Notes: generated by a model from the letters alone, not told the origin. A stretch of DNA of 64,000 nt from an uncultured Azospirillum sp. (GCA_900538765.1 UQAB01000008.1:481-64480), one strand, 5' to 3'. Numbered from the stretch's first letter, positions 1 to 64,000 are shown. Translations and numbers: made by a program.

Positions 1-228
1 AACGGAACAAAGGATTGTGAAGGAAATGACGCACCTTGCAAAGGAAAAACTAGGTGTGATAGTGGTACAGTCGCAGTTGATCCCTGCTCTTGTGGTAATC
101 AGACCTACGGAAGCTCATGCGTCATCAAATGTCCGTATGAACAAACCGCGGCAGACTGTAAAGCCGGGCAGACATTTACCCAGCGTTGTAAAGACAACAG
201 CGGAACCTGGTTCGGCGAATGTAAGTAA
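1..228 (+). CDS. C-terminal fragment of a cysteine-rich secreted protein (5' end outside the window)
   Basis: Frame 1 is open from base 1 to TAA at 226-228 and reads NGTKDCEGNDAPCKGKTRCDSG...CKAGQTFTQRCKDNSGTWFGECK. Its regular Cys spacing resembles the N-terminal half of the 38910..39860 product. It is preferred over the frame-2 ORF 17..232, which has no recognisable features. Confidence 0.45.
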   Translation, partial: NGTKDCEGNDAPCKGKTRCDSGTVAVDPCSCGNQTYGSSCVIKCPYEQTAADCKAGQTFTQRCKDNSGTWFGECK

Positions 229-230
229 CT

Positions 231-268
231 AAAAAAGGCAGTAAACATGATATGCTTACTGCCTCTAA
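231..268. terminator. Intrinsic terminator hairpin between convergent genes
   Basis: An 8-bp stem, GGCAGTAA (237-244) with TTACTGCC (256-263), is preceded by an A-run at 231-236. That A-run is a T-run for the minus-strand gene ending at 289. Confidence 0.6.
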
Positions 269-288
269 AACTTTCCAGAAAAGTTTTA

Positions 289-1137
289 TCAGGCATTGCC
301 GTCACGAACCAGTAAGCCCTTATAGGTAATAAAATCAGGTGTTTTACCGGCAAACGTATCAAATTTTTTGATTAATTCGGCAGCTTCTTTATCTTTTACC
401 GGCTCGGCAAAACGGGCGGTATTTTTAGAAGCGTTGCGAGATGCCTTTCTGCCGGACGTATCATTTTTGTTGTCAGCAAGCTGTGCAGCAGTTGCAACTT
501 GTTGCACTTCTTGCTCCTTCGCCTTGTCCACCTTAATTTCCTGCGGCGCTTTCAAAATCTTATCCAGGATTCCCTGTGTTTCTTTGGAGCGGCGGTTGGT
601 GTATACAATATTTTGTTTTTCCGCCGGAAGAATATCAAGAATCTTTTCCAAATTATCCAGCTGCTTTCTTTTTTTAATCAGGTTGATGTCATCAACAACT
701 AAGATATTGGTCTTAGACAGGTCTACTTTTTGCGTTTCCAGCAAATCAACCAGCAAATCCGGCGACCCGATAATAACATTGGCTTCTTTCTCGATGTTTT
801 CGTCTGCTTCCTTTTCCTCGGTTTCAGCTTCAGCATGATATTTGTTAAAAATTGCCAGCCAATCGGAAACGGCAACAGATTGTTGGGAATCCGGCGTAAT
901 AATCAAAATATTCGGAGTTGCTTCAACATTGCTTTCTTGTGCTCTGCTGATAATATCCAACAACGGAAAAACATAAGAACAGGTTTTGCCGCAGCCTTGC
1001 GGCGCAATGGTAAAAATGTCTTTTCCCTGAAGGATTGACGGAATGACATCAGTCTGAACCGTGGTTGGCTCAGTGATTCCTAACTCTTCCATTGCCTTGA
1101 TTGTAACATCGCTTAAACCCAAATCTAAAAAATTCAT
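289..1137 (-). CDS. DEAD-box helicase-like protein, RecA domain 1 only, with degenerate motifs
   Basis: A Q-motif-like region reads F..LGLSDVTIKAMEELGITEPTTVQ. Motif I reads APQGCGKT and motif II reads VVDD instead of DEAD. No domain 2 (motifs IV-VI) is present, and the C-terminus is a basic tail. Confidence 0.6.
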   Translation of the reverse strand: MNFLDLGLSDVTIKAMEELGITEPTTVQTDVIPSILQGKDIFTIAPQGCGKTCSYVFPLLDIISRAQESNVEATPNILIITPDSQQSVAVSDWLAIFNKYHAEAETEEKEADENIEKEANVIIGSPDLLVDLLETQKVDLSKTNILVVDDINLIKKRKQLDNLEKILDILPAEKQNIVYTNRRSKETQGILDKILKAPQEIKVDKAKEQEVQQVATAAQLADNKNDTSGRKASRNASKNTARFAEPVKDKEAAELIKKFDTFAGKTPDFITYKGLLVRDGNA

Positions 1138-1234
1138 GGTATCTCTTCTTTTGTAATTGTTTAAATTATTTTAATGAAGTATTATTTATTTTGCAAAGAT
1201 AGTCAACCGTATAGTTAATTTTTAGGATAAGAAC

Positions 1235-1783
1235 ATGTTAATGAACAAGGACAATTCCCTGCTTTTGATTATTGATGTACAGGAAAGGCTGGTTACGGCA
1301 ATGGACAGCCCCCGGGAAGTCATTAATTGCTGCGCAAAACTGGTTTCTGTTGCCAAACGCCTGAATATTCCGTTTCTTATCACCGAACAATATCCTAAGG
1401 GATTGGGACAGACGATTGTGGATGTCCGTCAGGCAGCCGGCCCGGATGCCGGATATTTTGAGAAACTTGAATTTTCGGTGATGCGTAATGAAAAAATTTC
1501 CGCCGCGGTGAAAAACAGCGGTAAAAAACAGGTTGTCATTGCCGGTGTCGAAACTCATATTTGTGTTTTGCAGACGGCGATGGAATTGGCGGAACAGGGC
1601 TATGCCGTTTTTGTCGTTTCCAACGCCTGTTCTTCCCGGGAGAACCTCCAGCATGCCTTTGCGCTTCAGAGAATGGCAAGGAACGGAATAGACGTTGTTT
1701 CTTCGGAAATGGTTATTTTTGAATGGCTGGAAAAAGCCGGAACCGAAGAGTTTAAGGAAATCAGCCGCAAGTATGTGATTTAA
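1235..1783 (+). CDS. Isochorismatase-family cysteine hydrolase
   Basis: The N-terminus LLLIIDVQERLV, the ETHICVLQTA block with the catalytic-type Cys, and the 182-aa length are typical of the family. AGGA lies 7 nt upstream of the ATG. Confidence 0.75.
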   Translation: MLMNKDNSLLLIIDVQERLVTAMDSPREVINCCAKLVSVAKRLNIPFLITEQYPKGLGQTIVDVRQAAGPDAGYFEKLEFSVMRNEKISAAVKNSGKKQVVIAGVETHICVLQTAMELAEQGYAVFVVSNACSSRENLQHAFALQRMARNGIDVVSSEMVIFEWLEKAGTEEFKEISRKYVI

Positions 1784-1786
1784 TAT

Positions 1787-1816
1787 TTGACAAAAATGTC
1801 AAAGTCATACTATATT
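1787..1816 (+). promoter_or_regulatory. Sigma70-type promoter candidate
   Basis: TTGACA (1787-1792), an 18-nt spacer and TATATT (1811-1816). The -35 element lies inside the inverted repeat TTGACAaaaaTGTCAA. Confidence 0.45.
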
Positions 1817-1899
1817 GAAAGGGTAATTTTATTACTTTTCTTATCATTATGCACTAAGGACGTGTCCTTGCCGCATAGCAGTATTAACCGTTAAAATTT

Positions 1900-2193
1900 T
1901 TGCTTATGAAAACAAAAAAAATTATTTTGGGAATACTGGGAATCTGCGGGATATTTATCCTGTTGGTTATAACTTCGACAGCGCCGCTTCCGCCGGTTTA
2001 TGCCATAACAGATATGCAGTATGACGAGCGGGGATATGTTCGCGAAATAACGCTTTCCAGCGGAAATACGTATTATGTATGTCAAAAAATGCCGGGTTTG
2101 GCCGTAAATGACAGCGTTTATTTGAGCCGGCCTTTTCTGTCGACTTCTGTTTGGGACGGCAGTCCGCATATCCGGCTGCGTAAAGTCCGTTAA
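1900..2193 (+). CDS. Small hypothetical protein with an N-terminal TM or signal segment
   Basis: The ORF begins with a hydrophobic stretch, KKIILGILGICGIFILLVITS. A promoter-like element lies upstream and a terminator downstream. Confidence 0.4.
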   Translation: MLMKTKKIILGILGICGIFILLVITSTAPLPPVYAITDMQYDERGYVREITLSSGNTYYVCQKMPGLAVNDSVYLSRPFLSTSVWDGSPHIRLRKVR

Positions 2194-2194
2194 A

Positions 2195-2236
2195 TTAAAA
2201 AAATCCCCTTTGTCTTGGCAAAAGGGATTTTTTGTT
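2195..2236. terminator. Bidirectional intrinsic terminator
   Basis: The hairpin ATCCCCTTTG...CAAAAGGGAT is flanked by an A-run and a T-run, between convergent genes. Confidence 0.6.
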
Positions 2237-2252
2237 TGTCTAATCTGAAAGA

Positions 2253-2615
2253 TTATTTTCTTCCGTATGAATCTTCATAACGGATAATGTCATTTTCATC
2301 AAGCGTTTCTCCGGTCTGAATTTCAATAAAAATCATGTCCCGGCCGCTGTCATTTTGGATTCTGTGTTTGGCCTTGACCGGAATATAAACGGCGTCATCG
2401 GCTTTGCAGACGATTTTTTTGTCGTCCAGCGTAACAACCGCTTCGCCTTCAACAATGATCCAGTGCTCTGCGCGGTGGTTGTGCGACTGCAAAGAAAGGA
2501 TATTGCCCGGTGTAACGGTGATTCTTTTAACGCAGAATGTGCTGCCTGCGTCCAGAACTTCCCAAGTTCCCCATGGACGGGTGTCATGGTCGCCTTTTTT
2601 GTAATTATTTGCCAT
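2253..2615 (-). CDS. Cupin-domain protein (mannose-6-phosphate isomerase type II C-terminal-like)
   Basis: RPWGTWEVL...SLQSHNHRAEHWIIVEGEA...IPVKAKHRIQN is a typical cupin metal-site pattern in a 120-aa protein. Confidence 0.6.
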   Translation of the reverse strand: MANNYKKGDHDTRPWGTWEVLDAGSTFCVKRITVTPGNILSLQSHNHRAEHWIIVEGEAVVTLDDKKIVCKADDAVYIPVKAKHRIQNDSGRDMIFIEIQTGETLDENDIIRYEDSYGRK

Positions 2616-2711
2616 TTTTTAATCTCCTTAACCAAATATTAGACTTGATGAAACAGAATATAGATAATATAACTTAAAGCGCAATAAAAATTTTTATCAG
2701 GGTAGAGATTA

Positions 2712-4976
2712 ATGAAGTCCCCCGCTACAAATCAGGCTTTTGCAACATTGAAGCTTCTCCGCGAAATTAACGAGGAGCAGATTGCCGTTGAAGACAAGCT
2801 CAACCGCATAACAAAAGTGATTGCGGAGCAAATGGAAGCAGATGGCGCTTCCTGCTTCATCAGTATTGATGACAATTATCTGGAGTTGTTTGCCGCCTAT
2901 GGATTTAATCCCAATGCCGCCCACCGCGTTTCATTCCGCGTCGGTGAAGGGTTAATCGGCAATATCGCCAAATACTGCCGCCCTCTGGCTGTCAGCGACG
3001 CCCCCTCTCATCCGAAATATGTGTATAATAAAGAATTTGGCGAAGATGATTACAAGTCTTTTTTAGGTGTGCCGTTAATCCGCCGCAATCGTTCGGTCGG
3101 CGTCCTGCTTATTGAGAACCGGGAGCAGCGGGAATATTCCGCCGCGGATCAGGAAGCGCTGGAAACAATTGCCATGTTTGTTGCCGATATCGTAACATCT
3201 GATGATATGGCCGAGTTTAAAAACAGCCTGATAAAGCAGCGTGGTTTGATTACGAGGGAACGTGTCAAAGGTTTAAGCCTGAGTAAAGGCTATGGGCTGG
3301 GAGCCGCGGTTTTGCACCGACGCCGCCACGCTGTCACCAAGATTATTGCCGAAGACAAGGATAAGGAACTGGATCGCCTGACCGCCGCCCATAAAAAAAT
3401 GAATGAAGATTTGGACGCCAAATTTAATTCGACCAAATTGGGAATAGGCGAACACATGGATATTTTGGACGCTTATCTGATGTTTGCCAAAGACAAAGGC
3501 TGGTTTAAAAAAATTGCCGACAACGTGATGAGCGGGCTGACTGCCGAGGCGGCAATTGAGCGGGCTTATGAAGATATGTGGAACCGCCTTTCCGCCACCA
3601 AGGACAATTATCTGAAAGAACGCCTGCATGATTTGCGGGATGTCGCCGACCGTCTGCATGCCTATTTGAGCGGCGATTATGAAAATACGGCCGCAGCTGA
3701 TGGCGACGATATTATCGTTATTGCCCAAACCATGGGACCGGCGGAGCTAATGGACTATGATTATCGCAAAATCAGAGGCTTGTTGATTGAAGATGGAACG
3801 CCGACGATGCACGTCGCTATCGTCGCCAAGGCTTTGAATATCCCGGTTATTGCCAAAATAAAAGGCTTGTTTGAAGAGGTCAACCGCGGCGATATGATTG
3901 CCGTCGACGGTAATGAGGGCTATGTTTACCTCAATCCGTCAGCGGAAATAAAACAAAAATTTAAGGCCAAAATTGAAGAGAAATTAAAACTTCAGGAAAA
4001 GTTGGCCGAATTGCGCGATTTGCCGTCGCAAACATTGGATGGTATTAGAATTGGCCATGCGATTAATGTCGGTCTGGCCTTTGACTTGGATTATCTGGAA
4101 ACGACAAATTGCGACGGCGTCGGGCTGTATCGAACGGAAATTCCTTTCATGGCCTCGACGGTTATGCCGGATGTCGAGCAGCAGATAGCCTATTATAAAG
4201 AACTGATGGATAAGGCCGGAGATAAAAAAGTCATATTCCGAAGTCTGGACGTCGGTTCGGATAAGCTTCTGCCGTATTGGGCCGGGCTGAGCGAAGAAAA
4301 TCCGGCCATCGGCTGGCGTTCGATTCGCATTACGCTTGACCGGCGCGCCATTTTGCGCAAGCAGATTCGCGCGTTTTTAACGGCGGCAGAAGGCAAGGAA
4401 TTAAATGTTATGTTTCCGATGATTTCGGATTTGTCGGAATTTGAAGAAGCCCGGGAAACGCTGCTGATTGAGCTGGAAAAGGAACGAAAGTTCAACCGTC
4501 CCGTTCCTGCTAAAGTTAATGTCGGGCTGATGATTGAAGTGCCTTCGGTCGTCTTTCAGCTGGATGACATTCTAGAAAAGGCAGATTTTATTTCTGTCGG
4601 AACAAATGACCTGGCACAGTTCGTTTTTGCCTGTGACCGGGGAAATCCGCGCCTGACCGAGCGTTATGATGTTTTGTCCGCGCCGTTTTTGCGGTTGATG
4701 CATGAGATTGTCGCCAAGGCGGACAAACACGGCGTTTATTGCTCCGTTTGCGGCGAAATGGCGTCTAATCCGATTGAGGCGATGGCTTTGATTGGGCTGG
4801 GGTATCGCAATATTTCGTCTTCGGGATCAGCCTACGGCAAAGTAAAAAGCATGATTCGTACCATGAATGTCCGTGAAGTGTCCGATTATGTGCAAAGCCT
4901 GCTGAAATCAACAAAGAAAACGCTGCGTCCGCAGTTATTTGCATATGCTTATGATCACGGTATTGAAATATATTAA
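2712..4976 (+). CDS. ptsP: Phosphoenolpyruvate-protein phosphotransferase with an N-terminal GAF domain (EI-Ntr)
   Basis: A 754-aa protein. It has a GAF-like N-terminus, a phosphohistidine region GTPTMHVAIVAKALNIPV, a PEP-utilizer C-terminus with the NDLAQF motif, and CGEMA. Confidence 0.85.
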   Translation: MKSPATNQAFATLKLLREINEEQIAVEDKLNRITKVIAEQMEADGASCFISIDDNYLELFAAYGFNPNAAHRVSFRVGEGLIGNIAKYCRPLAVSDAPSHPKYVYNKEFGEDDYKSFLGVPLIRRNRSVGVLLIENREQREYSAADQEALETIAMFVADIVTSDDMAEFKNSLIKQRGLITRERVKGLSLSKGYGLGAAVLHRRRHAVTKIIAEDKDKELDRLTAAHKKMNEDLDAKFNSTKLGIGEHMDILDAYLMFAKDKGWFKKIADNVMSGLTAEAAIERAYEDMWNRLSATKDNYLKERLHDLRDVADRLHAYLSGDYENTAAADGDDIIVIAQTMGPAELMDYDYRKIRGLLIEDGTPTMHVAIVAKALNIPVIAKIKGLFEEVNRGDMIAVDGNEGYVYLNPSAEIKQKFKAKIEEKLKLQEKLAELRDLPSQTLDGIRIGHAINVGLAFDLDYLETTNCDGVGLYRTEIPFMASTVMPDVEQQIAYYKELMDKAGDKKVIFRSLDVGSDKLLPYWAGLSEENPAIGWRSIRITLDRRAILRKQIRAFLTAAEGKELNVMFPMISDLSEFEEARETLLIELEKERKFNRPVPAKVNVGLMIEVPSVVFQLDDILEKADFISVGTNDLAQFVFACDRGNPRLTERYDVLSAPFLRLMHEIVAKADKHGVYCSVCGEMASNPIEAMALIGLGYRNISSSGSAYGKVKSMIRTMNVREVSDYVQSLLKSTKKTLRPQLFAYAYDHGIEIY

Positions 4977-5024
4977 AAAATATGTTTTTATACTAAAAAA
5001 ATCATTATTTAGGGAATTAATGTC

Positions 5025-6116
5025 GTGAAAAAAGAAGTTAAGGAAACCAAAAAAGAAAAGAAAACCGCCAAAGCTTCCGCAGCTCCCGTAGTTGAAAAGG
5101 AAACAGAGGTTGTTACGGATGACAAAACATTGGATAACGACGGCCGTGTCGGCACGATGTTAAAAGATACCCGTTTGAAAAAAGGCGAAGAACTGGAAGA
5201 TATTGCCAAAACGCTGCGTATCCGCACCACGTTTTTGGAAGCGATTGAAAACAGCAGCTACGACGAACTTCCGCCGGCGCCGTACGGCCAGGGGTTTGTC
5301 CGGGCGTATGCTGATTATCTGGGGCTTAATCCGGTTCGCATTGCTCAGCTGTATCGTGAAGAAACCGACGCCAATAATCAGAAAAAAGACCTTTATGTTT
5401 TGGAACCGCAGTCGGAAGCGACCGTTCCGAACCGTAAGTATATTATGTTCAGTCTGTTGGCAATTGTTCTGGTCTATGTCTGCTGGGTTTATTATTCCCG
5501 CCCGGCAACGGATTTGACGGTTGCTTCCGCGCCTGTCGTTGACGGAACAACGCCGTCGGGAGATTTCCCGCTGCAGGTTGAAGAGTTTGAAGTTGCCGAA
5601 CCCGCTGTGGCAGAAAAGACATCAAAGCAGGAAGCCGAAGAAATAAAAAAAGAAGTTGAAGAAGAAAAGAAGGCTGAAGAGGAAAAACTCAAAGAAGAGC
5701 TTCCCGTAATAGAAGTAACTTCTGCTGCCGAGAAAAATACGCCGCAGGTTGTTGTCAGCAATGAAAGCTTTGTTGAGGAAAAGTCTGAAACGAAAAAAGA
5801 AGAACCTAAAACCGAAAATGTAAAACCTCAGACCGAAAAAGCAACGCCGGCGGAAATTAAGACCGATACCAAAGTTGTCATCAAAGTCAATAAAGAGGCG
5901 TGGATTGAGGCCAAAAGCCCGACCAAACTGTATCTGAGCAAGGTTGTTCAGGGCGGCTTTACCTATAATGTTCCGGAAGAAGAGGGGATGATTATTTCCA
6001 TCGGCCGTTACGACGCCGCGGATGTTTACGTTAACGGCAAGCTGACTCCGGTCTTTACAGCCAATAAAAAAACTGGTATCAGTGTAGATGACTTGCTAAA
6101 AGCAGCTAACCATTAG
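5025..6116 (+). CDS. rodZ: RodZ-like HTH membrane protein
   Basis: GTG start. The HTH region LEDIAKTLRIRTTFLEAIE is followed by PPAPYGQGFVRAYADYLGL, one TM segment, a Glu/Lys-rich linker and a DUF4115-like C-terminus. It lies directly upstream of ispG-hisS, as rodZ does in E. coli. Confidence 0.7.
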   Translation: MKKEVKETKKEKKTAKASAAPVVEKETEVVTDDKTLDNDGRVGTMLKDTRLKKGEELEDIAKTLRIRTTFLEAIENSSYDELPPAPYGQGFVRAYADYLGLNPVRIAQLYREETDANNQKKDLYVLEPQSEATVPNRKYIMFSLLAIVLVYVCWVYYSRPATDLTVASAPVVDGTTPSGDFPLQVEEFEVAEPAVAEKTSKQEAEEIKKEVEEEKKAEEEKLKEELPVIEVTSAAEKNTPQVVVSNESFVEEKSETKKEEPKTENVKPQTEKATPAEIKTDTKVVIKVNKEAWIEAKSPTKLYLSKVVQGGFTYNVPEEEGMIISIGRYDAADVYVNGKLTPVFTANKKTGISVDDLLKAANH

Positions 6117-6132
6117 TGTAATTTAAATCAGG

Positions 6133-6170
6133 GAAAATAGCAGGCGCAAACTTGCTATTTTCTTTTGTTT
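6133..6170 (+). terminator. Intrinsic terminator after the rodZ-like gene
   Basis: A 12-bp stem (6133-6144 with 6151-6162) is followed by TTTTGTTT. Confidence 0.75.
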
Positions 6171-6186
6171 TTATAACGAGGAAAAA

Positions 6187-7251
6187 ATGGAAAACATAAA
6201 AAGGCGCCAAAGCCGTAAAATCATGGTCGGAAAAGTTGCCGTCGGCGGAGATGCGCCGATAACGGTACAGTCAATGACCAATACGCCGACATCTGATGTC
6301 CGGGCGACGGTCGAGCAGATTAAGCGTCAGGAAGCCGTAGGCTGCGATATTACCCGCTGTTCCTGTCCGGATCGTGAATCCGCGCTGGCGTTGAAGGAAA
6401 TTACGCGCCAGGTCACAATTCCTGTTGTGGCGGATATCCATTTTGATTATCGTTTGGGTATTTTAGCAGCGGAAAACGGCGCGGCCTGCCTGCGCATTAA
6501 TCCGGGAAACATCGGCAGCGTCGAGCGGGTAAAAGCAGTTGTTCAGGCCGCCAAAGACTACGGCTGTTCGATTCGCATCGGAGTCAACGGCGGTTCCCTC
6601 GATAAAAGATTATTGGAAAAATATGGCGAGCCCTGTGCCGACGCTATGGTTGAAAGTGCGCTGGAACAGGCAAAAATGCTTGAAGATAATGATTTTCGCG
6701 AATTTAAAATCAGTGTAAAATCGTCAAATACAATGATGACGATTGAAGCCTATCGTAAATTGGCCGCGTCTTGCGACTATCCTTTGCATCTCGGCGTTAC
6801 CGAAGCTGGAGGCCTGCGCGCCGGTACGGTTAAATCGGCGTTGGGGATAGGCTCTCTGCTGATGCAGGGAATAGGCGATACGCTGCGCGTTTCCTTGACT
6901 GCGGATGTTGAGGAAGAAGTAAAAGCCGGTTATGAAATCTTAAAAGCACTGGATTTGCGTCATCGCGGCGTCAGAATAATCTCTTGCCCGACTTGCGCCC
7001 GCCGCGGTTATGACGTGCAGAAAACCGTGGAAACATTGGAACAGCGTCTGGCCCATATCGGCAAACCGCTGACCCTGGCGGTTATGGGCTGTGTGGTTAA
7101 CGGGCCGGGCGAAGCGGCTCACGCCGATTTCGGCGTTTGTGGAGGAAATGAAGATAATATGCTTTATATCGGCGGCAAGGCTGCCTATAAAGTGAAAAAT
7201 GAAGATATTGTAGATGAATTGGTTCGGCTTGTGGAAGAAAAAGCCGGTTAA
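6187..7251 (+). CDS. ispG: 4-hydroxy-3-methylbut-2-en-1-yl diphosphate synthase
   Basis: Full-length GcpE-type sequence ([34 protein letters not shown]). Confidence 0.92.
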
Positions 7252-7267
7252 GAGTTAGGAAAAGAAA

Positions 7268-8503
7268 ATGAGTAAAGTACAAAGTGTTCGCGGTACCTAT
7301 GATTTGTATGGGGAAGCCAAGCGAAAAGCCAAAAAAGTGATTGCTGCCGGCAGTAATGTCGTTGAAAAATATGGTTTTGAAGAAATTGAAACGCCGATTT
7401 TTGAGTTTACCGAAGTATTTGCCCGCAATCTGGGAGATACGTCGGATATTGTTACCAAAGAAATGTATTGTTTTGAAGACCGCGGCGGCGAAAGCCTGAC
7501 GCTTCGCCCGGAAGGAACGGCCGGTGTCGTCCGCGCGTTTATTTCCGAGGGAATGCAGCAGAATTTGCCGGTTAAGATGTATTATGCCGGGCCGATGTTT
7601 CGTTATGAGCGTCCGCAAAAAGGGCGTCAGCGCCAGTTTACCCAGTTCGGCGTGGAACTTCTGGGCGTTGAAACCCCGCAGGCGGACGTTGAGGTTATCG
7701 CCATGGCTTACGAGTTTATCGAAAGCCTTGGCCTGGCCGGCACTGTAACTGTTGAGATAAATTCTCTTGGCGATAAGGAAAGCCGCGATGCCTACCGTGA
7801 AAAACTGGTGGCTTACCTGAAGGAAAATTATGAAAAGCTCTCCGAAGATTCTAAAGCGCGTTTGGAAAAAAATCCTTTGCGTGTCCTCGATTCCAAAGAA
7901 GAATGTGACAAAGAGGTTGTTGCCGGAGCGCCGCTTTATCAGGACAGCCTGAACGAAGCGTCCAAGAGCTTTTTCAACGCAGTGTTAAAAGGGCTGGATA
8001 TGCTGGGTATCAAATACCGGGTGAATAACCGTTTGGTCCGCGGTTTGGATTACTATTCGCACACAGTGTTTGAATTGGTTACGGATAAACTCGGCGCGCA
8101 AGGAACCGTTCTGGCCGGCGGCCGCTATGATGGCCTGGTTGAGCAGATGGGCGGCGGCAAAGTTCCCGGAATAGGCTGGGCCTGCGGTGTTGAACGTCTG
8201 TCAATGCTTTTGGATGCGGATGTTTCCCTGCCGCGCCCCGTTGCCGTTATTCCTGTCGGCGAAGACGCTGATGCCAAGGCTCTTGAGATTTCCTATATGC
8301 TGCGCAAAGCCGGATTCCGTGTTGAACAGGCGTATAGCGGAAATCTGAAAAAACGCATGATCAAAGCCAACAAAGCCAACGCTTCCAAAGCCGTTATCAT
8401 CGGTTCTGACGAACTGGCTGACGGCAATGTGACTGTTAAAGATTTGGACAGCGGCGAGCAGCAGACTGTTGCGCTGAATAAGTTAATTGAAGGATTAAAA
8501 TAA
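7268..8503 (+). CDS. hisS: Histidine--tRNA ligase
   Basis: Class II aaRS motifs are present ([35 protein letters not shown]) with a C-terminal anticodon-binding domain. Confidence 0.92.
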
Positions 8504-9576
8504 TGGATTTAGCTGAAAAACTATCCAATGTCGTCAACCGCTATGATGAAATCAATGCTCTGATTTCATCGCCGGACTGTTCTCCCGAAGACATGGTGCG
8601 GATGAATAAAGAGCTTTCCGAACTTACCCCGGTGGTTGAAGCGATTAAAAATTATACGCGCGTTGAGCAAAACTTTAAAGACGCCAAAGCCATGATGGAC
8701 GATGCCTCCTTGGATAAGGAAATGCGCGACATGGCGGAAGCCGAATATTATGATCTGAAAGACAAGCTTCCGGCCATGGAGCGTGAAATAAAAATTCTTC
8801 TTCTGCCGAAAAATGAAGAGGATGAAAAAAACGCGATTCTCGAAGTCCGTGCCGGTACCGGCGGTGACGAAGCGGCTTTGTTTGCTGCCGTGCTGTTTGA
8901 AATGTATCAGCGCTATTCGCAAAAACAGGGATGGAAATTTGAAGTTCTTGACGCTGATGAAAACGGTCTGGGCGGTTATAAGGAAGCGTCTGCCAAAATC
9001 ACCGGCAAAGATGTTTTTTCCAAGCTCAAATTCGAGTCCGGTGCTCATCGTGTCCAGCGCGTGCCTGTAACGGAATCTCAGGGCAGGGTGCATACTTCCG
9101 CCGCAACGGTTGCCGTGCTGCCGGAAATTGAAGAAGTTGATATGTACATTAATCCGGCGGATTTGAAAATTGACGTCTATCGTGCGTCCGGTGCCGGCGG
9201 ACAACACGTTAACCGTACGGAATCCGCCGTCCGTATCACCCATATTCCGACCGGTATTGTCGTCCAGTGCCAGGATGACCGTTCGCAGTTTAAAAATAAA
9301 GAAAAGGCGATGAACCACCTGCGCGCTAAATTGTACGATTCGCAAAAATCGGCGATTGACGCGGAATATTCCGAGCGCCGCAAGCTGCAGGTTGGTTCCG
9401 GTGACCGCAGCGAACGGATTCGCACTTATAATTACCCGCAGGGACGCGTCACTGACCACCGTATTAATCTGACCCTCTATAAACTGGATGAGGTTGTGTC
9501 AGGCGATGCGCTGGATGAGATTATTGATGCGCTCGTTACGGAAGATCAGGCGCAACGCCTCGCCGAATTGGATTAA
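8503..9576 (+). CDS. prfA: Peptide chain release factor 1
   Basis: It has a GGQHVN motif and a PVT tripeptide (RF1-type) within [17 protein letters not shown]. The start overlaps the hisS stop. Confidence 0.92.
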
Positions 9577-9610
9577 AAAAACGGAGAGTTTTTGCTCTCC
9601 GTTTTCTTTT
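9574..9610. terminator. Bidirectional intrinsic terminator
   Basis: An 8-bp stem ACGGAGAG/CTCTCCGT lies between an A-run and TTTCTTTT, between convergent genes. Confidence 0.8.
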
Positions 9611-10047
9611 TACTTTGTTTGTATTTTTTCGAGCCTGCCGCTGGCCGTCACTTCATACCCCTGTTCCCGCAGGGCTTCTTTGCCGCCCTCGTCAAAGGTG
9701 TAGTAATAAATCAGCTCGCGCTCGTTGATTCTGCCTGCGTCAACTGCTGCCTGCGGAATGCCCCAGACAACGGAAATCGGCCAGGTCAGAAGGTTGAGAA
9801 AACCATATAACATCTGCCCGTTGTCCGCGCCATTGCCTGACGCCAGATAAAAGTTTCCACCGCCCGGCAGCAGGTTCAAAAGGCCGGCGCCGGCTGCGCT
9901 GGCAGGTTTTTCCCAGTTTCCGGCGGGTTTTTCCGTGGTAATGCCCTGCGCGCGCAGGCTGCGCAATGTGTTGTTTTCCTGATGCGTTAAGGAAACACAG
10001 CCGGAGAGGAGAAGCCCCAGCATTGTGTATGCAATTAAGTTTTTCAT
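9610..10047 (-). CDS. Hypothetical lipoprotein
   Basis: The lipobox LLLSGC follows MKNLIAYTMLG. I prefer the internal ATG at 10047 over 10071 because 10071 lies only 10 nt from the upstream terminator hairpin. The gene lies directly downstream of structured RNA copy 1. Confidence 0.55.
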   Translation of the reverse strand: MKNLIAYTMLGLLLSGCVSLTHQENNTLRSLRAQGITTEKPAGNWEKPASAAGAGLLNLLPGGGNFYLASGNGADNGQMLYGFLNLLTWPISVVWGIPQAAVDAGRINERELIYYYTFDEGGKEALREQGYEVTASGRLEKIQTK

Positions 10048-10080
10048 ATCTTCAAACATCCTGTTTTTCATTCTGTTAAC

Positions 10081-10290
10081 AAAACAAAACCCGCGCTAAT
10101 AAAGGCGGGCGGATGTTCGAAAACCGAGTATCGTTTCGGCTCAGCGCTTTCGTGCTATGCCTTATTACGCCGACATCCGTCCGATGACAGAGGTCGGCAT
10201 ATTTAATTTAAGTCGCTATGCGAAACGACTACGATACGAGGGTTTTCGAAGCCCTGAGCATTGTTCTTTTCTACGGAACAACGCCTGAAC
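10081..10290 (-). ncRNA. Candidate structured leader RNA or sRNA, copy 1 (unassigned family)
   Basis: It is the reverse-complement homolog of 38660..38881, with conserved blocks, compensatory stem changes and its own terminator (CCCGC/GCGGG stem at 10090-10109 plus a T-run). Details are in the findings. Confidence 0.55.
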
Positions 10291-10396
10291 TTAAGTTAAC
10301 GGATTTTGAGTAATAAATCAAGTTAAAAACATTGTGTCGCACCTCACTGAACTTGATTAAGAAAACAAAGGGTTTAGGCTTTCCGTTTATTTAATG

Positions 10397-10822
10397 TTAT
10401 CTCCTGCTTTGCGCCGCGGCTTTTGAGGCAACCCGTAAGGCGAAATCAATGTCAATTTTTCCGTTTTTATCCAAAAATTGATTGGTTTGTAATTTGTTTA
10501 AGTCGTTAGGAATCTGTTTTTCTTTTGAAGATTTTTTATCTTGCTCAGATTGCGGCTGGGTGTTTTTTTCACTTTCTTTGCGTTCTGCTTCATATAAATT
10601 GAAAAAGGCTTTTTTAGCTTCCGGTAAAATATTTTTTGTATCTTTGACTTTGTCTTTCAGCCATTTTTCAAATTCATCAGGGAATTCATTATTATTTTCA
10701 GGTAAAGTCCCGTTTTCCTTTTCTTTAAGATATAGCTGCATAAATGCGATTTTAGCTTCAGGTAAAATATGTTTGGCGTCTGTCACTTTTGTTTCGAGCC
10801 ATTCATTAAAACTTATAGTCAT
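10397..10822 (-). CDS. Hypothetical protein with an internal duplication
   Basis: Two copies of a WL..KV.D.K.ILPEAK.AF..LY module are followed by a Lys/Ser/Gln-rich tail. The gene is visibly AT-rich. Confidence 0.5.
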   Translation of the reverse strand: MTISFNEWLETKVTDAKHILPEAKIAFMQLYLKEKENGTLPENNNEFPDEFEKWLKDKVKDTKNILPEAKKAFFNLYEAERKESEKNTQPQSEQDKKSSKEKQIPNDLNKLQTNQFLDKNGKIDIDFALRVASKAAAQSRR

Positions 10823-10824
10823 AA

Positions 10825-11247
10825 TTATCGTCCTCCTAAATGTTTTTTTAGCGATGCAAGTTTTACTGACAAGTCGGGATTGTCTTGCTTTTCTTTTGAT
10901 GCATGATTAACTTTGTCACGTTCGTTTAAACAACGGCTCATTCCAATACCGGCAATATAACTTTTTCTGTCAACTTCCCCTTTGTATACGGGAGCATATT
11001 GCTGCATGATTTTTTGTTTGAAGTTTGCGTCGTTTGACATTTTGTGAGCGCAAATGTAGATTTCGTCTGTGTGCATTTCTTCATCAAAAGATATGTGGGC
11101 ATTAGTATTAGAAAGATTTTCAAAAATACTTTTTTGCATCACAATATCTGCTTCTAATTGTGCGGCCCTTTTTTCGCCTTCATTTAAAGAGAGGTAATCA
11201 TTTTCAAAAAAATCCTTGGCCTCTCCCGGAAACATCATATATCCCAT
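10825..11247 (-). CDS. Hypothetical protein
   Basis: I chose the ATG at 11247 because GGAGG lies 9 nt upstream. The longer ORF from 11307 has no RBS. Confidence 0.5.
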   Translation of the reverse strand: MGYMMFPGEAKDFFENDYLSLNEGEKRAAQLEADIVMQKSIFENLSNTNAHISFDEEMHTDEIYICAHKMSNDANFKQKIMQQYAPVYKGEVDRKSYIAGIGMSRCLNERDKVNHASKEKQDNPDLSVKLASLKKHLGGR

Positions 11248-11435
11248 AGGGTTATTCCTCCATATTATTGTTTTACAATTGTAATTATACAATAAAATAC
11301 AATGCAAATCAATAAATATTTTAACAGGATAGACAAAAAACAGCCGTATGTATATATCTGATTTTTATATTGAGTCTGTTGGACAATATGTATATTATCA
11401 ACGCAGTAAAACGTTTTATTGAGATTTTATAAAAA

Positions 11436-14400
11436 ATGGCGGCACCAAAATTTGTACATTTGCGGGTTCATACCGCGTATTCTCTGTCTGAGGGCGCAAT
11501 TCAGGTTCCCAAGCTGATTCATAAGCTTCATGACTTGGGGATAGGCGCCGTTGCCTTGACGGATACGGCCAATATGTTTGGCGGCAAAGCCATTTCCAAA
11601 TATGCCAAAGACGAAGGGATTAAGCCGATTCTCGGCTGCCAGTTCTATTTTCGCAATCCTGATGCCGATGATGTGCTGAAAAGCAAGGGACGGACTGTCG
11701 AGCCTGATAAAATCGTGCTTTTGGTTATGAACGCCAAAGGCTATGAAAATATTATGCACCTGATGAAGCGTTCATATTTGGACAATCCGCAGCCGACGGA
11801 AAAGCCTCAGCTTAAGTTGTCGGATTTGGAAGAACTGAATGAAGGTCTTATCTGCCTGACCGGCGGTGTCGAAGGGCAGATTGGTCGCCTGCTGCTTGAA
11901 AACCGTAAACCGGAAGCGGATGCCCTGACTGTCCGGTTAAAAGAAATTTTCGGCAACCGGCTGTATATGGAGATAATGCGTATCGGCTTGGAAACCGAAG
12001 CCAAAACCGAAGATGATTTTGTGGATTTGGCCTATAAATATGACATCCCGCTGGTTGCGACAAATGAAGCCTTTTTCTTTGATACGGATATGTACGAGGC
12101 GCATGATGCCCTGATTTGTATTGCGGCCGGAGAATATGTCGCCAATGAAAACCGCAAGAAATTTTCGCCGAATAACCGCCTGAAATCAGCCGAAGAAATG
12201 GCTGAGCTGTTCAGCGATATGCCGGAAGCCATCGAAAATACGGTGAAAATCGCCATGCGCTGTAATTTTCTTTCTGCCAAGGTTGATCCGCTGCTGCCTA
12301 TCTTTATCTGCCCGGACGACATGAGCCAGGATGAGTATATTGATTATGCTGCCCGCAAAGGTCTTGACGAACATATGCATGACTTTGTATATCGCGATGA
12401 TATGACGCCGGAAGAGCGTTTGGAAATAGACAAGCGTTATTATGAACGTTTGGAGTATGAACTCAGCGTTATCAAAAAAATGGGCTTTCCCGGCTATTTC
12501 CTGATCGTATCGGACTTCATTCAATGGTCTAAAAATAACGGTGTTCCCGTCGGCCCGGGGCGTGGTTCTGGTGCGGGGTCTATTGTCGCCTGGGCATTGA
12601 AGGTTACGGAACTGGACCCGATGAAGTTGGACTTGCTGTTTGAACGCTTCCTGAACCCCGAACGCGTTAACATGCCTGACTTTGACGTCGACTTCTGCCA
12701 GGAAAACCGTTACAAGACGATTGAATATGTGCAGAATAAATATGGCTTTGACCATGTGGCGCAGATTATCACCTATGGCAAGCTGCAAGCCAAAAACGTT
12801 ATCCGCGACGTGGCGCGCGTTTTGCAGATGCCCTATGCGCAGGCCGATAAAATTTCAAAAATGATTCCCCCCGGCGTTCAGGGTAAAAACCCTACCTTGC
12901 AGGAGTCTTTGGACCAGGTGCCGGAATTGGAAGAAATGCGCGTCAACGACCCGCAGATTAACAAGCTGTTTGACATCGGCATGAAGCTTGAAGGCCTGTA
13001 CCGCCAGTCCGGCATGCACGCCGCCGGCGTTGTTATCGGTGACCGCCCGCTTGACCAGCTTGTGCCGCTGTATAAAGATCCTAAGTCCGATATGCCGGTG
13101 ACGCAGTATGACATGAAATATGTTGAAGAAACCGGCCTGATTAAGTTTGACTTTTTGGGGTTGAAGACCCTGACCGTCATCAAGCGCGCCGTTGACTGGA
13201 TTAAGAAAACCCGCGGCGAAGATTTGATTATTGAAAAGGTTCCTTTGGATGATAAGGAAACCTATGAGATGTTGCAACGCGGCGATACCGTTGCCGTCTT
13301 CCAGTTCGAATCTGACGGTATGAAAGACGTTCACCGCCAGATTAAGCCTGACCGCTTTGAAGATTTGGTCGCTATCGTGTCCCTGTATCGTCCGGGGCCG
13401 ATGGACAATATTCCGACTTACATCAAACGCAAGCACGGCGAAGAGCAGATTACCTATCTCCACCCGTCTTTGGCGCCGATTCTCGATGAAACCTACGGAA
13501 TTATGGTTTATCAGGAACAGGTTATGAAAATCGCCCAGGTTTTGGGCGGCTATACCATGGGCGGCGCGGATAAGCTGCGTAAGGTTATGGGTAAAAAAAT
13601 GCGCGACGAAATTCCAAAGCAGCGCAAAATGTTTACCGAGGGCGCCGTCAAAAACGGCATTGAAGAAGGAACCGCAGCAGCTATCTTTGACCAGATGGAG
13701 AAATTTGCGTCATACGGCTTTAACAAATCGCACGCGGCGGCTTATTCCCTGATTTCTTATCGTACCGCTTATCTCAAGGCACATTATCCGATTGAGTTCA
13801 TGTGCGCGGTTATGTCTCTGGATATTACCAATACCGACAAGCTCCAGTTCTTCAAGGAAGAAGTGAAAAAAATGGGGCGCAAGGTGTTGAAGCCGGACAT
13901 TAACAAATCCGGTTCCGATTTCGTGGTTGAAGACAATCATGTCCGTTACGCGCTGGGCGCCATTAAAGGTGTTGGAGAGGCCAATATGCGGTCGATTGTT
14001 GCCGAGCGGGAAGCGCATGGGCCGTATAAAGATATGTCAGATTTCATTCACCGGACGGATGCCAAGCAAATCAACCGTCGCCAGATGGAACAGCTGATTA
14101 AGGCCGGCGCCTTTGACTGTCTGGAGAAGAACCGCGGCAAGCTGTTTGCCAATGTTGAGCTGATTATGCGCCATATTTATTCATCAACCGAAATGAAAAA
14201 CAGCGAGCAGACTTCCCTGTTCGGAACTGAGGAGCTGACGTCCAAGGTCAAGCTGGCCGACAAACCGGATTGGCCGGAGTTGGAAAAGCTGCGTTTGGAA
14301 GCAGAGGCCATCGGTTTTTATTTGTCCGCACATCCTTTGGACAGCTACGGCAAGGGGATGGAAAAATTGGGAATTAAAAGCAGCGTCGAAGTCTTCCGCA

Positions 14401-14909
14401 ATATCAAGGCCGGAGATACGATTCGCGCCAAATTGGCCGGCTGTGTTACCAGTTTCCAGAAACGCATCAGTAAATCCGGCAACAAATATGCCTTTTTGGG
14501 GCTTTCCGATACCAGCGGCAGTTTTGAGGGGCTGTTGTTTTCGGAGGCGATGGTCCGCTATGAAGATGTCATCAATTCCGGGTTGCCGCTGTATGTCAGC
14601 GTAACGATTGACAAGCAAAGCGAAGATGCCAATCCCCGGGCAATGATTAATGTCGTCGAAACTCTGGACAAGGCTGTTTCCGAAGTGTCAAACGGTCTGA
14701 TAATCAACGTCAACAACGCCGAAGCCGTCAGCGGGCTGAAAGATATTTTGGGACATGATAGAAATGGCAAAAATAAGATTTATATTGTGCCTGATAACGA
14801 TGAATGGGATATCCGCATTGAATTGCCGGGCGGTTTTGCTTTTGCCGACAGTGATTTTCTGAGCCGTATCCGCAGTATTCCCGGCGTAACCTCGATTAAG
14901 GAGATATAA
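11436..14909 (+). CDS. dnaE: DNA polymerase III alpha subunit
   Basis: A 1157-aa protein with a PHP domain (HLRVHTAYSLSEGA), a polymerase core (GRGSGAGSIVAW, DFDVDF), HhH and an OB-fold C-terminus. Confidence 0.95.
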   Translation: MAAPKFVHLRVHTAYSLSEGAIQVPKLIHKLHDLGIGAVALTDTANMFGGKAISKYAKDEGIKPILGCQFYFRNPDADDVLKSKGRTVEPDKIVLLVMNAKGYENIMHLMKRSYLDNPQPTEKPQLKLSDLEELNEGLICLTGGVEGQIGRLLLENRKPEADALTVRLKEIFGNRLYMEIMRIGLETEAKTEDDFVDLAYKYDIPLVATNEAFFFDTDMYEAHDALICIAAGEYVANENRKKFSPNNRLKSAEEMAELFSDMPEAIENTVKIAMRCNFLSAKVDPLLPIFICPDDMSQDEYIDYAARKGLDEHMHDFVYRDDMTPEERLEIDKRYYERLEYELSVIKKMGFPGYFLIVSDFIQWSKNNGVPVGPGRGSGAGSIVAWALKVTELDPMKLDLLFERFLNPERVNMPDFDVDFCQENRYKTIEYVQNKYGFDHVAQIITYGKLQAKNVIRDVARVLQMPYAQADKISKMIPPGVQGKNPTLQESLDQVPELEEMRVNDPQINKLFDIGMKLEGLYRQSGMHAAGVVIGDRPLDQLVPLYKDPKSDMPVTQYDMKYVEETGLIKFDFLGLKTLTVIKRAVDWIKKTRGEDLIIEKVPLDDKETYEMLQRGDTVAVFQFESDGMKDVHRQIKPDRFEDLVAIVSLYRPGPMDNIPTYIKRKHGEEQITYLHPSLAPILDETYGIMVYQEQVMKIAQVLGGYTMGGADKLRKVMGKKMRDEIPKQRKMFTEGAVKNGIEEGTAAAIFDQMEKFASYGFNKSHAAAYSLISYRTAYLKAHYPIEFMCAVMSLDITNTDKLQFFKEEVKKMGRKVLKPDINKSGSDFVVEDNHVRYALGAIKGVGEANMRSIVAEREAHGPYKDMSDFIHRTDAKQINRRQMEQLIKAGAFDCLEKNRGKLFANVELIMRHIYSSTEMKNSEQTSLFGTEELTSKVKLADKPDWPELEKLRLEAEAIGFYLSAHPLDSYGKGMEKLGIKSSVEVFRNIKAGDTIRAKLAGCVTSFQKRISKSGNKYAFLGLSDTSGSFEGLLFSEAMVRYEDVINSGLPLYVSVTIDKQSEDANPRAMINVVETLDKAVSEVSNGLIINVNNAEAVSGLKDILGHDRNGKNKIYIVPDNDEWDIRIELPGGFAFADSDFLSRIRSIPGVTSIKEI

Positions 14910-14913
14910 GCTT

Positions 14914-15804
14914 ATGTCTTTGCGCGAAAAACTTGATGATTTTTATACCAAATATATTTTAGGTGTGGGCGAAAAAAAGGAAGATGAGGCTCTTGTCAGT
15001 ATTCCGCTGGGGATAATCATTTTTTCTCCCTGGGGAATTATGATAGAAAAATTGCGCCCATTCATGCGTTTTGCCGTAATTTTTGCCGTGCTTTTGTCTT
15101 TGGTGTCTATGGCCGGCGGCGGCGCTTATGTCTGCCGTTTTAACAACGAGAACCTGAGTGTCGGTTTTTATTGCCGGAGCGGTCTGTTTGCCTATTTTGC
15201 CGATATTTTGCTGTATTGGGGCGGCTTGTCTTTTTTTGCGGTTGCCTGGCGGCAGGTCTTGGTCGGCAATCCCTTCTCCTTGAAGCAGGTGTTTTCTTCC
15301 GTTCGCGCCGGCGCAAAGTTCTTTTTCCTGAGCCTGGCGTTTCTTTTGGCCGGGATAATCCCCTTGCTTTCCCTGTTTATTTTATATATCAGGGTGCCCA
15401 ATCCCGATTGGCGGATAGAAGTGGCGTTTTTTGCCGTTGTTTCTCTGGGCTTTTTTGTGCCGTTTATCGTCGTACGTTTTCTGTCACTTGTGCCTTTTGC
15501 CTTAAATAATGAAAAAATGCCCCGCTTATGGCAGGTATGGCAGCGCAGCCGCGGCAATATGCTGCGCATCTTAAGCTCCCTCTTTTTGCTCCTTGTCGGA
15601 ATTATCTTCTTTTCAAGCGGCTTCTGGCAGAACTTTCAAGGCATTGCCGGAAACATAAATCTTTATGCCGCTTCGGTTATCGAATTCCTGTATAATTTTT
15701 TCAGCCTGTTTTTTATGGCCGTCTTTCTCAACCACTGCTTTATTCAAAAGAAGTTTCTTTTTGACGAGCAGCCGGGCGGTGATGAACAGGCGGCTAACGG
15801 TTAA
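14914..15804 (+). CDS. Polytopic membrane protein, unknown function
   Basis: There are 6 or more hydrophobic segments. The start is 4 nt after the dnaE stop. Confidence 0.55.
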   Translation: MSLREKLDDFYTKYILGVGEKKEDEALVSIPLGIIIFSPWGIMIEKLRPFMRFAVIFAVLLSLVSMAGGGAYVCRFNNENLSVGFYCRSGLFAYFADILLYWGGLSFFAVAWRQVLVGNPFSLKQVFSSVRAGAKFFFLSLAFLLAGIIPLLSLFILYIRVPNPDWRIEVAFFAVVSLGFFVPFIVVRFLSLVPFALNNEKMPRLWQVWQRSRGNMLRILSSLFLLLVGIIFFSSGFWQNFQGIAGNINLYAASVIEFLYNFFSLFFMAVFLNHCFIQKKFLFDEQPGGDEQAANG

Positions 15805-16573
15805 AATAGTCTGTCGTTGTCTTTTTGACCGTTTCCAGATAATGCTTGGATGATTTCGGCGAGCCGTGATAAGCCAGAGAAAAACTGGTAACCAGAAAGC
15901 CGAACGGGTTGGCAATGGCATCTTCGCGGCTTTTGAACGGAATTGTTGTAAAACCGATTCTCAACGTTGCCCGCCAGAAATTGACAATCGGGAAATTATA
16001 CTCCGGCAGATAATCCAACGTTTTGAATTGAACCAGCCACAAACCGCGCGACAACGGACGTGTCCACTCTATTTCCACATCGCGACGCAACCCTTTTTCC
16101 CGGAACTGCATCACATTATAGGCGATGTCGTTCTTGGCAAAATCCTCATAAACCGGAGAGCTTGAATACCAGTAAATCGTTGAACCGCGTCCCCAGCGGC
16201 TGATGAGTTCGTCATAATCTGAAGAAATCAAAAAACGCAGCATGATATATTCGTTGATGTGCTGTTCTGCGACCAAATCGCCAACCGGCATTCTGACTTC
16301 GGCCGGTTGAACCTGCTCCAGCTGGCTAAAGTATTTGTTAATCTGAAAAAGCTGGGGAGCAACACTGCGCTGCGGTAACAGAACATAAATCGTACTGGCC
16401 AGCATCATATTAATGCAAATGCTTAAACAGGCGCAGATAACCAATACGCGTGACGTCCACAGGTAACGCCTCTCCGGCATGGCGTTGATATGGACGCGTT
16501 CGGGATAATAGCCGAGCCGGTCGGGGCTTTCTTTTTCACGATATTTAAAAATGGTATGAAAAATATCCAGCAT
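15794..16573 (-). CDS. VirB8-like (NTF2-fold T4SS inner-membrane component-like) protein
   Basis: The layout is bitopic: a cytoplasmic N-terminus, one TM segment (VLVICACLSICINMMLASTIYVLL), then PQRSVAPQLFQIN, which resembles PLK..PY.VRVN of VirB8. The C-terminus has NPFGFLVTSFSL, matching the VirB8 NPLGF.VTSY signature. Confidence 0.55.
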   Translation of the reverse strand: MLDIFHTIFKYREKESPDRLGYYPERVHINAMPERRYLWTSRVLVICACLSICINMMLASTIYVLLPQRSVAPQLFQINKYFSQLEQVQPAEVRMPVGDLVAEQHINEYIMLRFLISSDYDELISRWGRGSTIYWYSSSPVYEDFAKNDIAYNVMQFREKGLRRDVEIEWTRPLSRGLWLVQFKTLDYLPEYNFPIVNFWRATLRIGFTTIPFKSREDAIANPFGFLVTSFSLAYHGSPKSSKHYLETVKKTTTDYFNR

Positions 16574-16713
16574 TGTCGCTATTTCCTCATATAAATATGC
16601 TTTTTCATTAATATTTTTACATGAAAGTTGAATAAAAGCAAATAAATACTACCCATGTTGAATTTATTGATATAAATATATAACATACAAAAAGTGTATA
16701 AAGGGTTTAGATT

Positions 16714-18699
16714 ATGAACAAAAAGCTTTTATCAGTTCTGGCCGCATTCGGTATCTTAATATCTTGTTCCTACCAACAGGAGGCGTATACGCCCCATCCT
16801 GAGGCCGAAGCCGTGAAAGAGCAGTTAAAAGACCGGCGTCTGGGGCAGGAAACCGAAAAGCAGCCGGGAATAAAAAAAGCCCGCAAACCGGCACCGGGAC
16901 CCGTGTCGGCTTATTATTCCGACTGGGATGCAGCAGTGCGTGTCGATGTCGACTTGCAAAATATGTATCAGGCGACGCCGAGCAAAATCGAAAAGCCGAT
17001 AGATATGTATATGGCAATGGCCTTGGCCTTAAAATATAACTATACCCGCCGTTTGGCCTCTTATCAGCAAAGCCTGCTGGAAGCCGGAACGGTTCCTTAT
17101 GGCAAGTTTCCCGAAATCCTGACGCAGGCCGGTTATTTGAATGCGCCGAACTCTGAGCATTTGAACTCTGATTTGAAAGTCGCCTGGAATGTCTTGGATA
17201 TGTCTTCGATTTACTATCAGGTTAATGATAAAAAATATCAGGCAAATGTTTCTTTTGAAGAAAGCCGCAAAGTTATTCACAATATTTTGCAGGAAACCCG
17301 CAATTTGTACTGGAAAACGCTGGCCGCGCAAAGGCTTATCCCGATACTGGATGAAATGATTGAAAATTTAACCCTGCAGGTTGATGAGATTAATTCTCAG
17401 GCCAAACAATATGCCGCAGAAGGCAAAAGCCTGTCAACCGAGGAGCTGGTCAGCAAACGTAAATATATGGATGCCATAAAGAAGGCTTCTGAACTGAAAC
17501 GCGAAATGGAAGATTCTGAAACCAAACTGGCTTCTTTCATGGGCTTCCACCCGTCAACGCAATATCATCTGGTCGGTTCCGAATATGGCAATTTTGCGAT
17601 TCCCGATATCAAAGGCAATCTGTCTGACTTGGAATGGCTGGCGCTGACCAACCGTCCGGAATTAAAAGTCTATGATATCGGCATTAATATTAATAATCTC
17701 AAAATTCAGGTGAAAGACTTGGCTGATCCGGGGATTAATAAATATAAAAAAGATCCGAATTACTATAACAAATTGTGGTCTAAAAAAGCGCGTGAAGTCA
17801 GTATGAGCGTTTTTGAAGACAACACCAAACAGGTTAATCAGACTGACTTCATTGCTTTGCGCCGTCAACGGATAACAGCGATTGTTCTCAGCCAGGTATA
17901 TGTCGCCTGGGCGCAGTATATGTCTGCGGTTGAAGATTATGAAATCAATATGGAAATCGCCAACACGTCAGAAAACATCGCGGAAGACGTTACGATACAA
18001 AACGGCAGCTTTGCCGAAAAAAGCAAGCTTGAAGCCGCCCGCGCCATTGACGACGAAACCAAGGCTTTCTTGGCTTATGCCGATGTTCAGGACGCTTTGG
18101 GCAATCTTTATGCTTCTTTGGGGCTGGATGCACTGCCTTATTATATGTTGAGTGAAAAACCGTCAAGCATAGCGCTGTATTTGCGCGATGTTATGGAAAA
18201 ATGGCGTGACGGCGAGTTTCTGCCGGATAACCGTCCGTATCTGTTGGCGGTTCCGACCAAACGCCCGCCGGTTAATATGACGTCGCCGGATTTGGTGCCG
18301 GATATCGAAGTGCAGGCCGGCGAACGCTTTAATGTCACTTTGCCGCATGCCGTCTTTGACCGTTTGAATCTGAAAGGGCGTATTACGACGAAAGCCGGCT
18401 TGGTTGATGACAGCGCGTTGCCGAAATGGATTACTTATGACGAAGATTCTTATACTGTAAGCGGTGTGGGAATGCCTTCGGATGTCGGCGAGTATAATGT
18501 TAAGATTTATGTTGCCGATGAAACCGGAAATGTGGGCTACATAACATTCAAAATTAAAGTTAATGAATATTATGTTCCGTCAATGAATGTTCGCGGTGCC
18601 GGAAAAGGCAGCAAGGCGGAAGTGCTGAAACGCTGTACCGGGCCGGATTGCTCTGATGCTTATATGTATGAAAGCAAAACAGAACTGGAACCTTTTTAA
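16714..18699 (+). CDS. Lipoprotein with a TolC/OMF-like helical-repeat region fused to a C-terminal Ig/cadherin-like domain
   Basis: The lipobox is GILISC. OMF-like repeats include LEWLALTNRPELKV and AQRLIPILDEMIENL. The C-terminus ALPKWITYDEDSYTVSGVGMPSDVGEYNVKIYVADETGNVGYITFKIKV looks like a bacterial Ig-like domain. Confidence 0.5.
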   Translation: MNKKLLSVLAAFGILISCSYQQEAYTPHPEAEAVKEQLKDRRLGQETEKQPGIKKARKPAPGPVSAYYSDWDAAVRVDVDLQNMYQATPSKIEKPIDMYMAMALALKYNYTRRLASYQQSLLEAGTVPYGKFPEILTQAGYLNAPNSEHLNSDLKVAWNVLDMSSIYYQVNDKKYQANVSFEESRKVIHNILQETRNLYWKTLAAQRLIPILDEMIENLTLQVDEINSQAKQYAAEGKSLSTEELVSKRKYMDAIKKASELKREMEDSETKLASFMGFHPSTQYHLVGSEYGNFAIPDIKGNLSDLEWLALTNRPELKVYDIGININNLKIQVKDLADPGINKYKKDPNYYNKLWSKKAREVSMSVFEDNTKQVNQTDFIALRRQRITAIVLSQVYVAWAQYMSAVEDYEINMEIANTSENIAEDVTIQNGSFAEKSKLEAARAIDDETKAFLAYADVQDALGNLYASLGLDALPYYMLSEKPSSIALYLRDVMEKWRDGEFLPDNRPYLLAVPTKRPPVNMTSPDLVPDIEVQAGERFNVTLPHAVFDRLNLKGRITTKAGLVDDSALPKWITYDEDSYTVSGVGMPSDVGEYNVKIYVADETGNVGYITFKIKVNEYYVPSMNVRGAGKGSKAEVLKRCTGPDCSDAYMYESKTELEPF

Positions 18700-18706
18700 T
18701 AGTAAC

Positions 18707-18735
18707 AAAAGCCGGGATATTTTCCCGGTTTTTAT
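18707..18735 (+). terminator. Intrinsic terminator
   Basis: The stem CCGGGA/TCCCGG is followed by TTTTT. Confidence 0.8.
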
Positions 18736-18886
18736 TTGAAGCCAAAATTAATTAAGGATAGACTCAATTCTACAAGTAAAATTTGATATTCATTATCAAG
18801 TTCCTTTGTTGGCAATCATCTTCTTAAAGTGCAAAAGGTAAAAAAAATAAAGAGCTTTCTGATGAACAGGTATAATGTGAAAGCTT

Positions 18887-18997
18887 TGTGGATTCTGTGG
18901 AAAACATGTGGATAGCAGAAATATTAGAAAATAACGTAAGTAGCTGAAATTTAATAAAAAAATAAAATATTTTTTTTCGTTAACAAACTTATCCACC
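18887..18997. promoter_or_regulatory. Cluster of DnaA-box-like 9-mers in an AT-rich spacer
   Basis: TGTGGATTC (18887-18895), TGTGGAAAA (18896-18904) and TGTGGATAG (18907-18915) are direct repeats. TTATCCACC (18989-18997) is in the inverted orientation. The consensus is TTATCCACA. Confidence 0.35.
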
Positions 18998-19144
18998 TAT
19001 GTAAAAATAAAATATCCAAGTTTTAGAGTAAGATAGCCGAGTCAAGAGGAAAAATACAACTTTTATCTCTTGTTCTGAAATTATATTCAGGCAATATATA
19101 AGCCATAAAAACAACTCCGGTTAATCAATTAAAAAAATTGTGCA

Positions 19145-19191
19145 ATACTATATATAGGGCGTTTACATTTATTTAACACTATATATAGTAT
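19145..19191. promoter_or_regulatory. Tandem NrdR boxes upstream of nrdD
   Basis: ATACTATATATAGGGC (19145-19160) and ACACTATATATAGTAT (19176-19191) both resemble the palindromic NrdR box acaCwAtATaTwGtgt. Their starts are 31 bp apart, about three helical turns. Confidence 0.6.
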
Positions 19192-19262
19192 GCTTATAAC
19201 AAATTTTGATAAAATGTTTAACTTACTGAAACTAAAAGAAAAATAAGGAAAGCTTGTTCGAA

Positions 19263-21320
19263 ATGTCTGAAAACACCTATTCAATGCCCCCGATTGCCAA
19301 CAAGGAGATAAAAGTCGAGAGCGTAACTAAAAGAGACGGCACATTGGCTCCGTTTGACAGCTCAAAAATTTATAACGCGATTCTCAAAGCCGGAACATCT
19401 ACCGCTGAGTTTAGCGAACAGGAAGCCTGGTTGTTGACGGCGCAGGTTTTGAAAGTTGTGGAGCATAAATTTTCAGAGTCTTTGCCGACAATTGAACAGA
19501 TTCAGGATATTGTTGAACAGGTTTTGATTTCCGCCAACTATTTTGCAACGGCCAAGGCCTATATTTTATATCGCGACCAGCGTCAGCGGACACGCAATGA
19601 CCGGAAAGTTATGGTTGATGTTGAAAGCTCTATCAATGAATATCTGGAAAAACTGGACTGGCGCGTTAACGCCAATGCCAACCAGGGTTATTCAAACGGC
19701 GGTTTGATTTTGAATGTTTCCGGTAAAGTAACGGCAAACTATTGGCTGAGCCATGTTTACCCGGCAAATGTCGGCGAAGCGCACCGCAACGGTGATATCC
19801 ATATTCACGATTTGGACATGCTGGCCGCATATTGCGCCGGTTGGTCTTTGAAAAACCTGTTGCATGAAGGCTTTAACGGCGTTCCCGGAAAAACTGAAGC
19901 CGGCGCGCCGAAGCACTTGTCTTCCGCTGTCGGCCAGATGGTCAACTTTATGGGAACTTTGCAGAATGAATGGGCCGGCGCTCAGGCTTTCTCTTCTGTG
20001 GATACATATCTTGCGCCGTATATCCGCAAGGACAATATGAAATATGAAGATGTTGAACAGTGCATTCAGGAATTGATTTACAATCTGAACATTCCTTCCC
20101 GCTGGGGTTCTCAGACGCCGTTCACCAACTTTACTTTTGACTGGGTTTGCCCTGAAGATATGCGTGACAAACATCCGCTTATCGCCGGTGAGGAACAGCC
20201 CTTCACTTATGGTGAATTAAAAGAAGAAATGCACATGATTAACAAGGCCTATATGACCGTCATGATGAGAGGTGATATTAAAGGCCGTCCGTTTACTTTC
20301 CCGATTCCGACTTATAACATGACGCCGGATTTCCCCTGGGAAGATGACAACACGGAACTCTTGTTTGAAATGACTGCCAAATACGGTTTGCCTTATTTCC
20401 AAAACTTTATCAATTCCGTTTTGAAACCGGGACAGATTCGTTCAATGTGCTGCCGTCTGCAGCTTGACCTGCGCGAACTTTTGGCTCGCGGCAACGGCTT
20501 GTTCGGTTCTGCCGAACAGACAGGCTCCATCGGTGTTGTTACATTCAACTGCGCCCGTCTGGGATATGTTTACAAAGGGGATGAAAATGCTTTGTTTGCC
20601 CGTGTTGACGAACTGATGGACATTGCCCGCACTTCTCTTGAAATCAAACGCAAGGTCATTCAGAGATTGATTGACGGTGGCCTGTTCCCGTTCACCAAAC
20701 GTTATCTTGGCACACTGCGCAACCACTTCTCGACAATCGGCGTTAATGGTATCAACGAAATGATTCGCAACTTTACCAACGACGAACACAATATTGCCGA
20801 CCAGTGGGGACAGGACTTTGCTGTTAAGTTCTTGGATTACATCCGCGCCAAAATGGTCAAAATTCAGGAAGAAACCGGCCATATGTATAATCTTGAAGCA
20901 ACACCGGCAGAAAGCGCGACAACCCGTTTTGCCCGTGAAGATAAAAAACGCTACAAGGATATTATCCAGGCCGGAACAAAAGAAAATCCGTATTATACGA
21001 ACTCTTCTCAGCTCCCGGCCGGTTATACCGATGATCCGTTTGAAGCTCTTGATTTACAGTCAACGCTCCAGACCAAATATACCGGCGGTACCGTTCTTCA
21101 CCTCTATATGGGACAGCGTATCTCCTCGGCAAAAGTCTGCCGCGATTTGGTCAGAAGAGTTTTGACGAACTATCGTCTTCCCTACATCACCATTACCCCG
21201 ACATTCTCAATTTGTCCGAAGCATGGTTATATTTCCGGGGAACACAAATACTGCCCGATTTGTGATGAGGAAAAAAAGGCAGAAAAAAGATTAGCAGCTT
21301 CTAAAAAAGACGTTGCCTAA
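19263..21320 (+). CDS. nrdD: Anaerobic ribonucleoside-triphosphate reductase large chain, lacking the glycyl-radical C-terminus
   Basis: It has an ATP-cone N-terminus (VTKRDGTLAPFDSSKIYNAI), a class III RNR core, and a C-terminal CPKH...CPIC zinc-ribbon-like end. I prefer the ATG at 19263; the ORF-track TTG at 19254 is only 3 nt from the AAGGA. Confidence 0.85.
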   Translation: MSENTYSMPPIANKEIKVESVTKRDGTLAPFDSSKIYNAILKAGTSTAEFSEQEAWLLTAQVLKVVEHKFSESLPTIEQIQDIVEQVLISANYFATAKAYILYRDQRQRTRNDRKVMVDVESSINEYLEKLDWRVNANANQGYSNGGLILNVSGKVTANYWLSHVYPANVGEAHRNGDIHIHDLDMLAAYCAGWSLKNLLHEGFNGVPGKTEAGAPKHLSSAVGQMVNFMGTLQNEWAGAQAFSSVDTYLAPYIRKDNMKYEDVEQCIQELIYNLNIPSRWGSQTPFTNFTFDWVCPEDMRDKHPLIAGEEQPFTYGELKEEMHMINKAYMTVMMRGDIKGRPFTFPIPTYNMTPDFPWEDDNTELLFEMTAKYGLPYFQNFINSVLKPGQIRSMCCRLQLDLRELLARGNGLFGSAEQTGSIGVVTFNCARLGYVYKGDENALFARVDELMDIARTSLEIKRKVIQRLIDGGLFPFTKRYLGTLRNHFSTIGVNGINEMIRNFTNDEHNIADQWGQDFAVKFLDYIRAKMVKIQEETGHMYNLEATPAESATTRFAREDKKRYKDIIQAGTKENPYYTNSSQLPAGYTDDPFEALDLQSTLQTKYTGGTVLHLYMGQRISSAKVCRDLVRRVLTNYRLPYITITPTFSICPKHGYISGEHKYCPICDEEKKAEKRLAASKKDVA

Positions 21321-21357
21321 GGTCAATTATTTAATTTATTTTACTTGGAGAATTAAA

Positions 21358-21561
21358 ATGAACAACACAATTAATTTTGAAGAAATCAGATTAAGTGACG
21401 AAGAAAGACAGCCTTGTGAAGTATGGACCAGAGTAATGGGTTACTTCCGTCCGGTTTCTGAATTCAACGTTGGTAAGAAGTCTGAATTCTATTCTCGCAA
21501 ATGCTTCTGCGAAAGCAAAGCTGTGATTGACCTTGAAAAATACGAAATTGCTGCTGAATAA
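21358..21561 (+). CDS. Stand-alone glycyl-radical domain protein of class III RNR (NrdD C-terminal homolog)
   Basis: EVWTRVMGYFRPVSEFNVGKKSEFYSRK aligns with the NrdD glycyl-radical signature RRVCGYLG...FNAGKQEE..R. It has its own GGAGAA RBS 7 nt upstream of the ATG, and its frame differs from nrdD. Confidence 0.65.
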   Translation: MNNTINFEEIRLSDEERQPCEVWTRVMGYFRPVSEFNVGKKSEFYSRKCFCESKAVIDLEKYEIAAE

Positions 21562-21581
21562 GCTTATGCAGGCTTAAGAAA

Positions 21582-21623
21582 AACGCCGGGTTGCAGGGCT
21601 TGTAATCCGGCGTTGTTTTATTT
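21582..21623 (+). terminator. Hairpin with a U-rich tail between the small nrd ORF and nrdG (terminator or attenuator)
   Basis: The 8-bp stem AACGCCGG/CCGGCGTT has a 17-nt loop and is followed by GTTTTATTT. Confidence 0.45.
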
Positions 21624-21648
21624 GAATGGAATTTTAGGAGTAGGGGGA

Positions 21649-22350
21649 ATGTCAAAAAAATTATTGGTCGGCGGCGTCGAAACGTTCAGTATGGTTGACT
21701 ATCCGGGACAGATGGCCGCAGTTGTCTTTTTGCAGGGATGCCCATGGCGTTGTCCTTTTTGTCATAACGTCGATTTACAGAAAATCGGAAAAGAAACCGG
21801 ATTCGTTTGGGAGAAGTTTGTTGATTTTCTAAGGGAACGTCGCGGAAAGCTGGATGCCGTTGTCTTTAGCGGCGGCGAGCCGCTGGTGCAGGATGCGCTG
21901 GCTGACGCCATTGCCGAGGTAAAAGAATTAGGCTATAAAATCGGTATCCATACCGGCGGTTTTCGCCCTGAATTATTTAAAAGAATCCTGCCTGAAGTAG
22001 ATTGGGTAGGTTTTGACATTAAAACGCCGCTGAAGTCCGAAAGATATGATGCCGCTGTCGGACAGAAACATTTTGACAAAGTTATGGAAAGTCTTAAAGC
22101 TTTGGTTGCTTCGGGAAAAAGTTATGAATGTCGCACAACCTGCGATCCGCGGTTATTGTCAGTAGCGGATATTTATACGATTGCCGATGAGCTTAAAGCA
22201 CTGGATGTCAAAGAATATTATCTTCAGCAGTATCGCCCGATTCCAAGTGATAAAACATCGACGGAAGCGGATTGTGAAAAGTTTTTTGATGATAAAGATT
22301 TGCAGCTTTACCTTAAGAAAACATTTAAAATTTATGATGCCAGAAAATAG
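21649..22350 (+). CDS. nrdG: Anaerobic ribonucleotide reductase activating protein (radical SAM)
   Basis: The CPWRCPFCHN cluster motif, the roughly 233-aa size and the position after nrdD all fit. I chose the ATG at 21649, which has GGAG/GGGGG upstream. Confidence 0.85.
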   Translation: MSKKLLVGGVETFSMVDYPGQMAAVVFLQGCPWRCPFCHNVDLQKIGKETGFVWEKFVDFLRERRGKLDAVVFSGGEPLVQDALADAIAEVKELGYKIGIHTGGFRPELFKRILPEVDWVGFDIKTPLKSERYDAAVGQKHFDKVMESLKALVASGKSYECRTTCDPRLLSVADIYTIADELKALDVKEYYLQQYRPIPSDKTSTEADCEKFFDDKDLQLYLKKTFKIYDARK

Positions 22351-22425
22351 TCCCTTATTTTCTTGACTTTTTCTGAAAAAAATGTCTAATAGACATGAAG
22401 TCTTATTATTAAAAAATAAATAATT

Positions 22426-22827
22426 ATGAAAACATTTGTAGAATTTGCCTCAATTGAGGAGTTGGCTCAGCACATTGCAGACAGCCATCAAAACGAAAGT
22501 TATACCGAGCACGAAGGCGTTGTTTATCCGAATATCGCATCCGCTTATCTCATCGCTTCGCGTGTCAGGGATTTTAACCAGCGTCATCGTTTGGCCAATA
22601 TTCCTTATTCTGAACTAAAAATCAGAATAGAAAAGGAATATACCCAGAAACGTCAAAGTGCGCCGCAAATCCTGGAAAAGATTTTGATTGATAAAATCTG
22701 TGGCTGCCGAGAATTGTGTCAGGAGTTTCTTGCTCATCCGGCCGAAGCTTATCAAACGGAATTCGGTCTGACGCTTCAAAAAATCTACAAAAAGGTTAAG
22801 GATCGTTCTGACGTCCGTTACCACTAA
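22426..22827 (+). CDS. Hypothetical protein
   Basis: A clean 133-aa ORF followed by a strong terminator. No recognisable motif. Confidence 0.45.
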   Translation: MKTFVEFASIEELAQHIADSHQNESYTEHEGVVYPNIASAYLIASRVRDFNQRHRLANIPYSELKIRIEKEYTQKRQSAPQILEKILIDKICGCRELCQEFLAHPAEAYQTEFGLTLQKIYKKVKDRSDVRYH

Positions 22828-22864
22828 AGAAAAAGGCTCAGTTTTTTACTGAGCCTTTAGTTTT
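22828..22864. terminator. Bidirectional intrinsic terminator
   Basis: A 10-bp stem AAAGGCTCAG/CTGAGCCTTT (22832-22841 with 22849-22858) lies between convergent genes. Confidence 0.8.
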
Positions 22865-23696
22865 ATCTTGCCGGACGTTTGGTAAAACCGGCAGGCTTGT
22901 ATTTAGAACGCCCGGTACTGTTATTATCAAAATCACGGGCTTTTTTAAACTTGCTTTTTCCGTCAAACTTGCTACCGTCTTTCGGTGGACGGCGGTCACT
23001 GCGAGAATTGTGCTTTTGAGCAAATTTAGACGGTCGGCTGTATGGTCTGGCTTCCTTTTCCGCGCGTTTTTCAATCAGAACTTTCGGTTCCTTGACTTTA
23101 ACTTCAACGTTTTCCATCTTTTTCATCATTGCCAGGCGGTTCTTGTTGACGGAAAAGCCAAAGCTGCCGAGATTACGGCCCAGTGTAAAGTAATGTCCGT
23201 GGGCAAAGGCCAGCAGGCCGGTTTTTTCAATCCAGAACTTGCCTTCGCTGTCGATATATTTATCATCAACATTAACGGCGACAATTTCCGCCAGAAACAT
23301 ATCGTGTGAACCGAAGCTGCGTATTTCTTTGACCTTACATTCAATGGAAACGGGGCTTTCCGCAATCTGTGGCGCCTTAACCTGTGAAGAGGGAAGCGGC
23401 GTCAGTTCCATTTCTTTAAATTTATCCGTATCCCGCCCGGACTTGACGCCGCAGAAATCGGCAGCCGTTACCATTGACAGTGTTGGCAGATTAATGACAA
23501 ATTCGCCGCTCTCTTTAATAATACCGTGAGAATAGCGGGATGGCCGGATTGAAACATAAGTCATCGGCGGTTCGCTGTTAATAATACCGGTCCATGCTGC
23601 GGTCATGACATTGGGATGCTCTGTTGTGCCGCAGGAAATCATTGCCGGCGGAACGGGATAAAGCATTGTTCCGGGTTTCCATGTAATCTTTGTCAT
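22863..23696 (-). CDS. Flavin reductase-like (FMN-binding split-barrel) protein with a long basic C-terminal tail
   Basis: LYPVPPAMISCG...NVMTAAWTGIINSEPPMTYVSIRPSRYSHGIIKESGEFVINLP matches the family. The ATG at 23696 has AGGA upstream. The last roughly 95 aa are Lys/Arg-rich. Confidence 0.7.
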   Translation of the reverse strand: MTKITWKPGTMLYPVPPAMISCGTTEHPNVMTAAWTGIINSEPPMTYVSIRPSRYSHGIIKESGEFVINLPTLSMVTAADFCGVKSGRDTDKFKEMELTPLPSSQVKAPQIAESPVSIECKVKEIRSFGSHDMFLAEIVAVNVDDKYIDSEGKFWIEKTGLLAFAHGHYFTLGRNLGSFGFSVNKNRLAMMKKMENVEVKVKEPKVLIEKRAEKEARPYSRPSKFAQKHNSRSDRRPPKDGSKFDGKSKFKKARDFDNNSTGRSKYKPAGFTKRPAR

Positions 23697-23856
23697 TTTT
23701 TCCTCTTTTCTCAAATTATAAATTAAACCTAAACTACCCCAAGAATGTCAGCCATGCAATAATTTATTTTTTTAATTTTTCGAAAAACAAAAAGTTGTTT
23801 TCTTTGCCTTCCTGTGTTATACAGGGCTAAATTTGACTTGAATAAGAGATTTGTTT

Positions 23857-24519
23857 ATGGATATTGCAGATTTGATGCCGAGCATTAAAAAGCTCATTGC
23901 CTATGATTACAAAGATATAAAAAGTCCGCTTTATGAAAATATCATAACGGAAATTTTAGTTGGTGTCCATCCGACGCCCAAACCGCAGCTGATACAGGTT
24001 GGCGGAATTCCCGGTGCGGGAAAGAGCACTTTTTGTCGGCAAATGCAGTTTCCCGGAGCTATATATCTGAGTTTTGACGAAGTAATGGAAAGCATTCCCG
24101 ATTACCGGCGGGACATTTATGTACTGGGTGGAGCCGAAGCTTTCATGAAATGGGAAATGCCTGCGCGAGTTGTGGGCTATGAAGTTCTGCGTCGTGCCGT
24201 AATTCGCAAGTTGAATATCTTTTTTGAACACAGCGGCGTCAATGATGCGCATATTGAACTTTTTAAAAACGTAAAGCTGTTGGGATATAAGACCGAAGTC
24301 GATTATATTTTATGCAATACACAGGTAGCATATAAAAGAACCCTGATCAGGGAGAAAGCAACCAGACGCCACACGCCTAAAGAATTGATAGAGCAGAGGG
24401 CCGCTTTGATAGACAAGTATATTGGCCAGTACAAAAAAATTGCTGACAAAACTTTTATTTATGACAGCACAACCAGTGAATTGATTTTGAAAGAGCGAGA
24501 TTTTACGGCTTATTATTAA
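23857..24519 (+). CDS. P-loop kinase-like protein (zeta-toxin/AAA-type fold)
   Basis: The Walker A motif GGIPGAGKSTF lies near residue 50 in a roughly 220-aa protein, similar in layout to zeta-toxin-family kinases. No partner antitoxin is evident. Confidence 0.4.
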   Translation: MDIADLMPSIKKLIAYDYKDIKSPLYENIITEILVGVHPTPKPQLIQVGGIPGAGKSTFCRQMQFPGAIYLSFDEVMESIPDYRRDIYVLGGAEAFMKWEMPARVVGYEVLRRAVIRKLNIFFEHSGVNDAHIELFKNVKLLGYKTEVDYILCNTQVAYKRTLIREKATRRHTPKELIEQRAALIDKYIGQYKKIADKTFIYDSTTSELILKERDFTAYY

Positions 24520-25552
24520 AGCCGAAAGAAAAATGCCCGCCATATCCCGTTCCGATTCTCCTGCCGATTGCAAGCAAAAGTTTTTCCAGCTCGTGGCGTT
24601 GTTCAGCCAGTGAAAGAGAGGGTGTCGGTTTTCCCGGATAAAGCTCATAAAGCTTACAGTAATTTAAATCCGTAACATTGGGCATAATGACATTGGCGCC
24701 GCTTTGCAGGGCAATAAGCCTGCCGTTGGGACGCAGGGCTTCCATGGCTGTCGTTGCCGGGATGTTAATGTCCGGCAGAAGAAGGCGGGTAATCGCCATT
24801 GTTTTGAGGGACAAGGTAAAGGCGCGTCCTTTGGCATTTTTCAGCGGTGTATCCGGGTGCGGAATAAAAGGCCCGATACCGGCCATATCAACATTTATCT
24901 TTTTAAAAAACAAAATGTCGTCGGCAATCGAGGATAAACTCTGCTCTGGCAGACCGACCATAGAGCCGGAACCGACTTCATAACCGGAAGCTCTCAGGTC
25001 ATCCAAACAGCGTTTGCGGTTTTCCCAGCTCATTCCCGGATCCAGCCGGTGGTATAAATCTTTGTTAGTTGTTTCAATGCGCAAAAGATAGCGGTCGGCG
25101 CCGGCAGCTTTGTATGCGGCGTATTCTTCAAAGCTTTTTTCTCCGATACTGAGCGTAACGGCAATGTCTGATTTTTTTATTTCGCTGATAATATATTGCA
25201 GCCGCCCCACGGTGTAGTAAACATCTTCACCGGATTGCAAGACAACCGTTTTATAACCGGCTTCGGCAGCATTCTGCGCCAAACGGATAATGGCATCCGG
25301 AGCAATGCGATAACGTTGCACGGCATGATTATCGCGACGGATGCCGCAATATAGACAGTTGTTGCGGCAGTAGTTTGAAAACTCGATAAGTCCGCGCAGT
25401 TGAACGTCGTCACCGACAAATTTTTTTCTTGTCCGGTCGGCGGCTGCAAATAAATCTGCTCCGTCATATTCCGGCTGAAGCAAAGTCACAATTTCATCTT
25501 TTGATAAAAGATGTGTTTCTTCGGCTTTTTTTATAATATCTGTGTAAGTCAT
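24503..25552 (-). CDS. hydE: [FeFe]-hydrogenase maturase HydE (radical SAM)
   Basis: Near-colinear similarity to Thermotoga HydE as I recall it: IEFSNYCRNNCLYCGIRRDN, VLQSGED, GADRYLLRIET, GSGSMVGLP, GIGPFIPHPDTPL, NIPATTAM, GANVIMPN, YELYPGK. Confidence 0.85.
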   Translation of the reverse strand: MTYTDIIKKAEETHLLSKDEIVTLLQPEYDGADLFAAADRTRKKFVGDDVQLRGLIEFSNYCRNNCLYCGIRRDNHAVQRYRIAPDAIIRLAQNAAEAGYKTVVLQSGEDVYYTVGRLQYIISEIKKSDIAVTLSIGEKSFEEYAAYKAAGADRYLLRIETTNKDLYHRLDPGMSWENRKRCLDDLRASGYEVGSGSMVGLPEQSLSSIADDILFFKKINVDMAGIGPFIPHPDTPLKNAKGRAFTLSLKTMAITRLLLPDINIPATTAMEALRPNGRLIALQSGANVIMPNVTDLNYCKLYELYPGKPTPSLSLAEQRHELEKLLLAIGRRIGTGYGGHFSFGFNNKP

Positions 25553-25634
25553 TTTATTCCGGTAACTCTAAAGCCGTATCCTGATTTATTTTTACCGTTG
25601 ATATCCTATTCAAAAAAGGTCAGGTTGTACATAA

Positions 25635-25657
25635 CAAAAAAGCACCTCAAAGGTGCA
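25635..25657 (-). terminator. Intrinsic terminator after tRNA-Leu
   Basis: The stem GCACC/GGTGC is followed by a T-run on the minus strand. Confidence 0.65.
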
Positions 25658-25668
25658 TTAAAAATATC

Positions 25669-25755
25669 TGGTGCGCTAGGCCGGAATCGAACCGGCACGT
25701 CCTTGCGGACAACAGATTTTAAGTCTGCAGCGTCTACCTGTTCCGCCACAAGCGC
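25669..25755 (-). tRNA. tRNA-Leu (anticodon TAA), CCA encoded
   Basis: The reverse complement reads GCGCTTGTGGCGGAACAGGTAGACGC...CTTAAAA anticodon loop...long variable arm...GGTTCGATTCCGGCCTAGCGCACCA. Confidence 0.9.
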
Positions 25756-25783
25756 CTCTGTTTTTACATTTCTTAACACCGAA

Positions 25784-25812
25784 TTTATACATACAAAAAT
25801 TCATAAATGCAA
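25784..25812 (-). promoter_or_regulatory. Sigma70-type promoter for tRNA-Leu
   Basis: On the minus strand: TTGCAT, a 17-nt spacer and TATAAA, about 25 nt upstream of the mature 5' end. Confidence 0.5.
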
Positions 25813-25952
25813 CATAAAACTTGTTTTTTTTACAAAATAGATTAATCTGAAAACGGTAAATAATAGTTTTTCTTAAACGTTCAGGCTGTTGCGGCAGTTG
25901 ACAGCGTCACGGCATCGGTACCCGTTTAAGGTTTTTATAAAGGATTAAAATA

Positions 25953-26660
25953 ATGAAAACTTTCGATATTTCTTGGCGTAGATACCTCTTGCCGAATATC
26001 CATAATGAAGGCTGGAAATTTGTCGGTGTCTTTGCTGCGGTTTCTGCCGTTTTGGCGATGATTTGGTCGCCTTTGGGCTGGCTCGGTCTTATACTGACCG
26101 TATGGTGTTTCTATTTCTTTCGTGATCCTGAACGCATTATTCCTGAAATTGAGAACGCGGTTGTTTCTCCGGCTGACGGTATTGTGCAGATGATTGCCGA
26201 TGTTAACGGTCCTGAAGAGCTGGGGCTGGAAAAGCAGAAATTTACCCGTGTCAGCATTTTTATGAGTGTTTTTAATGTCCATGTCAACCGTGCGCCGACT
26301 GAAGGAAAAATTACCAAAGCAGTTTATGTTCCCGGAAAATTTTTAAATGCGACACTGGATAAGGCCAGCAAAGACAATGAACGTCAGCTTCTGGCAATGA
26401 AAACCAAAAACGGGCAGGACATTGCTTTTGTTCAAATTGCCGGATTGGTTGCCCGCCGTATTGTTTGCGATGCCGCTGCCGGACAGGAGTATAAAACCGG
26501 AGAACGTTTTGGCATGATTCGTTTCGGCTCACGCTTGGATGTTTATCTGCCTTTGGGAACAAACCCGCAGGTCGCATTGGGACAGACCATGGTTGCCGGT
26601 GAAACGATTATTGCAAACTTGGGCAGCGAAGCTCCTGAAGTTAAGGGAGTTGTCAGATAA
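25953..26660 (+). CDS. psd: Phosphatidylserine decarboxylase proenzyme (short type)
   Basis: 235 aa, with the self-cleavage region FGSRLDVYLP. It is adjacent to, and overlaps, pssA. Confidence 0.85.
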   Translation: MKTFDISWRRYLLPNIHNEGWKFVGVFAAVSAVLAMIWSPLGWLGLILTVWCFYFFRDPERIIPEIENAVVSPADGIVQMIADVNGPEELGLEKQKFTRVSIFMSVFNVHVNRAPTEGKITKAVYVPGKFLNATLDKASKDNERQLLAMKTKNGQDIAFVQIAGLVARRIVCDAAAGQEYKTGERFGMIRFGSRLDVYLPLGTNPQVALGQTMVAGETIIANLGSEAPEVKGVVR

Positions 26661-27448
26661 TGGATAAAAATAATATAAAGCAGCAGCCAGCCGGCCATCG
26701 TCTGAGCGGGTTGCCTTTTCGTAAGATTGCGCCGAATATCGTGACAATGCTTGCCCTTTGTTCCGGTGTAACATCTATCCGTTATTCCGTTCAGGAAGAC
26801 TGGGTTAAAGCTGTCGTCTGCATCTTTCTGGCGGCCTTGTTTGACGGTCTTGACGGACGCGTGGCCAGAATGCTGAAAGGATCGACAAAGTTTGGCGCTG
26901 AACTTGATTCTCTGTCTGATTTTGTAAGTTTTGGCGTTGCGCCGGCAATCCTGATGTATCAGTGGACATTGTTTGACTTTCCCCGTTTCGGCTGGTTCTT
27001 TTGTCTGCTGTTTTCAATTGGTATGGCTATGCGTCTGGCGCGTTTTAATACCATGTTGGATGATGAGCCACAGCCGGATTACTGGCATAACTTCTTTGTC
27101 GGAGTCCCTGCACCGGCAGCCGCGGCATTGGGAATTACGCCGATTATGATTTCTTTTGACTATCCTGAGTTGGCTTGGTTGCATGATAACTATTTTTGTG
27201 CTGGCGTAATGTGCGTCGTCGCCTTGCTGATGGTTAGCCGCATTCCGACAATTTCTACCAAAAAGTGGCGGGTTCCGACATTTATGTTTGTTCCCCTGAT
27301 GCTGATTGTTGCTTTATTTGCAACGTTTATTATCAGCAATCCTTGGCTGACACTGGGAACCATGGTTGCCGCTTATGCCGTTTCGATTCCTTTTGGTGTT
27401 TTGTTCTTTTTAAGCGCCAAACGTGCCTATGAGCAGAACCATAGATAA
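26660..27448 (+). CDS. pssA: CDP-diacylglycerol--serine O-phosphatidyltransferase
   Basis: It carries the CDP-alcohol phosphatidyltransferase motif DGLDGRVAR...GAELDSLSD and is polytopic. Confidence 0.85.
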   Translation: MDKNNIKQQPAGHRLSGLPFRKIAPNIVTMLALCSGVTSIRYSVQEDWVKAVVCIFLAALFDGLDGRVARMLKGSTKFGAELDSLSDFVSFGVAPAILMYQWTLFDFPRFGWFFCLLFSIGMAMRLARFNTMLDDEPQPDYWHNFFVGVPAPAAAALGITPIMISFDYPELAWLHDNYFCAGVMCVVALLMVSRIPTISTKKWRVPTFMFVPLMLIVALFATFIISNPWLTLGTMVAAYAVSIPFGVLFFLSAKRAYEQNHR

Positions 27449-27451
27449 AAC

Positions 27452-27486
27452 AAAAAAGGTGTTAGAAAAATCTAACACCTTTTTTC
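27452..27486. terminator. Bidirectional intrinsic terminator
   Basis: A 10-bp stem AGGTGTTAGA/TCTAACACCT with an AAAA loop is flanked by an A-run and a T-run. Confidence 0.85.
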
Positions 27487-28149
27487 TTATTTTTTTGAAA
27501 CCCATATTTTGGCTCCGCGTTTTCCCTTGATGTAAACATAGTTGCCATCAATCTTTTCTCCGGACGCAAAAATTTTCAAAATATCCTCAGCCGTAATAAT
27601 TTTTTGAGTTTCGGAACGGATGTTAAGACCTTTGTAAACATCCCCGTCTTTTCTGGCCCAGTAAATCATTTTTTTTGAAAAATTCTTCTGTGCCTTGCTT
27701 TGCAGAAGAATAGTCTTTTTACCCTTTGTTTCCGGATAAACGCTGTCAAGAATTTCTCTGGCGGCATCTTCAAACGGAACGCGGATTGTTTTAACAATGC
27801 GCAGCGTGCCGTTTTCTTCAATAAGCTTTAAGTACGCTCCCAAATAATTGTTGCGGCGCTTTTGACAGACAATGTCTATATCGTTAAAGCTGATGTGGAC
27901 GGCATTGGCAAATTTTTTGCAGCCTTTCTTTTTCATGCCGGATTTAATTAAAACACCGGCATAGGTTGACTTAGACGTTTTTACAGCCCAAACCGTAAGC
28001 GTTTTGTTGTTTGGCTGTGTTTTGGATAATAAGTCATAAATGACATAAACCCGAGCCTTGTTGTCAGGAATGGCTTGCGCAGCTTTGTTGCCTTTCAGTA
28101 AAAGTTCGGTTGCTCTTGCCTGAGATTCGATTAAAATATTAGTTTCCAT
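27487..28149 (-). CDS. Hypothetical protein
   Basis: A 220-aa Lys-rich ORF that is AT-rich. No motif recognised. Confidence 0.45.
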   Translation of the reverse strand: METNILIESQARATELLLKGNKAAQAIPDNKARVYVIYDLLSKTQPNNKTLTVWAVKTSKSTYAGVLIKSGMKKKGCKKFANAVHISFNDIDIVCQKRRNNYLGAYLKLIEENGTLRIVKTIRVPFEDAAREILDSVYPETKGKKTILLQSKAQKNFSKKMIYWARKDGDVYKGLNIRSETQKIITAEDILKIFASGEKIDGNYVYIKGKRGAKIWVSKK

Positions 28150-28232
28150 AAATATAATGATTTTAATAATAAAAAAATAATATAACGATAAATAGCAGGC
28201 TATAAGATATCTACTTCAAAGTCAATCTGCGA

Positions 28233-28267
28233 AACAAAAAAATCTCCCGGAAATATAACCGGGAGAT
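28233..28267 (-). terminator. Intrinsic terminator after der
   Basis: A 9-bp stem ATCTCCCGG/CCGGGAGAT is followed by a T-run on the minus strand. Confidence 0.8.
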
Positions 28268-28276
28268 AAAAGAATA

Positions 28277-29710
28277 TCATTTTTTTTCTTGTTTTTTAGG
28301 CCTTCCTTTGGGTGCATATGGATTGCCGGTTTTCCTGACCGTAATTCGCAACGGAATCCCGCGCATATCAAACACTTCCCTCATATTGTTTGTCAGATAC
28401 CGTAAATAAGCTTCGGGAAGCCCTTCAGGATTGCTTGAAAAGATATAAAACGAAGGAGGCCTGGTCTTGGCCTGAGTAATATACCGCAGTTTTATACGCC
28501 TTTTGTTTTTACCGAGCGGCGGCGGATAATTATCAATCATATCCTGAAACCATTTATTGAGCGGCGCAGTCGGAATACGCAAATTCCAACGGTTATAAAC
28601 TTTCAAAACCGCACTCATTAGCTTGTCCAGCCCTTCTTTTTTCAAGGCTGAAATGGTAACGGTCGGAATGCCTTCGGCCTGTGTCAGTGAAGTCTGCAAT
28701 TTATAATTCAGCTTATCCAGAGCTTCCTGCCGGTTGGCAATATCCCATTTGTTTACGGCAATAACTAAAGCACGCCCTTCATCAAGAACCTTGCGGGCAA
28801 TGGTTAAATCCTGCTTGTCCAAAACGGCGTCGGCATCCAAAACCAAAACGACGACCTGAGCCATAAAGGCAGCATGCTTCGTGCTTGCCGCCGACATCTT
28901 TTCCAGAGAATCTGAAACCTTAGACTGTCGTCTTAACCCGGCCGTGTCGACCAGATTAATTTTGTGCCCCCGCCAAGCCCATTGAGATGTGATGGCGTCT
29001 CTGGTCACGCCGGCTTCCGGCCCGGTGAGCATACGCTCATCATTAAGCAGGGCATTGACTAACGTTGATTTTCCAACATTAGGCCTGCCGACAATGGCTA
29101 ATTGAATGGGACGTTTTTTGTATTCTTCATCAATTTTGGCGTCAATTTCTTCTTGCGTCAGATTAGAATTTTCTTCCTGAATTTTCTGGTCTTCTTCCTC
29201 AAATGACAAATCTTCCTCTTTATCATACTCTTTCAGGCCGATATACAAATCTTCCAACCCCAGACCATGTTCGGCTGAAAAGGGGATAGGCTGCCCCAGT
29301 CCCAGCTTATAGGCTTCATGAATACTGTCTTCCTGAGTTTTCCCTTCGCACTTATTGGCCAGCAGAATAACCGGCTTGTGGCTGGCGCGTACCAATCCGG
29401 CCAAATGCTCGTCATAAGGATGAAGCCCTTCTCTGGCATCAAATAAAAACAGGCAGACGTCAGCATCTTCAATGGCTTTCTGCGTTTGCTGCCACATTCT
29501 TTGTTCCAGATTGTCTTCCGTAGAAAACTCATAGCCGGCAGTGTCTATAATCTTCAATTTTATATCATGAAGCTTGGCATCGGTTTCTTTTCTGTCCCGG
29601 GTAACGCCGGGCATATCATGAACAATGGCAATTTTTCGTCCTGCCAGACGGTTAAATAAGGTCGACTTGCCGACATTAGGGCGGCCGATAATCGCTGCTT
29701 TAATCGTCAT
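28277..29710 (-). CDS. der: Ribosome-associated GTPase Der/EngA
   Basis: It has two tandem G domains (GRPNVGKSTLFN and GRPNVGKSTLVN; DTAG twice; NKCE and NKWD) and a KH-like C-terminus. Confidence 0.92.
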   Translation of the reverse strand: MTIKAAIIGRPNVGKSTLFNRLAGRKIAIVHDMPGVTRDRKETDAKLHDIKLKIIDTAGYEFSTEDNLEQRMWQQTQKAIEDADVCLFLFDAREGLHPYDEHLAGLVRASHKPVILLANKCEGKTQEDSIHEAYKLGLGQPIPFSAEHGLGLEDLYIGLKEYDKEEDLSFEEEDQKIQEENSNLTQEEIDAKIDEEYKKRPIQLAIVGRPNVGKSTLVNALLNDERMLTGPEAGVTRDAITSQWAWRGHKINLVDTAGLRRQSKVSDSLEKMSAASTKHAAFMAQVVVLVLDADAVLDKQDLTIARKVLDEGRALVIAVNKWDIANRQEALDKLNYKLQTSLTQAEGIPTVTISALKKEGLDKLMSAVLKVYNRWNLRIPTAPLNKWFQDMIDNYPPPLGKNKRRIKLRYITQAKTRPPSFYIFSSNPEGLPEAYLRYLTNNMREVFDMRGIPLRITVRKTGNPYAPKGRPKKQEKK

Positions 29711-31055
29711 TGCCGTCTTCCATCTGTTTGTAAGCGGTCAGTTCCGCGTCATTTGTTGCAAACAGAACCGTATCATAAGCAACAACCGGCGGAACAACGA
29801 CGCCCTCGTCAAGTTCTATGTATCCCAGAATTTTACCGCTGTATGGCGAGATGGCATAAGCCTGTCCGTTGGAAGAAGCGACAATCAGACGGTAGCCGGT
29901 CAATACCGGGCCTGACAGGAAAACGCCGCTTTTTGCCGAAACATCTTCGCCAAGCGGAATTCTTGTTGTCCAAATGATCTTTCCGCTGGATCTTTCTATA
30001 GCTGCCAAATCTGCATCGTTAGAAAGGATATACAGATATTTGCCGACAACCCAAGGCTGGTTGACACTGCTGACTTCCCTTTCCCAAACCGGAATGCCTG
30101 TCCGCAAGTCAATCGCCATTAAAACATTATTGTTTCCTGCCGCGTAGACGACATTGTCTTTGATAACCGGATTGGCTTTTACCGAGTTGATTGCCGAGAG
30201 AGAATTAATTCTCTTGCGGGAAACCATCAAAACTGACCATAACGGCGTTCCTGTGCTGGCCTTAATCGCCCGCAGTTCACCGCTGGAAAATGCGGCGACG
30301 ACAACATCATTGGTCGCATCGTAAGCCGGGCTGGCACCGCCGACCAGTGTTGTTGCTTCTTTAGTTGATTTATATTTCCACAGTTCTTTGCCGTTTTCAG
30401 CATTTAAGGCGATAAGAATATTATCAATTGTTTGTACAAAAACATAATTGTCGGAAACAGTCGGCGCAATTCTTATCGGAAGTTCGGCATTATAAACCCA
30501 CAGCTTTTTACCGGTCATCATATCTAAGGCCGCCACGGCGCCAAAACCTGTTGTTGCGTAAATCACCTTGTTGTTTGCCGCCAGCCCGGCGCCTTTCATG
30601 GCCGCACTGCGGTCGCTTTTGTTAAACGGCTTCAGTTTGCTTTCCCAGATATTTTCGCCGTTATCCATGCGAAAGGCACGGACAGTTGCATCTGCGTCAA
30701 TGGTAAAGGCAACCTTGTGTTTGACAATCGGTGCGGCAATGATAAAGTCGCGCTTGGAACCGCCTTCGCCGAAATTAGCTGACCAAGCCTGTGTAATCAT
30801 GTCGCCGCTGTTAGGGTGTTCCATGTCATGCATAGCGTTTCCGCCGCTTTGTTCCCAGGAAATATTGGTTGCCGCTTCCAGTAGTTCTATCTTTACCTGA
30901 TTAGGCAGAAAATCCGCCTGTAAAATGGTTTCTCCGTCCAAAACGGAAATCCTGTCGCCGTCCAGAATGATTTTATCTTCTGAAAACATTCCGCACCCGG
31001 CGAGGGACAGACAGACCAAACTTAATGTAATTTTCTTTACAGTTTTTATCGACAT
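29700..31055 (-). CDS. bamB: BamB-like PQQ-repeat beta-propeller lipoprotein
   Basis: It has the lipobox LSLAGC and repeated beta-propeller blades. Its position between the yfgM-like gene and der matches E. coli. Confidence 0.7.
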   Translation of the reverse strand: MSIKTVKKITLSLVCLSLAGCGMFSEDKIILDGDRISVLDGETILQADFLPNQVKIELLEAATNISWEQSGGNAMHDMEHPNSGDMITQAWSANFGEGGSKRDFIIAAPIVKHKVAFTIDADATVRAFRMDNGENIWESKLKPFNKSDRSAAMKGAGLAANNKVIYATTGFGAVAALDMMTGKKLWVYNAELPIRIAPTVSDNYVFVQTIDNILIALNAENGKELWKYKSTKEATTLVGGASPAYDATNDVVVAAFSSGELRAIKASTGTPLWSVLMVSRKRINSLSAINSVKANPVIKDNVVYAAGNNNVLMAIDLRTGIPVWEREVSSVNQPWVVGKYLYILSNDADLAAIERSSGKIIWTTRIPLGEDVSAKSGVFLSGPVLTGYRLIVASSNGQAYAISPYSGKILGYIELDEGVVVPPVVAYDTVLFATNDAELTAYKQMEDGNDD

Positions 31056-31074
31056 CAGATTCTCCGCAATTTTT

Positions 31075-31767
31075 TTAACTGTTAGCTTGCGCTTCGGTCA
31101 GAACCGAAATCATGTCCTGAACACGGCTTTTCAGTGTATCGGACAATTCATTGTTGTTCAAAATGTCATTATATATTTCCAAAGCCTGGGACAAATTTCC
31201 TTCCCTTATTTCCAGCATGGCTTTCATTTCTTTGGCAACATTGACCCAGCTTCCGTTATCAATAATCAGCCGGTTAAGCAAAGCTTCGACTTCCTCGCGC
31301 GGCGCATTGTCCAGTTTATAAGAGGCTAATTTGAAAACCGCCATGTTTTGAATGCTGGCATTGGCGTCGGGATTGTTAACCAGTGCCGTCAGAACAGTTA
31401 ACGCTTCGTCATTTTTAGCCTGTTCCAAAAGAATATTGGCTATCTGCATCTGTGCAATATCCCGGTAGATGCCACCGTTTTGTTGCTCAATATCTTTAAA
31501 GACGGCTATACTTTCGTCATATTTGCCTTGAATCTGCAGGTTGTACGCATAAGCATAAGCGTCAGACCATGTTTGCGCTTTTTTATTCTGCCAGGCCTTA
31601 ATGCTTTCAAAGCTGACCGCAAAAGTTAAAGCGGCGATAACAACGACAGTTGCTAAAATACCGTATTTTTTCCAAAAGTTTCTCATTTTTTCCTGTTTCA
31701 GTTCTTCATTGATTTCCTGAAACAGAATGTCATCTGCCGCAGCCTCTTCTTTAACTTTTTTTATCAT
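31075..31767 (-). CDS. YfgM-like TPR membrane-anchored protein
   Basis: An N-terminal TM segment (ILATVVVIAALTFAV) is followed by TPR-like repeats. It lies upstream of bamB-der. Confidence 0.6.
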   Translation of the reverse strand: MIKKVKEEAAADDILFQEINEELKQEKMRNFWKKYGILATVVVIAALTFAVSFESIKAWQNKKAQTWSDAYAYAYNLQIQGKYDESIAVFKDIEQQNGGIYRDIAQMQIANILLEQAKNDEALTVLTALVNNPDANASIQNMAVFKLASYKLDNAPREEVEALLNRLIIDNGSWVNVAKEMKAMLEIREGNLSQALEIYNDILNNNELSDTLKSRVQDMISVLTEAQANS

Positions 31768-31855
31768 CTTGCAACCTCGTAATTTTGATAATTTAATTAC
31801 TTATATCTGAAATAGTTGATTTATCCAAGCAGTATTTGCTTTTGATTACCAGTTT

Positions 31856-33016
31856 TTATTGTCTGACAATGTTGTTTATCAAATATTTTCGTATCCAGTC
31901 CAAAGCCTCTGCTGGCATTTTTTTTCCGAAAATGACATTTTTGGTGTTAGAGGTGATGGACAGGAAATAGCGCCCCGTTGCCGGATTCTCAGTGACGACA
32001 ATCGCCTCGATGTCATTCTTGTTGATTTCGTCTTTTTTTAAGTTTCTCAGCGGAAATTTATGAACAATAACCAGCTTGTGTTTTTTTATGGCTATCTTAT
32101 CCCGGCGGAACAGCGATATGATGGCACATAACAAAACAAGCAGGCTGCCGATGACAAAAACTGTTGAGGAAAAACCGCCGTCATAGGCAAAAACAAAAGC
32201 CAGCAGAGCTGCCGCCGCCAAAATAATAATTCCCCAGGCAATGATATTATAGGCATCCCATAGAATTTTGGCCATTTTAATAACCGTCTTGTCTTTTTTT
32301 CTGACAAGAATGACCGATTCCGGCAGGCTGTCTGCTGCATTGTAATCATTTTTCAGTTTGCCTTCCCTGAACAGTTCTTTGACAGACTTGTCCAAATCTT
32401 CCACATCTCTTTTAACCAGTCCGTCATTCGTCAGAATAAGTGCCGGAAGATTGAGCTTTTTGGCATAATATTTCCATTTTGAACGAATGTTTTTGCCGCT
32501 GGTTGAAATGTACAATGGTGCGACTTTATGCAGATTCTTATGACGAAGCTCAATGATGTAACGGTTTTTATTCAAAAAACCAAACTGGAAAAACTCGATT
32601 CTCAACTGGACGCCTTCATAATTTTTCAGGGCTTCCTTGTATATGTTTTTTTTGCCGCCGATTTGCCGGTCGACAATTTGAATGTTTTTGCCGTCAAACA
32701 AAATTTTGCGGTAACGGATATAAGACATGAACAGGGCGGAAACAATCCAGGCGCCGATGATAAAAATCACACAGTCAAAAAAAGCCGGGCTGAAAAGCGG
32801 TTCGGCGTTTTCGCCGGAAACGCCGGCGAAAACGGCGTCAAAACCGCTGCCGGTCAAAAAAACGTTTCCGAACTCGTATAAAGCCAAAAGCATGAGGGCA
32901 AAACCGGCGAGCAGCCCGGGATAAAGGATTCTCAGGGCAATACGGTCCGAGGCCTTGCCGGGAATGTTGGTCAAATTCAATTCAAAACTGTGGCTGTAGT
33001 GATTGGCCGTTTTCAT
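31856..33016 (-). CDS. Membrane protein, unknown function
   Basis: Four TM segments lie in two pairs separated by soluble regions. I chose the ATG at 33016 (GAGGG 8 nt upstream) over the GTG at 33046. Confidence 0.5.
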   Translation of the reverse strand: MKTANHYSHSFELNLTNIPGKASDRIALRILYPGLLAGFALMLLALYEFGNVFLTGSGFDAVFAGVSGENAEPLFSPAFFDCVIFIIGAWIVSALFMSYIRYRKILFDGKNIQIVDRQIGGKKNIYKEALKNYEGVQLRIEFFQFGFLNKNRYIIELRHKNLHKVAPLYISTSGKNIRSKWKYYAKKLNLPALILTNDGLVKRDVEDLDKSVKELFREGKLKNDYNAADSLPESVILVRKKDKTVIKMAKILWDAYNIIAWGIIILAAAALLAFVFAYDGGFSSTVFVIGSLLVLLCAIISLFRRDKIAIKKHKLVIVHKFPLRNLKKDEINKNDIEAIVVTENPATGRYFLSITSNTKNVIFGKKMPAEALDWIRKYLINNIVRQ

Positions 33017-33180
33017 CTTTAATACCCTCGTCTTCTGTGGATGCACGTTATGACACCGTCATGCTATAATATTTTTTATTTAAAATCACTATATTATTTT
33101 ACAAAAAATACGTCTTTATGTTATTTTAATAAAATAAGGTTATAGTATAACAGAATTATGTGTAATTTAAGGAAGTCAAA

Positions 33181-34941
33181 ATGGGAAGCATTGAAATTTT
33201 TGCAAATATGACCAACTTGTCAGTGACGTTAATTTCAATATTGATACTGGGTATTGCAATTTATATGATTACCCGCAATAAAATTGTCATAAAAAAAGGA
33301 TTATGGCTGCTTTATTCCGGTTTACTGCTGGAACTTTTGACGACAGGGCTGATTTATAAAATCAACGAATTTTACAATCAGGGGATGGGCGAGTCAATCA
33401 ATACGCTGATCTTTTTGGAGTTGTTCCTGCTGTTGATTGCCATGCTCCTGATGGCGATTGCCGCTTCCCGGATATTGGTTAACAATGTGCCGGAATCTCC
33501 GATTATAACTTCTTTGGGCGGTATCGGACTTATTTCTATTGTCTATTTTGTTTTTATCTCTCCGGATAATGATATGGTTGCCAATATGCAGCAGATTTTT
33601 ATCATTGCCGGTTTCATCTGTATGGCGGTCAGTTTTTGGTCGCAATCCCACCGCCGCCATAAATCTGGTTACACGATGGCCAGTATTGTGACGTCATTGG
33701 TAACGGTCGTTTTGCTTATCCGTCTGACCGGGCACAGCAGCAGCCTTCTGAACAGCTGGTATTTGTCGCCGCTGTTTTACAATGCGCTGGCCGTCGCATT
33801 GGTTATGGTTTATGCCGATTATATTTCCCGCAAACTGGATACGACCAATGCTGAACTGGATAAGTACAACAAACGCATTGAAGAAATTATCAAGTCGTCG
33901 CCGTTCCCGATTATTATCTCACGTTTGAGTGATGATAAAATTATTCTGGCGAATAACAATGCCGTAAAACTCTTCGGAATTGAACCGACGGAATTGGATC
34001 GCTATCGCCTGAAAGATTTTTTTGCCGATGCCGAGAACCGTATTTTGCTGAATGAGCGCCTGGAACAGGAAAAAGAAGTTCAGGATTTTGAAATTCTGGT
34101 AAAAAGCTATTCCGGTGATACGCCGTTCTGGCTGCTGACCTCGGCCACAACAATTGACTACAATTACGATGTTGTGCTCTATGCGGCCTTTCAGGATATT
34201 ACTTCCCGCAAAAACAGAGAAGTTTTGCTTAAAAATCAGGCCACCCGCGACCCGCTTACCTCATTGTATAACCGCCGTTATTTTGAAGACGAGGTTAACA
34301 AACGCATCGCCAATGCTCGCTTAAATAACGGAACCTACTGCGTTTTGATGACCGACGTTGACTTGTTTAAACGCGTTAATGATACCTATGGCCACAAAAC
34401 CGGTGATAAGGTCTTGATTGAGCTGGCCGGCGCCTGTGAGCGTGCGTTGCGCGACAATGATATTGTTGCCCGTTACGGCGGTGAAGAGTTTGTTATCTAT
34501 CTTGATGATGTAACGATAGAAAAAGCTCAAACGGTTGCCGAGCGTTTGCGTGAAACGATTGCCGGTTTACAGGTTCCCTCAGATGACGGGAGGACGGTAA
34601 CTTTTACCATAAGCATCGGTATTTCGTCGTCTAAAGTTTCCGACAATATTGACACTTTGATTAAAACGGCGGATGAAGCCTTATATAAGGCAAAACAAAA
34701 CGGTCGTAACCGCGTGGAAGTTTTCCATCCGTCGGATTTGAAGAATTTTAATCCGGAAAACAATGCGATGCATAAAGATGAAACTGCCAACCGCCACCCT
34801 ATCTTTGATAAGGAGCCGGCAGCGGAAATCTCCTTGCTTGACGGAATTGAAAGCAATCATATTGTCGATGACAAAAACAAGATAGAGCCGAATAAAGCGC
34901 CGGGATTTTCCGTTCCGGGCGTGGATGTTGAGGATTTGTAA
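33181..34941 (+). CDS. Membrane-bound diguanylate cyclase (multi-TM, PAS, GGDEF)
   Basis: The N-terminus has about 6 TM segments, followed by a PAS-like region and a GGDEF domain. The active site reads RYGGEEF, with an RDND I-site 5 residues upstream. Confidence 0.85.
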   Translation: MGSIEIFANMTNLSVTLISILILGIAIYMITRNKIVIKKGLWLLYSGLLLELLTTGLIYKINEFYNQGMGESINTLIFLELFLLLIAMLLMAIAASRILVNNVPESPIITSLGGIGLISIVYFVFISPDNDMVANMQQIFIIAGFICMAVSFWSQSHRRHKSGYTMASIVTSLVTVVLLIRLTGHSSSLLNSWYLSPLFYNALAVALVMVYADYISRKLDTTNAELDKYNKRIEEIIKSSPFPIIISRLSDDKIILANNNAVKLFGIEPTELDRYRLKDFFADAENRILLNERLEQEKEVQDFEILVKSYSGDTPFWLLTSATTIDYNYDVVLYAAFQDITSRKNREVLLKNQATRDPLTSLYNRRYFEDEVNKRIANARLNNGTYCVLMTDVDLFKRVNDTYGHKTGDKVLIELAGACERALRDNDIVARYGGEEFVIYLDDVTIEKAQTVAERLRETIAGLQVPSDDGRTVTFTISIGISSSKVSDNIDTLIKTADEALYKAKQNGRNRVEVFHPSDLKNFNPENNAMHKDETANRHPIFDKEPAAEISLLDGIESNHIVDDKNKIEPNKAPGFSVPGVDVEDL

Positions 34942-34942
34942 T

Positions 34943-36082
34943 ATGGAGGCCTGTTCTTACGCGGAAATATGCGGCGGCTGTCTTTATCGCGGGGAGTCGC
35001 CGGAAAATTACCAAAAGCGTAAGGAAGAAGCCTTTCGCCGGGTTATGGCCAGTTTGAAAAAACAGCCGGAACAATACGGAAATCCGGTCTTTATTCCGGA
35101 TGGAACCAGACGCCGGGCGTCTTTGGCTTTCCGTCGGCATAAAGGAAAATTAGTCCTCGGTTTTAATATGCGTAAAAGCGCTGAAATCGTTGATATTCAA
35201 AAATGCTGTTTGTTGGCGCCGCAGTTGAATGCCGTTCTGCCGGAAGTGCGTGATTTGCTGGCAGAACTTTGTTCTTTACCTTTTTCTGAGAAAAAAGGCC
35301 GGAAGATACAACAAACTTTTCTGACCGCGGGAGATGTCTGGCTGTGCCAGGCTGACAACGGTATTGATTTGGTACTTGAATTTGACGGCGAACTGGATCT
35401 TTCACGCCGCATGGTTATTTTTGAAAAAGCGCAAAACAGCGAAAAGATAATTCGTATTTCCCATCGCCGCCGCAACAATGAAACGCCGGAACCTGTTGTT
35501 GAAAAATTTCCGCCGTTGGTTGACATTGCCGGAGTAAATGTCTACATCCCCGCTGGCTGTTTTATGCAGGCATCAGGAGAAGCGGAGCGGGTGCTGATTG
35601 GCTTGGTGCTGAAATATCTTGGCAATACGGAGGGAAACATTGCCGATCTGTTCTGTGGCATGGGAACTTTTTCTTATCCTCTGTCCCGCAACATCCGCAA
35701 TAAAATTACGGCAGTCGATTCGTCAGCAGAATTGCTCAATGCTTTTGCCAAATCAATTCACAAAAACATGATCCCCAATATTGAAATAAAAAATAAAAAT
35801 CTGTTTAAATATCCGCTGGATGAAAATGAACTGAAAAATTTTACCGCGATAGTCTTTGACCCGCCGCGTGCCGGCGCATCGGCGCAGGTGGCGAAAATGG
35901 CGGCGCTTTCGCCGGACAGCCGGACGCAAAAAATCATAGCCGTTTCCTGTAACCCCGAAAGTTTCGTAAATGATGCCAATGTCCTGCTTGAGGGCGGTTA
36001 TTGCCTGAAAGAGATAACCATGGTTGACCAGTTTATCTGCTCGAATCATATGGAATTGGTTGCGCTGTTTTCCAAACAATGA
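34943..36082 (+). CDS. RumA/TrmA-family class I SAM-dependent RNA (uracil-5) methyltransferase
   Basis: It has an N-terminal Cys cluster CSYAEICGGC, FMQAS, FDPPRAGA and a C-terminal catalytic-type VSCNP. Confidence 0.75.
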   Translation: MEACSYAEICGGCLYRGESPENYQKRKEEAFRRVMASLKKQPEQYGNPVFIPDGTRRRASLAFRRHKGKLVLGFNMRKSAEIVDIQKCCLLAPQLNAVLPEVRDLLAELCSLPFSEKKGRKIQQTFLTAGDVWLCQADNGIDLVLEFDGELDLSRRMVIFEKAQNSEKIIRISHRRRNNETPEPVVEKFPPLVDIAGVNVYIPAGCFMQASGEAERVLIGLVLKYLGNTEGNIADLFCGMGTFSYPLSRNIRNKITAVDSSAELLNAFAKSIHKNMIPNIEIKNKNLFKYPLDENELKNFTAIVFDPPRAGASAQVAKMAALSPDSRTQKIIAVSCNPESFVNDANVLLEGGYCLKEITMVDQFICSNHMELVALFSKQ

Positions 36083-36096
36083 GGATGTAAACAAAT

Positions 36097-36597
36097 ATGC
36101 TGAAAAAACTTTTTGTCATCTCTTGTGCCGCATTAAGCATCTCCTGTGCTTCTAAGCCTGAAGAAAAGCCTAAAACCTGCCCGCTGGTTTTTACGGCGGA
36201 AAGTTCATATACTCAGATTGTCCAGCATATGGACGCCTATCAGGTTATACTGACTGGCTACCATGGAAACTGTGTGGATTATTCCGTTACCAAAAGCAGT
36301 ACGGCGGTTATTCAGCCGACATTCCTGATACGCCGTTTGGAAGCGGTCGGCCAGGTAAATGTGCCGTTTGACTATTACGTCAAAACCACATACGGCAGCC
36401 AGAAACACCATGTTATTGCAACGATTCCCGAATTTGAAAAAGAAGTGCGCTATCTGGCCCGTCCGGTTAATGTCACCCTCCCGTATAAGCAGCGTTTTGA
36501 AACGCCGATATCCATAGGATTGGTTATTGAACCGGAAGAACAGATTTACAATAACCGTTATTTTGATGAAAAATTTGATTATTCTGAGGAGAAATAA
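36097..36597 (+). CDS. Hypothetical lipoprotein
   Basis: Lipobox ALSISC. 166 aa. Confidence 0.5.
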   Translation: MLKKLFVISCAALSISCASKPEEKPKTCPLVFTAESSYTQIVQHMDAYQVILTGYHGNCVDYSVTKSSTAVIQPTFLIRRLEAVGQVNVPFDYYVKTTYGSQKHHVIATIPEFEKEVRYLARPVNVTLPYKQRFETPISIGLVIEPEEQIYNNRYFDEKFDYSEEK

Positions 36598-36600
36598 AAT

Positions 36601-38580
36601 ATGGTTGAAAAAGATATAATAAGCAGAGATATGGCCAATGCAATTCGCTTTTTGTCGGTGGATGCCATTGAAAAATCAAAATCTGGGCATCCCGGAATGC
36701 CCTTGGGAATGGCGGATGTGGCAACAGTTCTCTTTACTAAAATCATAAAATATAATCCTCAGGACGGCCGCTGGTTTGATCGGGATCGTTTTGTTCTGTC
36801 TGCCGGACATGGTTCCATGCTGCTCTATTCTCTTTTATATTTGTTGGGTAGTCCGGATATCAGCATCGATGATATCAAAAATTTTCGACAGCTTGGCTCC
36901 AAGACTGCCGGGCATCCGGAATACGGACACCTGACGGGAATTGACATGACGACCGGGCCTTTAGGGCAGGGGATTAGTTCCGCAGTTGGTATGGCTTTGG
37001 CAGAAAGGCGGCTGAATGCCAAATTCGGAAATGACTTATGTTGCCATTATACTTATGTTATGTGCGGTGACGGCTGCCTGATGGAAGGCATTTCCGAGGA
37101 AGCGATAGCGCTGGCGGGACATCTGCGCCTGAATAAACTGATTGTTCTCTGGGATAATAACAACATAACGATTGACGGCGAGGTTTCTGCGTCAAGCTCA
37201 ACCGACCAGATAAAACGCTTTGAGGCCTGTGGCTGGGAAACACAGGAAATTGACGGGCATAATCCCGCGGAAATTGAACAGGCGCTCCGTAAGGCGCAAA
37301 AGGCTGACCGTCCGACCCTGATTGCCTGCAAAACTAAAATCGGTTTTGGCGCGCCGTCCAAATGCGGTACATCCAAATGTCATGGTTCCCCGCTCGGTGC
37401 CGAAGAAGTAGCGGCCATGCGCAAAAATCTGAACTGGAATGCCGAAGCGTTTGAAATTCCGGAGGATGTTCTTGATATGTGGCGTCAGGCCGGAAAGCGC
37501 AGTGAAAAAGAATATTATGATTGGAAAAACAGAGCCAAAGCTGCCGGCCGCGAATTTAACGACACAATCCAAAATAAATTGCCTGAGGGTTGGGACAAGG
37601 AACTCTTGGCTTTGAAAGAACAGTGCATTAAGGAGAAGACCAAAGTCGCCACGCGTAAAGCCTCGGAGATGTGCCTTGAAAAAATCGTGCCGAATGTTCC
37701 TGAAATTATCGGTGGTTCGGCAGATTTGGCCGCTTCTAACCTGACCTTTGTCAAAGGGATGAAAACTATTACCCGGGACGATTATGATGGTAATAATATC
37801 ATGTACGGAATTCGTGAACATGCTATGGCTGCAATAATGAATGGTATGGCTTTGCATGGCGGTGTTATTCCCTACGGCGGCACATTCTTTGTCTTTTCTG
37901 ATTATATGCGTCCGTCAATGCGTCTGGCTGCGCTAATGGGGCTTCATGTCGTCTATGTTCTGACGCACGATTCGATTGGCGTGGGAGAAGACGGCCCGAC
38001 TCATCAGCCCGTGGAGCATTTGGCTTCATTCCGAGCCATGCCGAATATCCTGACCATTCGTCCCTGCGATGTGGCTGAAACGGCGGAAGCCTGGCAGATT
38101 GCCATGGAAACGCGGGATAAACCGAGTATTCTGGTGCTGAGCCGTCAGGGCTTGCCCATGCTGAGAACAGAAAACAGCCTTGAAAACAAAACGGCTTTCG
38201 GAGCCTATGTTGTTGACGGAAACGAAAGAAAAGAACGTCAGGCAACGATTCTCGCCACCGGTTCCGAGGTTTCTTTAGCTATGGAAGCACAGAAGATTCT
38301 GTCAGAAAAAGGAATAAATGCGGTGGTTGTTTCCATGCCGTGTTGGGAGCTGTTTGACCGGCAGGAAGATAATTACAAAAAAGACGTCTTGGGAACGGCG
38401 CCCCGCGTAGCCGTTGAGGCCGCTTCCGGATTCGGCTGGGAAAAATATGTCGGCGAAAACGGGCGAATTATCGCCATGAACGGATTCGGCGCTTCCGGTC
38501 CTGCCGACCGGCTGTATGAGCATTTTGGCATAACGGTTGAAAATATTGTCAAAGCAGTTGAAAACCTGGTGCAAAAATAG
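36601..38580 (+). CDS. tkt: Transketolase
   Basis: A 659-aa protein with GHPG, the ThDP-binding GDGCLMEG and the transketolase signature THDSIGVGEDGPTHQP. Confidence 0.95.
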   Translation: MVEKDIISRDMANAIRFLSVDAIEKSKSGHPGMPLGMADVATVLFTKIIKYNPQDGRWFDRDRFVLSAGHGSMLLYSLLYLLGSPDISIDDIKNFRQLGSKTAGHPEYGHLTGIDMTTGPLGQGISSAVGMALAERRLNAKFGNDLCCHYTYVMCGDGCLMEGISEEAIALAGHLRLNKLIVLWDNNNITIDGEVSASSSTDQIKRFEACGWETQEIDGHNPAEIEQALRKAQKADRPTLIACKTKIGFGAPSKCGTSKCHGSPLGAEEVAAMRKNLNWNAEAFEIPEDVLDMWRQAGKRSEKEYYDWKNRAKAAGREFNDTIQNKLPEGWDKELLALKEQCIKEKTKVATRKASEMCLEKIVPNVPEIIGGSADLAASNLTFVKGMKTITRDDYDGNNIMYGIREHAMAAIMNGMALHGGVIPYGGTFFVFSDYMRPSMRLAALMGLHVVYVLTHDSIGVGEDGPTHQPVEHLASFRAMPNILTIRPCDVAETAEAWQIAMETRDKPSILVLSRQGLPMLRTENSLENKTAFGAYVVDGNERKERQATILATGSEVSLAMEAQKILSEKGINAVVVSMPCWELFDRQEDNYKKDVLGTAPRVAVEAASGFGWEKYVGENGRIIAMNGFGASGPADRLYEHFGITVENIVKAVENLVQK

Positions 38581-38591
38581 AAATGAAAAAT

Positions 38592-38624
38592 TAAGGCCTG
38601 ATTTATATCAGGCCTTACTTATTT
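38592..38624 (+). terminator. Intrinsic terminator after tkt
   Basis: An 11-bp stem TAAGGCCTGAT/ATCAGGCCTTA with a 4-nt loop. Confidence 0.7.
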
Positions 38625-38659
38625 AGTAAAACAAAGCGTTGCATTCGTATAATTGCTAT

Positions 38660-38881
38660 GTTACAATAACACCAAGTGGCAGAGTTTGCCGCTGAGGGCG
38701 TCGAAACCCTTTTGTGTATTAGTCGTCAAGCATAATTACGACTTAAAATAAATATATGCTGATATCTGTCTGCTGTGCTAGGGGCGGGTGTCAGCGTTAT
38801 AAGGCTTTGCACGAAAGCGCTGAGCCGTTTTAATACACTACGGTTTCGAACATCCGTCCTCCTTTAAGGAGGATTTTTTTG
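38660..38881 (+). ncRNA. Candidate structured leader RNA or sRNA, copy 2 (unassigned family)
   Basis: TATAAT lies at 38648-38653. The conserved blocks are GCTGAGGGCGTCGAAACCC and GCACGAAAGCGCTGAGCCG...CGGTTTCGAACATCCG. It ends in the terminator TCCTCC-TTTAA-GGAGGA-T8 (38857-38881), 29 nt before the next start codon. Confidence 0.55.
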
Positions 38882-38909
38882 TTTTAACCTTAAAACAAGG
38901 ATGTTCAAC

Positions 38910-39860
38910 ATGAGTATGAACTTTAAATTTTTACTGATAGGGACAAGTTTGTCCTTAATCCCAACTTTAACAAATGCCCAATGTGTTGCGACAACTGATT
39001 GCGCCACTTTGGGATATACCGAAACCTCCTGTCCTGACAGCAAAGGCCTAAAATGCCCATTCGGCAATACCTTTGCCTGTCCGGCAACAGATAAAAGTGT
39101 CTGCGAAAAATATGGCTTCAAATATACCTGTTCCGGTGAAGGTTATGCCGGAGGCGCAGGGCAATCTTGTAATAAACAATATGAAACTTGTTCTTGTGCT
39201 GTCGGTTATGAATGGAAAAACAATAAATGTGAAAAAGAGCCCGGCGCAACTCTTGGACAGTGTACCGGCTATGCCAAAAACTGTAAAATCGGCGATATCT
39301 TAAACAGCGATGGAACCTGTTCTTCTGATAAAGTCAACGGCAAAGCTCCCATTGGTGTCGTGGTTTATATCAGTCAGGATGGTCGTTGCGGACAGGCAAT
39401 GACAGCAAAACCAATTACCAGTACAATATGGAAACCTGAAGAAGTGCAAGCGCCGATGGATGATACAAATGAAAGTGAAGCATTGCAAGATTATGATAGC
39501 TGCGGCAATACAAACATTATCACAAACAGTGGAACGCCTGAAATGTTTCCTGCCGCGTGGGCTGCTAAAACTTATGCCCCTGTTGCCGCGCCGGAAACAA
39601 AAGGAAAATGGTGCTTACCTGCGGCGGGGGTTTTATCTTCAGTTTACTACAAACGCTCAGTCGTTAACAAATCATTCTCAAAAGCAGGAGGTTTGGCAAT
39701 CGTAAATGCTAAAGAAGATCTTTTATCTTCCACTCGTTTTAGTTATGCCGCTATATGGGTATATTGTTCTCTGGATGAGTTTGCCTGCGCTTATGATAAT
39801 GGTCTTAACCCTATGGTTATGAGAGTTGACGGTGCGGTTCGTCCTGTTATTGAATTTTAG
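38910..39860 (+). CDS. Secreted cysteine-rich protein, possibly with a DUF1566-like C-terminal half
   Basis: The signal peptide is FKFLLIGTSLSLIPTLTNAQC. The N-terminal half has about 20 Cys. The C-terminal half contains KGKWCLPAAGVL, reminiscent of the W.LP motif of DUF1566/Lcl-C domains. I chose the ATG at 38910 for its RBS spacing. Confidence 0.5.
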   Translation: MSMNFKFLLIGTSLSLIPTLTNAQCVATTDCATLGYTETSCPDSKGLKCPFGNTFACPATDKSVCEKYGFKYTCSGEGYAGGAGQSCNKQYETCSCAVGYEWKNNKCEKEPGATLGQCTGYAKNCKIGDILNSDGTCSSDKVNGKAPIGVVVYISQDGRCGQAMTAKPITSTIWKPEEVQAPMDDTNESEALQDYDSCGNTNIITNSGTPEMFPAAWAAKTYAPVAAPETKGKWCLPAAGVLSSVYYKRSVVNKSFSKAGGLAIVNAKEDLLSSTRFSYAAIWVYCSLDEFACAYDNGLNPMVMRVDGAVRPVIEF

Positions 39861-39869
39861 GGATTATAA

Positions 39870-39893
39870 AAGGCTCGTAATAACGAGCCTTTA
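39870..39893. terminator. Bidirectional intrinsic terminator
   Basis: A 9-bp stem AAAGGCTCG/CGAGCCTTT with a TAATAA loop lies between convergent genes. Confidence 0.8.
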
Positions 39894-39909
39894 CTAAAAT
39901 CTTTTTATT

Positions 39910-40335
39910 TTAATTAAAAATTCTGGGTGTTTTTTCCGAAAGAGTACCAAGAATAAAAGTTGGTATTTTTATGTCTTCGCTGACGCCGGCGCTTTCTTTG
40001 ACAACTTTGCAGCTGCCGTAAAAAACGGCATTTGGCGTTGTAAGCGGTGCAATGCTCGTAAATTCAAAATACTCGCCCGGTTCCAATGTCGGAATTTCTC
40101 CTTTAAAACCTTGCGTATCGTCACAAAAATTATTGCCTTTAGCATCGGTGATATTCCAATGTTTACCGACCAGGCTGATTTTTTCCGATGAATTGTTTTC
40201 TATGCACAAATAATAGCCGTAAACATATTTTCCGGCGTTGAAAACATCCTTTTCATTTTCATCAAGTTCTACGGTACAAGCTGAAATAACAATATCGTCA
40301 GTCGCTGCTGAAACAAAATTTTCCTCGTTAATCAT
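39910..40335 (-). CDS. apaG: ApaG-like (DUF525) protein
   Basis: YGYYLCIENNSSEKISLVGKHWNITDAKGN...GFKGEIPTLEPGEYFEFTS...FYGSCKV follows the ApaG pattern. Confidence 0.7.
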   Translation of the reverse strand: MINEENFVSAATDDIVISACTVELDENEKDVFNAGKYVYGYYLCIENNSSEKISLVGKHWNITDAKGNNFCDDTQGFKGEIPTLEPGEYFEFTSIAPLTTPNAVFYGSCKVVKESAGVSEDIKIPTFILGTLSEKTPRIFN

Positions 40336-40533
40336 CTCATTTACCTTTTATTAACATTTGCCATACTTAAGATTTAGAAAAGGTGACACTGATTCGCAAC
40401 CAGGCATAAAACTTGTTAACAGTATTATCCCCATCTATTTGTAAATTAAAAAAAACTGTTGATTTTGTTCAAAAAAATGAGTCGAAATTTATTCTCGAGT
40501 CTATAAGAACCCGTTAAAATTCGGGCTCTTAAT

Positions 40534-41466
40534 CTATTGCAATGGCGGAATATTAAGCTGGGCTATTTCACCCGGGCTTATTTTGACATTGGAATAACGC
40601 ATATTTCCGGTTTCAATGACAAATCTTTGCCGTCCGGTAAGCTGGGAGGCTAAATCATAAAAATCCCTTGCATTCAGGTCTTGCCGCTGCGGATTCATAA
40701 TGTAAAGAACACAGCCCTGTGTCTTTTCGGCAATGCCGCACCGCGCGCGTCCTCTAGGCACTTCCGGATTCGCCACAACGCCTTGCAAGCCGTTATTGAC
40801 AATTTCTTGAGTGGAGAAAAATAGTTTAGCCAATGTAAAGCCGATGACAAAGGCCGCAGCAACGGCAATCTGCAAAATCTTTTTTGAAAACATACCGTCT
40901 TGAATCAAAAGACGGGATTCTTCCGCATCGTCATCTAAATCGCTGTCACTGACAAAAGCCGGAGGTTCCTTGTTGACATTTTGTTTAGAGGAAAGCCGGT
41001 CCGGCAAATTCTTCACTTCCGGTTCGTTGTTTTGAACCGGCTCCGGATGTGCTGCCATGTCCGCAATTATATTTTTAATGTCATCCATATCGTCAAAATT
41101 GATGTCTATATCATTTTGAACGGGTTTTGATGACGGCTTTTCTATAGGATTCTGCTGCTTTGTCTGTTGAGATACGGAACGCTGTAGCGCCGGTTGTTGC
41201 GACCGCGGCTGTTGCTGTTGTGGCCGGGAAGCGTTATTGGATGTTGTGTGCGGCATTACCGGCGGCCGCTGAGGTTGCTGAACCTGGCGCGGCGCCTGCT
41301 GAACCGGACGTTGTGAAACCTGAGGCTCTGCCGGATTTTTAGGCATAACCGGGGATAACGGACGCTTAACCAACTTTTTTACCGGCCGTTTGACCTTTTT
41401 AAGTAATGGTTTGCCATTCGGTCCGATTGGCCTCTGCGGAATATTGTTTGAAGTATTGTCAGCCAT
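40534..41466 (-). CDS. Pro/Gln-rich bitopic membrane protein (last gene of the lower operon)
   Basis: The N-terminal roughly 190 aa are Pro/Gln/Lys-rich and lack a signal peptide. One TM segment (ILQIAVAAAFVIGFTLAKLFF) is followed by a roughly 95-aa C-terminal domain. Confidence 0.55.
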   Translation of the reverse strand: MADNTSNNIPQRPIGPNGKPLLKKVKRPVKKLVKRPLSPVMPKNPAEPQVSQRPVQQAPRQVQQPQRPPVMPHTTSNNASRPQQQQPRSQQPALQRSVSQQTKQQNPIEKPSSKPVQNDIDINFDDMDDIKNIIADMAAHPEPVQNNEPEVKNLPDRLSSKQNVNKEPPAFVSDSDLDDDAEESRLLIQDGMFSKKILQIAVAAAFVIGFTLAKLFFSTQEIVNNGLQGVVANPEVPRGRARCGIAEKTQGCVLYIMNPQRQDLNARDFYDLASQLTGRQRFVIETGNMRYSNVKISPGEIAQLNIPPLQ

Positions 41467-41477
41467 TTTTCTGTCCT

Positions 41478-42770
41478 CTATAACTGATTCTGAATATGCT
41501 GAGTTGTTTTAGCTGTACGGATAATTCTTGGAACAACAAACACGATTGTTTCTGATTTAGGTTGTTTGCTGCCGAAAATTTCATTCGGCAAACCGATTAT
41601 CATAAAGTTTTCCCCCAGCTTGCTGCGAACGTCAAATTGTGAAATTTCGCCGTTTGTCGTATCCAAAGAAAAATGGGAAAAAATCCAGTTGTTTTTTTCC
41701 AAAGAAGCTTTGGCGGTAATTGACAGGTCTGCTTCTATAGCTTGCTTACTGCCGCATTTGCCGACGTCAAAACGCGAGAACCACAGGTTGGGTACAACAA
41801 AACGGCCTTCCGAAACCGGAACAATCGTTGCCTGGCTGCCGAGAAAACGCCGCAGGCTTCCGATATTCAAATCGTTTGACGACGTTAATACGCGGCCGAT
41901 AACGCCGGCCTGAGCCGTATTAACCGTGCTGAAATCAAACTCGTCCAGAATAGACTGCCAGTTAATATCCTGATTGATGTTTGTCGGATATATCCGGAAA
42001 ACACTAACGTCATAGGCGATTAATGTCGGATTATCTTTGAAATAATCAATCAAATCCACAATTTTGTTTTTTGTTTCATAATCCGACGTAAAAGTAATGG
42101 AATAATCCCCCCAGTCAGCGCTGATATCCGTAATGCCTGACCCTCTGATAACATCAAGCAGGCCAAGCATAATCGGCCGTGAATGCGGAACATATAATGT
42201 AAAATTCGCCCGGCGGGAAATCCGCATGACTTTTCTGTCGGCGTCATAAGAATAAAAAATCTCAGCCGCATCTGTAATCATTTTGACAACTTCGGAAAAT
42301 TCCCCACGCAGATTTTCGCCTGAAATGCTGGCATATGGCGCATCTCTTGCAATCAGATGAATACCTGCTTCTTTATCAAGCTTCAGCAAGGCTTTTTCCG
42401 CAGGCATGGACTTAAATGAAAAACCGTTCACTTCATAACGCGGTAATATGTCGTTAACGCCGTTGCGGACAAGATTAAAAGCCGTCATATTGTACGGAAC
42501 GGCGGCAATTAATTCCTGCTTGTTCCAGCTGACCCTGCAACGTAACGGCGTTTCCAAATCAAGTTCTCTGGCACCTTTGGTTGTTTTTATGATGTCAGGG
42601 TCATGTTGCATGATAAAATCAATGTCTTCGCTGCCAAAATTTTCGGCTGCCGAAACCCCGGCCTGGTTCGGCAAGGAATCAATCGTGCCGAAATCCGATC
42701 CGCCGCAACTGCCGAGAACAAGCAGAAAACCTGCCGTCAAAAGAGGTGTTAAACGCATAAAAATCTTCAT
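41478..42770 (-). CDS. Secretin-like outer-membrane lipoprotein (degenerate)
   Basis: The lipobox is LVLGSCGG. A beta-rich C-terminal half ends in SETIVFVVPRIIR, like the ...LLIFITPRI.. end of secretins. DVSVFRIYP resembles the start of a secretin core. Confidence 0.4.
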   Translation of the reverse strand: MKIFMRLTPLLTAGFLLVLGSCGGSDFGTIDSLPNQAGVSAAENFGSEDIDFIMQHDPDIIKTTKGARELDLETPLRCRVSWNKQELIAAVPYNMTAFNLVRNGVNDILPRYEVNGFSFKSMPAEKALLKLDKEAGIHLIARDAPYASISGENLRGEFSEVVKMITDAAEIFYSYDADRKVMRISRRANFTLYVPHSRPIMLGLLDVIRGSGITDISADWGDYSITFTSDYETKNKIVDLIDYFKDNPTLIAYDVSVFRIYPTNINQDINWQSILDEFDFSTVNTAQAGVIGRVLTSSNDLNIGSLRRFLGSQATIVPVSEGRFVVPNLWFSRFDVGKCGSKQAIEADLSITAKASLEKNNWIFSHFSLDTTNGEISQFDVRSKLGENFMIIGLPNEIFGSKQPKSETIVFVVPRIIRTAKTTQHIQNQL

Positions 42771-43288
42771 TACGCCTGTTTATCCTTATCTATAAATACC
42801 GGAGCGTCTTGAGATGCGCTCTGCCCGCCGTCAGCCAAAAGTTTATCCATAAGCTGGTCGATGTTCATACCGGCGCCGACTGTCGGGTCATCGGCTTTTG
42901 TCGGAACGGCGCCTAAAGCTTCTTTCATCTTTTGAATTTCGGAAGCATCTTCTTTAATCATATCGGGAGAAGAATTGTTTTGCAACTCTTGCTGATATTC
43001 TTTCAGGCTTTTGTGAAAAGCCGCCATGCCGCCTTTAATTTTTTGCTCGACATAAGGATAAAGCTCGCGGTGCTTCATTATATATTCGCCGACATCGCTG
43101 ATTTCTTCAAGAACGTCTAAAATATAACCATAATACGGATATTCTTCCATGGCAATATTTCCCATACGGACGCAGCGTGCGGCAATACGGGAGATTGTGC
43201 GGTCATAGTAGTCCTTCAAAAGAATAAAATTATTCAGATACCACAGGGATTCTTTGCTGACCGGCGGCAGATTATGATTAGTTTCCAT
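42770..43288 (-). CDS. Hypothetical soluble protein
   Basis: 172 aa with no TM segment. Its stop overlaps the next start by 1 nt. The SD sequence lies in a hairpin (see findings). Confidence 0.5.
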   Translation of the reverse strand: METNHNLPPVSKESLWYLNNFILLKDYYDRTISRIAARCVRMGNIAMEEYPYYGYILDVLEEISDVGEYIMKHRELYPYVEQKIKGGMAAFHKSLKEYQQELQNNSSPDMIKEDASEIQKMKEALGAVPTKADDPTVGAGMNIDQLMDKLLADGGQSASQDAPVFIDKDKQA

Positions 43289-43402
43289 AAAACGGCTCCT
43301 TTACATCTTATCTTAATGTAAAGGAGGCATAAGCGTTTGTAAATTCTTTTGTTTATGCTTTTACACAGTATTTGTAGCGGAGAAAAGCGGAGGCCCGTAT
43401 AT

Positions 43403-45826
43403 TTATGACGGCATGGCAAAGGGATCATCGTCAGCGGCGGTGGATAATCCCGAAATTTTAAATTCAGGCATATCTTCTTTTTGAAGTTTGTTAATACCGC
43501 CGATTTCCGCAAACGGCGCCGCAACATTCTGAGAAGTCGGAGATGCTTCTCTGGCCTTTGCAATGTTGAATTCTTCGTTATTGTTGTCCGCCGGAATTTT
43601 CTGAATCTGTAACGGCTCCGCCCGGACTGAATCCGCTGTTGAAATATCATCATTGCTTTCTGCTTCGCCAGTTGTTGTTTGAGCCGCTTCTTCAGTATTG
43701 GAAACAACCGCGGAAGGGGGAAGTTCCTCTCCGGCCGCGATATCTTCTGCCGGAATATTTTCCTCATAAAAAGTTTCGGAAAAGTCCTGAGATGTTTCAG
43801 GGGCAAAATCCTGGATGGTATCTTCTGCATAAGTGTCAAAAGTGCTTTCTTCAGCATAGCCGCTGTTATCGGCCTGCTGGCTGTCATCTTCGACATATTC
43901 CCATTCCCACTCCTGGCCGTCTTCGGAACTGCCGTCGTCTTCGACATATTCCCACGTCCATTCTTGACCATCGGCAGAAGCCGTTTCATTATAATACTCT
44001 ACTTCATTGGTACTTTCCTGCATATATGTATCAACCGGAATATCCTGCTCCTGAGGGGGATAAGAAGCGAAAGCTGTATTATCGACAGGCATAGGCTGAA
44101 CCGTTTGTGAAGCCGATGCCGGAGTGAAGCCCCAACCGAAATCATCATCCTGTTGATCCTGAATATCATCCGGGATACTCATAATCGGGGATGAAAACAA
44201 AGGATTGGAGGCTTTGGACTGGAACGGTGTTGTGGCCGCCCTCTGAAATCCGCTTGGCATTGGCTGAGACACTGGCTGCATCTGAGAAAAAACAGGATTG
44301 ACCGCGGGCTGTTGCACTTGCTGTTGAGATAAAGATGAAAAAGGTATATCCTGAGGTTGTGATACCTGTTCTGCACTTGGCTGGAGAACGCCGGAATCCT
44401 GTTGCGGTGCTGTTGGCTGGGGCGTTTCCTGCCGGAAAGCATTGTCTTCGCTTTTATTTTTATTTTTCTTCTTTTTTTTCTTTTTCTTTTTGATGGTTTC
44501 TTCTTTTTCTGCCGCAGCTTTCTTTTCATCCCCGTCAATATCGGCAAATAAATCATCGGCAGTCAAAACGCCGTCGTCTTCCGGTTCATTTTCTTCATCG
44601 GTTGGAGCATCTTCTTTGATTTCTTCCAAATCTGCCGGCGCTGCCGCTTGCGGTTGTTCCTCCAAAGGCGCCTCCTCTGATTGAGGCTGTGAAGCCGGTA
44701 TCGGAGCATCCTGCCCCGGCAGCAGAACCGGAGCCGGAACCCCGTTTTCTAAATCGGAGTCAAGGCTTTCGAGGTTAAGGTCGTCATTAATCGTCTTGCA
44801 CCCGGACATCTGGATGCTTTTGGAAACGTCAAGCAACGCTTTTTGCAATTCGGTCTGCATTTCCAGAATTTTCATATTTTCCTGCTGGAAAGTTTGCAGA
44901 ACGTCAATAATCATCTGCGTTGAATTCATATTGCTTTCTTTGAGAACTGTCGCTAAGACATTTTCCAGTTTGTCTGACTGGAAAGAAGACATCTCTTTCA
45001 GCATTTCGGTAGACGGCATAACAGAACCTTTGCCTTCGCTGTCAACAGAAGCCACCGCAGCCATTGACATTTCGACAACTTTTGAATTTGAAGCACTGAG
45101 CATTTCAGCGACTTTTTTCTGAGATTCGCCGATAATCTCCGCCAGTTCCCGATTCCCGGCGTGCTGGGCTTCGGCATTCGTTTTAAGTGCCTGAGTGATA
45201 ATTTGAACCAGATCTTCTTTTAAGGATTCGTCTGCAACGATTTTCAACGGGCCGGATAAAGCAGCGTTGCCTGATCCTATTTTTCGTTCAATTGACTGCT
45301 GGATTTTATTCAGTGTTTCAGCCGGAAGTTTTGATAGGTCAATCCCCTGAGCATCTTTAATTTCTTCAACGTCCCGTTTCAGGTTATTCATTTCCCGACG
45401 CAGTTGAGAGGCGACATTGTCTATTTCCTGCATGTTTGCCGCAGGAGCTGCCTGCGGGCGGATTTGCGACTGTGCTTCCGCTAAGGCACTGGCTAAAATC
45501 TTGGCTTTTGAAATTTCATCGCTGATTTCCGGAGTGTTTGCGACAACAGTGGCCTGTGTCTTTTCCATTCCGGCATTTTGCTCCAGATTGTTGACATATT
45601 CCTGAAGAACGGAACCGCCCGGAAGAGAAGCAAACATCCCTTTGACCGAAGCCGGCTGTTTCAAAAGCAACTCATCAAATTCTTTACGTTTTGCCGCGGT
45701 GAAAATATGCAGCTGCCTGAAAATATTTAAAAAACGCTGTGCCGCAATCACAGGGTCTTCTTCACCGCCGTGTTTGTTAAATATTTGCGTAAATTCCGCG
45801 CCTTTTTCTAAGTCACTTTCAGCCAA
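43403..45826 (-). CDS. Large acidic repeat-containing protein (807 aa), TTG start
   Basis: It has no signal peptide or TM segment. It has coiled-coil-like Ala/Glu/Gln regions, a Lys9 run, and a Gln/Pro-rich and Asp/Glu-rich C-terminal half with the duplicated DGQEW.WEYVEDD. Confidence 0.55.
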   Translation of the reverse strand: MAESDLEKGAEFTQIFNKHGGEEDPVIAAQRFLNIFRQLHIFTAAKRKEFDELLLKQPASVKGMFASLPGGSVLQEYVNNLEQNAGMEKTQATVVANTPEISDEISKAKILASALAEAQSQIRPQAAPAANMQEIDNVASQLRREMNNLKRDVEEIKDAQGIDLSKLPAETLNKIQQSIERKIGSGNAALSGPLKIVADESLKEDLVQIITQALKTNAEAQHAGNRELAEIIGESQKKVAEMLSASNSKVVEMSMAAVASVDSEGKGSVMPSTEMLKEMSSFQSDKLENVLATVLKESNMNSTQMIIDVLQTFQQENMKILEMQTELQKALLDVSKSIQMSGCKTINDDLNLESLDSDLENGVPAPVLLPGQDAPIPASQPQSEEAPLEEQPQAAAPADLEEIKEDAPTDEENEPEDDGVLTADDLFADIDGDEKKAAAEKEETIKKKKKKKKKNKNKSEDNAFRQETPQPTAPQQDSGVLQPSAEQVSQPQDIPFSSLSQQQVQQPAVNPVFSQMQPVSQPMPSGFQRAATTPFQSKASNPLFSSPIMSIPDDIQDQQDDDFGWGFTPASASQTVQPMPVDNTAFASYPPQEQDIPVDTYMQESTNEVEYYNETASADGQEWTWEYVEDDGSSEDGQEWEWEYVEDDSQQADNSGYAEESTFDTYAEDTIQDFAPETSQDFSETFYEENIPAEDIAAGEELPPSAVVSNTEEAAQTTTGEAESNDDISTADSVRAEPLQIQKIPADNNNEEFNIAKAREASPTSQNVAAPFAEIGGINKLQKEDMPEFKISGLSTAADDDPFAMPS

Positions 45827-45940
45827 CTTTTTGCCTGTCTTTTTTACTAATTCCGTGTAACTTTACACCCACATTCACTTCAAGATAGTCTATATTATAA
45901 TTAATGTCGTAAATTTCAGGTTAACAAAATGGCGTATAAT

Positions 45941-45972
45941 AAAAAAAACTCCGTTAGAAACGGAGTTTTTTT
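45941..45972. terminator. Intrinsic terminator after the regulator gene
   Basis: A 7-bp stem ACTCCGT/ACGGAGT is flanked by A7 and T6. Confidence 0.8.
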
Positions 45973-45982
45973 ATTTAAGAAT

Positions 45983-46954
45983 TTACAGATTAATGGCAAC
46001 AATCTTATGAATTTTATTCAAATCGTCATTACCGATTTCTATCCTTTCGTCAGGATTCCATCTTAAGCCGTACAATTTCCCGTCTTCGTCTTCACGAATG
46101 CTGAGTATTTTAGCCTCATTGGGGGCGGAATAATAAACGGCAATGTCGCCGACGCTGACAACATCGCTGGGGTCGGCAAACAAAATAGAACGTGTCGGCA
46201 ACAGGCTGCCCAGTCTTCTGGTGCACAAATTAATGGCGTAAACATCTTTTTTGCTGATGAGCTGCGGCGGGCAATCAACTTTTTTCAATTCGTTTTCCAT
46301 ATCAATGATAATGTCTCCGTCTTTTCCGGCAGTTCCGTATACAGAAACTTTCGGACATTCCTGAGCGGAAACGGTAAAGGAGGAGATAGCGCCGCGCGGC
46401 GTAGAAAGAAGCTTATATTTGGCATCGTTTCTCTGAATGATTTCTTCAAGCATACCTTTATCGTCAAGGCTTTTGATTTCTTCTTTCAAGTCTTCCGGTG
46501 TCATATCCAAGGCTTTGGAGATATTTTTAAATTCCTTGTCGGAAACTTCTCTCTGTCCCATTTCGATACGGTGGTAAACGGACAATGTCATGTCAGAACT
46601 TTCGGCAACTTCAATCAACGTCAGATTCTTTTCGTTGCGGATTTGTCTTAAACCGGCGCCAAGCGTCTTCAAACCGCTTTTTTCGTTGATTTTGTTTCTT
46701 CTTTCCTGTTCTCTGCGCCAGGATTGAACGACCTCGACCTGAGAATTCTGTTCGTTAACAAACAAATCCTGCAACGGACAGTCTAAGAATTCTGCAACAC
46801 GGACCAGCTGTTCCTGATCAACTCTCCGATAACCTTTTTCAATTTTTGAAATTGCGGAAAGGCTGACAGCCAGATGATCTGCCAACTCCTGCATTGAACG
46901 GCCGCGAAGTCTTCTGTACATTCTGATTTGGTTGGGGAAAATAATTTCTTCCAT
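45983..46954 (-). CDS. Transcriptional regulator with two XRE-type HTH domains and an S24 (LexA/CI)-like C-terminal domain
   Basis: HTH 1 reads IRMYRRLRGRSMQELADHLAVSLSAISKIEKG. HTH 2 reads LRQIRNEKNLTLIEVAESSDMTLSVYHRIEMG. The C-terminus LGSLLP...VGDIAVYY...AKILSI follows the G-S-x-x-P ... K layout of S24 peptidases. Confidence 0.65.
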   Translation of the reverse strand: MEEIIFPNQIRMYRRLRGRSMQELADHLAVSLSAISKIEKGYRRVDQEQLVRVAEFLDCPLQDLFVNEQNSQVEVVQSWRREQERRNKINEKSGLKTLGAGLRQIRNEKNLTLIEVAESSDMTLSVYHRIEMGQREVSDKEFKNISKALDMTPEDLKEEIKSLDDKGMLEEIIQRNDAKYKLLSTPRGAISSFTVSAQECPKVSVYGTAGKDGDIIIDMENELKKVDCPPQLISKKDVYAINLCTRRLGSLLPTRSILFADPSDVVSVGDIAVYYSAPNEAKILSIREDEDGKLYGLRWNPDERIEIGNDDLNKIHKIVAINL

Positions 46955-47089
46955 GATGTTTACCTCATTTTATTAAACATAATAGCCTTACTAGAACAGT
47001 AACCAAGCATTATAATAGTCAGCAAACAGCATAAATCAAGAAAATATAGTCTAAAAAAAGACAATTTGTGTACAAATCGGATTCTTTTT

Positions 47090-50000
47090 TTATTTAAATC
47101 CCTCTAACGGCGTTTGCGTCCCCGTGTTGGCAATCTGTTCTTGAAATTCGCCGAGTTCTTCTGCGGAGAACATAACCTGGTCGGAAGGGATTCCGTTGGC
47201 AAATTGTCCCAGGCTGTTCATGCCGTTTCCGTACAAATTATGATAATAATTTGTGAAAGAATACGCATTTTCTACAGATTTCGGGTCAATTTCTCCATTT
47301 TTGTAATGGTAACGCGACCGTCTGTTTATAATACCGTCGGAAGAATATTTGGTAGCATTGTTGCGGAAAGCCGAGATTGTTTCCAGCTCAGTCAGAATAC
47401 GCCCGTTTTCACCGAAGGTTATGCTCATGTTCGTCGTTGTTCCGTCAGTATTTTGCTGTGCCAGTGAAAACGTACTGCGTCCTTGAGCATCCACTCCGGA
47501 AGCAAGCGTCCGGGAACGGAAACTGCGTGACATATCGGGAACCTGCAAGCCGGCGAAACGTTCTTTAATCATCTGTTCCATAACGGCGAGTTTAACTGTT
47601 TCGGCATCCTGTCCGGAGTTTTGCATAATATTGTTTAGGGCAATCTGATTGACGGAGCCGTCTTTGTTAATCAAATGTTTTCCGGCTGCGGCCATCATTT
47701 CAGTTTTCTGTTGCGTAATTTTTCCGCTTTTGTCTTTGACGACAGTCGATTTGATATAACCGTCGTTTGAAACGGTTGTCGATTCTCCGTTTTTCTTTGT
47801 CGTTGTTATGTTGATGACTTTTTTACCGTTTTCGTTTGTTGAGGTCGTTTTGGTAATAGTCTGTCCGCGGAGATTTTTATAAGAGTATCCGCTGCCGTCT
47901 TTGTTAACCGTAAACTTGCGGCCCCAGCGGTTTCGATAAGACATTGTTCCGTCCCCGTTGTCAACGCCTTTTTCTGCGGCCTGTTCCATACGGTTGCGCA
48001 TTTTTCTGTTTTGGTTGGCCATTTTGAGGTCATTGTATTTTTCGGAAACAGTTTCTTTAACCATACTGCCGCCTTTTTGGGCAGCGCTCAAAGCAACGCC
48101 GCCGGCTTTGTTTGCCACACCTCTGGCGCCGCTGGCGGCGAGGGTGCCGACTTGCGAACCGATTCCGCCGGTGCTGATTCCGTTAGAGAACCTGCCGGCA
48201 AATTTATTGGCTTCACCGAGAACTGCCCAGCCCAAAAGCATGATAAAAACAAGTTTTAAGAGGTTAATTGTCCACCAGGCAATAGATTTAGCACCGGTGA
48301 TGATAGCCTCGTAAGCAGATCCGGAGTCGCCCGTTGAAACTAATGAACGGTCAAAGGCGTCAGCCGTTACATCGTCCAGCGCTTTTATTAAAATCGCAAT
48401 GACGATAGACAGGAACATAAAGCTGAACATGGCATTAAGGAATGTTCCCCAAACTTTACCGACAAACATCTGTCGTGTTGTCTTAAATGCATACCCGCCA
48501 ATGGCAACAGGTAACAAAACAACGGCGACACAGATTTGCAAAAGAGCGTCAACCAGCAGCCACGGATAGATTATCAAGAGAAGCAGAGCGCCAATCCACA
48601 ACAAGAGACCGGTAATCAGATAGCCAAAATGCGGGAAGATAACAATATGGTGCCAGGACTTGATATAAAAGGCAATACAAATAGAGGATGAGCCGACAGC
48701 CATAATATCAAGAATTTTTCCCTGAATCGCGTCAATCAGGCAAAGGATGTTAACACCCATGCTTGGCGGCAGCCCCCCGCCGTCGGAAGCGGATAAAATA
48801 CCGCCGGTGCTGTCAGGATTGCAGGTAACGCCGCCGTCACCGGAAATCGCCAGCTTTCCGAGTTCCATGCCGGTATTGAAAATCGGCTCAAGAATCAGAC
48901 TCATAAAATCATTGCTTCCGGCGCTGAGAATGATAATGACCACAATGACGATAAAGCCTTGGTTAAGCAGTATTTTTGCCAGATTGCGGGGATCTTTCGT
49001 TTCAAAGGAGGAAATATAGGACAGAATAGTCATCGCTATCCATAAAGCCGTTCCGACAATAACCAGATTGATAACGCCGCTGACCAGCGTGTCATAAGCC
49101 GCTTTAGCCATTATGCTGGCGGTGTTGAACAATATTCTGAAAATATCGCAGAAAATACAGCTTTTGAAGGAATTTCTGTAATTGCTGACGCTGCAATCCC
49201 TGCTGCCGCCGCCTTCCTGAGCAATTTGGTTGGCCGCTGCTGTTGCTGAAGAATTGACCACGGAACCGCTGCTGCTGCCGTCATAGTTAGGTGTTTTGCC
49301 CATTTCATCTTCTGTACACAGACGCATTCCCGTCATGTCAATGGCTATTTCATCGGGGGACATGCCGTAGTATTTCGACCCGGCTATTTTTGATTGTTCA
49401 ATTGCATCGCGTAATTGCGCTGAGAGTAGTGTTCTTTCAATGTCTTCTTTTGCACGTCCCTGTACGGCCAGATAAGTTTGTTCACCTCCGCTTTCCAAAT
49501 AGTTTTTATAAGAACCAGCACGGATATTGTTGGCATCAATAATAAGATTTCTATCTGATGTATCTAAGTTTTTGCCATATTTTTCCTGCAGTTGCGATAA
49601 CATTTTCTTAAACATTGCCGGTCCGGCAACATCAGCGGCAACAAAAGTCATTTGTACCTCAGGAGAGAGGGCATCCCAATTAAGCCCTGCATTCTTAACC
49701 AGCCTCTTGGTATCGCCGACATAAGTGTCATAGTTGACGGTATATTGAAAGTCAAAAAATTCTCTGTCAGAGCCCAAAGCTTCCCATGCGGCGCGGAAAG
49801 CGGCGTTTTGCTCCGGATATGCTTGATCATTGCAAGCGTATTTGATGGTTGTATTTAAGTCATTGCCTTGAGACAGTTTGGCGAACAACTCCGGTTTCTC
49901 TTTCTCAAGTCTGGTCATAAAGTTTCTGAAGTTACCGAAACTTCCGTCAGATACTTTGCCGCCAGCGGTAGAACCACAGGCCATTTGGTTAGCGCCATAA

Positions 50001-51085
50001 GAACATCCGCCTTTATCTTTTCCTTCCGTTCCGGGTGCATTGCCGTAACAGCCGTTGTATTTTTTATACCAGTTGGTTTTTCCCGCATCACGTCCGGATT
50101 CTCCGGTTGCACTGAGCATCAGCATATCGTCTTCCGGGAACATTTCAACACAGTCGCTGGACGCCATGGCTTTATCAACTTTTTTCTGTTCTTCGCTTTT
50201 TTCCTCTTCCGGTTCTTCTTCAGTTTTTTCACAGGCTTGCGGATTCTTTGAACAATCCCGGCACTGCATGGCATCATAATCTATTTGGCCTTGATTGGCA
50301 TAAAACGGATTAGTGCTTTTTTCTTCGCATAAGGTTTGGATACTGTTGCACAAAGGATCCAAAACCGGAAGCGCATTTGTATTTCGGGCATTGCCGTCAC
50401 GCATTTCAAAATGCAGGTGTGAACCGTAATAATTTTCAATAATGTTGCCGTTTCCGTCACAGTTAGAACCACCGGCAAGGCCTATTTGCTGTCCTTTTGT
50501 TACACGAGCGCCGTCAGAAACATTAATTTGGGATAAGTGCATATAAACTGTTGTATATTCGTTCTTTGAATTCTCGGAATATGCCGCCTGAGAGGCTGAG
50601 AGAGATTTCGTATGAACAATTTTAACAACGCGTCCGCCGCCGTGGTTACAGCCGTTGACATAAGCAATGCCGTCAGCTGCCGCGGTAACCGGTGTCCCGC
50701 TCGGGACAGCATAGTCAACGCCGTTATGGTTTCTTTTATTGCTCCATCCTGTGCCGCGATAACAAACGTCTTCAGGAATTCTGGCAACACTCCCCTTAAC
50801 AGGCATTGTGTTGACACAACTGTTTTTATTCTGATTTCTGACGCATTGCGGATTAATATCATTTCTTTTCTCATTTCCGGGAGGACATTCTGTCGTCCAT
50901 TTGCCGTTGCTGCTGCTTGGCTGGCATTGATTATAGCTGCTGCCACCTGAATTTTCAGGTGTTGAATAGTTCGGGGAATAAAGCTGCCCGGCGGCTTCCT
51001 GCGTCAGGCAAAAAGCGGCAATGACACACAAAAGTAATTTGGTGATTCGTAATTTATATATATTTTGCATAATCTTACTCATCAT
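47090..51085 (-). CDS. Giant fusion protein (1331 aa): signal peptide, M23 peptidase, unassigned periplasmic region, TrbL/VirB6-like polytopic core and a long C-terminal domain
   Basis: M23 motifs are HNGVD and HLHFEM. There are 6 or more TM segments, including VVLLPVAIGGYAFKTTRQMF (the P...F..T signature of TrbL/VirB6). It is paralogous to the three upstream genes, and ATGA overlaps the upstream gene. Confidence 0.6.
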   Translation of the reverse strand: MMSKIMQNIYKLRITKLLLCVIAAFCLTQEAAGQLYSPNYSTPENSGGSSYNQCQPSSSNGKWTTECPPGNEKRNDINPQCVRNQNKNSCVNTMPVKGSVARIPEDVCYRGTGWSNKRNHNGVDYAVPSGTPVTAAADGIAYVNGCNHGGGRVVKIVHTKSLSASQAAYSENSKNEYTTVYMHLSQINVSDGARVTKGQQIGLAGGSNCDGNGNIIENYYGSHLHFEMRDGNARNTNALPVLDPLCNSIQTLCEEKSTNPFYANQGQIDYDAMQCRDCSKNPQACEKTEEEPEEEKSEEQKKVDKAMASSDCVEMFPEDDMLMLSATGESGRDAGKTNWYKKYNGCYGNAPGTEGKDKGGCSYGANQMACGSTAGGKVSDGSFGNFRNFMTRLEKEKPELFAKLSQGNDLNTTIKYACNDQAYPEQNAAFRAAWEALGSDREFFDFQYTVNYDTYVGDTKRLVKNAGLNWDALSPEVQMTFVAADVAGPAMFKKMLSQLQEKYGKNLDTSDRNLIIDANNIRAGSYKNYLESGGEQTYLAVQGRAKEDIERTLLSAQLRDAIEQSKIAGSKYYGMSPDEIAIDMTGMRLCTEDEMGKTPNYDGSSSGSVVNSSATAAANQIAQEGGGSRDCSVSNYRNSFKSCIFCDIFRILFNTASIMAKAAYDTLVSGVINLVIVGTALWIAMTILSYISSFETKDPRNLAKILLNQGFIVIVVIIILSAGSNDFMSLILEPIFNTGMELGKLAISGDGGVTCNPDSTGGILSASDGGGLPPSMGVNILCLIDAIQGKILDIMAVGSSSICIAFYIKSWHHIVIFPHFGYLITGLLLWIGALLLLIIYPWLLVDALLQICVAVVLLPVAIGGYAFKTTRQMFVGKVWGTFLNAMFSFMFLSIVIAILIKALDDVTADAFDRSLVSTGDSGSAYEAIITGAKSIAWWTINLLKLVFIMLLGWAVLGEANKFAGRFSNGISTGGIGSQVGTLAASGARGVANKAGGVALSAAQKGGSMVKETVSEKYNDLKMANQNRKMRNRMEQAAEKGVDNGDGTMSYRNRWGRKFTVNKDGSGYSYKNLRGQTITKTTSTNENGKKVINITTTKKNGESTTVSNDGYIKSTVVKDKSGKITQQKTEMMAAAGKHLINKDGSVNQIALNNIMQNSGQDAETVKLAVMEQMIKERFAGLQVPDMSRSFRSRTLASGVDAQGRSTFSLAQQNTDGTTTNMSITFGENGRILTELETISAFRNNATKYSSDGIINRRSRYHYKNGEIDPKSVENAYSFTNYYHNLYGNGMNSLGQFANGIPSDQVMFSAEELGEFQEQIANTGTQTPLEGFK

Positions 51086-53427
51086 TCTGCCTGTCCGCTG
51101 TTTTCCTGATTATCCTGAGGCTTGTCCTGTTTATCGGCGTCTTTGCCGAATTTCAGCTTTCTGCCGAATTTTTCCATACTGCGACCTGCTTTCTCAATCA
51201 TTTCGCCGCTTTTCTTCATAACTTTTCCAGAAGCTTTAACGGCCTTTCCTGCGGCAACAGTCGCTTTACCGCCGGCCTGTACCGCCGCGCCGCCGGCATA
51301 AACCGCTGCGCCGGCAATCATCATCGGGACACCGATAATGGCGCCAAAACCGGTTGCGCTTAATCCTTTTCCTGCTGTCATGATGCCCTTGCCGCCATGG
51401 GCTATGCCCTGACCGGCCTTGTCAACGCCTTTTCCGGCTTGTTCTACAGCCTTACCGCTCTGTTCAACGGCTTTACCGCTTTGCTTGATGGCTTTACCGC
51501 TTTGTTTAACCGCGGTTCCGGCATTGGGTGATTTATTGTTTTTGCCTTGTTCTTTGTCACTCTTGGTAAATTTGTCTTTAACAAATTTGGCCGCCTTTCC
51601 GACAGTTGCCCCTGCAACCGCGCCAAGAACTTTTCCTGCACCGCCGGTTGCCGCACCGACAGCGGCTTTTCCTGCGCCGACCGTAGCTTTTTTCGCGATA
51701 TCCGTCATTCTGGTCATTTCGCTGTGCATCGGGGAGGCATTAGCCATAAGGCCGCCGCCGAAAAATTTGTTAACATAGTCATCAACGGTCGAGCGCACCA
51801 GTTTGATTGAATATAAATAAGCAAACAGAATAAGGATGAAATAAGGCCCGGTAATGTCAAAAGTATCGGAAATCCACTTGGAGTCTCCTTTCTCAACCCG
51901 TTCAAACAACTCGGGAACATCCCGCAGCGTAACACTGATCATCGCCATGGCATAAGACGTGGTGATTGCTAAAAAGGCAAAAATCGCCGCCGAACTTAAC
52001 ATGGTTTTAATACAGGTTTTTACTTTTCCCGCTGTAATGGAAAAAGGCCACAATGCCATAAGCAGCGGAAAAATCATGATAGCGATGCCGATTTTGAATG
52101 AAATGTCCAGCAGATAATAAGAAACAGCCAACACCAGCATAAATCCGGCAAACCAGATTGCCGCGCCGCAAAGCCATATCCAGACATTAGGAACGATAAT
52201 CTGAAAATCCATAATTGAGTGGTTCACCCAGGCGCCGGCATTGACGGAATGACAGGTGAGAGCATGGCCGATAACCAGATTGGTGGAAACGACCCTGTCC
52301 AGACTTTCATTGAAGCCCATGATTTTATTCAGCATGTCGGCCGAGAGAAGCTCAACCCCGCTGTATGTGTAGTCTGGCGAGGGCGTCATGCTCAGGTGAC
52401 TTTGCGAGTTTGCCAGAATTGCCGTGCCAAAATCAGCGCCGGCGACCAAAATAGGGCTGACAACGTAAATCATAAAAACTTCGATTCCCGATTCGATAAC
52501 CACATAGGCAAACAGTATCTTAAATCCTTGAATCAATAGGGTGTTAACAATGCTGGACGGTTCAAGGCTGGCGACGGAAGAAATTGTCTTGAGCGCCCAG
52601 AATGCAACCCATAAAAGCGTGGCGACCAACAAAACCTGAACGGCTGCGCGTCGGCACAAATCGCTAACTTTCGTGCAGGCGTTAATAAATTTCTCAAGCA
52701 GCGTTTTGACAACAATACAGGAATAACAGGAAGATTGATATTTCTTCTCCATTTCGGCAACTTTGCAGACACTGTTATCGCCCGTTCTTATTGCGACGCC
52801 AACTAAACGGTTGTCTTTTGCATTTTGAAGATTTTTCAGTTGTTCCGCGGCTTCTTTTTCCGTGATAAGGCCATTTTTAAGATCCCTGTTGATTTGATTT
52901 TCAACAGCCGCATATCTGGGGTCTTTAATCTCTATCTCTCCTTTGTCATATTTATCCTTGTCATCTTGTGTTGCCATATTGACTCTTGACGCTAAGATTT
53001 CAAGTTCGGCAGCTTTATTGAAAGAATTGCTCATCTTATTTACAGCATTTTTATATTGCTGTTCATTGAGAAGTCCTTTTTTCTTTCTTGATTTCAATTC
53101 TTTTTCAACCAAAGGTCTGTATTCATACATTGATGTTGCCAAAGTTGAATAAGTCATAATCATTTGAGCAATTTCTTCCGGACTTCCGTCACCTTGCATT
53201 AAGTCAGCCAGATATTGTTTATCATTCTGCACATATTTGTGATAATTTTTTACAGTATATGTACCGTTATCTAATTTCTTAAGATCGTCTGCGGCATAAT
53301 AATCCGGCGGATTGACGGCGGCCTGAACATTTAAAGAAAATAAGCATAACAAGATACTGACAAAGAATGAGAAAATAGTCTTTGTCCTTATTTTGTTTTT
53401 AGCTATGTCCCAAATGTGTTTCATCAT
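51082..53427 (-). CDS. TrbL/VirB6-like polytopic membrane protein (781 aa) with a Gly/Ala/Lys-repeat tail
   Basis: It has a signal peptide, a roughly 230-aa periplasmic coiled region, a TM core with YYLLDISFKIGIAIMIFPLLMALWPFSIT, and a C-terminus with the (KQSGKAV)n heptad repeat. Confidence 0.55.
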   Translation of the reverse strand: MMKHIWDIAKNKIRTKTIFSFFVSILLCLFSLNVQAAVNPPDYYAADDLKKLDNGTYTVKNYHKYVQNDKQYLADLMQGDGSPEEIAQMIMTYSTLATSMYEYRPLVEKELKSRKKKGLLNEQQYKNAVNKMSNSFNKAAELEILASRVNMATQDDKDKYDKGEIEIKDPRYAAVENQINRDLKNGLITEKEAAEQLKNLQNAKDNRLVGVAIRTGDNSVCKVAEMEKKYQSSCYSCIVVKTLLEKFINACTKVSDLCRRAAVQVLLVATLLWVAFWALKTISSVASLEPSSIVNTLLIQGFKILFAYVVIESGIEVFMIYVVSPILVAGADFGTAILANSQSHLSMTPSPDYTYSGVELLSADMLNKIMGFNESLDRVVSTNLVIGHALTCHSVNAGAWVNHSIMDFQIIVPNVWIWLCGAAIWFAGFMLVLAVSYYLLDISFKIGIAIMIFPLLMALWPFSITAGKVKTCIKTMLSSAAIFAFLAITTSYAMAMISVTLRDVPELFERVEKGDSKWISDTFDITGPYFILILFAYLYSIKLVRSTVDDYVNKFFGGGLMANASPMHSEMTRMTDIAKKATVGAGKAAVGAATGGAGKVLGAVAGATVGKAAKFVKDKFTKSDKEQGKNNKSPNAGTAVKQSGKAIKQSGKAVEQSGKAVEQAGKGVDKAGQGIAHGGKGIMTAGKGLSATGFGAIIGVPMMIAGAAVYAGGAAVQAGGKATVAAGKAVKASGKVMKKSGEMIEKAGRSMEKFGRKLKFGKDADKQDKPQDNQENSGQAE
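51427..51510. repeat. Four tandem 21-bp repeats in the coding sequence
   Basis: Units resembling GGCTTTACCGCTTTGCTTGAT occur four times and encode the GKAV(E/K)QS heptads of the 781-aa protein. Confidence 0.8.
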
Positions 53428-54806
53428 TATTTACCGCCGCCCTTAAATTTTTTAGCAACAGTCTGCATAGCTGATTTAGCCTTGCCCTTGCTCCATTTTA
53501 AAAGTTCTTTGGATCCTCCTTTGGCAGCCCCCCAAGCTTTTCCAGCACCGTTCTTAGCCTTATTAAGAACAAAACCGCCGATTCCCAAAGTGAAGAATTT
53601 GAGAACCATAGCGCCGGCCTTGGCGCCTTTGTCTTTGAATGAACCTGAGGAATCGCCGCCGACCAGCGTATTGGTCAAATCCTGGGCAATCTTCATGGTC
53701 GATTGGATTAAAAACGCTAACAGTAACAGGCAAAGCACCGGAATACTGAATTCCTTAAAGTTTTGCCGGAAATCTTCTATATTATCGCCGCTTAATCCCA
53801 AAGCGGGAGAAATCATAATTTCATGCATGGCCAGAAGAGCAACGGCAATCATAATTGCCACAAACATCATATATGCGGCGGAATTTATCATTGTCATAAA
53901 TCCAAAAGTTGCCCAGGAACGGGTTTGTTTGAAAGCATAAGCCAAAATCAGTGCCGGTAAAATTGTCACCACGATAGTGAAACGGAAGAGGGTATCGACC
54001 AGATAAAAAATAAATGCCAGCTTGATAAATGTAAACATGAGAAAAATAATGCAACCGATAACCAGAGCCATAAATCCCGTGTCATGCAATGTTTCAAAAG
54101 CCAGATAAAAGCCGATTCCCAAACGTTCGTTAATTGCGCAGGCGATACACGACATCATATTAATCGGCGCGGCCGGAAATGATGTCAAATTCTCATCTGT
54201 CACCAGGTTTTCCGGAACACAGGCAATCTTTTGTCCGTATTCTATTTTTTCTCCAAGAAATGTAAGCGACAAATCTTCTTGTCCCGTAGCTGCGCTGGCG
54301 GCATTGAGCATTTCGCCGGCAAATTCAAGAAACGTGTAATAGAGCGGAAAAATAATTGTGTTCAACACAAAAGCCAACCCGGCTGTGGAACTGGCCAACA
54401 GGCCGCAGACAAAACAGATAAAGAGCTGCTTGAACACTTCTTTCCACACTTCGGCAATATTTTCTTCCTGTAGAGAACTGACATGGCGCATCAGCCGGAA
54501 AGAAAACCATACGGCAAAAGCAACCATAATAAAAGCCAGAGCGCCGTCAGTCATTTGCTTATAAAGCCCGAGGGAAATAGAACCCATCTGTCGGTACATC
54601 AGTTCCAGAATGCTGCTTTGCCAGCAGTCACGTTGGTCCTTAGCTAGTTGGCTTGAACTTCTGTCCGCGCCGCTCATCGCCGTTTGTTGATTAGAGTTGT
54701 TTGTTCCTTTAACATCAGTACCGCTGCAGGCCGTCAACAGGAAACATACTGAAATGACTAAAATCAGTATTTTGAGAATTCCGACTATGTTTCCCTTTTT
54801 CAACAT
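53427..54806 (-). CDS. TrbL/VirB6-like polytopic lipoprotein (459 aa)
   Basis: It has the lipobox LLTACSG, a TM core with FYLVDTLFRFTIVVTILPALILAYAFKQTRSW, and a Gly/Ala/Lys-rich tail. Confidence 0.55.
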   Translation of the reverse strand: MLKKGNIVGILKILILVISVCFLLTACSGTDVKGTNNSNQQTAMSGADRSSSQLAKDQRDCWQSSILELMYRQMGSISLGLYKQMTDGALAFIMVAFAVWFSFRLMRHVSSLQEENIAEVWKEVFKQLFICFVCGLLASSTAGLAFVLNTIIFPLYYTFLEFAGEMLNAASAATGQEDLSLTFLGEKIEYGQKIACVPENLVTDENLTSFPAAPINMMSCIACAINERLGIGFYLAFETLHDTGFMALVIGCIIFLMFTFIKLAFIFYLVDTLFRFTIVVTILPALILAYAFKQTRSWATFGFMTMINSAAYMMFVAIMIAVALLAMHEIMISPALGLSGDNIEDFRQNFKEFSIPVLCLLLLAFLIQSTMKIAQDLTNTLVGGDSSGSFKDKGAKAGAMVLKFFTLGIGGFVLNKAKNGAGKAWGAAKGGSKELLKWSKGKAKSAMQTVAKKFKGGGK

Positions 54807-54815
54807 CGGTTTTTC

Positions 54816-57584
54816 CTAATTATATCTAGGGTCAACGCTTAACAAAACATTTAGTTTGTCTTTAATTTCGCCGACTCTTGTCGTTGCTGCATTTCTGGTT
54901 GCTTCTTCATTAAAGATTTTTCCGTTTCGGGCAGAAATAGCGCGGCGTTGGTTAACATAAGTGTTGACAGCATCATTATTAACGGTCTGCTGTAATTGTT
55001 GCTCATTTTGTTGCGCCTGCACATAAGCTTTATTGACGGCCTGAACTTTAGCCTCTGCCGCCTGAGCCATTTGTTCAAATCTGGCGGCCTGTGGCGTTCC
55101 CCGGGCGGCAGTCGCCTGTTGACGGGCTGCAGCTGCTTCTGCTTGGGCTTGCTTGGCAGCTTGTTCTGCTTTCAGCGTTTTTTCTTTTGCTTTTTGCAGT
55201 TCCTGAGAATGAGCCGCAAAATCATGAAGATTCCGTTCTGCTTCCCTCATAGCCGCCGTAACCTCCGGCGCTTCGTTCGGATTTATCCGCGGACCGGCAC
55301 TGCCCGGAGAAGCCTGCTGTCCGTTATTTCCGGTTTGCCGATTTTGTCCCTGACCTTGCCCCTGACCTTGATTCTGCCCCTGTCCTTGGCCGTTATTTGA
55401 TTGCTGTTGCTGGTTCTGTGGGTTATCTCCAATCTGTTGATTCTGTTGTTGCTGGTTCTGCCGATTATTGCCGAACTGCTGATTTTGCTGTTGGTTAGCA
55501 CCAGACTGTTGGTTTTGTTGTTGAGCCTGAGAATTTGATTTGGCTGCTTTGCCGCCAAATTTTCCTAATCCCAAAGCTCGGCCGATTCCGCCGGTTACCT
55601 TGTCTTTTCCTTTGTTTAATGCCGCAGTAATGCCGGTACGGCGTCCGACAGCCCCCATAGCTTTGCCGGCAAGGCCGACCACCCCGCCGACTTCGCCTTT
55701 TTTCGTCCCGACAGCCAGACCAGCCGCACCACTGTAAGCCAGAGTACCGAGAGAAGAACCGATTTTGGCATCTCCGCCGCCGCCGGCAAAAGTTGAAGCC
55801 AGAGCCGCCGCCTGCGCGGTTAGCTTGAAACCAAACAAACAGCAGGCCAGCAAAACCAAAAATCCGGAAAAACCAATATCCAGAAGGGCCTGTAAAACAC
55901 GAATGTCATTACCGTCAATAGCTTTTTGCAATGCGCTTCCGCCACCTTTTCCGCCGGTCAAAGACATCAGGATAAGCTGAATATTAACGCTGACAACCAA
56001 GCCCATCATGGCATAAGTAAAGAAAGTGTTCAAAAACATGGTCCAGCCTTGTTTGGTATAGCCACTGGTCATTTTGAACGGCCAACAGGCAATCAAAAAC
56101 GGCATAAGCGCACCGAGTATGCCGACACGGACGGTAGCGTCAATCAAATAGAAAGCAAAGGCTAAAGCAATTAAGAGAGAAAAGCCCCAGATAATCAAAC
56201 CTTGGAAAAACATGCTGAAATCCCAGATAGCATTTTCAATTTTTGTAACCACGAGATTGATAGAGGAAGCACCGGCATTGCGCGCCACGCACATCAAGGT
56301 AGAGCCGATACTCTGGGCTGTAGCAATTTCGGCCTGAACAGAACGGATAAAACAATCGAGTTTGACGTACAGGTAAGGCGGCAGGACTCCATCGTTAATA
56401 TTCATTTTTCCCGCCTGTGTGTTCAGATTAAGCTCATTGGAGCACCATTCGACATAACCGCTGCCGTTTTCAAACAAAACTGCTGAACCAAATTCCATGC
56501 CGGCAGATAAAATCGGACCGACAGCCAGGTTATAAATATATGATGCGTTGCTTAACAGAATATAGGCAAACATAACCTTAAAAGCCTGAATAAAAATTTC
56601 ATTGGTAAATTTGGGCGCATCTTGTTTGGTGAATGCGCTGACATATTTCAAAACCAAAAAGGCGATGTAAATGGCAAAACCAAGTATCATAACATAAGAA
56701 ATAGAGGTTGCCAAAACGGCATACGAATTGGTTGCCATTGTTTGTGCTGCGTTGAAAATAGTCAAAAACATCGGACAAAAGATGCAGCTTTGATTCTCGG
56801 CAAGCTTCGCCGGTAGGGGAATACATCCTTTGGTATTGCCCACAACGGTCTGATATTCGTCGTTTGAACCGAGTCCGACAGCCCCCATTCCTTTTGATAA
56901 ATAAGACTGGTCTTTCTTAATAAAGTAAATCGTTTCGCCTTGCTCTGTTACATATTTATAGACTTTTTGATTTGGAGATATTTCATCATAGGAATTCATC
57001 ATAACCTGTGCGTTGCGCGTATCATCACCGATTGCAATCATTTCTTCTGCAATTTTTGCCAACTGCGTATTTTTTGGATATTTTTCATAAACCATATCAA
57101 GCAGTTTTCTGGCTGTTTCACCTTTTTCTTCTGTAAATGCAGGTTTTATAATGGTATTCCATGAGTCACCTAAATGACTGGTAAAACGATCCCATGTTAT
57201 TTTTACACTGTTAAGAGCAGCATCCCCGGCAGCCGAAAATTCACCGGTAAAAAGATTTTTTAGCGCAGAGGCATTTGAAGAAATCAAATTCTTAGTTGCC
57301 TGAAAGTCATCTCCCAATTCTTGCATGCCTAACGCAGCTACAAATTCTGCTTTTTTTGCCCAGTATTTTTTATCATTCTCTTCATATTTTTTTTGCCACT
57401 TTTCTCTTTCTTTCATTAACTCATCTGCAGAGGCTTCTTCTTGAGCAATAAATCCTTTAATTTCATAAGGGTTGATTGGACCTTTGTTGTTGGTTGTCTG
57501 AGCAGAGGAAAAGCTTGTAAGAAAACAGCCCGCGAGAACCAGAAGCGGGAATAAAATATAATGTATTTTGCTCTTTTTCATCAT
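54816..57584 (-). CDS. TrbL/VirB6-like polytopic protein (922 aa) with a Gln/Asn-rich and coiled-coil C-terminus
   Basis: It has a signal or lipobox sequence LLVLAGC and a roughly 260-aa periplasmic N-domain. The TM core contains CIFCPMFLTIFNAAQ and FYLIDATVRVGILGALMPFLIACWPFKMTSG. The tail is G/A/K-rich, then Q/N-rich, then Ala/Gln coiled coil. Confidence 0.55.
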   Translation of the reverse strand: MMKKSKIHYILFPLLVLAGCFLTSFSSAQTTNNKGPINPYEIKGFIAQEEASADELMKEREKWQKKYEENDKKYWAKKAEFVAALGMQELGDDFQATKNLISSNASALKNLFTGEFSAAGDAALNSVKITWDRFTSHLGDSWNTIIKPAFTEEKGETARKLLDMVYEKYPKNTQLAKIAEEMIAIGDDTRNAQVMMNSYDEISPNQKVYKYVTEQGETIYFIKKDQSYLSKGMGAVGLGSNDEYQTVVGNTKGCIPLPAKLAENQSCIFCPMFLTIFNAAQTMATNSYAVLATSISYVMILGFAIYIAFLVLKYVSAFTKQDAPKFTNEIFIQAFKVMFAYILLSNASYIYNLAVGPILSAGMEFGSAVLFENGSGYVEWCSNELNLNTQAGKMNINDGVLPPYLYVKLDCFIRSVQAEIATAQSIGSTLMCVARNAGASSINLVVTKIENAIWDFSMFFQGLIIWGFSLLIALAFAFYLIDATVRVGILGALMPFLIACWPFKMTSGYTKQGWTMFLNTFFTYAMMGLVVSVNIQLILMSLTGGKGGGSALQKAIDGNDIRVLQALLDIGFSGFLVLLACCLFGFKLTAQAAALASTFAGGGGDAKIGSSLGTLAYSGAAGLAVGTKKGEVGGVVGLAGKAMGAVGRRTGITAALNKGKDKVTGGIGRALGLGKFGGKAAKSNSQAQQQNQQSGANQQQNQQFGNNRQNQQQQNQQIGDNPQNQQQQSNNGQGQGQNQGQGQGQGQNRQTGNNGQQASPGSAGPRINPNEAPEVTAAMREAERNLHDFAAHSQELQKAKEKTLKAEQAAKQAQAEAAAARQQATAARGTPQAARFEQMAQAAEAKVQAVNKAYVQAQQNEQQLQQTVNNDAVNTYVNQRRAISARNGKIFNEEATRNAATTRVGEIKDKLNVLLSVDPRYN
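55316..55540. repeat. Low-complexity CAG/CAA-type (Gln/Asn) and GQ-dipeptide microsatellite-like coding tract
   Basis: It encodes QQQNQQSGANQQQNQQFGNNRQNQQQQNQQ...GQGQGQNQGQGQGQGQ in the 922-aa protein. Confidence 0.75.
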
Positions 57585-57586
57585 GG

Positions 57587-57760
57587 CTATTTTCCTGTCC
57601 AGGGATTCCCTAAAATCTTAAAAGCGATGGCAAAAAGGATAACAATAGTTCCGATAGCCGTCCACAAAACCGTTTTTCCGGAAAAAAGCTCCAAAATGCC
57701 CGATGCGTATATGGCAATTACGATAAAAATAATTGCAAAATTTATAAGGACCGATTTCAT
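57587..57760 (-). CDS. Small two-TM membrane protein (57 aa), first gene of the VirB6-like array
   Basis: I chose the ATG at 57760 (GGAGAA 6 nt upstream). The sequence is MKSVLINFAIIFIVIAIYASGILELFSGKTVLWTAIGTIVILFAIAFKILGNPWTGK, and its stop is 2 nt before the next ATG. It may be a VirB2/VirB3-type analogue, but no motif supports that. Confidence 0.45.
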   Translation of the reverse strand: MKSVLINFAIIFIVIAIYASGILELFSGKTVLWTAIGTIVILFAIAFKILGNPWTGK

Positions 57761-57842
57761 CAAGCTTTCTCCGCACAGTTTTTTACTCTTATATAATACC
57801 ATAAAAAATCTCAAACTTATGTTACAGTTTTTTGATTTTTTA

Positions 57843-58697
57843 TTATTTGAATTTGCCCCTTTTTATAAAATTTAAGCTGGCATTAATGATTCTCTTGTTT
57901 TTAAAGGGACTAAAGCCGTTGTTCTTGATAACAATGGATTCTTTTGCTTTGTTCCAAGCTGCATCTTCAGGCGTGTTAAACCAGGATTTAATACATTTAG
58001 GCAGAAAACCTAAGATTCCCCATTCCCCTTCGCCATGCGTTGAAATAATGCCGATGTCGATTTTGGGATAAATATAAGGCGTGTCGTTGGTTATGACTGG
58101 ATTCGCTTCGCGCAGCATCGGGCCGAAAATCCAGCGGAATAAACGATATTTGCCGAATTTGCGGGCAAAACCATTGCCTTTGAGTGGCGGTGAAATTAAA
58201 ACGGCTTTGTTAATTTTCAAGTTCTTTTTCCAAGGTTCGGAAACATCTTGTTCCAGAAGTTTTTTCAAAAGAAGCCCGCCCATCCCGTTGGTGATAAAAG
58301 AAATTTCCTGCACGTCTTCAAGATGATTAAGAAAAAAGTTTAGCTGTTTCACGTGGGATTCCAAGCTTTTTCTGGTAGACGGATAATTAATGGCCGCAGC
58401 CAGATAGCCTCTTTTCAAGGCTTCCCGCCATAATGGTTTAAAAATGTTTTTTGTTTCGCCAAGGCCATGCAGCATAACAATCATATGCCCCTTTTGCCGA
58501 GCCAGCTGATACATGCTGATATAAGTAACAAAAGCCTGGCGGCATTCTCCGAAACTACCCTCGTAACGCCGGATGTCCCAAGGGTCAAGCAAACGAAATT
58601 CCTGGGTTTTGTAATGTCTTTGGATTCGCCATTTCTGGTAAAAGAAAACATCCTCCCAAAATTGTCCGCCGCCGCATGTAAAAAAATTAAATTTCAT
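57843..58697 (-). CDS. Alpha/beta-hydrolase-fold protein with a degenerate nucleophile elbow
   Basis: MLHGLGETKNIF (an HG oxyanion-type region) is followed by FITNGMGGLL where G-H-S-M-G-G is expected. The nucleophile codon is GGG (Gly) at 58284-58286. Confidence 0.5.
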   Translation of the reverse strand: MKFNFFTCGGGQFWEDVFFYQKWRIQRHYKTQEFRLLDPWDIRRYEGSFGECRQAFVTYISMYQLARQKGHMIVMLHGLGETKNIFKPLWREALKRGYLAAAINYPSTRKSLESHVKQLNFFLNHLEDVQEISFITNGMGGLLLKKLLEQDVSEPWKKNLKINKAVLISPPLKGNGFARKFGKYRLFRWIFGPMLREANPVITNDTPYIYPKIDIGIISTHGEGEWGILGFLPKCIKSWFNTPEDAAWNKAKESIVIKNNGFSPFKNKRIINASLNFIKRGKFK

Positions 58698-58700
58698 GAC

Positions 58701-59135
58701 TTATTTACTCTTTCCTGTAACGTTCATATTGGGAATCGCCGTTAATGTAACGAGTGAAGAATCCGAAGAATCCATTTCAATCAGAATCTGAACGGCACGT
58801 TGTCCGCGAATGTAAGTCATATGGCTGACTCTGGCGCGCACTGTCGCAACTTCAATCCAATTCAGTTTAGGCATTTCAGACATATAGAAGTCAAAAACCT
58901 CGCTGGACGTATACGGTGCTGTAAATACCAGGCTGCCAATCCAATTTTCGCCGCTGCCGAGAGCTTTGGTATCGCTTAAGTCAATATATGCCTGATTCGG
59001 AAAAGGGATATCCGGAAAATTTGCAAATGCAGGCGGTATCGCTGAACCGTCAATTCCTGTTATGGGAGTCTTTTCAGAAGAACAGGCCGCAAGTCCGCAT
59101 AGCAAAAGCATTGTAATTAAACATTTTTTTAACAT
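58701..59135 (-). CDS. Hypothetical lipoprotein (144 aa)
   Basis: It has the lipobox GLAACS and lies 3 nt upstream of the hydrolase-fold gene. Confidence 0.5.
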   Translation of the reverse strand: MLKKCLITMLLLCGLAACSSEKTPITGIDGSAIPPAFANFPDIPFPNQAYIDLSDTKALGSGENWIGSLVFTAPYTSSEVFDFYMSEMPKLNWIEVATVRARVSHMTYIRGQRAVQILIEMDSSDSSLVTLTAIPNMNVTGKSK

Positions 59136-59313
59136 TATATATCCTTAATCTTAAATTTTGAAACTAAATATTTATGAAAGTATACTTTATTATGGTTAAA
59201 AAATTGAAAATATTTTCAGATAGACAAAGGTAAAAAAATCAAATTTTTTTCCATTATAATTCAGGCAGTTATAAAATAATTAAAAAAAAATTCAAAATTT
59301 TTTATTTTTTATG

Positions 59314-59342
59314 TTGACATTCCCTGATTACTGTTCTATAAA
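59314..59342 (+). promoter_or_regulatory. rRNA operon promoter candidate with an A/T-rich UP-like element
   Basis: TTGACA (59314-59319), a 17-nt spacer and TATAAA (59337-59342). It is preceded by about 40 nt of A/T tracts and lies about 190 nt upstream of the 16S 5' end. Confidence 0.6.
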
Positions 59343-59529
59343 CCAGCTCACCGGCCGATGAGATAACAACATCAAAAAAGCTGGTGGTTATAACTACAGG
59401 GATTGAATATGAAGAAGAGGGGATACGCAGACGGTGTACTGTAAAGTATAATAAAGTCTGTGATATTTCTAAAGGAACCAAGAAAATTCTTTTGAAGAAA
59501 GTAAGACAGACAGGATTGAGAAATCATTT

Positions 59530-61036
<1,507 letters not shown>

Positions 61037-61121
61037 AAAGACAAAAAAGTATGGTATACCGTCTACGTATCCTCTTCGACAAGAAAAGAAAAACTGGTGA
61101 GAGACCTTTAAGTTGAATTAA

Positions 61122-61198
<77 letters not shown>

Positions 61199-61205
61199 CT
61201 TAATT

Positions 61206-61281
61206 GGGGGTATAGCTCAGCTGGGAGAGCACCTGCTTTGCAAGCAGGGGGTCAGGAGTTCGATCCTCCTTACCTCCACCA
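61206..61281 (+). tRNA. tRNA-Ala (anticodon TGC)
   Basis: GGGGGTATAGCTCAGCTGGGAGAGCACCTGCTTTGCAAGCAGGGGGTCAGGAGTTCGATCCTCCTTACCTCCACCA. Confidence 0.95.
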
Positions 61282-61459
61282 AGAATTTCTTTTCAGGATA
61301 GTTATAAAGAAACAGTGAATAAGAAAAAGAAACGAATTAGAGTAAAATCTAAGGAGAATAAAAAAGTAAAAGTATAATTACACCTTTTATGATATATGAA
61401 AATATGAAATAAAACGGGTAAATTTTACTGAGAAGTATAGATAAGCAAATTATTTATAC

Positions 61460-64000
<2,541 letters not shown>

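Follow-up and report, generated by a model that had tools for sequence, protein, structure and literature searches.

Four adjacent genes encoding VirB6 paralogs, all on the minus strand, were found in the window (the whole 64-kb stretch of DNA that was analysed); their products of 922, 459, 781 and 1331 aa are referred to here as B6a, B6b, B6c and B6d. The ORF boundaries given in the preliminary description were exact. Neighbouring genes of the array were translationally coupled, with stop and start codons overlapping or 2-9 nt apart (TAATG, ATGA). No internal promoters or terminators were conspicuous in the array, and a search with the core HMM gave no fifth VirB6 copy in the window. Each paralog was organized as a Sec or lipoprotein signal plus N-extension, a helical core with the VirB6 fold and a Gly/Ala/Lys-rich linker of low complexity and low prediction confidence. 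The features of the four genes were as follows:

54816-57584, minus strand: B6a, extended VirB6, 922 aa
B6a aa 1-28, minus strand: signal peptide
56823-57500, minus strand: B6a variable helical N-extension, aa 29-254
55635-56822, minus strand: B6a VirB6 core, aa 255-650
B6a aa 597-686, minus strand: Gly/Ala/Lys tail
54819-55526, minus strand: B6a C-extension, Q/N-rich with an Ala/Gln coiled coil, aa 687-922
53427-54806, minus strand: B6b, VirB6 paralog, 459 aa
54726-54737, minus strand: B6b predicted lipoprotein signal, lipobox LTAC, Cys27
53592-54659, minus strand: B6b core, aa 50-405, then a short Gly/Lys-rich tail without further extension
51082-53427, minus strand: B6c, VirB6 paralog, 781 aa
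52765-53319, minus strand: B6c N-extension, aa 37-221
51658-52764, minus strand: B6c core, aa 222-590
51085-51657, minus strand: B6c C-extension, GKA-repeat with an additional hydrophobic segment, aa 591-781
47090-51085, minus strand: B6d, VirB6 paralog with wall-hydrolase domains, 1331 aa, beginning with a signal peptide
50390-50731, minus strand: B6d Peptidase_M23, aa 119-232
49445-50020, minus strand: B6d VgrG3-like/chitosanase-fold domain, aa 356-547
48086-49195, minus strand: B6d VirB6 core, aa 631-1000, then a Gly/Ala-rich linker
47093-48028, minus strand: B6d beta-rich C-terminal domain, aa ~1020-1331

The hydrophobic core common to B6a-d comprised roughly 370 aa and was homologous in the four proteins, as had been proposed: all-against-all BLASTP gave 21-29% identity over 230-370 aa (34-134 bits), with values of 24-26% for B6c against B6a and B6d in alignments of about 300-350 aa. 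The peptides quoted earlier as a common block were all present (FYLIDATVRV at aa 478, FYLVDTLFRF at aa 267, YYLLDISFKI at aa 437 and WLLVDALLQI at aa 842), and in the four-way alignment the suggested P-x6-8-F-x-x-T pattern became P-x7-F-x2-T, with L, D, P, F and T invariant in the block. Nowhere was the alignment sufficiently conserved for a degenerate scan, and a single protein served as query instead. The peptides of the N-proximal Cys motif were likewise found (CIFCPMF at aa 267, CIFCDIF at aa 643, CYSCIVV at aa 234), B6b retaining only the first Cys (CWQSS). The cores were polytopic, with at least five hydrophobic helices on which Kyte-Doolittle scans and AF2 helices agreed.

The Gly/Ala/Lys-rich tails were real: G+A+K reached 54, 54, 48 and 39% in the 90 aa past the last hydrophobic helix, against a mean of 21.8% in the window's other 35 proteins, with none of 10,604 90-aa segments above 37.8%. 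Unrelated extensions, previously attributed to all four proteins, followed the tail in three paralogs and differed from each other (a Q/N-rich segment with coiled coil; a GKA-repeat stretch with an additional hydrophobic segment; a beta-rich domain), but the 459-aa B6b had none. The N-extensions of B6a, B6c and B6d measured 185-630 aa and their C-extensions 190-330 aa, B6b being only mildly extended.

The assignment of the array to VirB6/TrbL was supported by the profile match of B6d, the paralogy of all four proteins, family matches and the fold match to TrwI. The likeness proposed for the four products was recovered by the PF04610 profile for B6d (32.7 bits, gathering score 25.9), but stayed below threshold for B6a (21.3 bits) and B6b (18.1 bits) and gave no match for B6c; these three are considered VirB6 proteins because of their paralogy to B6d and their fold. 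NCBIfam VirB6 models matched none of B6a-d, and none of the four had a TraG_N or related Pfam match at E<=0.1. Forty-two of 63 family members matched Pfam TrbL at E<=1e-3 (best 1.6e-11); 13 of 22 B6d orthologues also matched TrbL.

Evidence on the fold covers the AF2 models of B6a (aa 240-660, pLDDT 76.8) and B6d (pLDDT 74). Among 350,542 PDB chains, TrwI/VirB6 of R388 was the sole convincing Foldseek match of both cores (prob 1.0, TM(target) 0.61-0.68): the top 7 matches of the B6a model were all TrwI/VirB6 (8rt9_F, E=1.6e-4, prob 1.0, TM(target) 0.61), the core match of B6d was TrwI (E=5e-4), and the matched PDB chain was confirmed as TrwI. Searched against PDB by sequence, the core profile gave only chance matches to hepatitis B surface proteins. 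The hhalign comparison of the family profile with the single TrwI sequence was weak (E=0.044) but collinear, and the invariant P and T of the motif fell on TrwI's GPLFILALIWQPT. In this low-confidence alignment the column facing the essential Trp of VirB6, after the central helices, was an invariant Phe, and a Trp stood two residues upstream of it in B6a and B6c only.

In R388, VirB6 enters the inner membrane with two N-proximal helices only, the remainder forming a periplasmic pentamer, the stalk (PMC12857230); the preliminary description had required the P..F..T block to sit in the membrane, which is outdated in view of this structure. The extended-VirB6 subfamily has been defined by at least five hydrophobic helices and at least one large hydrophilic domain (PMC12857230), features that were present in B6a, B6c and B6d. 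A TrwI-like topology would, by analogy, place the N-extensions, and probably the C-extensions, outside the cytoplasm.

Two domains potentially involved in cell wall hydrolysis were recognized in B6d. Peptidase_M23 (Pfam, 69.4 bits) had the motifs HxxxD, middle His and HxH as HNGVD, YMHL and HLH, and these columns were at least 90% conserved in 22 B6d orthologues. T6SS_VgrG3-like_C (PF21277) scored 27.7-28.5 bits against a cut-off of 27 and matched 10 of the 22 orthologues; with Foldseek, the B6d N domain matched chitosanase 1chk_A (prob 1.0, TM 0.54, rmsd 4.4) and the C domain single-layer beta sheets of the CPAP G-box/OspA type. The hydrolase-VirB6 fusion was kept in about 20 cluster representatives (39-94% identity). 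M23 was seen at the N-terminus of the d paralog in other related loci (L004 and L008 by Pfam; L006, L007, L010 and L014 by BLAST), and inside a loop of the c paralog in L011 and L013. Both the M23 and the VgrG3-like domain were absent from the preliminary description. Cell-wall hydrolases can act in the periplasm only and signal peptides and lipoboxes are present, which supports a periplasmic location of the N-termini.

B6b was a predicted lipoprotein on the basis of its sequence, and the lipobox L-x-[AG]-C was kept in every B6b orthologue examined. The exact B6b protein was indexed in 208 metagenome-assembly blocks; the eight ENA places among the matches listed were all human-gut samples. The N-extensions were hypervariable and swapped between strains: compared with a near-identical strain (L001), the B6c core was 98% identical, and the N-extension (15%) was replaced by unrelated sequence. 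The B6c gene also contained 21-nt tandem repeats. The N-extensions were considered as a fused VirB5, which found no support, hhalign against TrwJ aligning the signal peptide only and the N-extension alignment being too shallow for a model.

Fourteen related loci from gut and rumen alphaproteobacterial genomes carried four to six VirB6 ORFs, and in 14 of 14 the best match of each position was the same paralog type in the same order, a-b-c-d. This orthology indicates that the copies are old and probably non-redundant, in agreement with their earlier interpretation as diverged, subfunctionalised paralogs. The c paralog of rumen relatives was split into two ORFs or carried an M23 insertion. The VirB6 family comprised 1865 clusters at 50% identity, VirB11 identity was 86-100% in the best 80 of 339 related loci, and the B6d core had no tblastn match in 72,556 plasmids.

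The genes accompanying the array in the window, together with a VirB8 gene 31 kb away from it, were:

57843-58697, minus strand: conserved 284-aa neighbour, immediately upstream of the small ORF
57587-57814, minus strand: small ORF, 57 aa when started at the ATG at 57760 and 71 aa in metagenome-assembly calls, encoding two hydrophobic helices
45983-46954, minus strand: double-HTH XRE-family regulator (Pfam HTH_3, two copies, 89.8 bits)
40534-45826, minus strand: block of four conserved genes (an 807-aa acidic disordered protein, then 172, 430 and 310 aa)
15794-16573, minus strand: orphan VirB8 (Pfam VirB8, 60.8 bits)

The order upstream of the array was small ORF, 284-aa protein, lipoprotein and rRNA operon. 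The small ORF ended 2 nt before the first VirB6 gene, showed a conserved C-terminal ILGNP motif and had homologues at the same position in L001-L004 and L011-L013, with no Pfam or NCBIfam match. It was considered as a VirB2 or VirB3 and rejected, hhalign giving no similarity to either R388 protein. The 284-aa protein lay beside the array in 12 of 14 loci (31-98% identity); its sole Pfam signal was a weak DUF7379 match in a homologue, and neither it nor the 430-aa neighbour had a match in a PDB sequence search. The XRE regulator (63-100% identical) adjoined the array in at least 8 related loci, downstream or divergently upstream. The block of four genes had no Pfam or NCBIfam matches; in relatives it adjoined virB11, directly downstream (L011/L044) or convergent (L004/L138), and both occurred together in about 40 of 115 8-kb loci. 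Its products are candidate accessory subunits or substrates.

Other T4SS components were scattered. In 19 related genomes the orphan VirB8 was likewise flanked by dnaE and a 661-aa He_PIG protein; its homologue search returned matches from the same clade only and so supplied no outgroup. An 8-kb insertion beside VirB8 in some relatives was examined as virB9-11 and discarded, as its content was housekeeping genes (oligopeptidase F, a nucleotidyltransferase, DUF2207 and a lysozyme). A second VirB8 (VirB8-II), 30-32% identical to the orphan type of the window and seen only in other genomes of the clade, headed the VirB9-VirB10-VirB11 cluster of relatives. In L011/L044 the array adjoined VirB8-II, VirB9 (CagX, 53 bits), a giant VirB10 (TrbI, 120 bits) and VirB11 (T2SSE, 75 bits), and VirB8-II/VirB9-11 were on the contig of the array or in the same MAG in at least 7 further cases; the evidence for VirB9-11 comes from relatives' genomes, among the matches listed. 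The VirB10 of relatives was 1400-1600 aa long with beta-flower repeats, and RHS/beta-flower repeat proteins were also carried by these genomes. VirB4, VirD4, VirB2, VirB3 and VirB5 were found neither in the window nor in any flank examined (3.0 Mb of loci, phmmer, R388 queries only), so that a complete machine is not demonstrated for the genome of the window.

The window contained an intact 16S-Ile-Ala-23S rRNA operon, and GC was 44% and even across the region. In the Rickettsiales the 16S gene lies apart from 23S-5S. The named relatives were CAG:495, ‘Azospirillum’ and Ca. Scatocola, the last filed under Rhodospirillales. Because of the intact operon, the GC content and the filing of the relatives, the host is not evidently rickettsial.

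The four-gene extended-VirB6 layout is not unprecedented, being known mainly from Rickettsia-like intracellular bacteria, and the closest known system, compared by published description, is the rvh T4SS of the Rickettsiales, of which tandem, size-expanded VirB6 paralogs are a hallmark (PMC2653234, PMC8035066, PMC7648143). Both systems have four or five tandem paralogs, about 80% diverged in rvh (RvhB6a-e in Rickettsia; VirB6-1 to -4 in Anaplasma, Ehrlichia and Wolbachia), of 1.5 to more than 4 times the canonical size, with hydrophilic N- and C-extensions flanking the TrbL core; scattered T4SS genes, a duplicated VirB8, a virB8-9-10-11 block and strain-variable extensions are also common to both (PMC2653234, PMC8035066, PMC7648143, PMC11077975). 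Unlike rvh, the system described here belongs to a gut/rumen anaerobe with 44% GC, an intact 16S-tRNA-23S operon and relatives filed in Rhodospirillales; the array is not downstream of virB3-virB4, one paralog carries M23 and chitosanase-fold hydrolases and another is a predicted lipoprotein. The clade also differs in its 1400-1600-aa beta-flower VirB10 and in the split or M23-inserted c paralog of rumen relatives. VirB4 and VirB9 are duplicated in rvh and VirB5 is missing, whereas one VirB9 was seen in the relatives studied here and neither VirB4 nor VirB5 in the flanks examined.

With canonical VirB6/TrwI (R388, A. tumefaciens) the array shares a core fold of roughly 350 aa (TM 0.61-0.68 to TrwI), at least five hydrophobic core helices and an alignment running collinearly between the N-terminal F-x-P-L-F element and the P...T block; it differs in identity (14-16%), in having four copies versus a single one, in the essential Trp column, apparently Phe here, in its signal peptides and large N- and C-extensions and in the lack of an adjacent VirB5. 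Bifunctional VirB1-type hydrolases, such as PrgK of pCF10 (LytM, SLT, CHAP), also combine an M23/LytM and a glycan-cleaving domain with a membrane anchor (PMC12857230), but in B6d the pair is fused to VirB6 and not borne by a separate VirB1, its glycosidase is of the VgrG3/chitosanase type and not SLT, and the organism is Gram-negative. F-type TraG and single-copy extended VirB6 likewise join a polytopic VirB6-like region to a large hydrophilic domain (PMC7648143, PMC12857230), whereas here no TraG_N match was obtained, the paralogs are four and not one, and the extensions are unrelated. The C-termini of extended VirB6 are surface-exposed in Anaplasma (PMC7648143).

These results argue, with a probability of about 0.7, that the four genes, probably with the small ORF, form one operon and supply four extended, non-redundant VirB6 subunits to a T4SS that is chromosomal and inherited vertically in an uncultured anaerobic human-gut alphaproteobacterium. 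By analogy with TrwI of R388, each subunit would be held in the inner membrane by two N-proximal helices, and the remaining core would form the central periplasmic stalk or platform of the machine. More tentatively, the paralogs may co-assemble in a mixed stalk instead of being alternatives; the M23 endopeptidase and chitosanase-fold glycosidase of B6d, as judged from motifs and model, may be a built-in VirB1 substitute for local opening of the wall at assembly; and the fast-evolving N-extensions may face the outside world or the target.

Alternatively, each paralog might form its own homo-pentameric stalk, giving machine variants for different targets or substrates chosen by regulation, for instance by the XRE regulator. 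This was raised for Rickettsia (PMC8035066) and fits the distinct N- and C-terminal modules of every paralog and the conserved regulator that travels with the array, but it appears improbable: tight translational coupling and the invariant order in 14 genomes favour co-expression at a fixed ratio, internal promoters and terminators are not conspicuous, and B6b has no specific module. A contact-dependent bacterial-killing T4SS, as shown for Xanthomonas and proposed for free-living basal Rickettsiales, whose rvh may be a congener-killing machine (PMC11077975), is also an unlikely candidate, in which the B6d hydrolases would be weapons or breachers of the target wall. The dense gut community, the VgrG3-like domain (the type of T6SS anti-bacterial lysozymes), the RHS/beta-flower repeat proteins and giant VirB10 of relatives and the hypervariable N-extensions would suit it; yet the hydrolases are tethered covalently to a membrane-anchored subunit behind a Sec signal, and would therefore act in the producer's own periplasm unless cleaved, and no immunity gene, coupling protein or signal-bearing effector was identified.

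TrbL/VirB6 is typically a conjugation protein and a zeta-toxin-like gene lies elsewhere in the window, as might be expected of a mobile conjugative element (an ICE or plasmid remnant) and not of a core chromosomal system. Such an origin is nevertheless very hard to reconcile with the housekeeping genes and rRNA operon flanking the array, the even GC, the absence of a relaxase, integrase or coupling protein nearby, the synteny and orthology across at least 14 species, the VirB11 identity (86-100%, best 80 of 339 loci) and the lack of a tblastn match in the 72,556 plasmids. Convergence is a more serious matter, with a little under an even chance that VirB6 was amplified independently in the gut lineage and that the likeness to rvh is not inherited. 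The array does not follow virB3-virB4, unlike in Rickettsiales, the rRNA operon is intact, the named relatives are filed under Rhodospirillales, and the family profile delimits a discrete set of 1865 clusters that does not merge into general TrbL; on the other side, several rvh hallmarks coincide, namely multicopy tandem VirB6, two divergent VirB8, scattered loci and the virB8-9-10-11 block.

Beyond the proposed operon of four non-redundant VirB6 subunits, a broader proposal, rather unlikely as a whole, is that the Rickettsiales have their rvh-type T4SS by common descent with a large clade of anaerobic gut and rumen Alphaproteobacteria that live extracellularly and are common in humans, that a single mixed stalk, pentameric, is made up of the four paralogs (five in rumen species), and that the system's own wall hydrolases, lipid anchor and fast-evolving outward modules replace the missing VirB1, VirB7 and VirB5. 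The VirB6 stalk being pentameric, the strictly conserved paralog types number four, and five in rumen species; wall hydrolases are fused to a VirB6 subunit, one paralog is predicted to be lipidated and N-terminal modules are swapped between strains. These features prompt the testable ideas that the stalk is mixed, that a VirB1 function is built in and that the variable modules are exposed.

The rvh design (multicopy extended VirB6, duplicated VirB8, scattered loci) is regarded as a signature of the Rickettsiales, and the reason for the multiplication and enlargement of VirB6 in this order is still called a mystery (bioRxiv 10.1101/2025.08.29.673095; PMC8035066). Rickettsiales are obligate intracellular bacteria that are hard to manipulate, and the same design occurs here in a widespread human-gut and rumen lineage, which, if the interpretation is true, would provide a non-intracellular system for asking why VirB6 multiplied. 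The sequence would flag a large secretion machine in a human gut bacterium that is common yet unstudied. A further question that it raises is whether the rvh architecture predates the Rickettsiales or extends beyond them; if shared descent is true, the origin of this design would move outside intracellular parasitism.

The region 47090-57584 contained four consecutive minus-strand ORFs encoding proteins of 922, 459, 781 and 1331 aa (B6a, B6b, B6c and B6d, respectively), which form a putative tightly packed operon: the B6a-B6b gap was 9 nt, and the stop codons of B6b and B6c overlapped the start codons of B6c (TAATG) and B6d (ATGA). The four proteins had in common a core of some 370 aa (21-29% identical between pairs over 230-370 aa, 34-134 bits), with L, D, P, F and T invariant in the conserved block of the four-way alignment (P-x7-F-x2-T), and Gly/Ala/Lys tails (39-54% G+A+K over 90 aa, versus a mean of 21.8% in the 35 other proteins of the window, maximum 37.8% across 10,604 windows). 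No fifth copy was found in the window by a core HMM search. The preliminary description of four tandem, size-expanded VirB6/TrbL-like paralogs sharing this core, block and tail was confirmed in full, and all the peptides it quoted were found in the four proteins where it had placed them; the four-paralog array is a real, well-supported feature.

Assignment of the paralogs to the TrbL/VirB6 family (Pfam PF04610) was upheld for the family as a whole, and individually for B6d (32.7 bits, above the curated threshold of 25.9) but not for B6a and B6b (sub-threshold, 21.3 and 18.1 bits respectively) or B6c (no match). None of the four was recognised by NCBIfam, and nothing was found in a PDB sequence search with the core profile. 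The TrbL match was seen at E<=1e-3 in 42 of 63 aligned family members and in 13 of 22 B6d orthologues. When the B6a core was modelled with AlphaFold2 (pLDDT 76.8, pTM 0.72), the top seven PDB matches were TrwI chains, the canonical VirB6 of the R388 machine, the rest being noise (best match 8rt9_F, E=1.6e-4, probability 1.0, TM(target) 0.61); B6d, modelled separately, matched TrwI again (TM(target) 0.61-0.68), and the matched chains were verified as TrwI by sequence. The alignment of the family profile to TrwI was weak and collinear: the C-x-F-C-P-L-F element of the family aligned to TrwI residues 5-13, and the invariant P and T fell on GPLFILALIWQPT of TrwI. The family core therefore starts where canonical VirB6 starts, and the sequence preceding it is an addition. 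An intramembrane position of the P..F..T motif, which had been proposed as necessary for a VirB6, is an obsolete requirement given the R388 structure, in which only two N-proximal helices lie in the inner membrane and the remainder forms a periplasmic pentamer (PMC12857230).

The array was flanked by housekeeping genes and an rRNA operon, with the following features nearby:

57587-57814, minus strand: small ORF whose conserved product has an ILGNP motif and a pair of hydrophobic helices, ending 2 nt before B6a and translationally coupled to it
57843-58697, minus strand: 284-aa protein, conserved as an array neighbour in 12 of the 14 loci
43403-45826, minus strand: acidic protein of 807 aa, disordered over most of its length and containing a lysine run (KKKKKKKKKNKNK), conserved only in about 300 N-terminal aa
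59530-64000, plus strand: intact 16S - tRNA-Ile - tRNA-Ala - 23S operon, divergent, about 400 nt from the upstream genes of the array

Similarity of the small ORF to VirB2 or VirB3 was not detectable. The 284-aa protein reads NGMGG where the GxSxG nucleophile elbow of an alpha/beta-hydrolase might be expected, and a homologue gave only a weak match to DUF7379. Metagenome contigs with the array all terminated at the rRNA operon.

Homologues were found only in uncultured Alphaproteobacteria of the human gut, the rumen and other animal guts. The array was present in 14 of 14 retrieved genome loci in the order a-b-c-d, each position being orthologous to the same paralog of the window. Genes for a double-HTH XRE regulator and the 284-aa protein, and the small two-TM ORF, travel with it. 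The rumen species had an additional a-type copy, and the c paralog took two other forms:

L006-L010 and L014 (e.g. L008 8039-11360): rumen species, c paralog as two adjacent ORFs (N-terminal third of the core; remainder)
L011-L013 (e.g. L011 12569-15688): c paralog as a single ORF with a loop insertion of roughly 330 aa carrying a weak M23 domain

A sensitive profile search gave 1865 clusters at 50% identity (1022 below 1e-30), and the family is large but discrete, not the tail of general TrbL. Several public MAG records holding these alphaproteobacterial genes were labelled Lactobacillus or Lactobacillaceae (L029, L031, P0067, P0128, P0349 and P0358); all of these are probably mis-binned or mislabelled.

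Strain variation was assessed against L001, a near-identical strain, the comparison covering two lineages only. The XRE regulator and VirB8 were 100% identical, dnaE 98% and the B6 cores 98-100%. The N-extension of B6c (window 52765-53319 vs. L001 5973-6800) had been substituted by unrelated sequence (15% identity), and part of that of B6a (window 56823-57500 vs. L001 1858-2620) fell to 50-80% identity. In nine further strains with the exact B6b protein, B6a N-extensions were identical and B6c was near-identical. The variability of the N-extensions between strains suggests that they are exposed to selection acting from outside the cell.

All four paralogs had an N-terminal signal sequence, which in B6b is a lipobox:

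54726-54737: L-x-[A/G]-C, aa 24-27 of B6b, kept in every orthologue examined

The residue following the lipobox Cys was never Asp in B6b and its orthologues. A lipidated VirB6 is unusual, VirB7 being the usual T4SS lipoprotein. B6d carried a Peptidase_M23 domain (69.4 bits) with intact HxxxD, middle His and HxH motifs (at least 90% conserved among orthologues), a VgrG3-like domain (27.7 bits vs. a cut-off of 27) whose model resembled the Streptomyces chitosanase 1chk (probability 1.0, TM 0.54), and a C-terminal 310-aa single-layer beta sheet, confidently modelled, with no catalytic look-alike among the structure matches. The full fusion was kept in about 20 cluster representatives (39-94% identity); in more distant genomes the d paralog had M23 alone, N-terminally, and in others M23 lay within the c paralog's central loop.

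No virB3 or virB4 was found beside the array in the window. A VirB8 gene lay at a distance:

15794-16573, minus strand: orphan VirB8 (60.8 bits), 31 kb from the array

The genes on either side of it encode a 661-aa He_PIG/OEP-like protein and, adjoining dnaE, an unknown protein of 296 aa, and this position is kept in 19 related genomes. All fetched loci were searched with the R388 Trw proteins. In one relative VirB10 and VirB11 adjoined the array, and a VirB11 search gave 339 related loci, the best 80 of the 339 being 86-100% identical. Relatives had a conserved block comprising, in order, a second VirB8 (30-32% identical to that of the window), a VirB9 that bears a SPOR-like tail (CagX, 53 bits), an 1100-aa beta-flower/RHS-repeat protein just before VirB10, a giant VirB10 of 1421-1582 aa (TrbI, 120 bits, C-terminal, with beta-flower/DUF3659 repeats ahead of it), VirB11 (T2SSE, 75 bits) and, in L011 and L044, four unknown genes matching those 3' of the window array (40534-45826); the 807-aa protein and the next three unknown genes lay beside virB11 in related genomes.

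L044 1937-9993 and L110 2296-9984: giant VirB10 and the preceding repeat protein

Block and array shared a contig in at least three cases and a MAG in at least four more, and a relative close to the window species, 89% identical in VirB8, had the block and the orphan VirB8 on one contig. Single-sequence queries for VirB4, VirD4, VirB2, VirB3 and VirB5 found none in the 3.0 Mb of loci, which cover flanks only.

[quoted passage not shown] The rvh system, termed a bona fide rickettsial signature, is marked by duplicated RvhB8, RvhB9 and RvhB4, multicopy RvhB6 and absence of VirB5 (PMC11077975). The gut clade shares two of these hallmarks, multicopy VirB6 and two VirB8 types, and the scattered genes and virB8-9-10-11 block of its relatives also fit. 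The organism does not look rickettsial, with its GC of 44%, its anaerobic ribonucleotide reductase, which points to an anaerobic lifestyle, and its intact 16S-Ile-Ala-23S operon. In Rickettsiales the 16S gene lies apart from 23S-5S.

19254-22350, plus strand: anaerobic ribonucleotide reductase NrdD and its radical-SAM activase
23851-24519, plus strand: zeta-toxin-family kinase gene (48.8 bits)

Named relatives included 'Proteobacteria bacterium CAG:495', 'Azospirillum sp.' gut MAGs and Candidatus Scatocola, which NCBI places under Rhodospirillales. A literature search found no published link of this gut lineage to a T4SS, and a limited one no M23 and glycosidase pair fused to a VirB6 subunit, the nearest analogue being PrgK, a separate multi-domain VirB1-type hydrolase of Gram-positives (PMC12857230). 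Extended, multicopy VirB6 is already known; what is new is the lineage, together with several features of the architecture.

On the analogy of TrwI, the first two helices of each paralog would anchor it, and its helical core would be part of the central periplasmic stalk. That four distinct types are deeply conserved, tightly coupled and fixed in their order argues that the paralogs cooperate and are not spares, a putative mixed stalk being the simplest reading. The Gly/Ala/Lys segment, with pLDDT below 50 in the B6a and B6d models, is probably a flexible linker to the C-terminal modules. [quoted passage not shown] Since wall hydrolases work only outside the cytoplasm, the M23 fusions independently put the N-terminus and the central loop in the periplasm. 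B6d would bring a predicted wall-cutting activity to the assembly site, elsewhere the role of VirB1. Other bacteria, protists and host cells are all possible targets of the machine.
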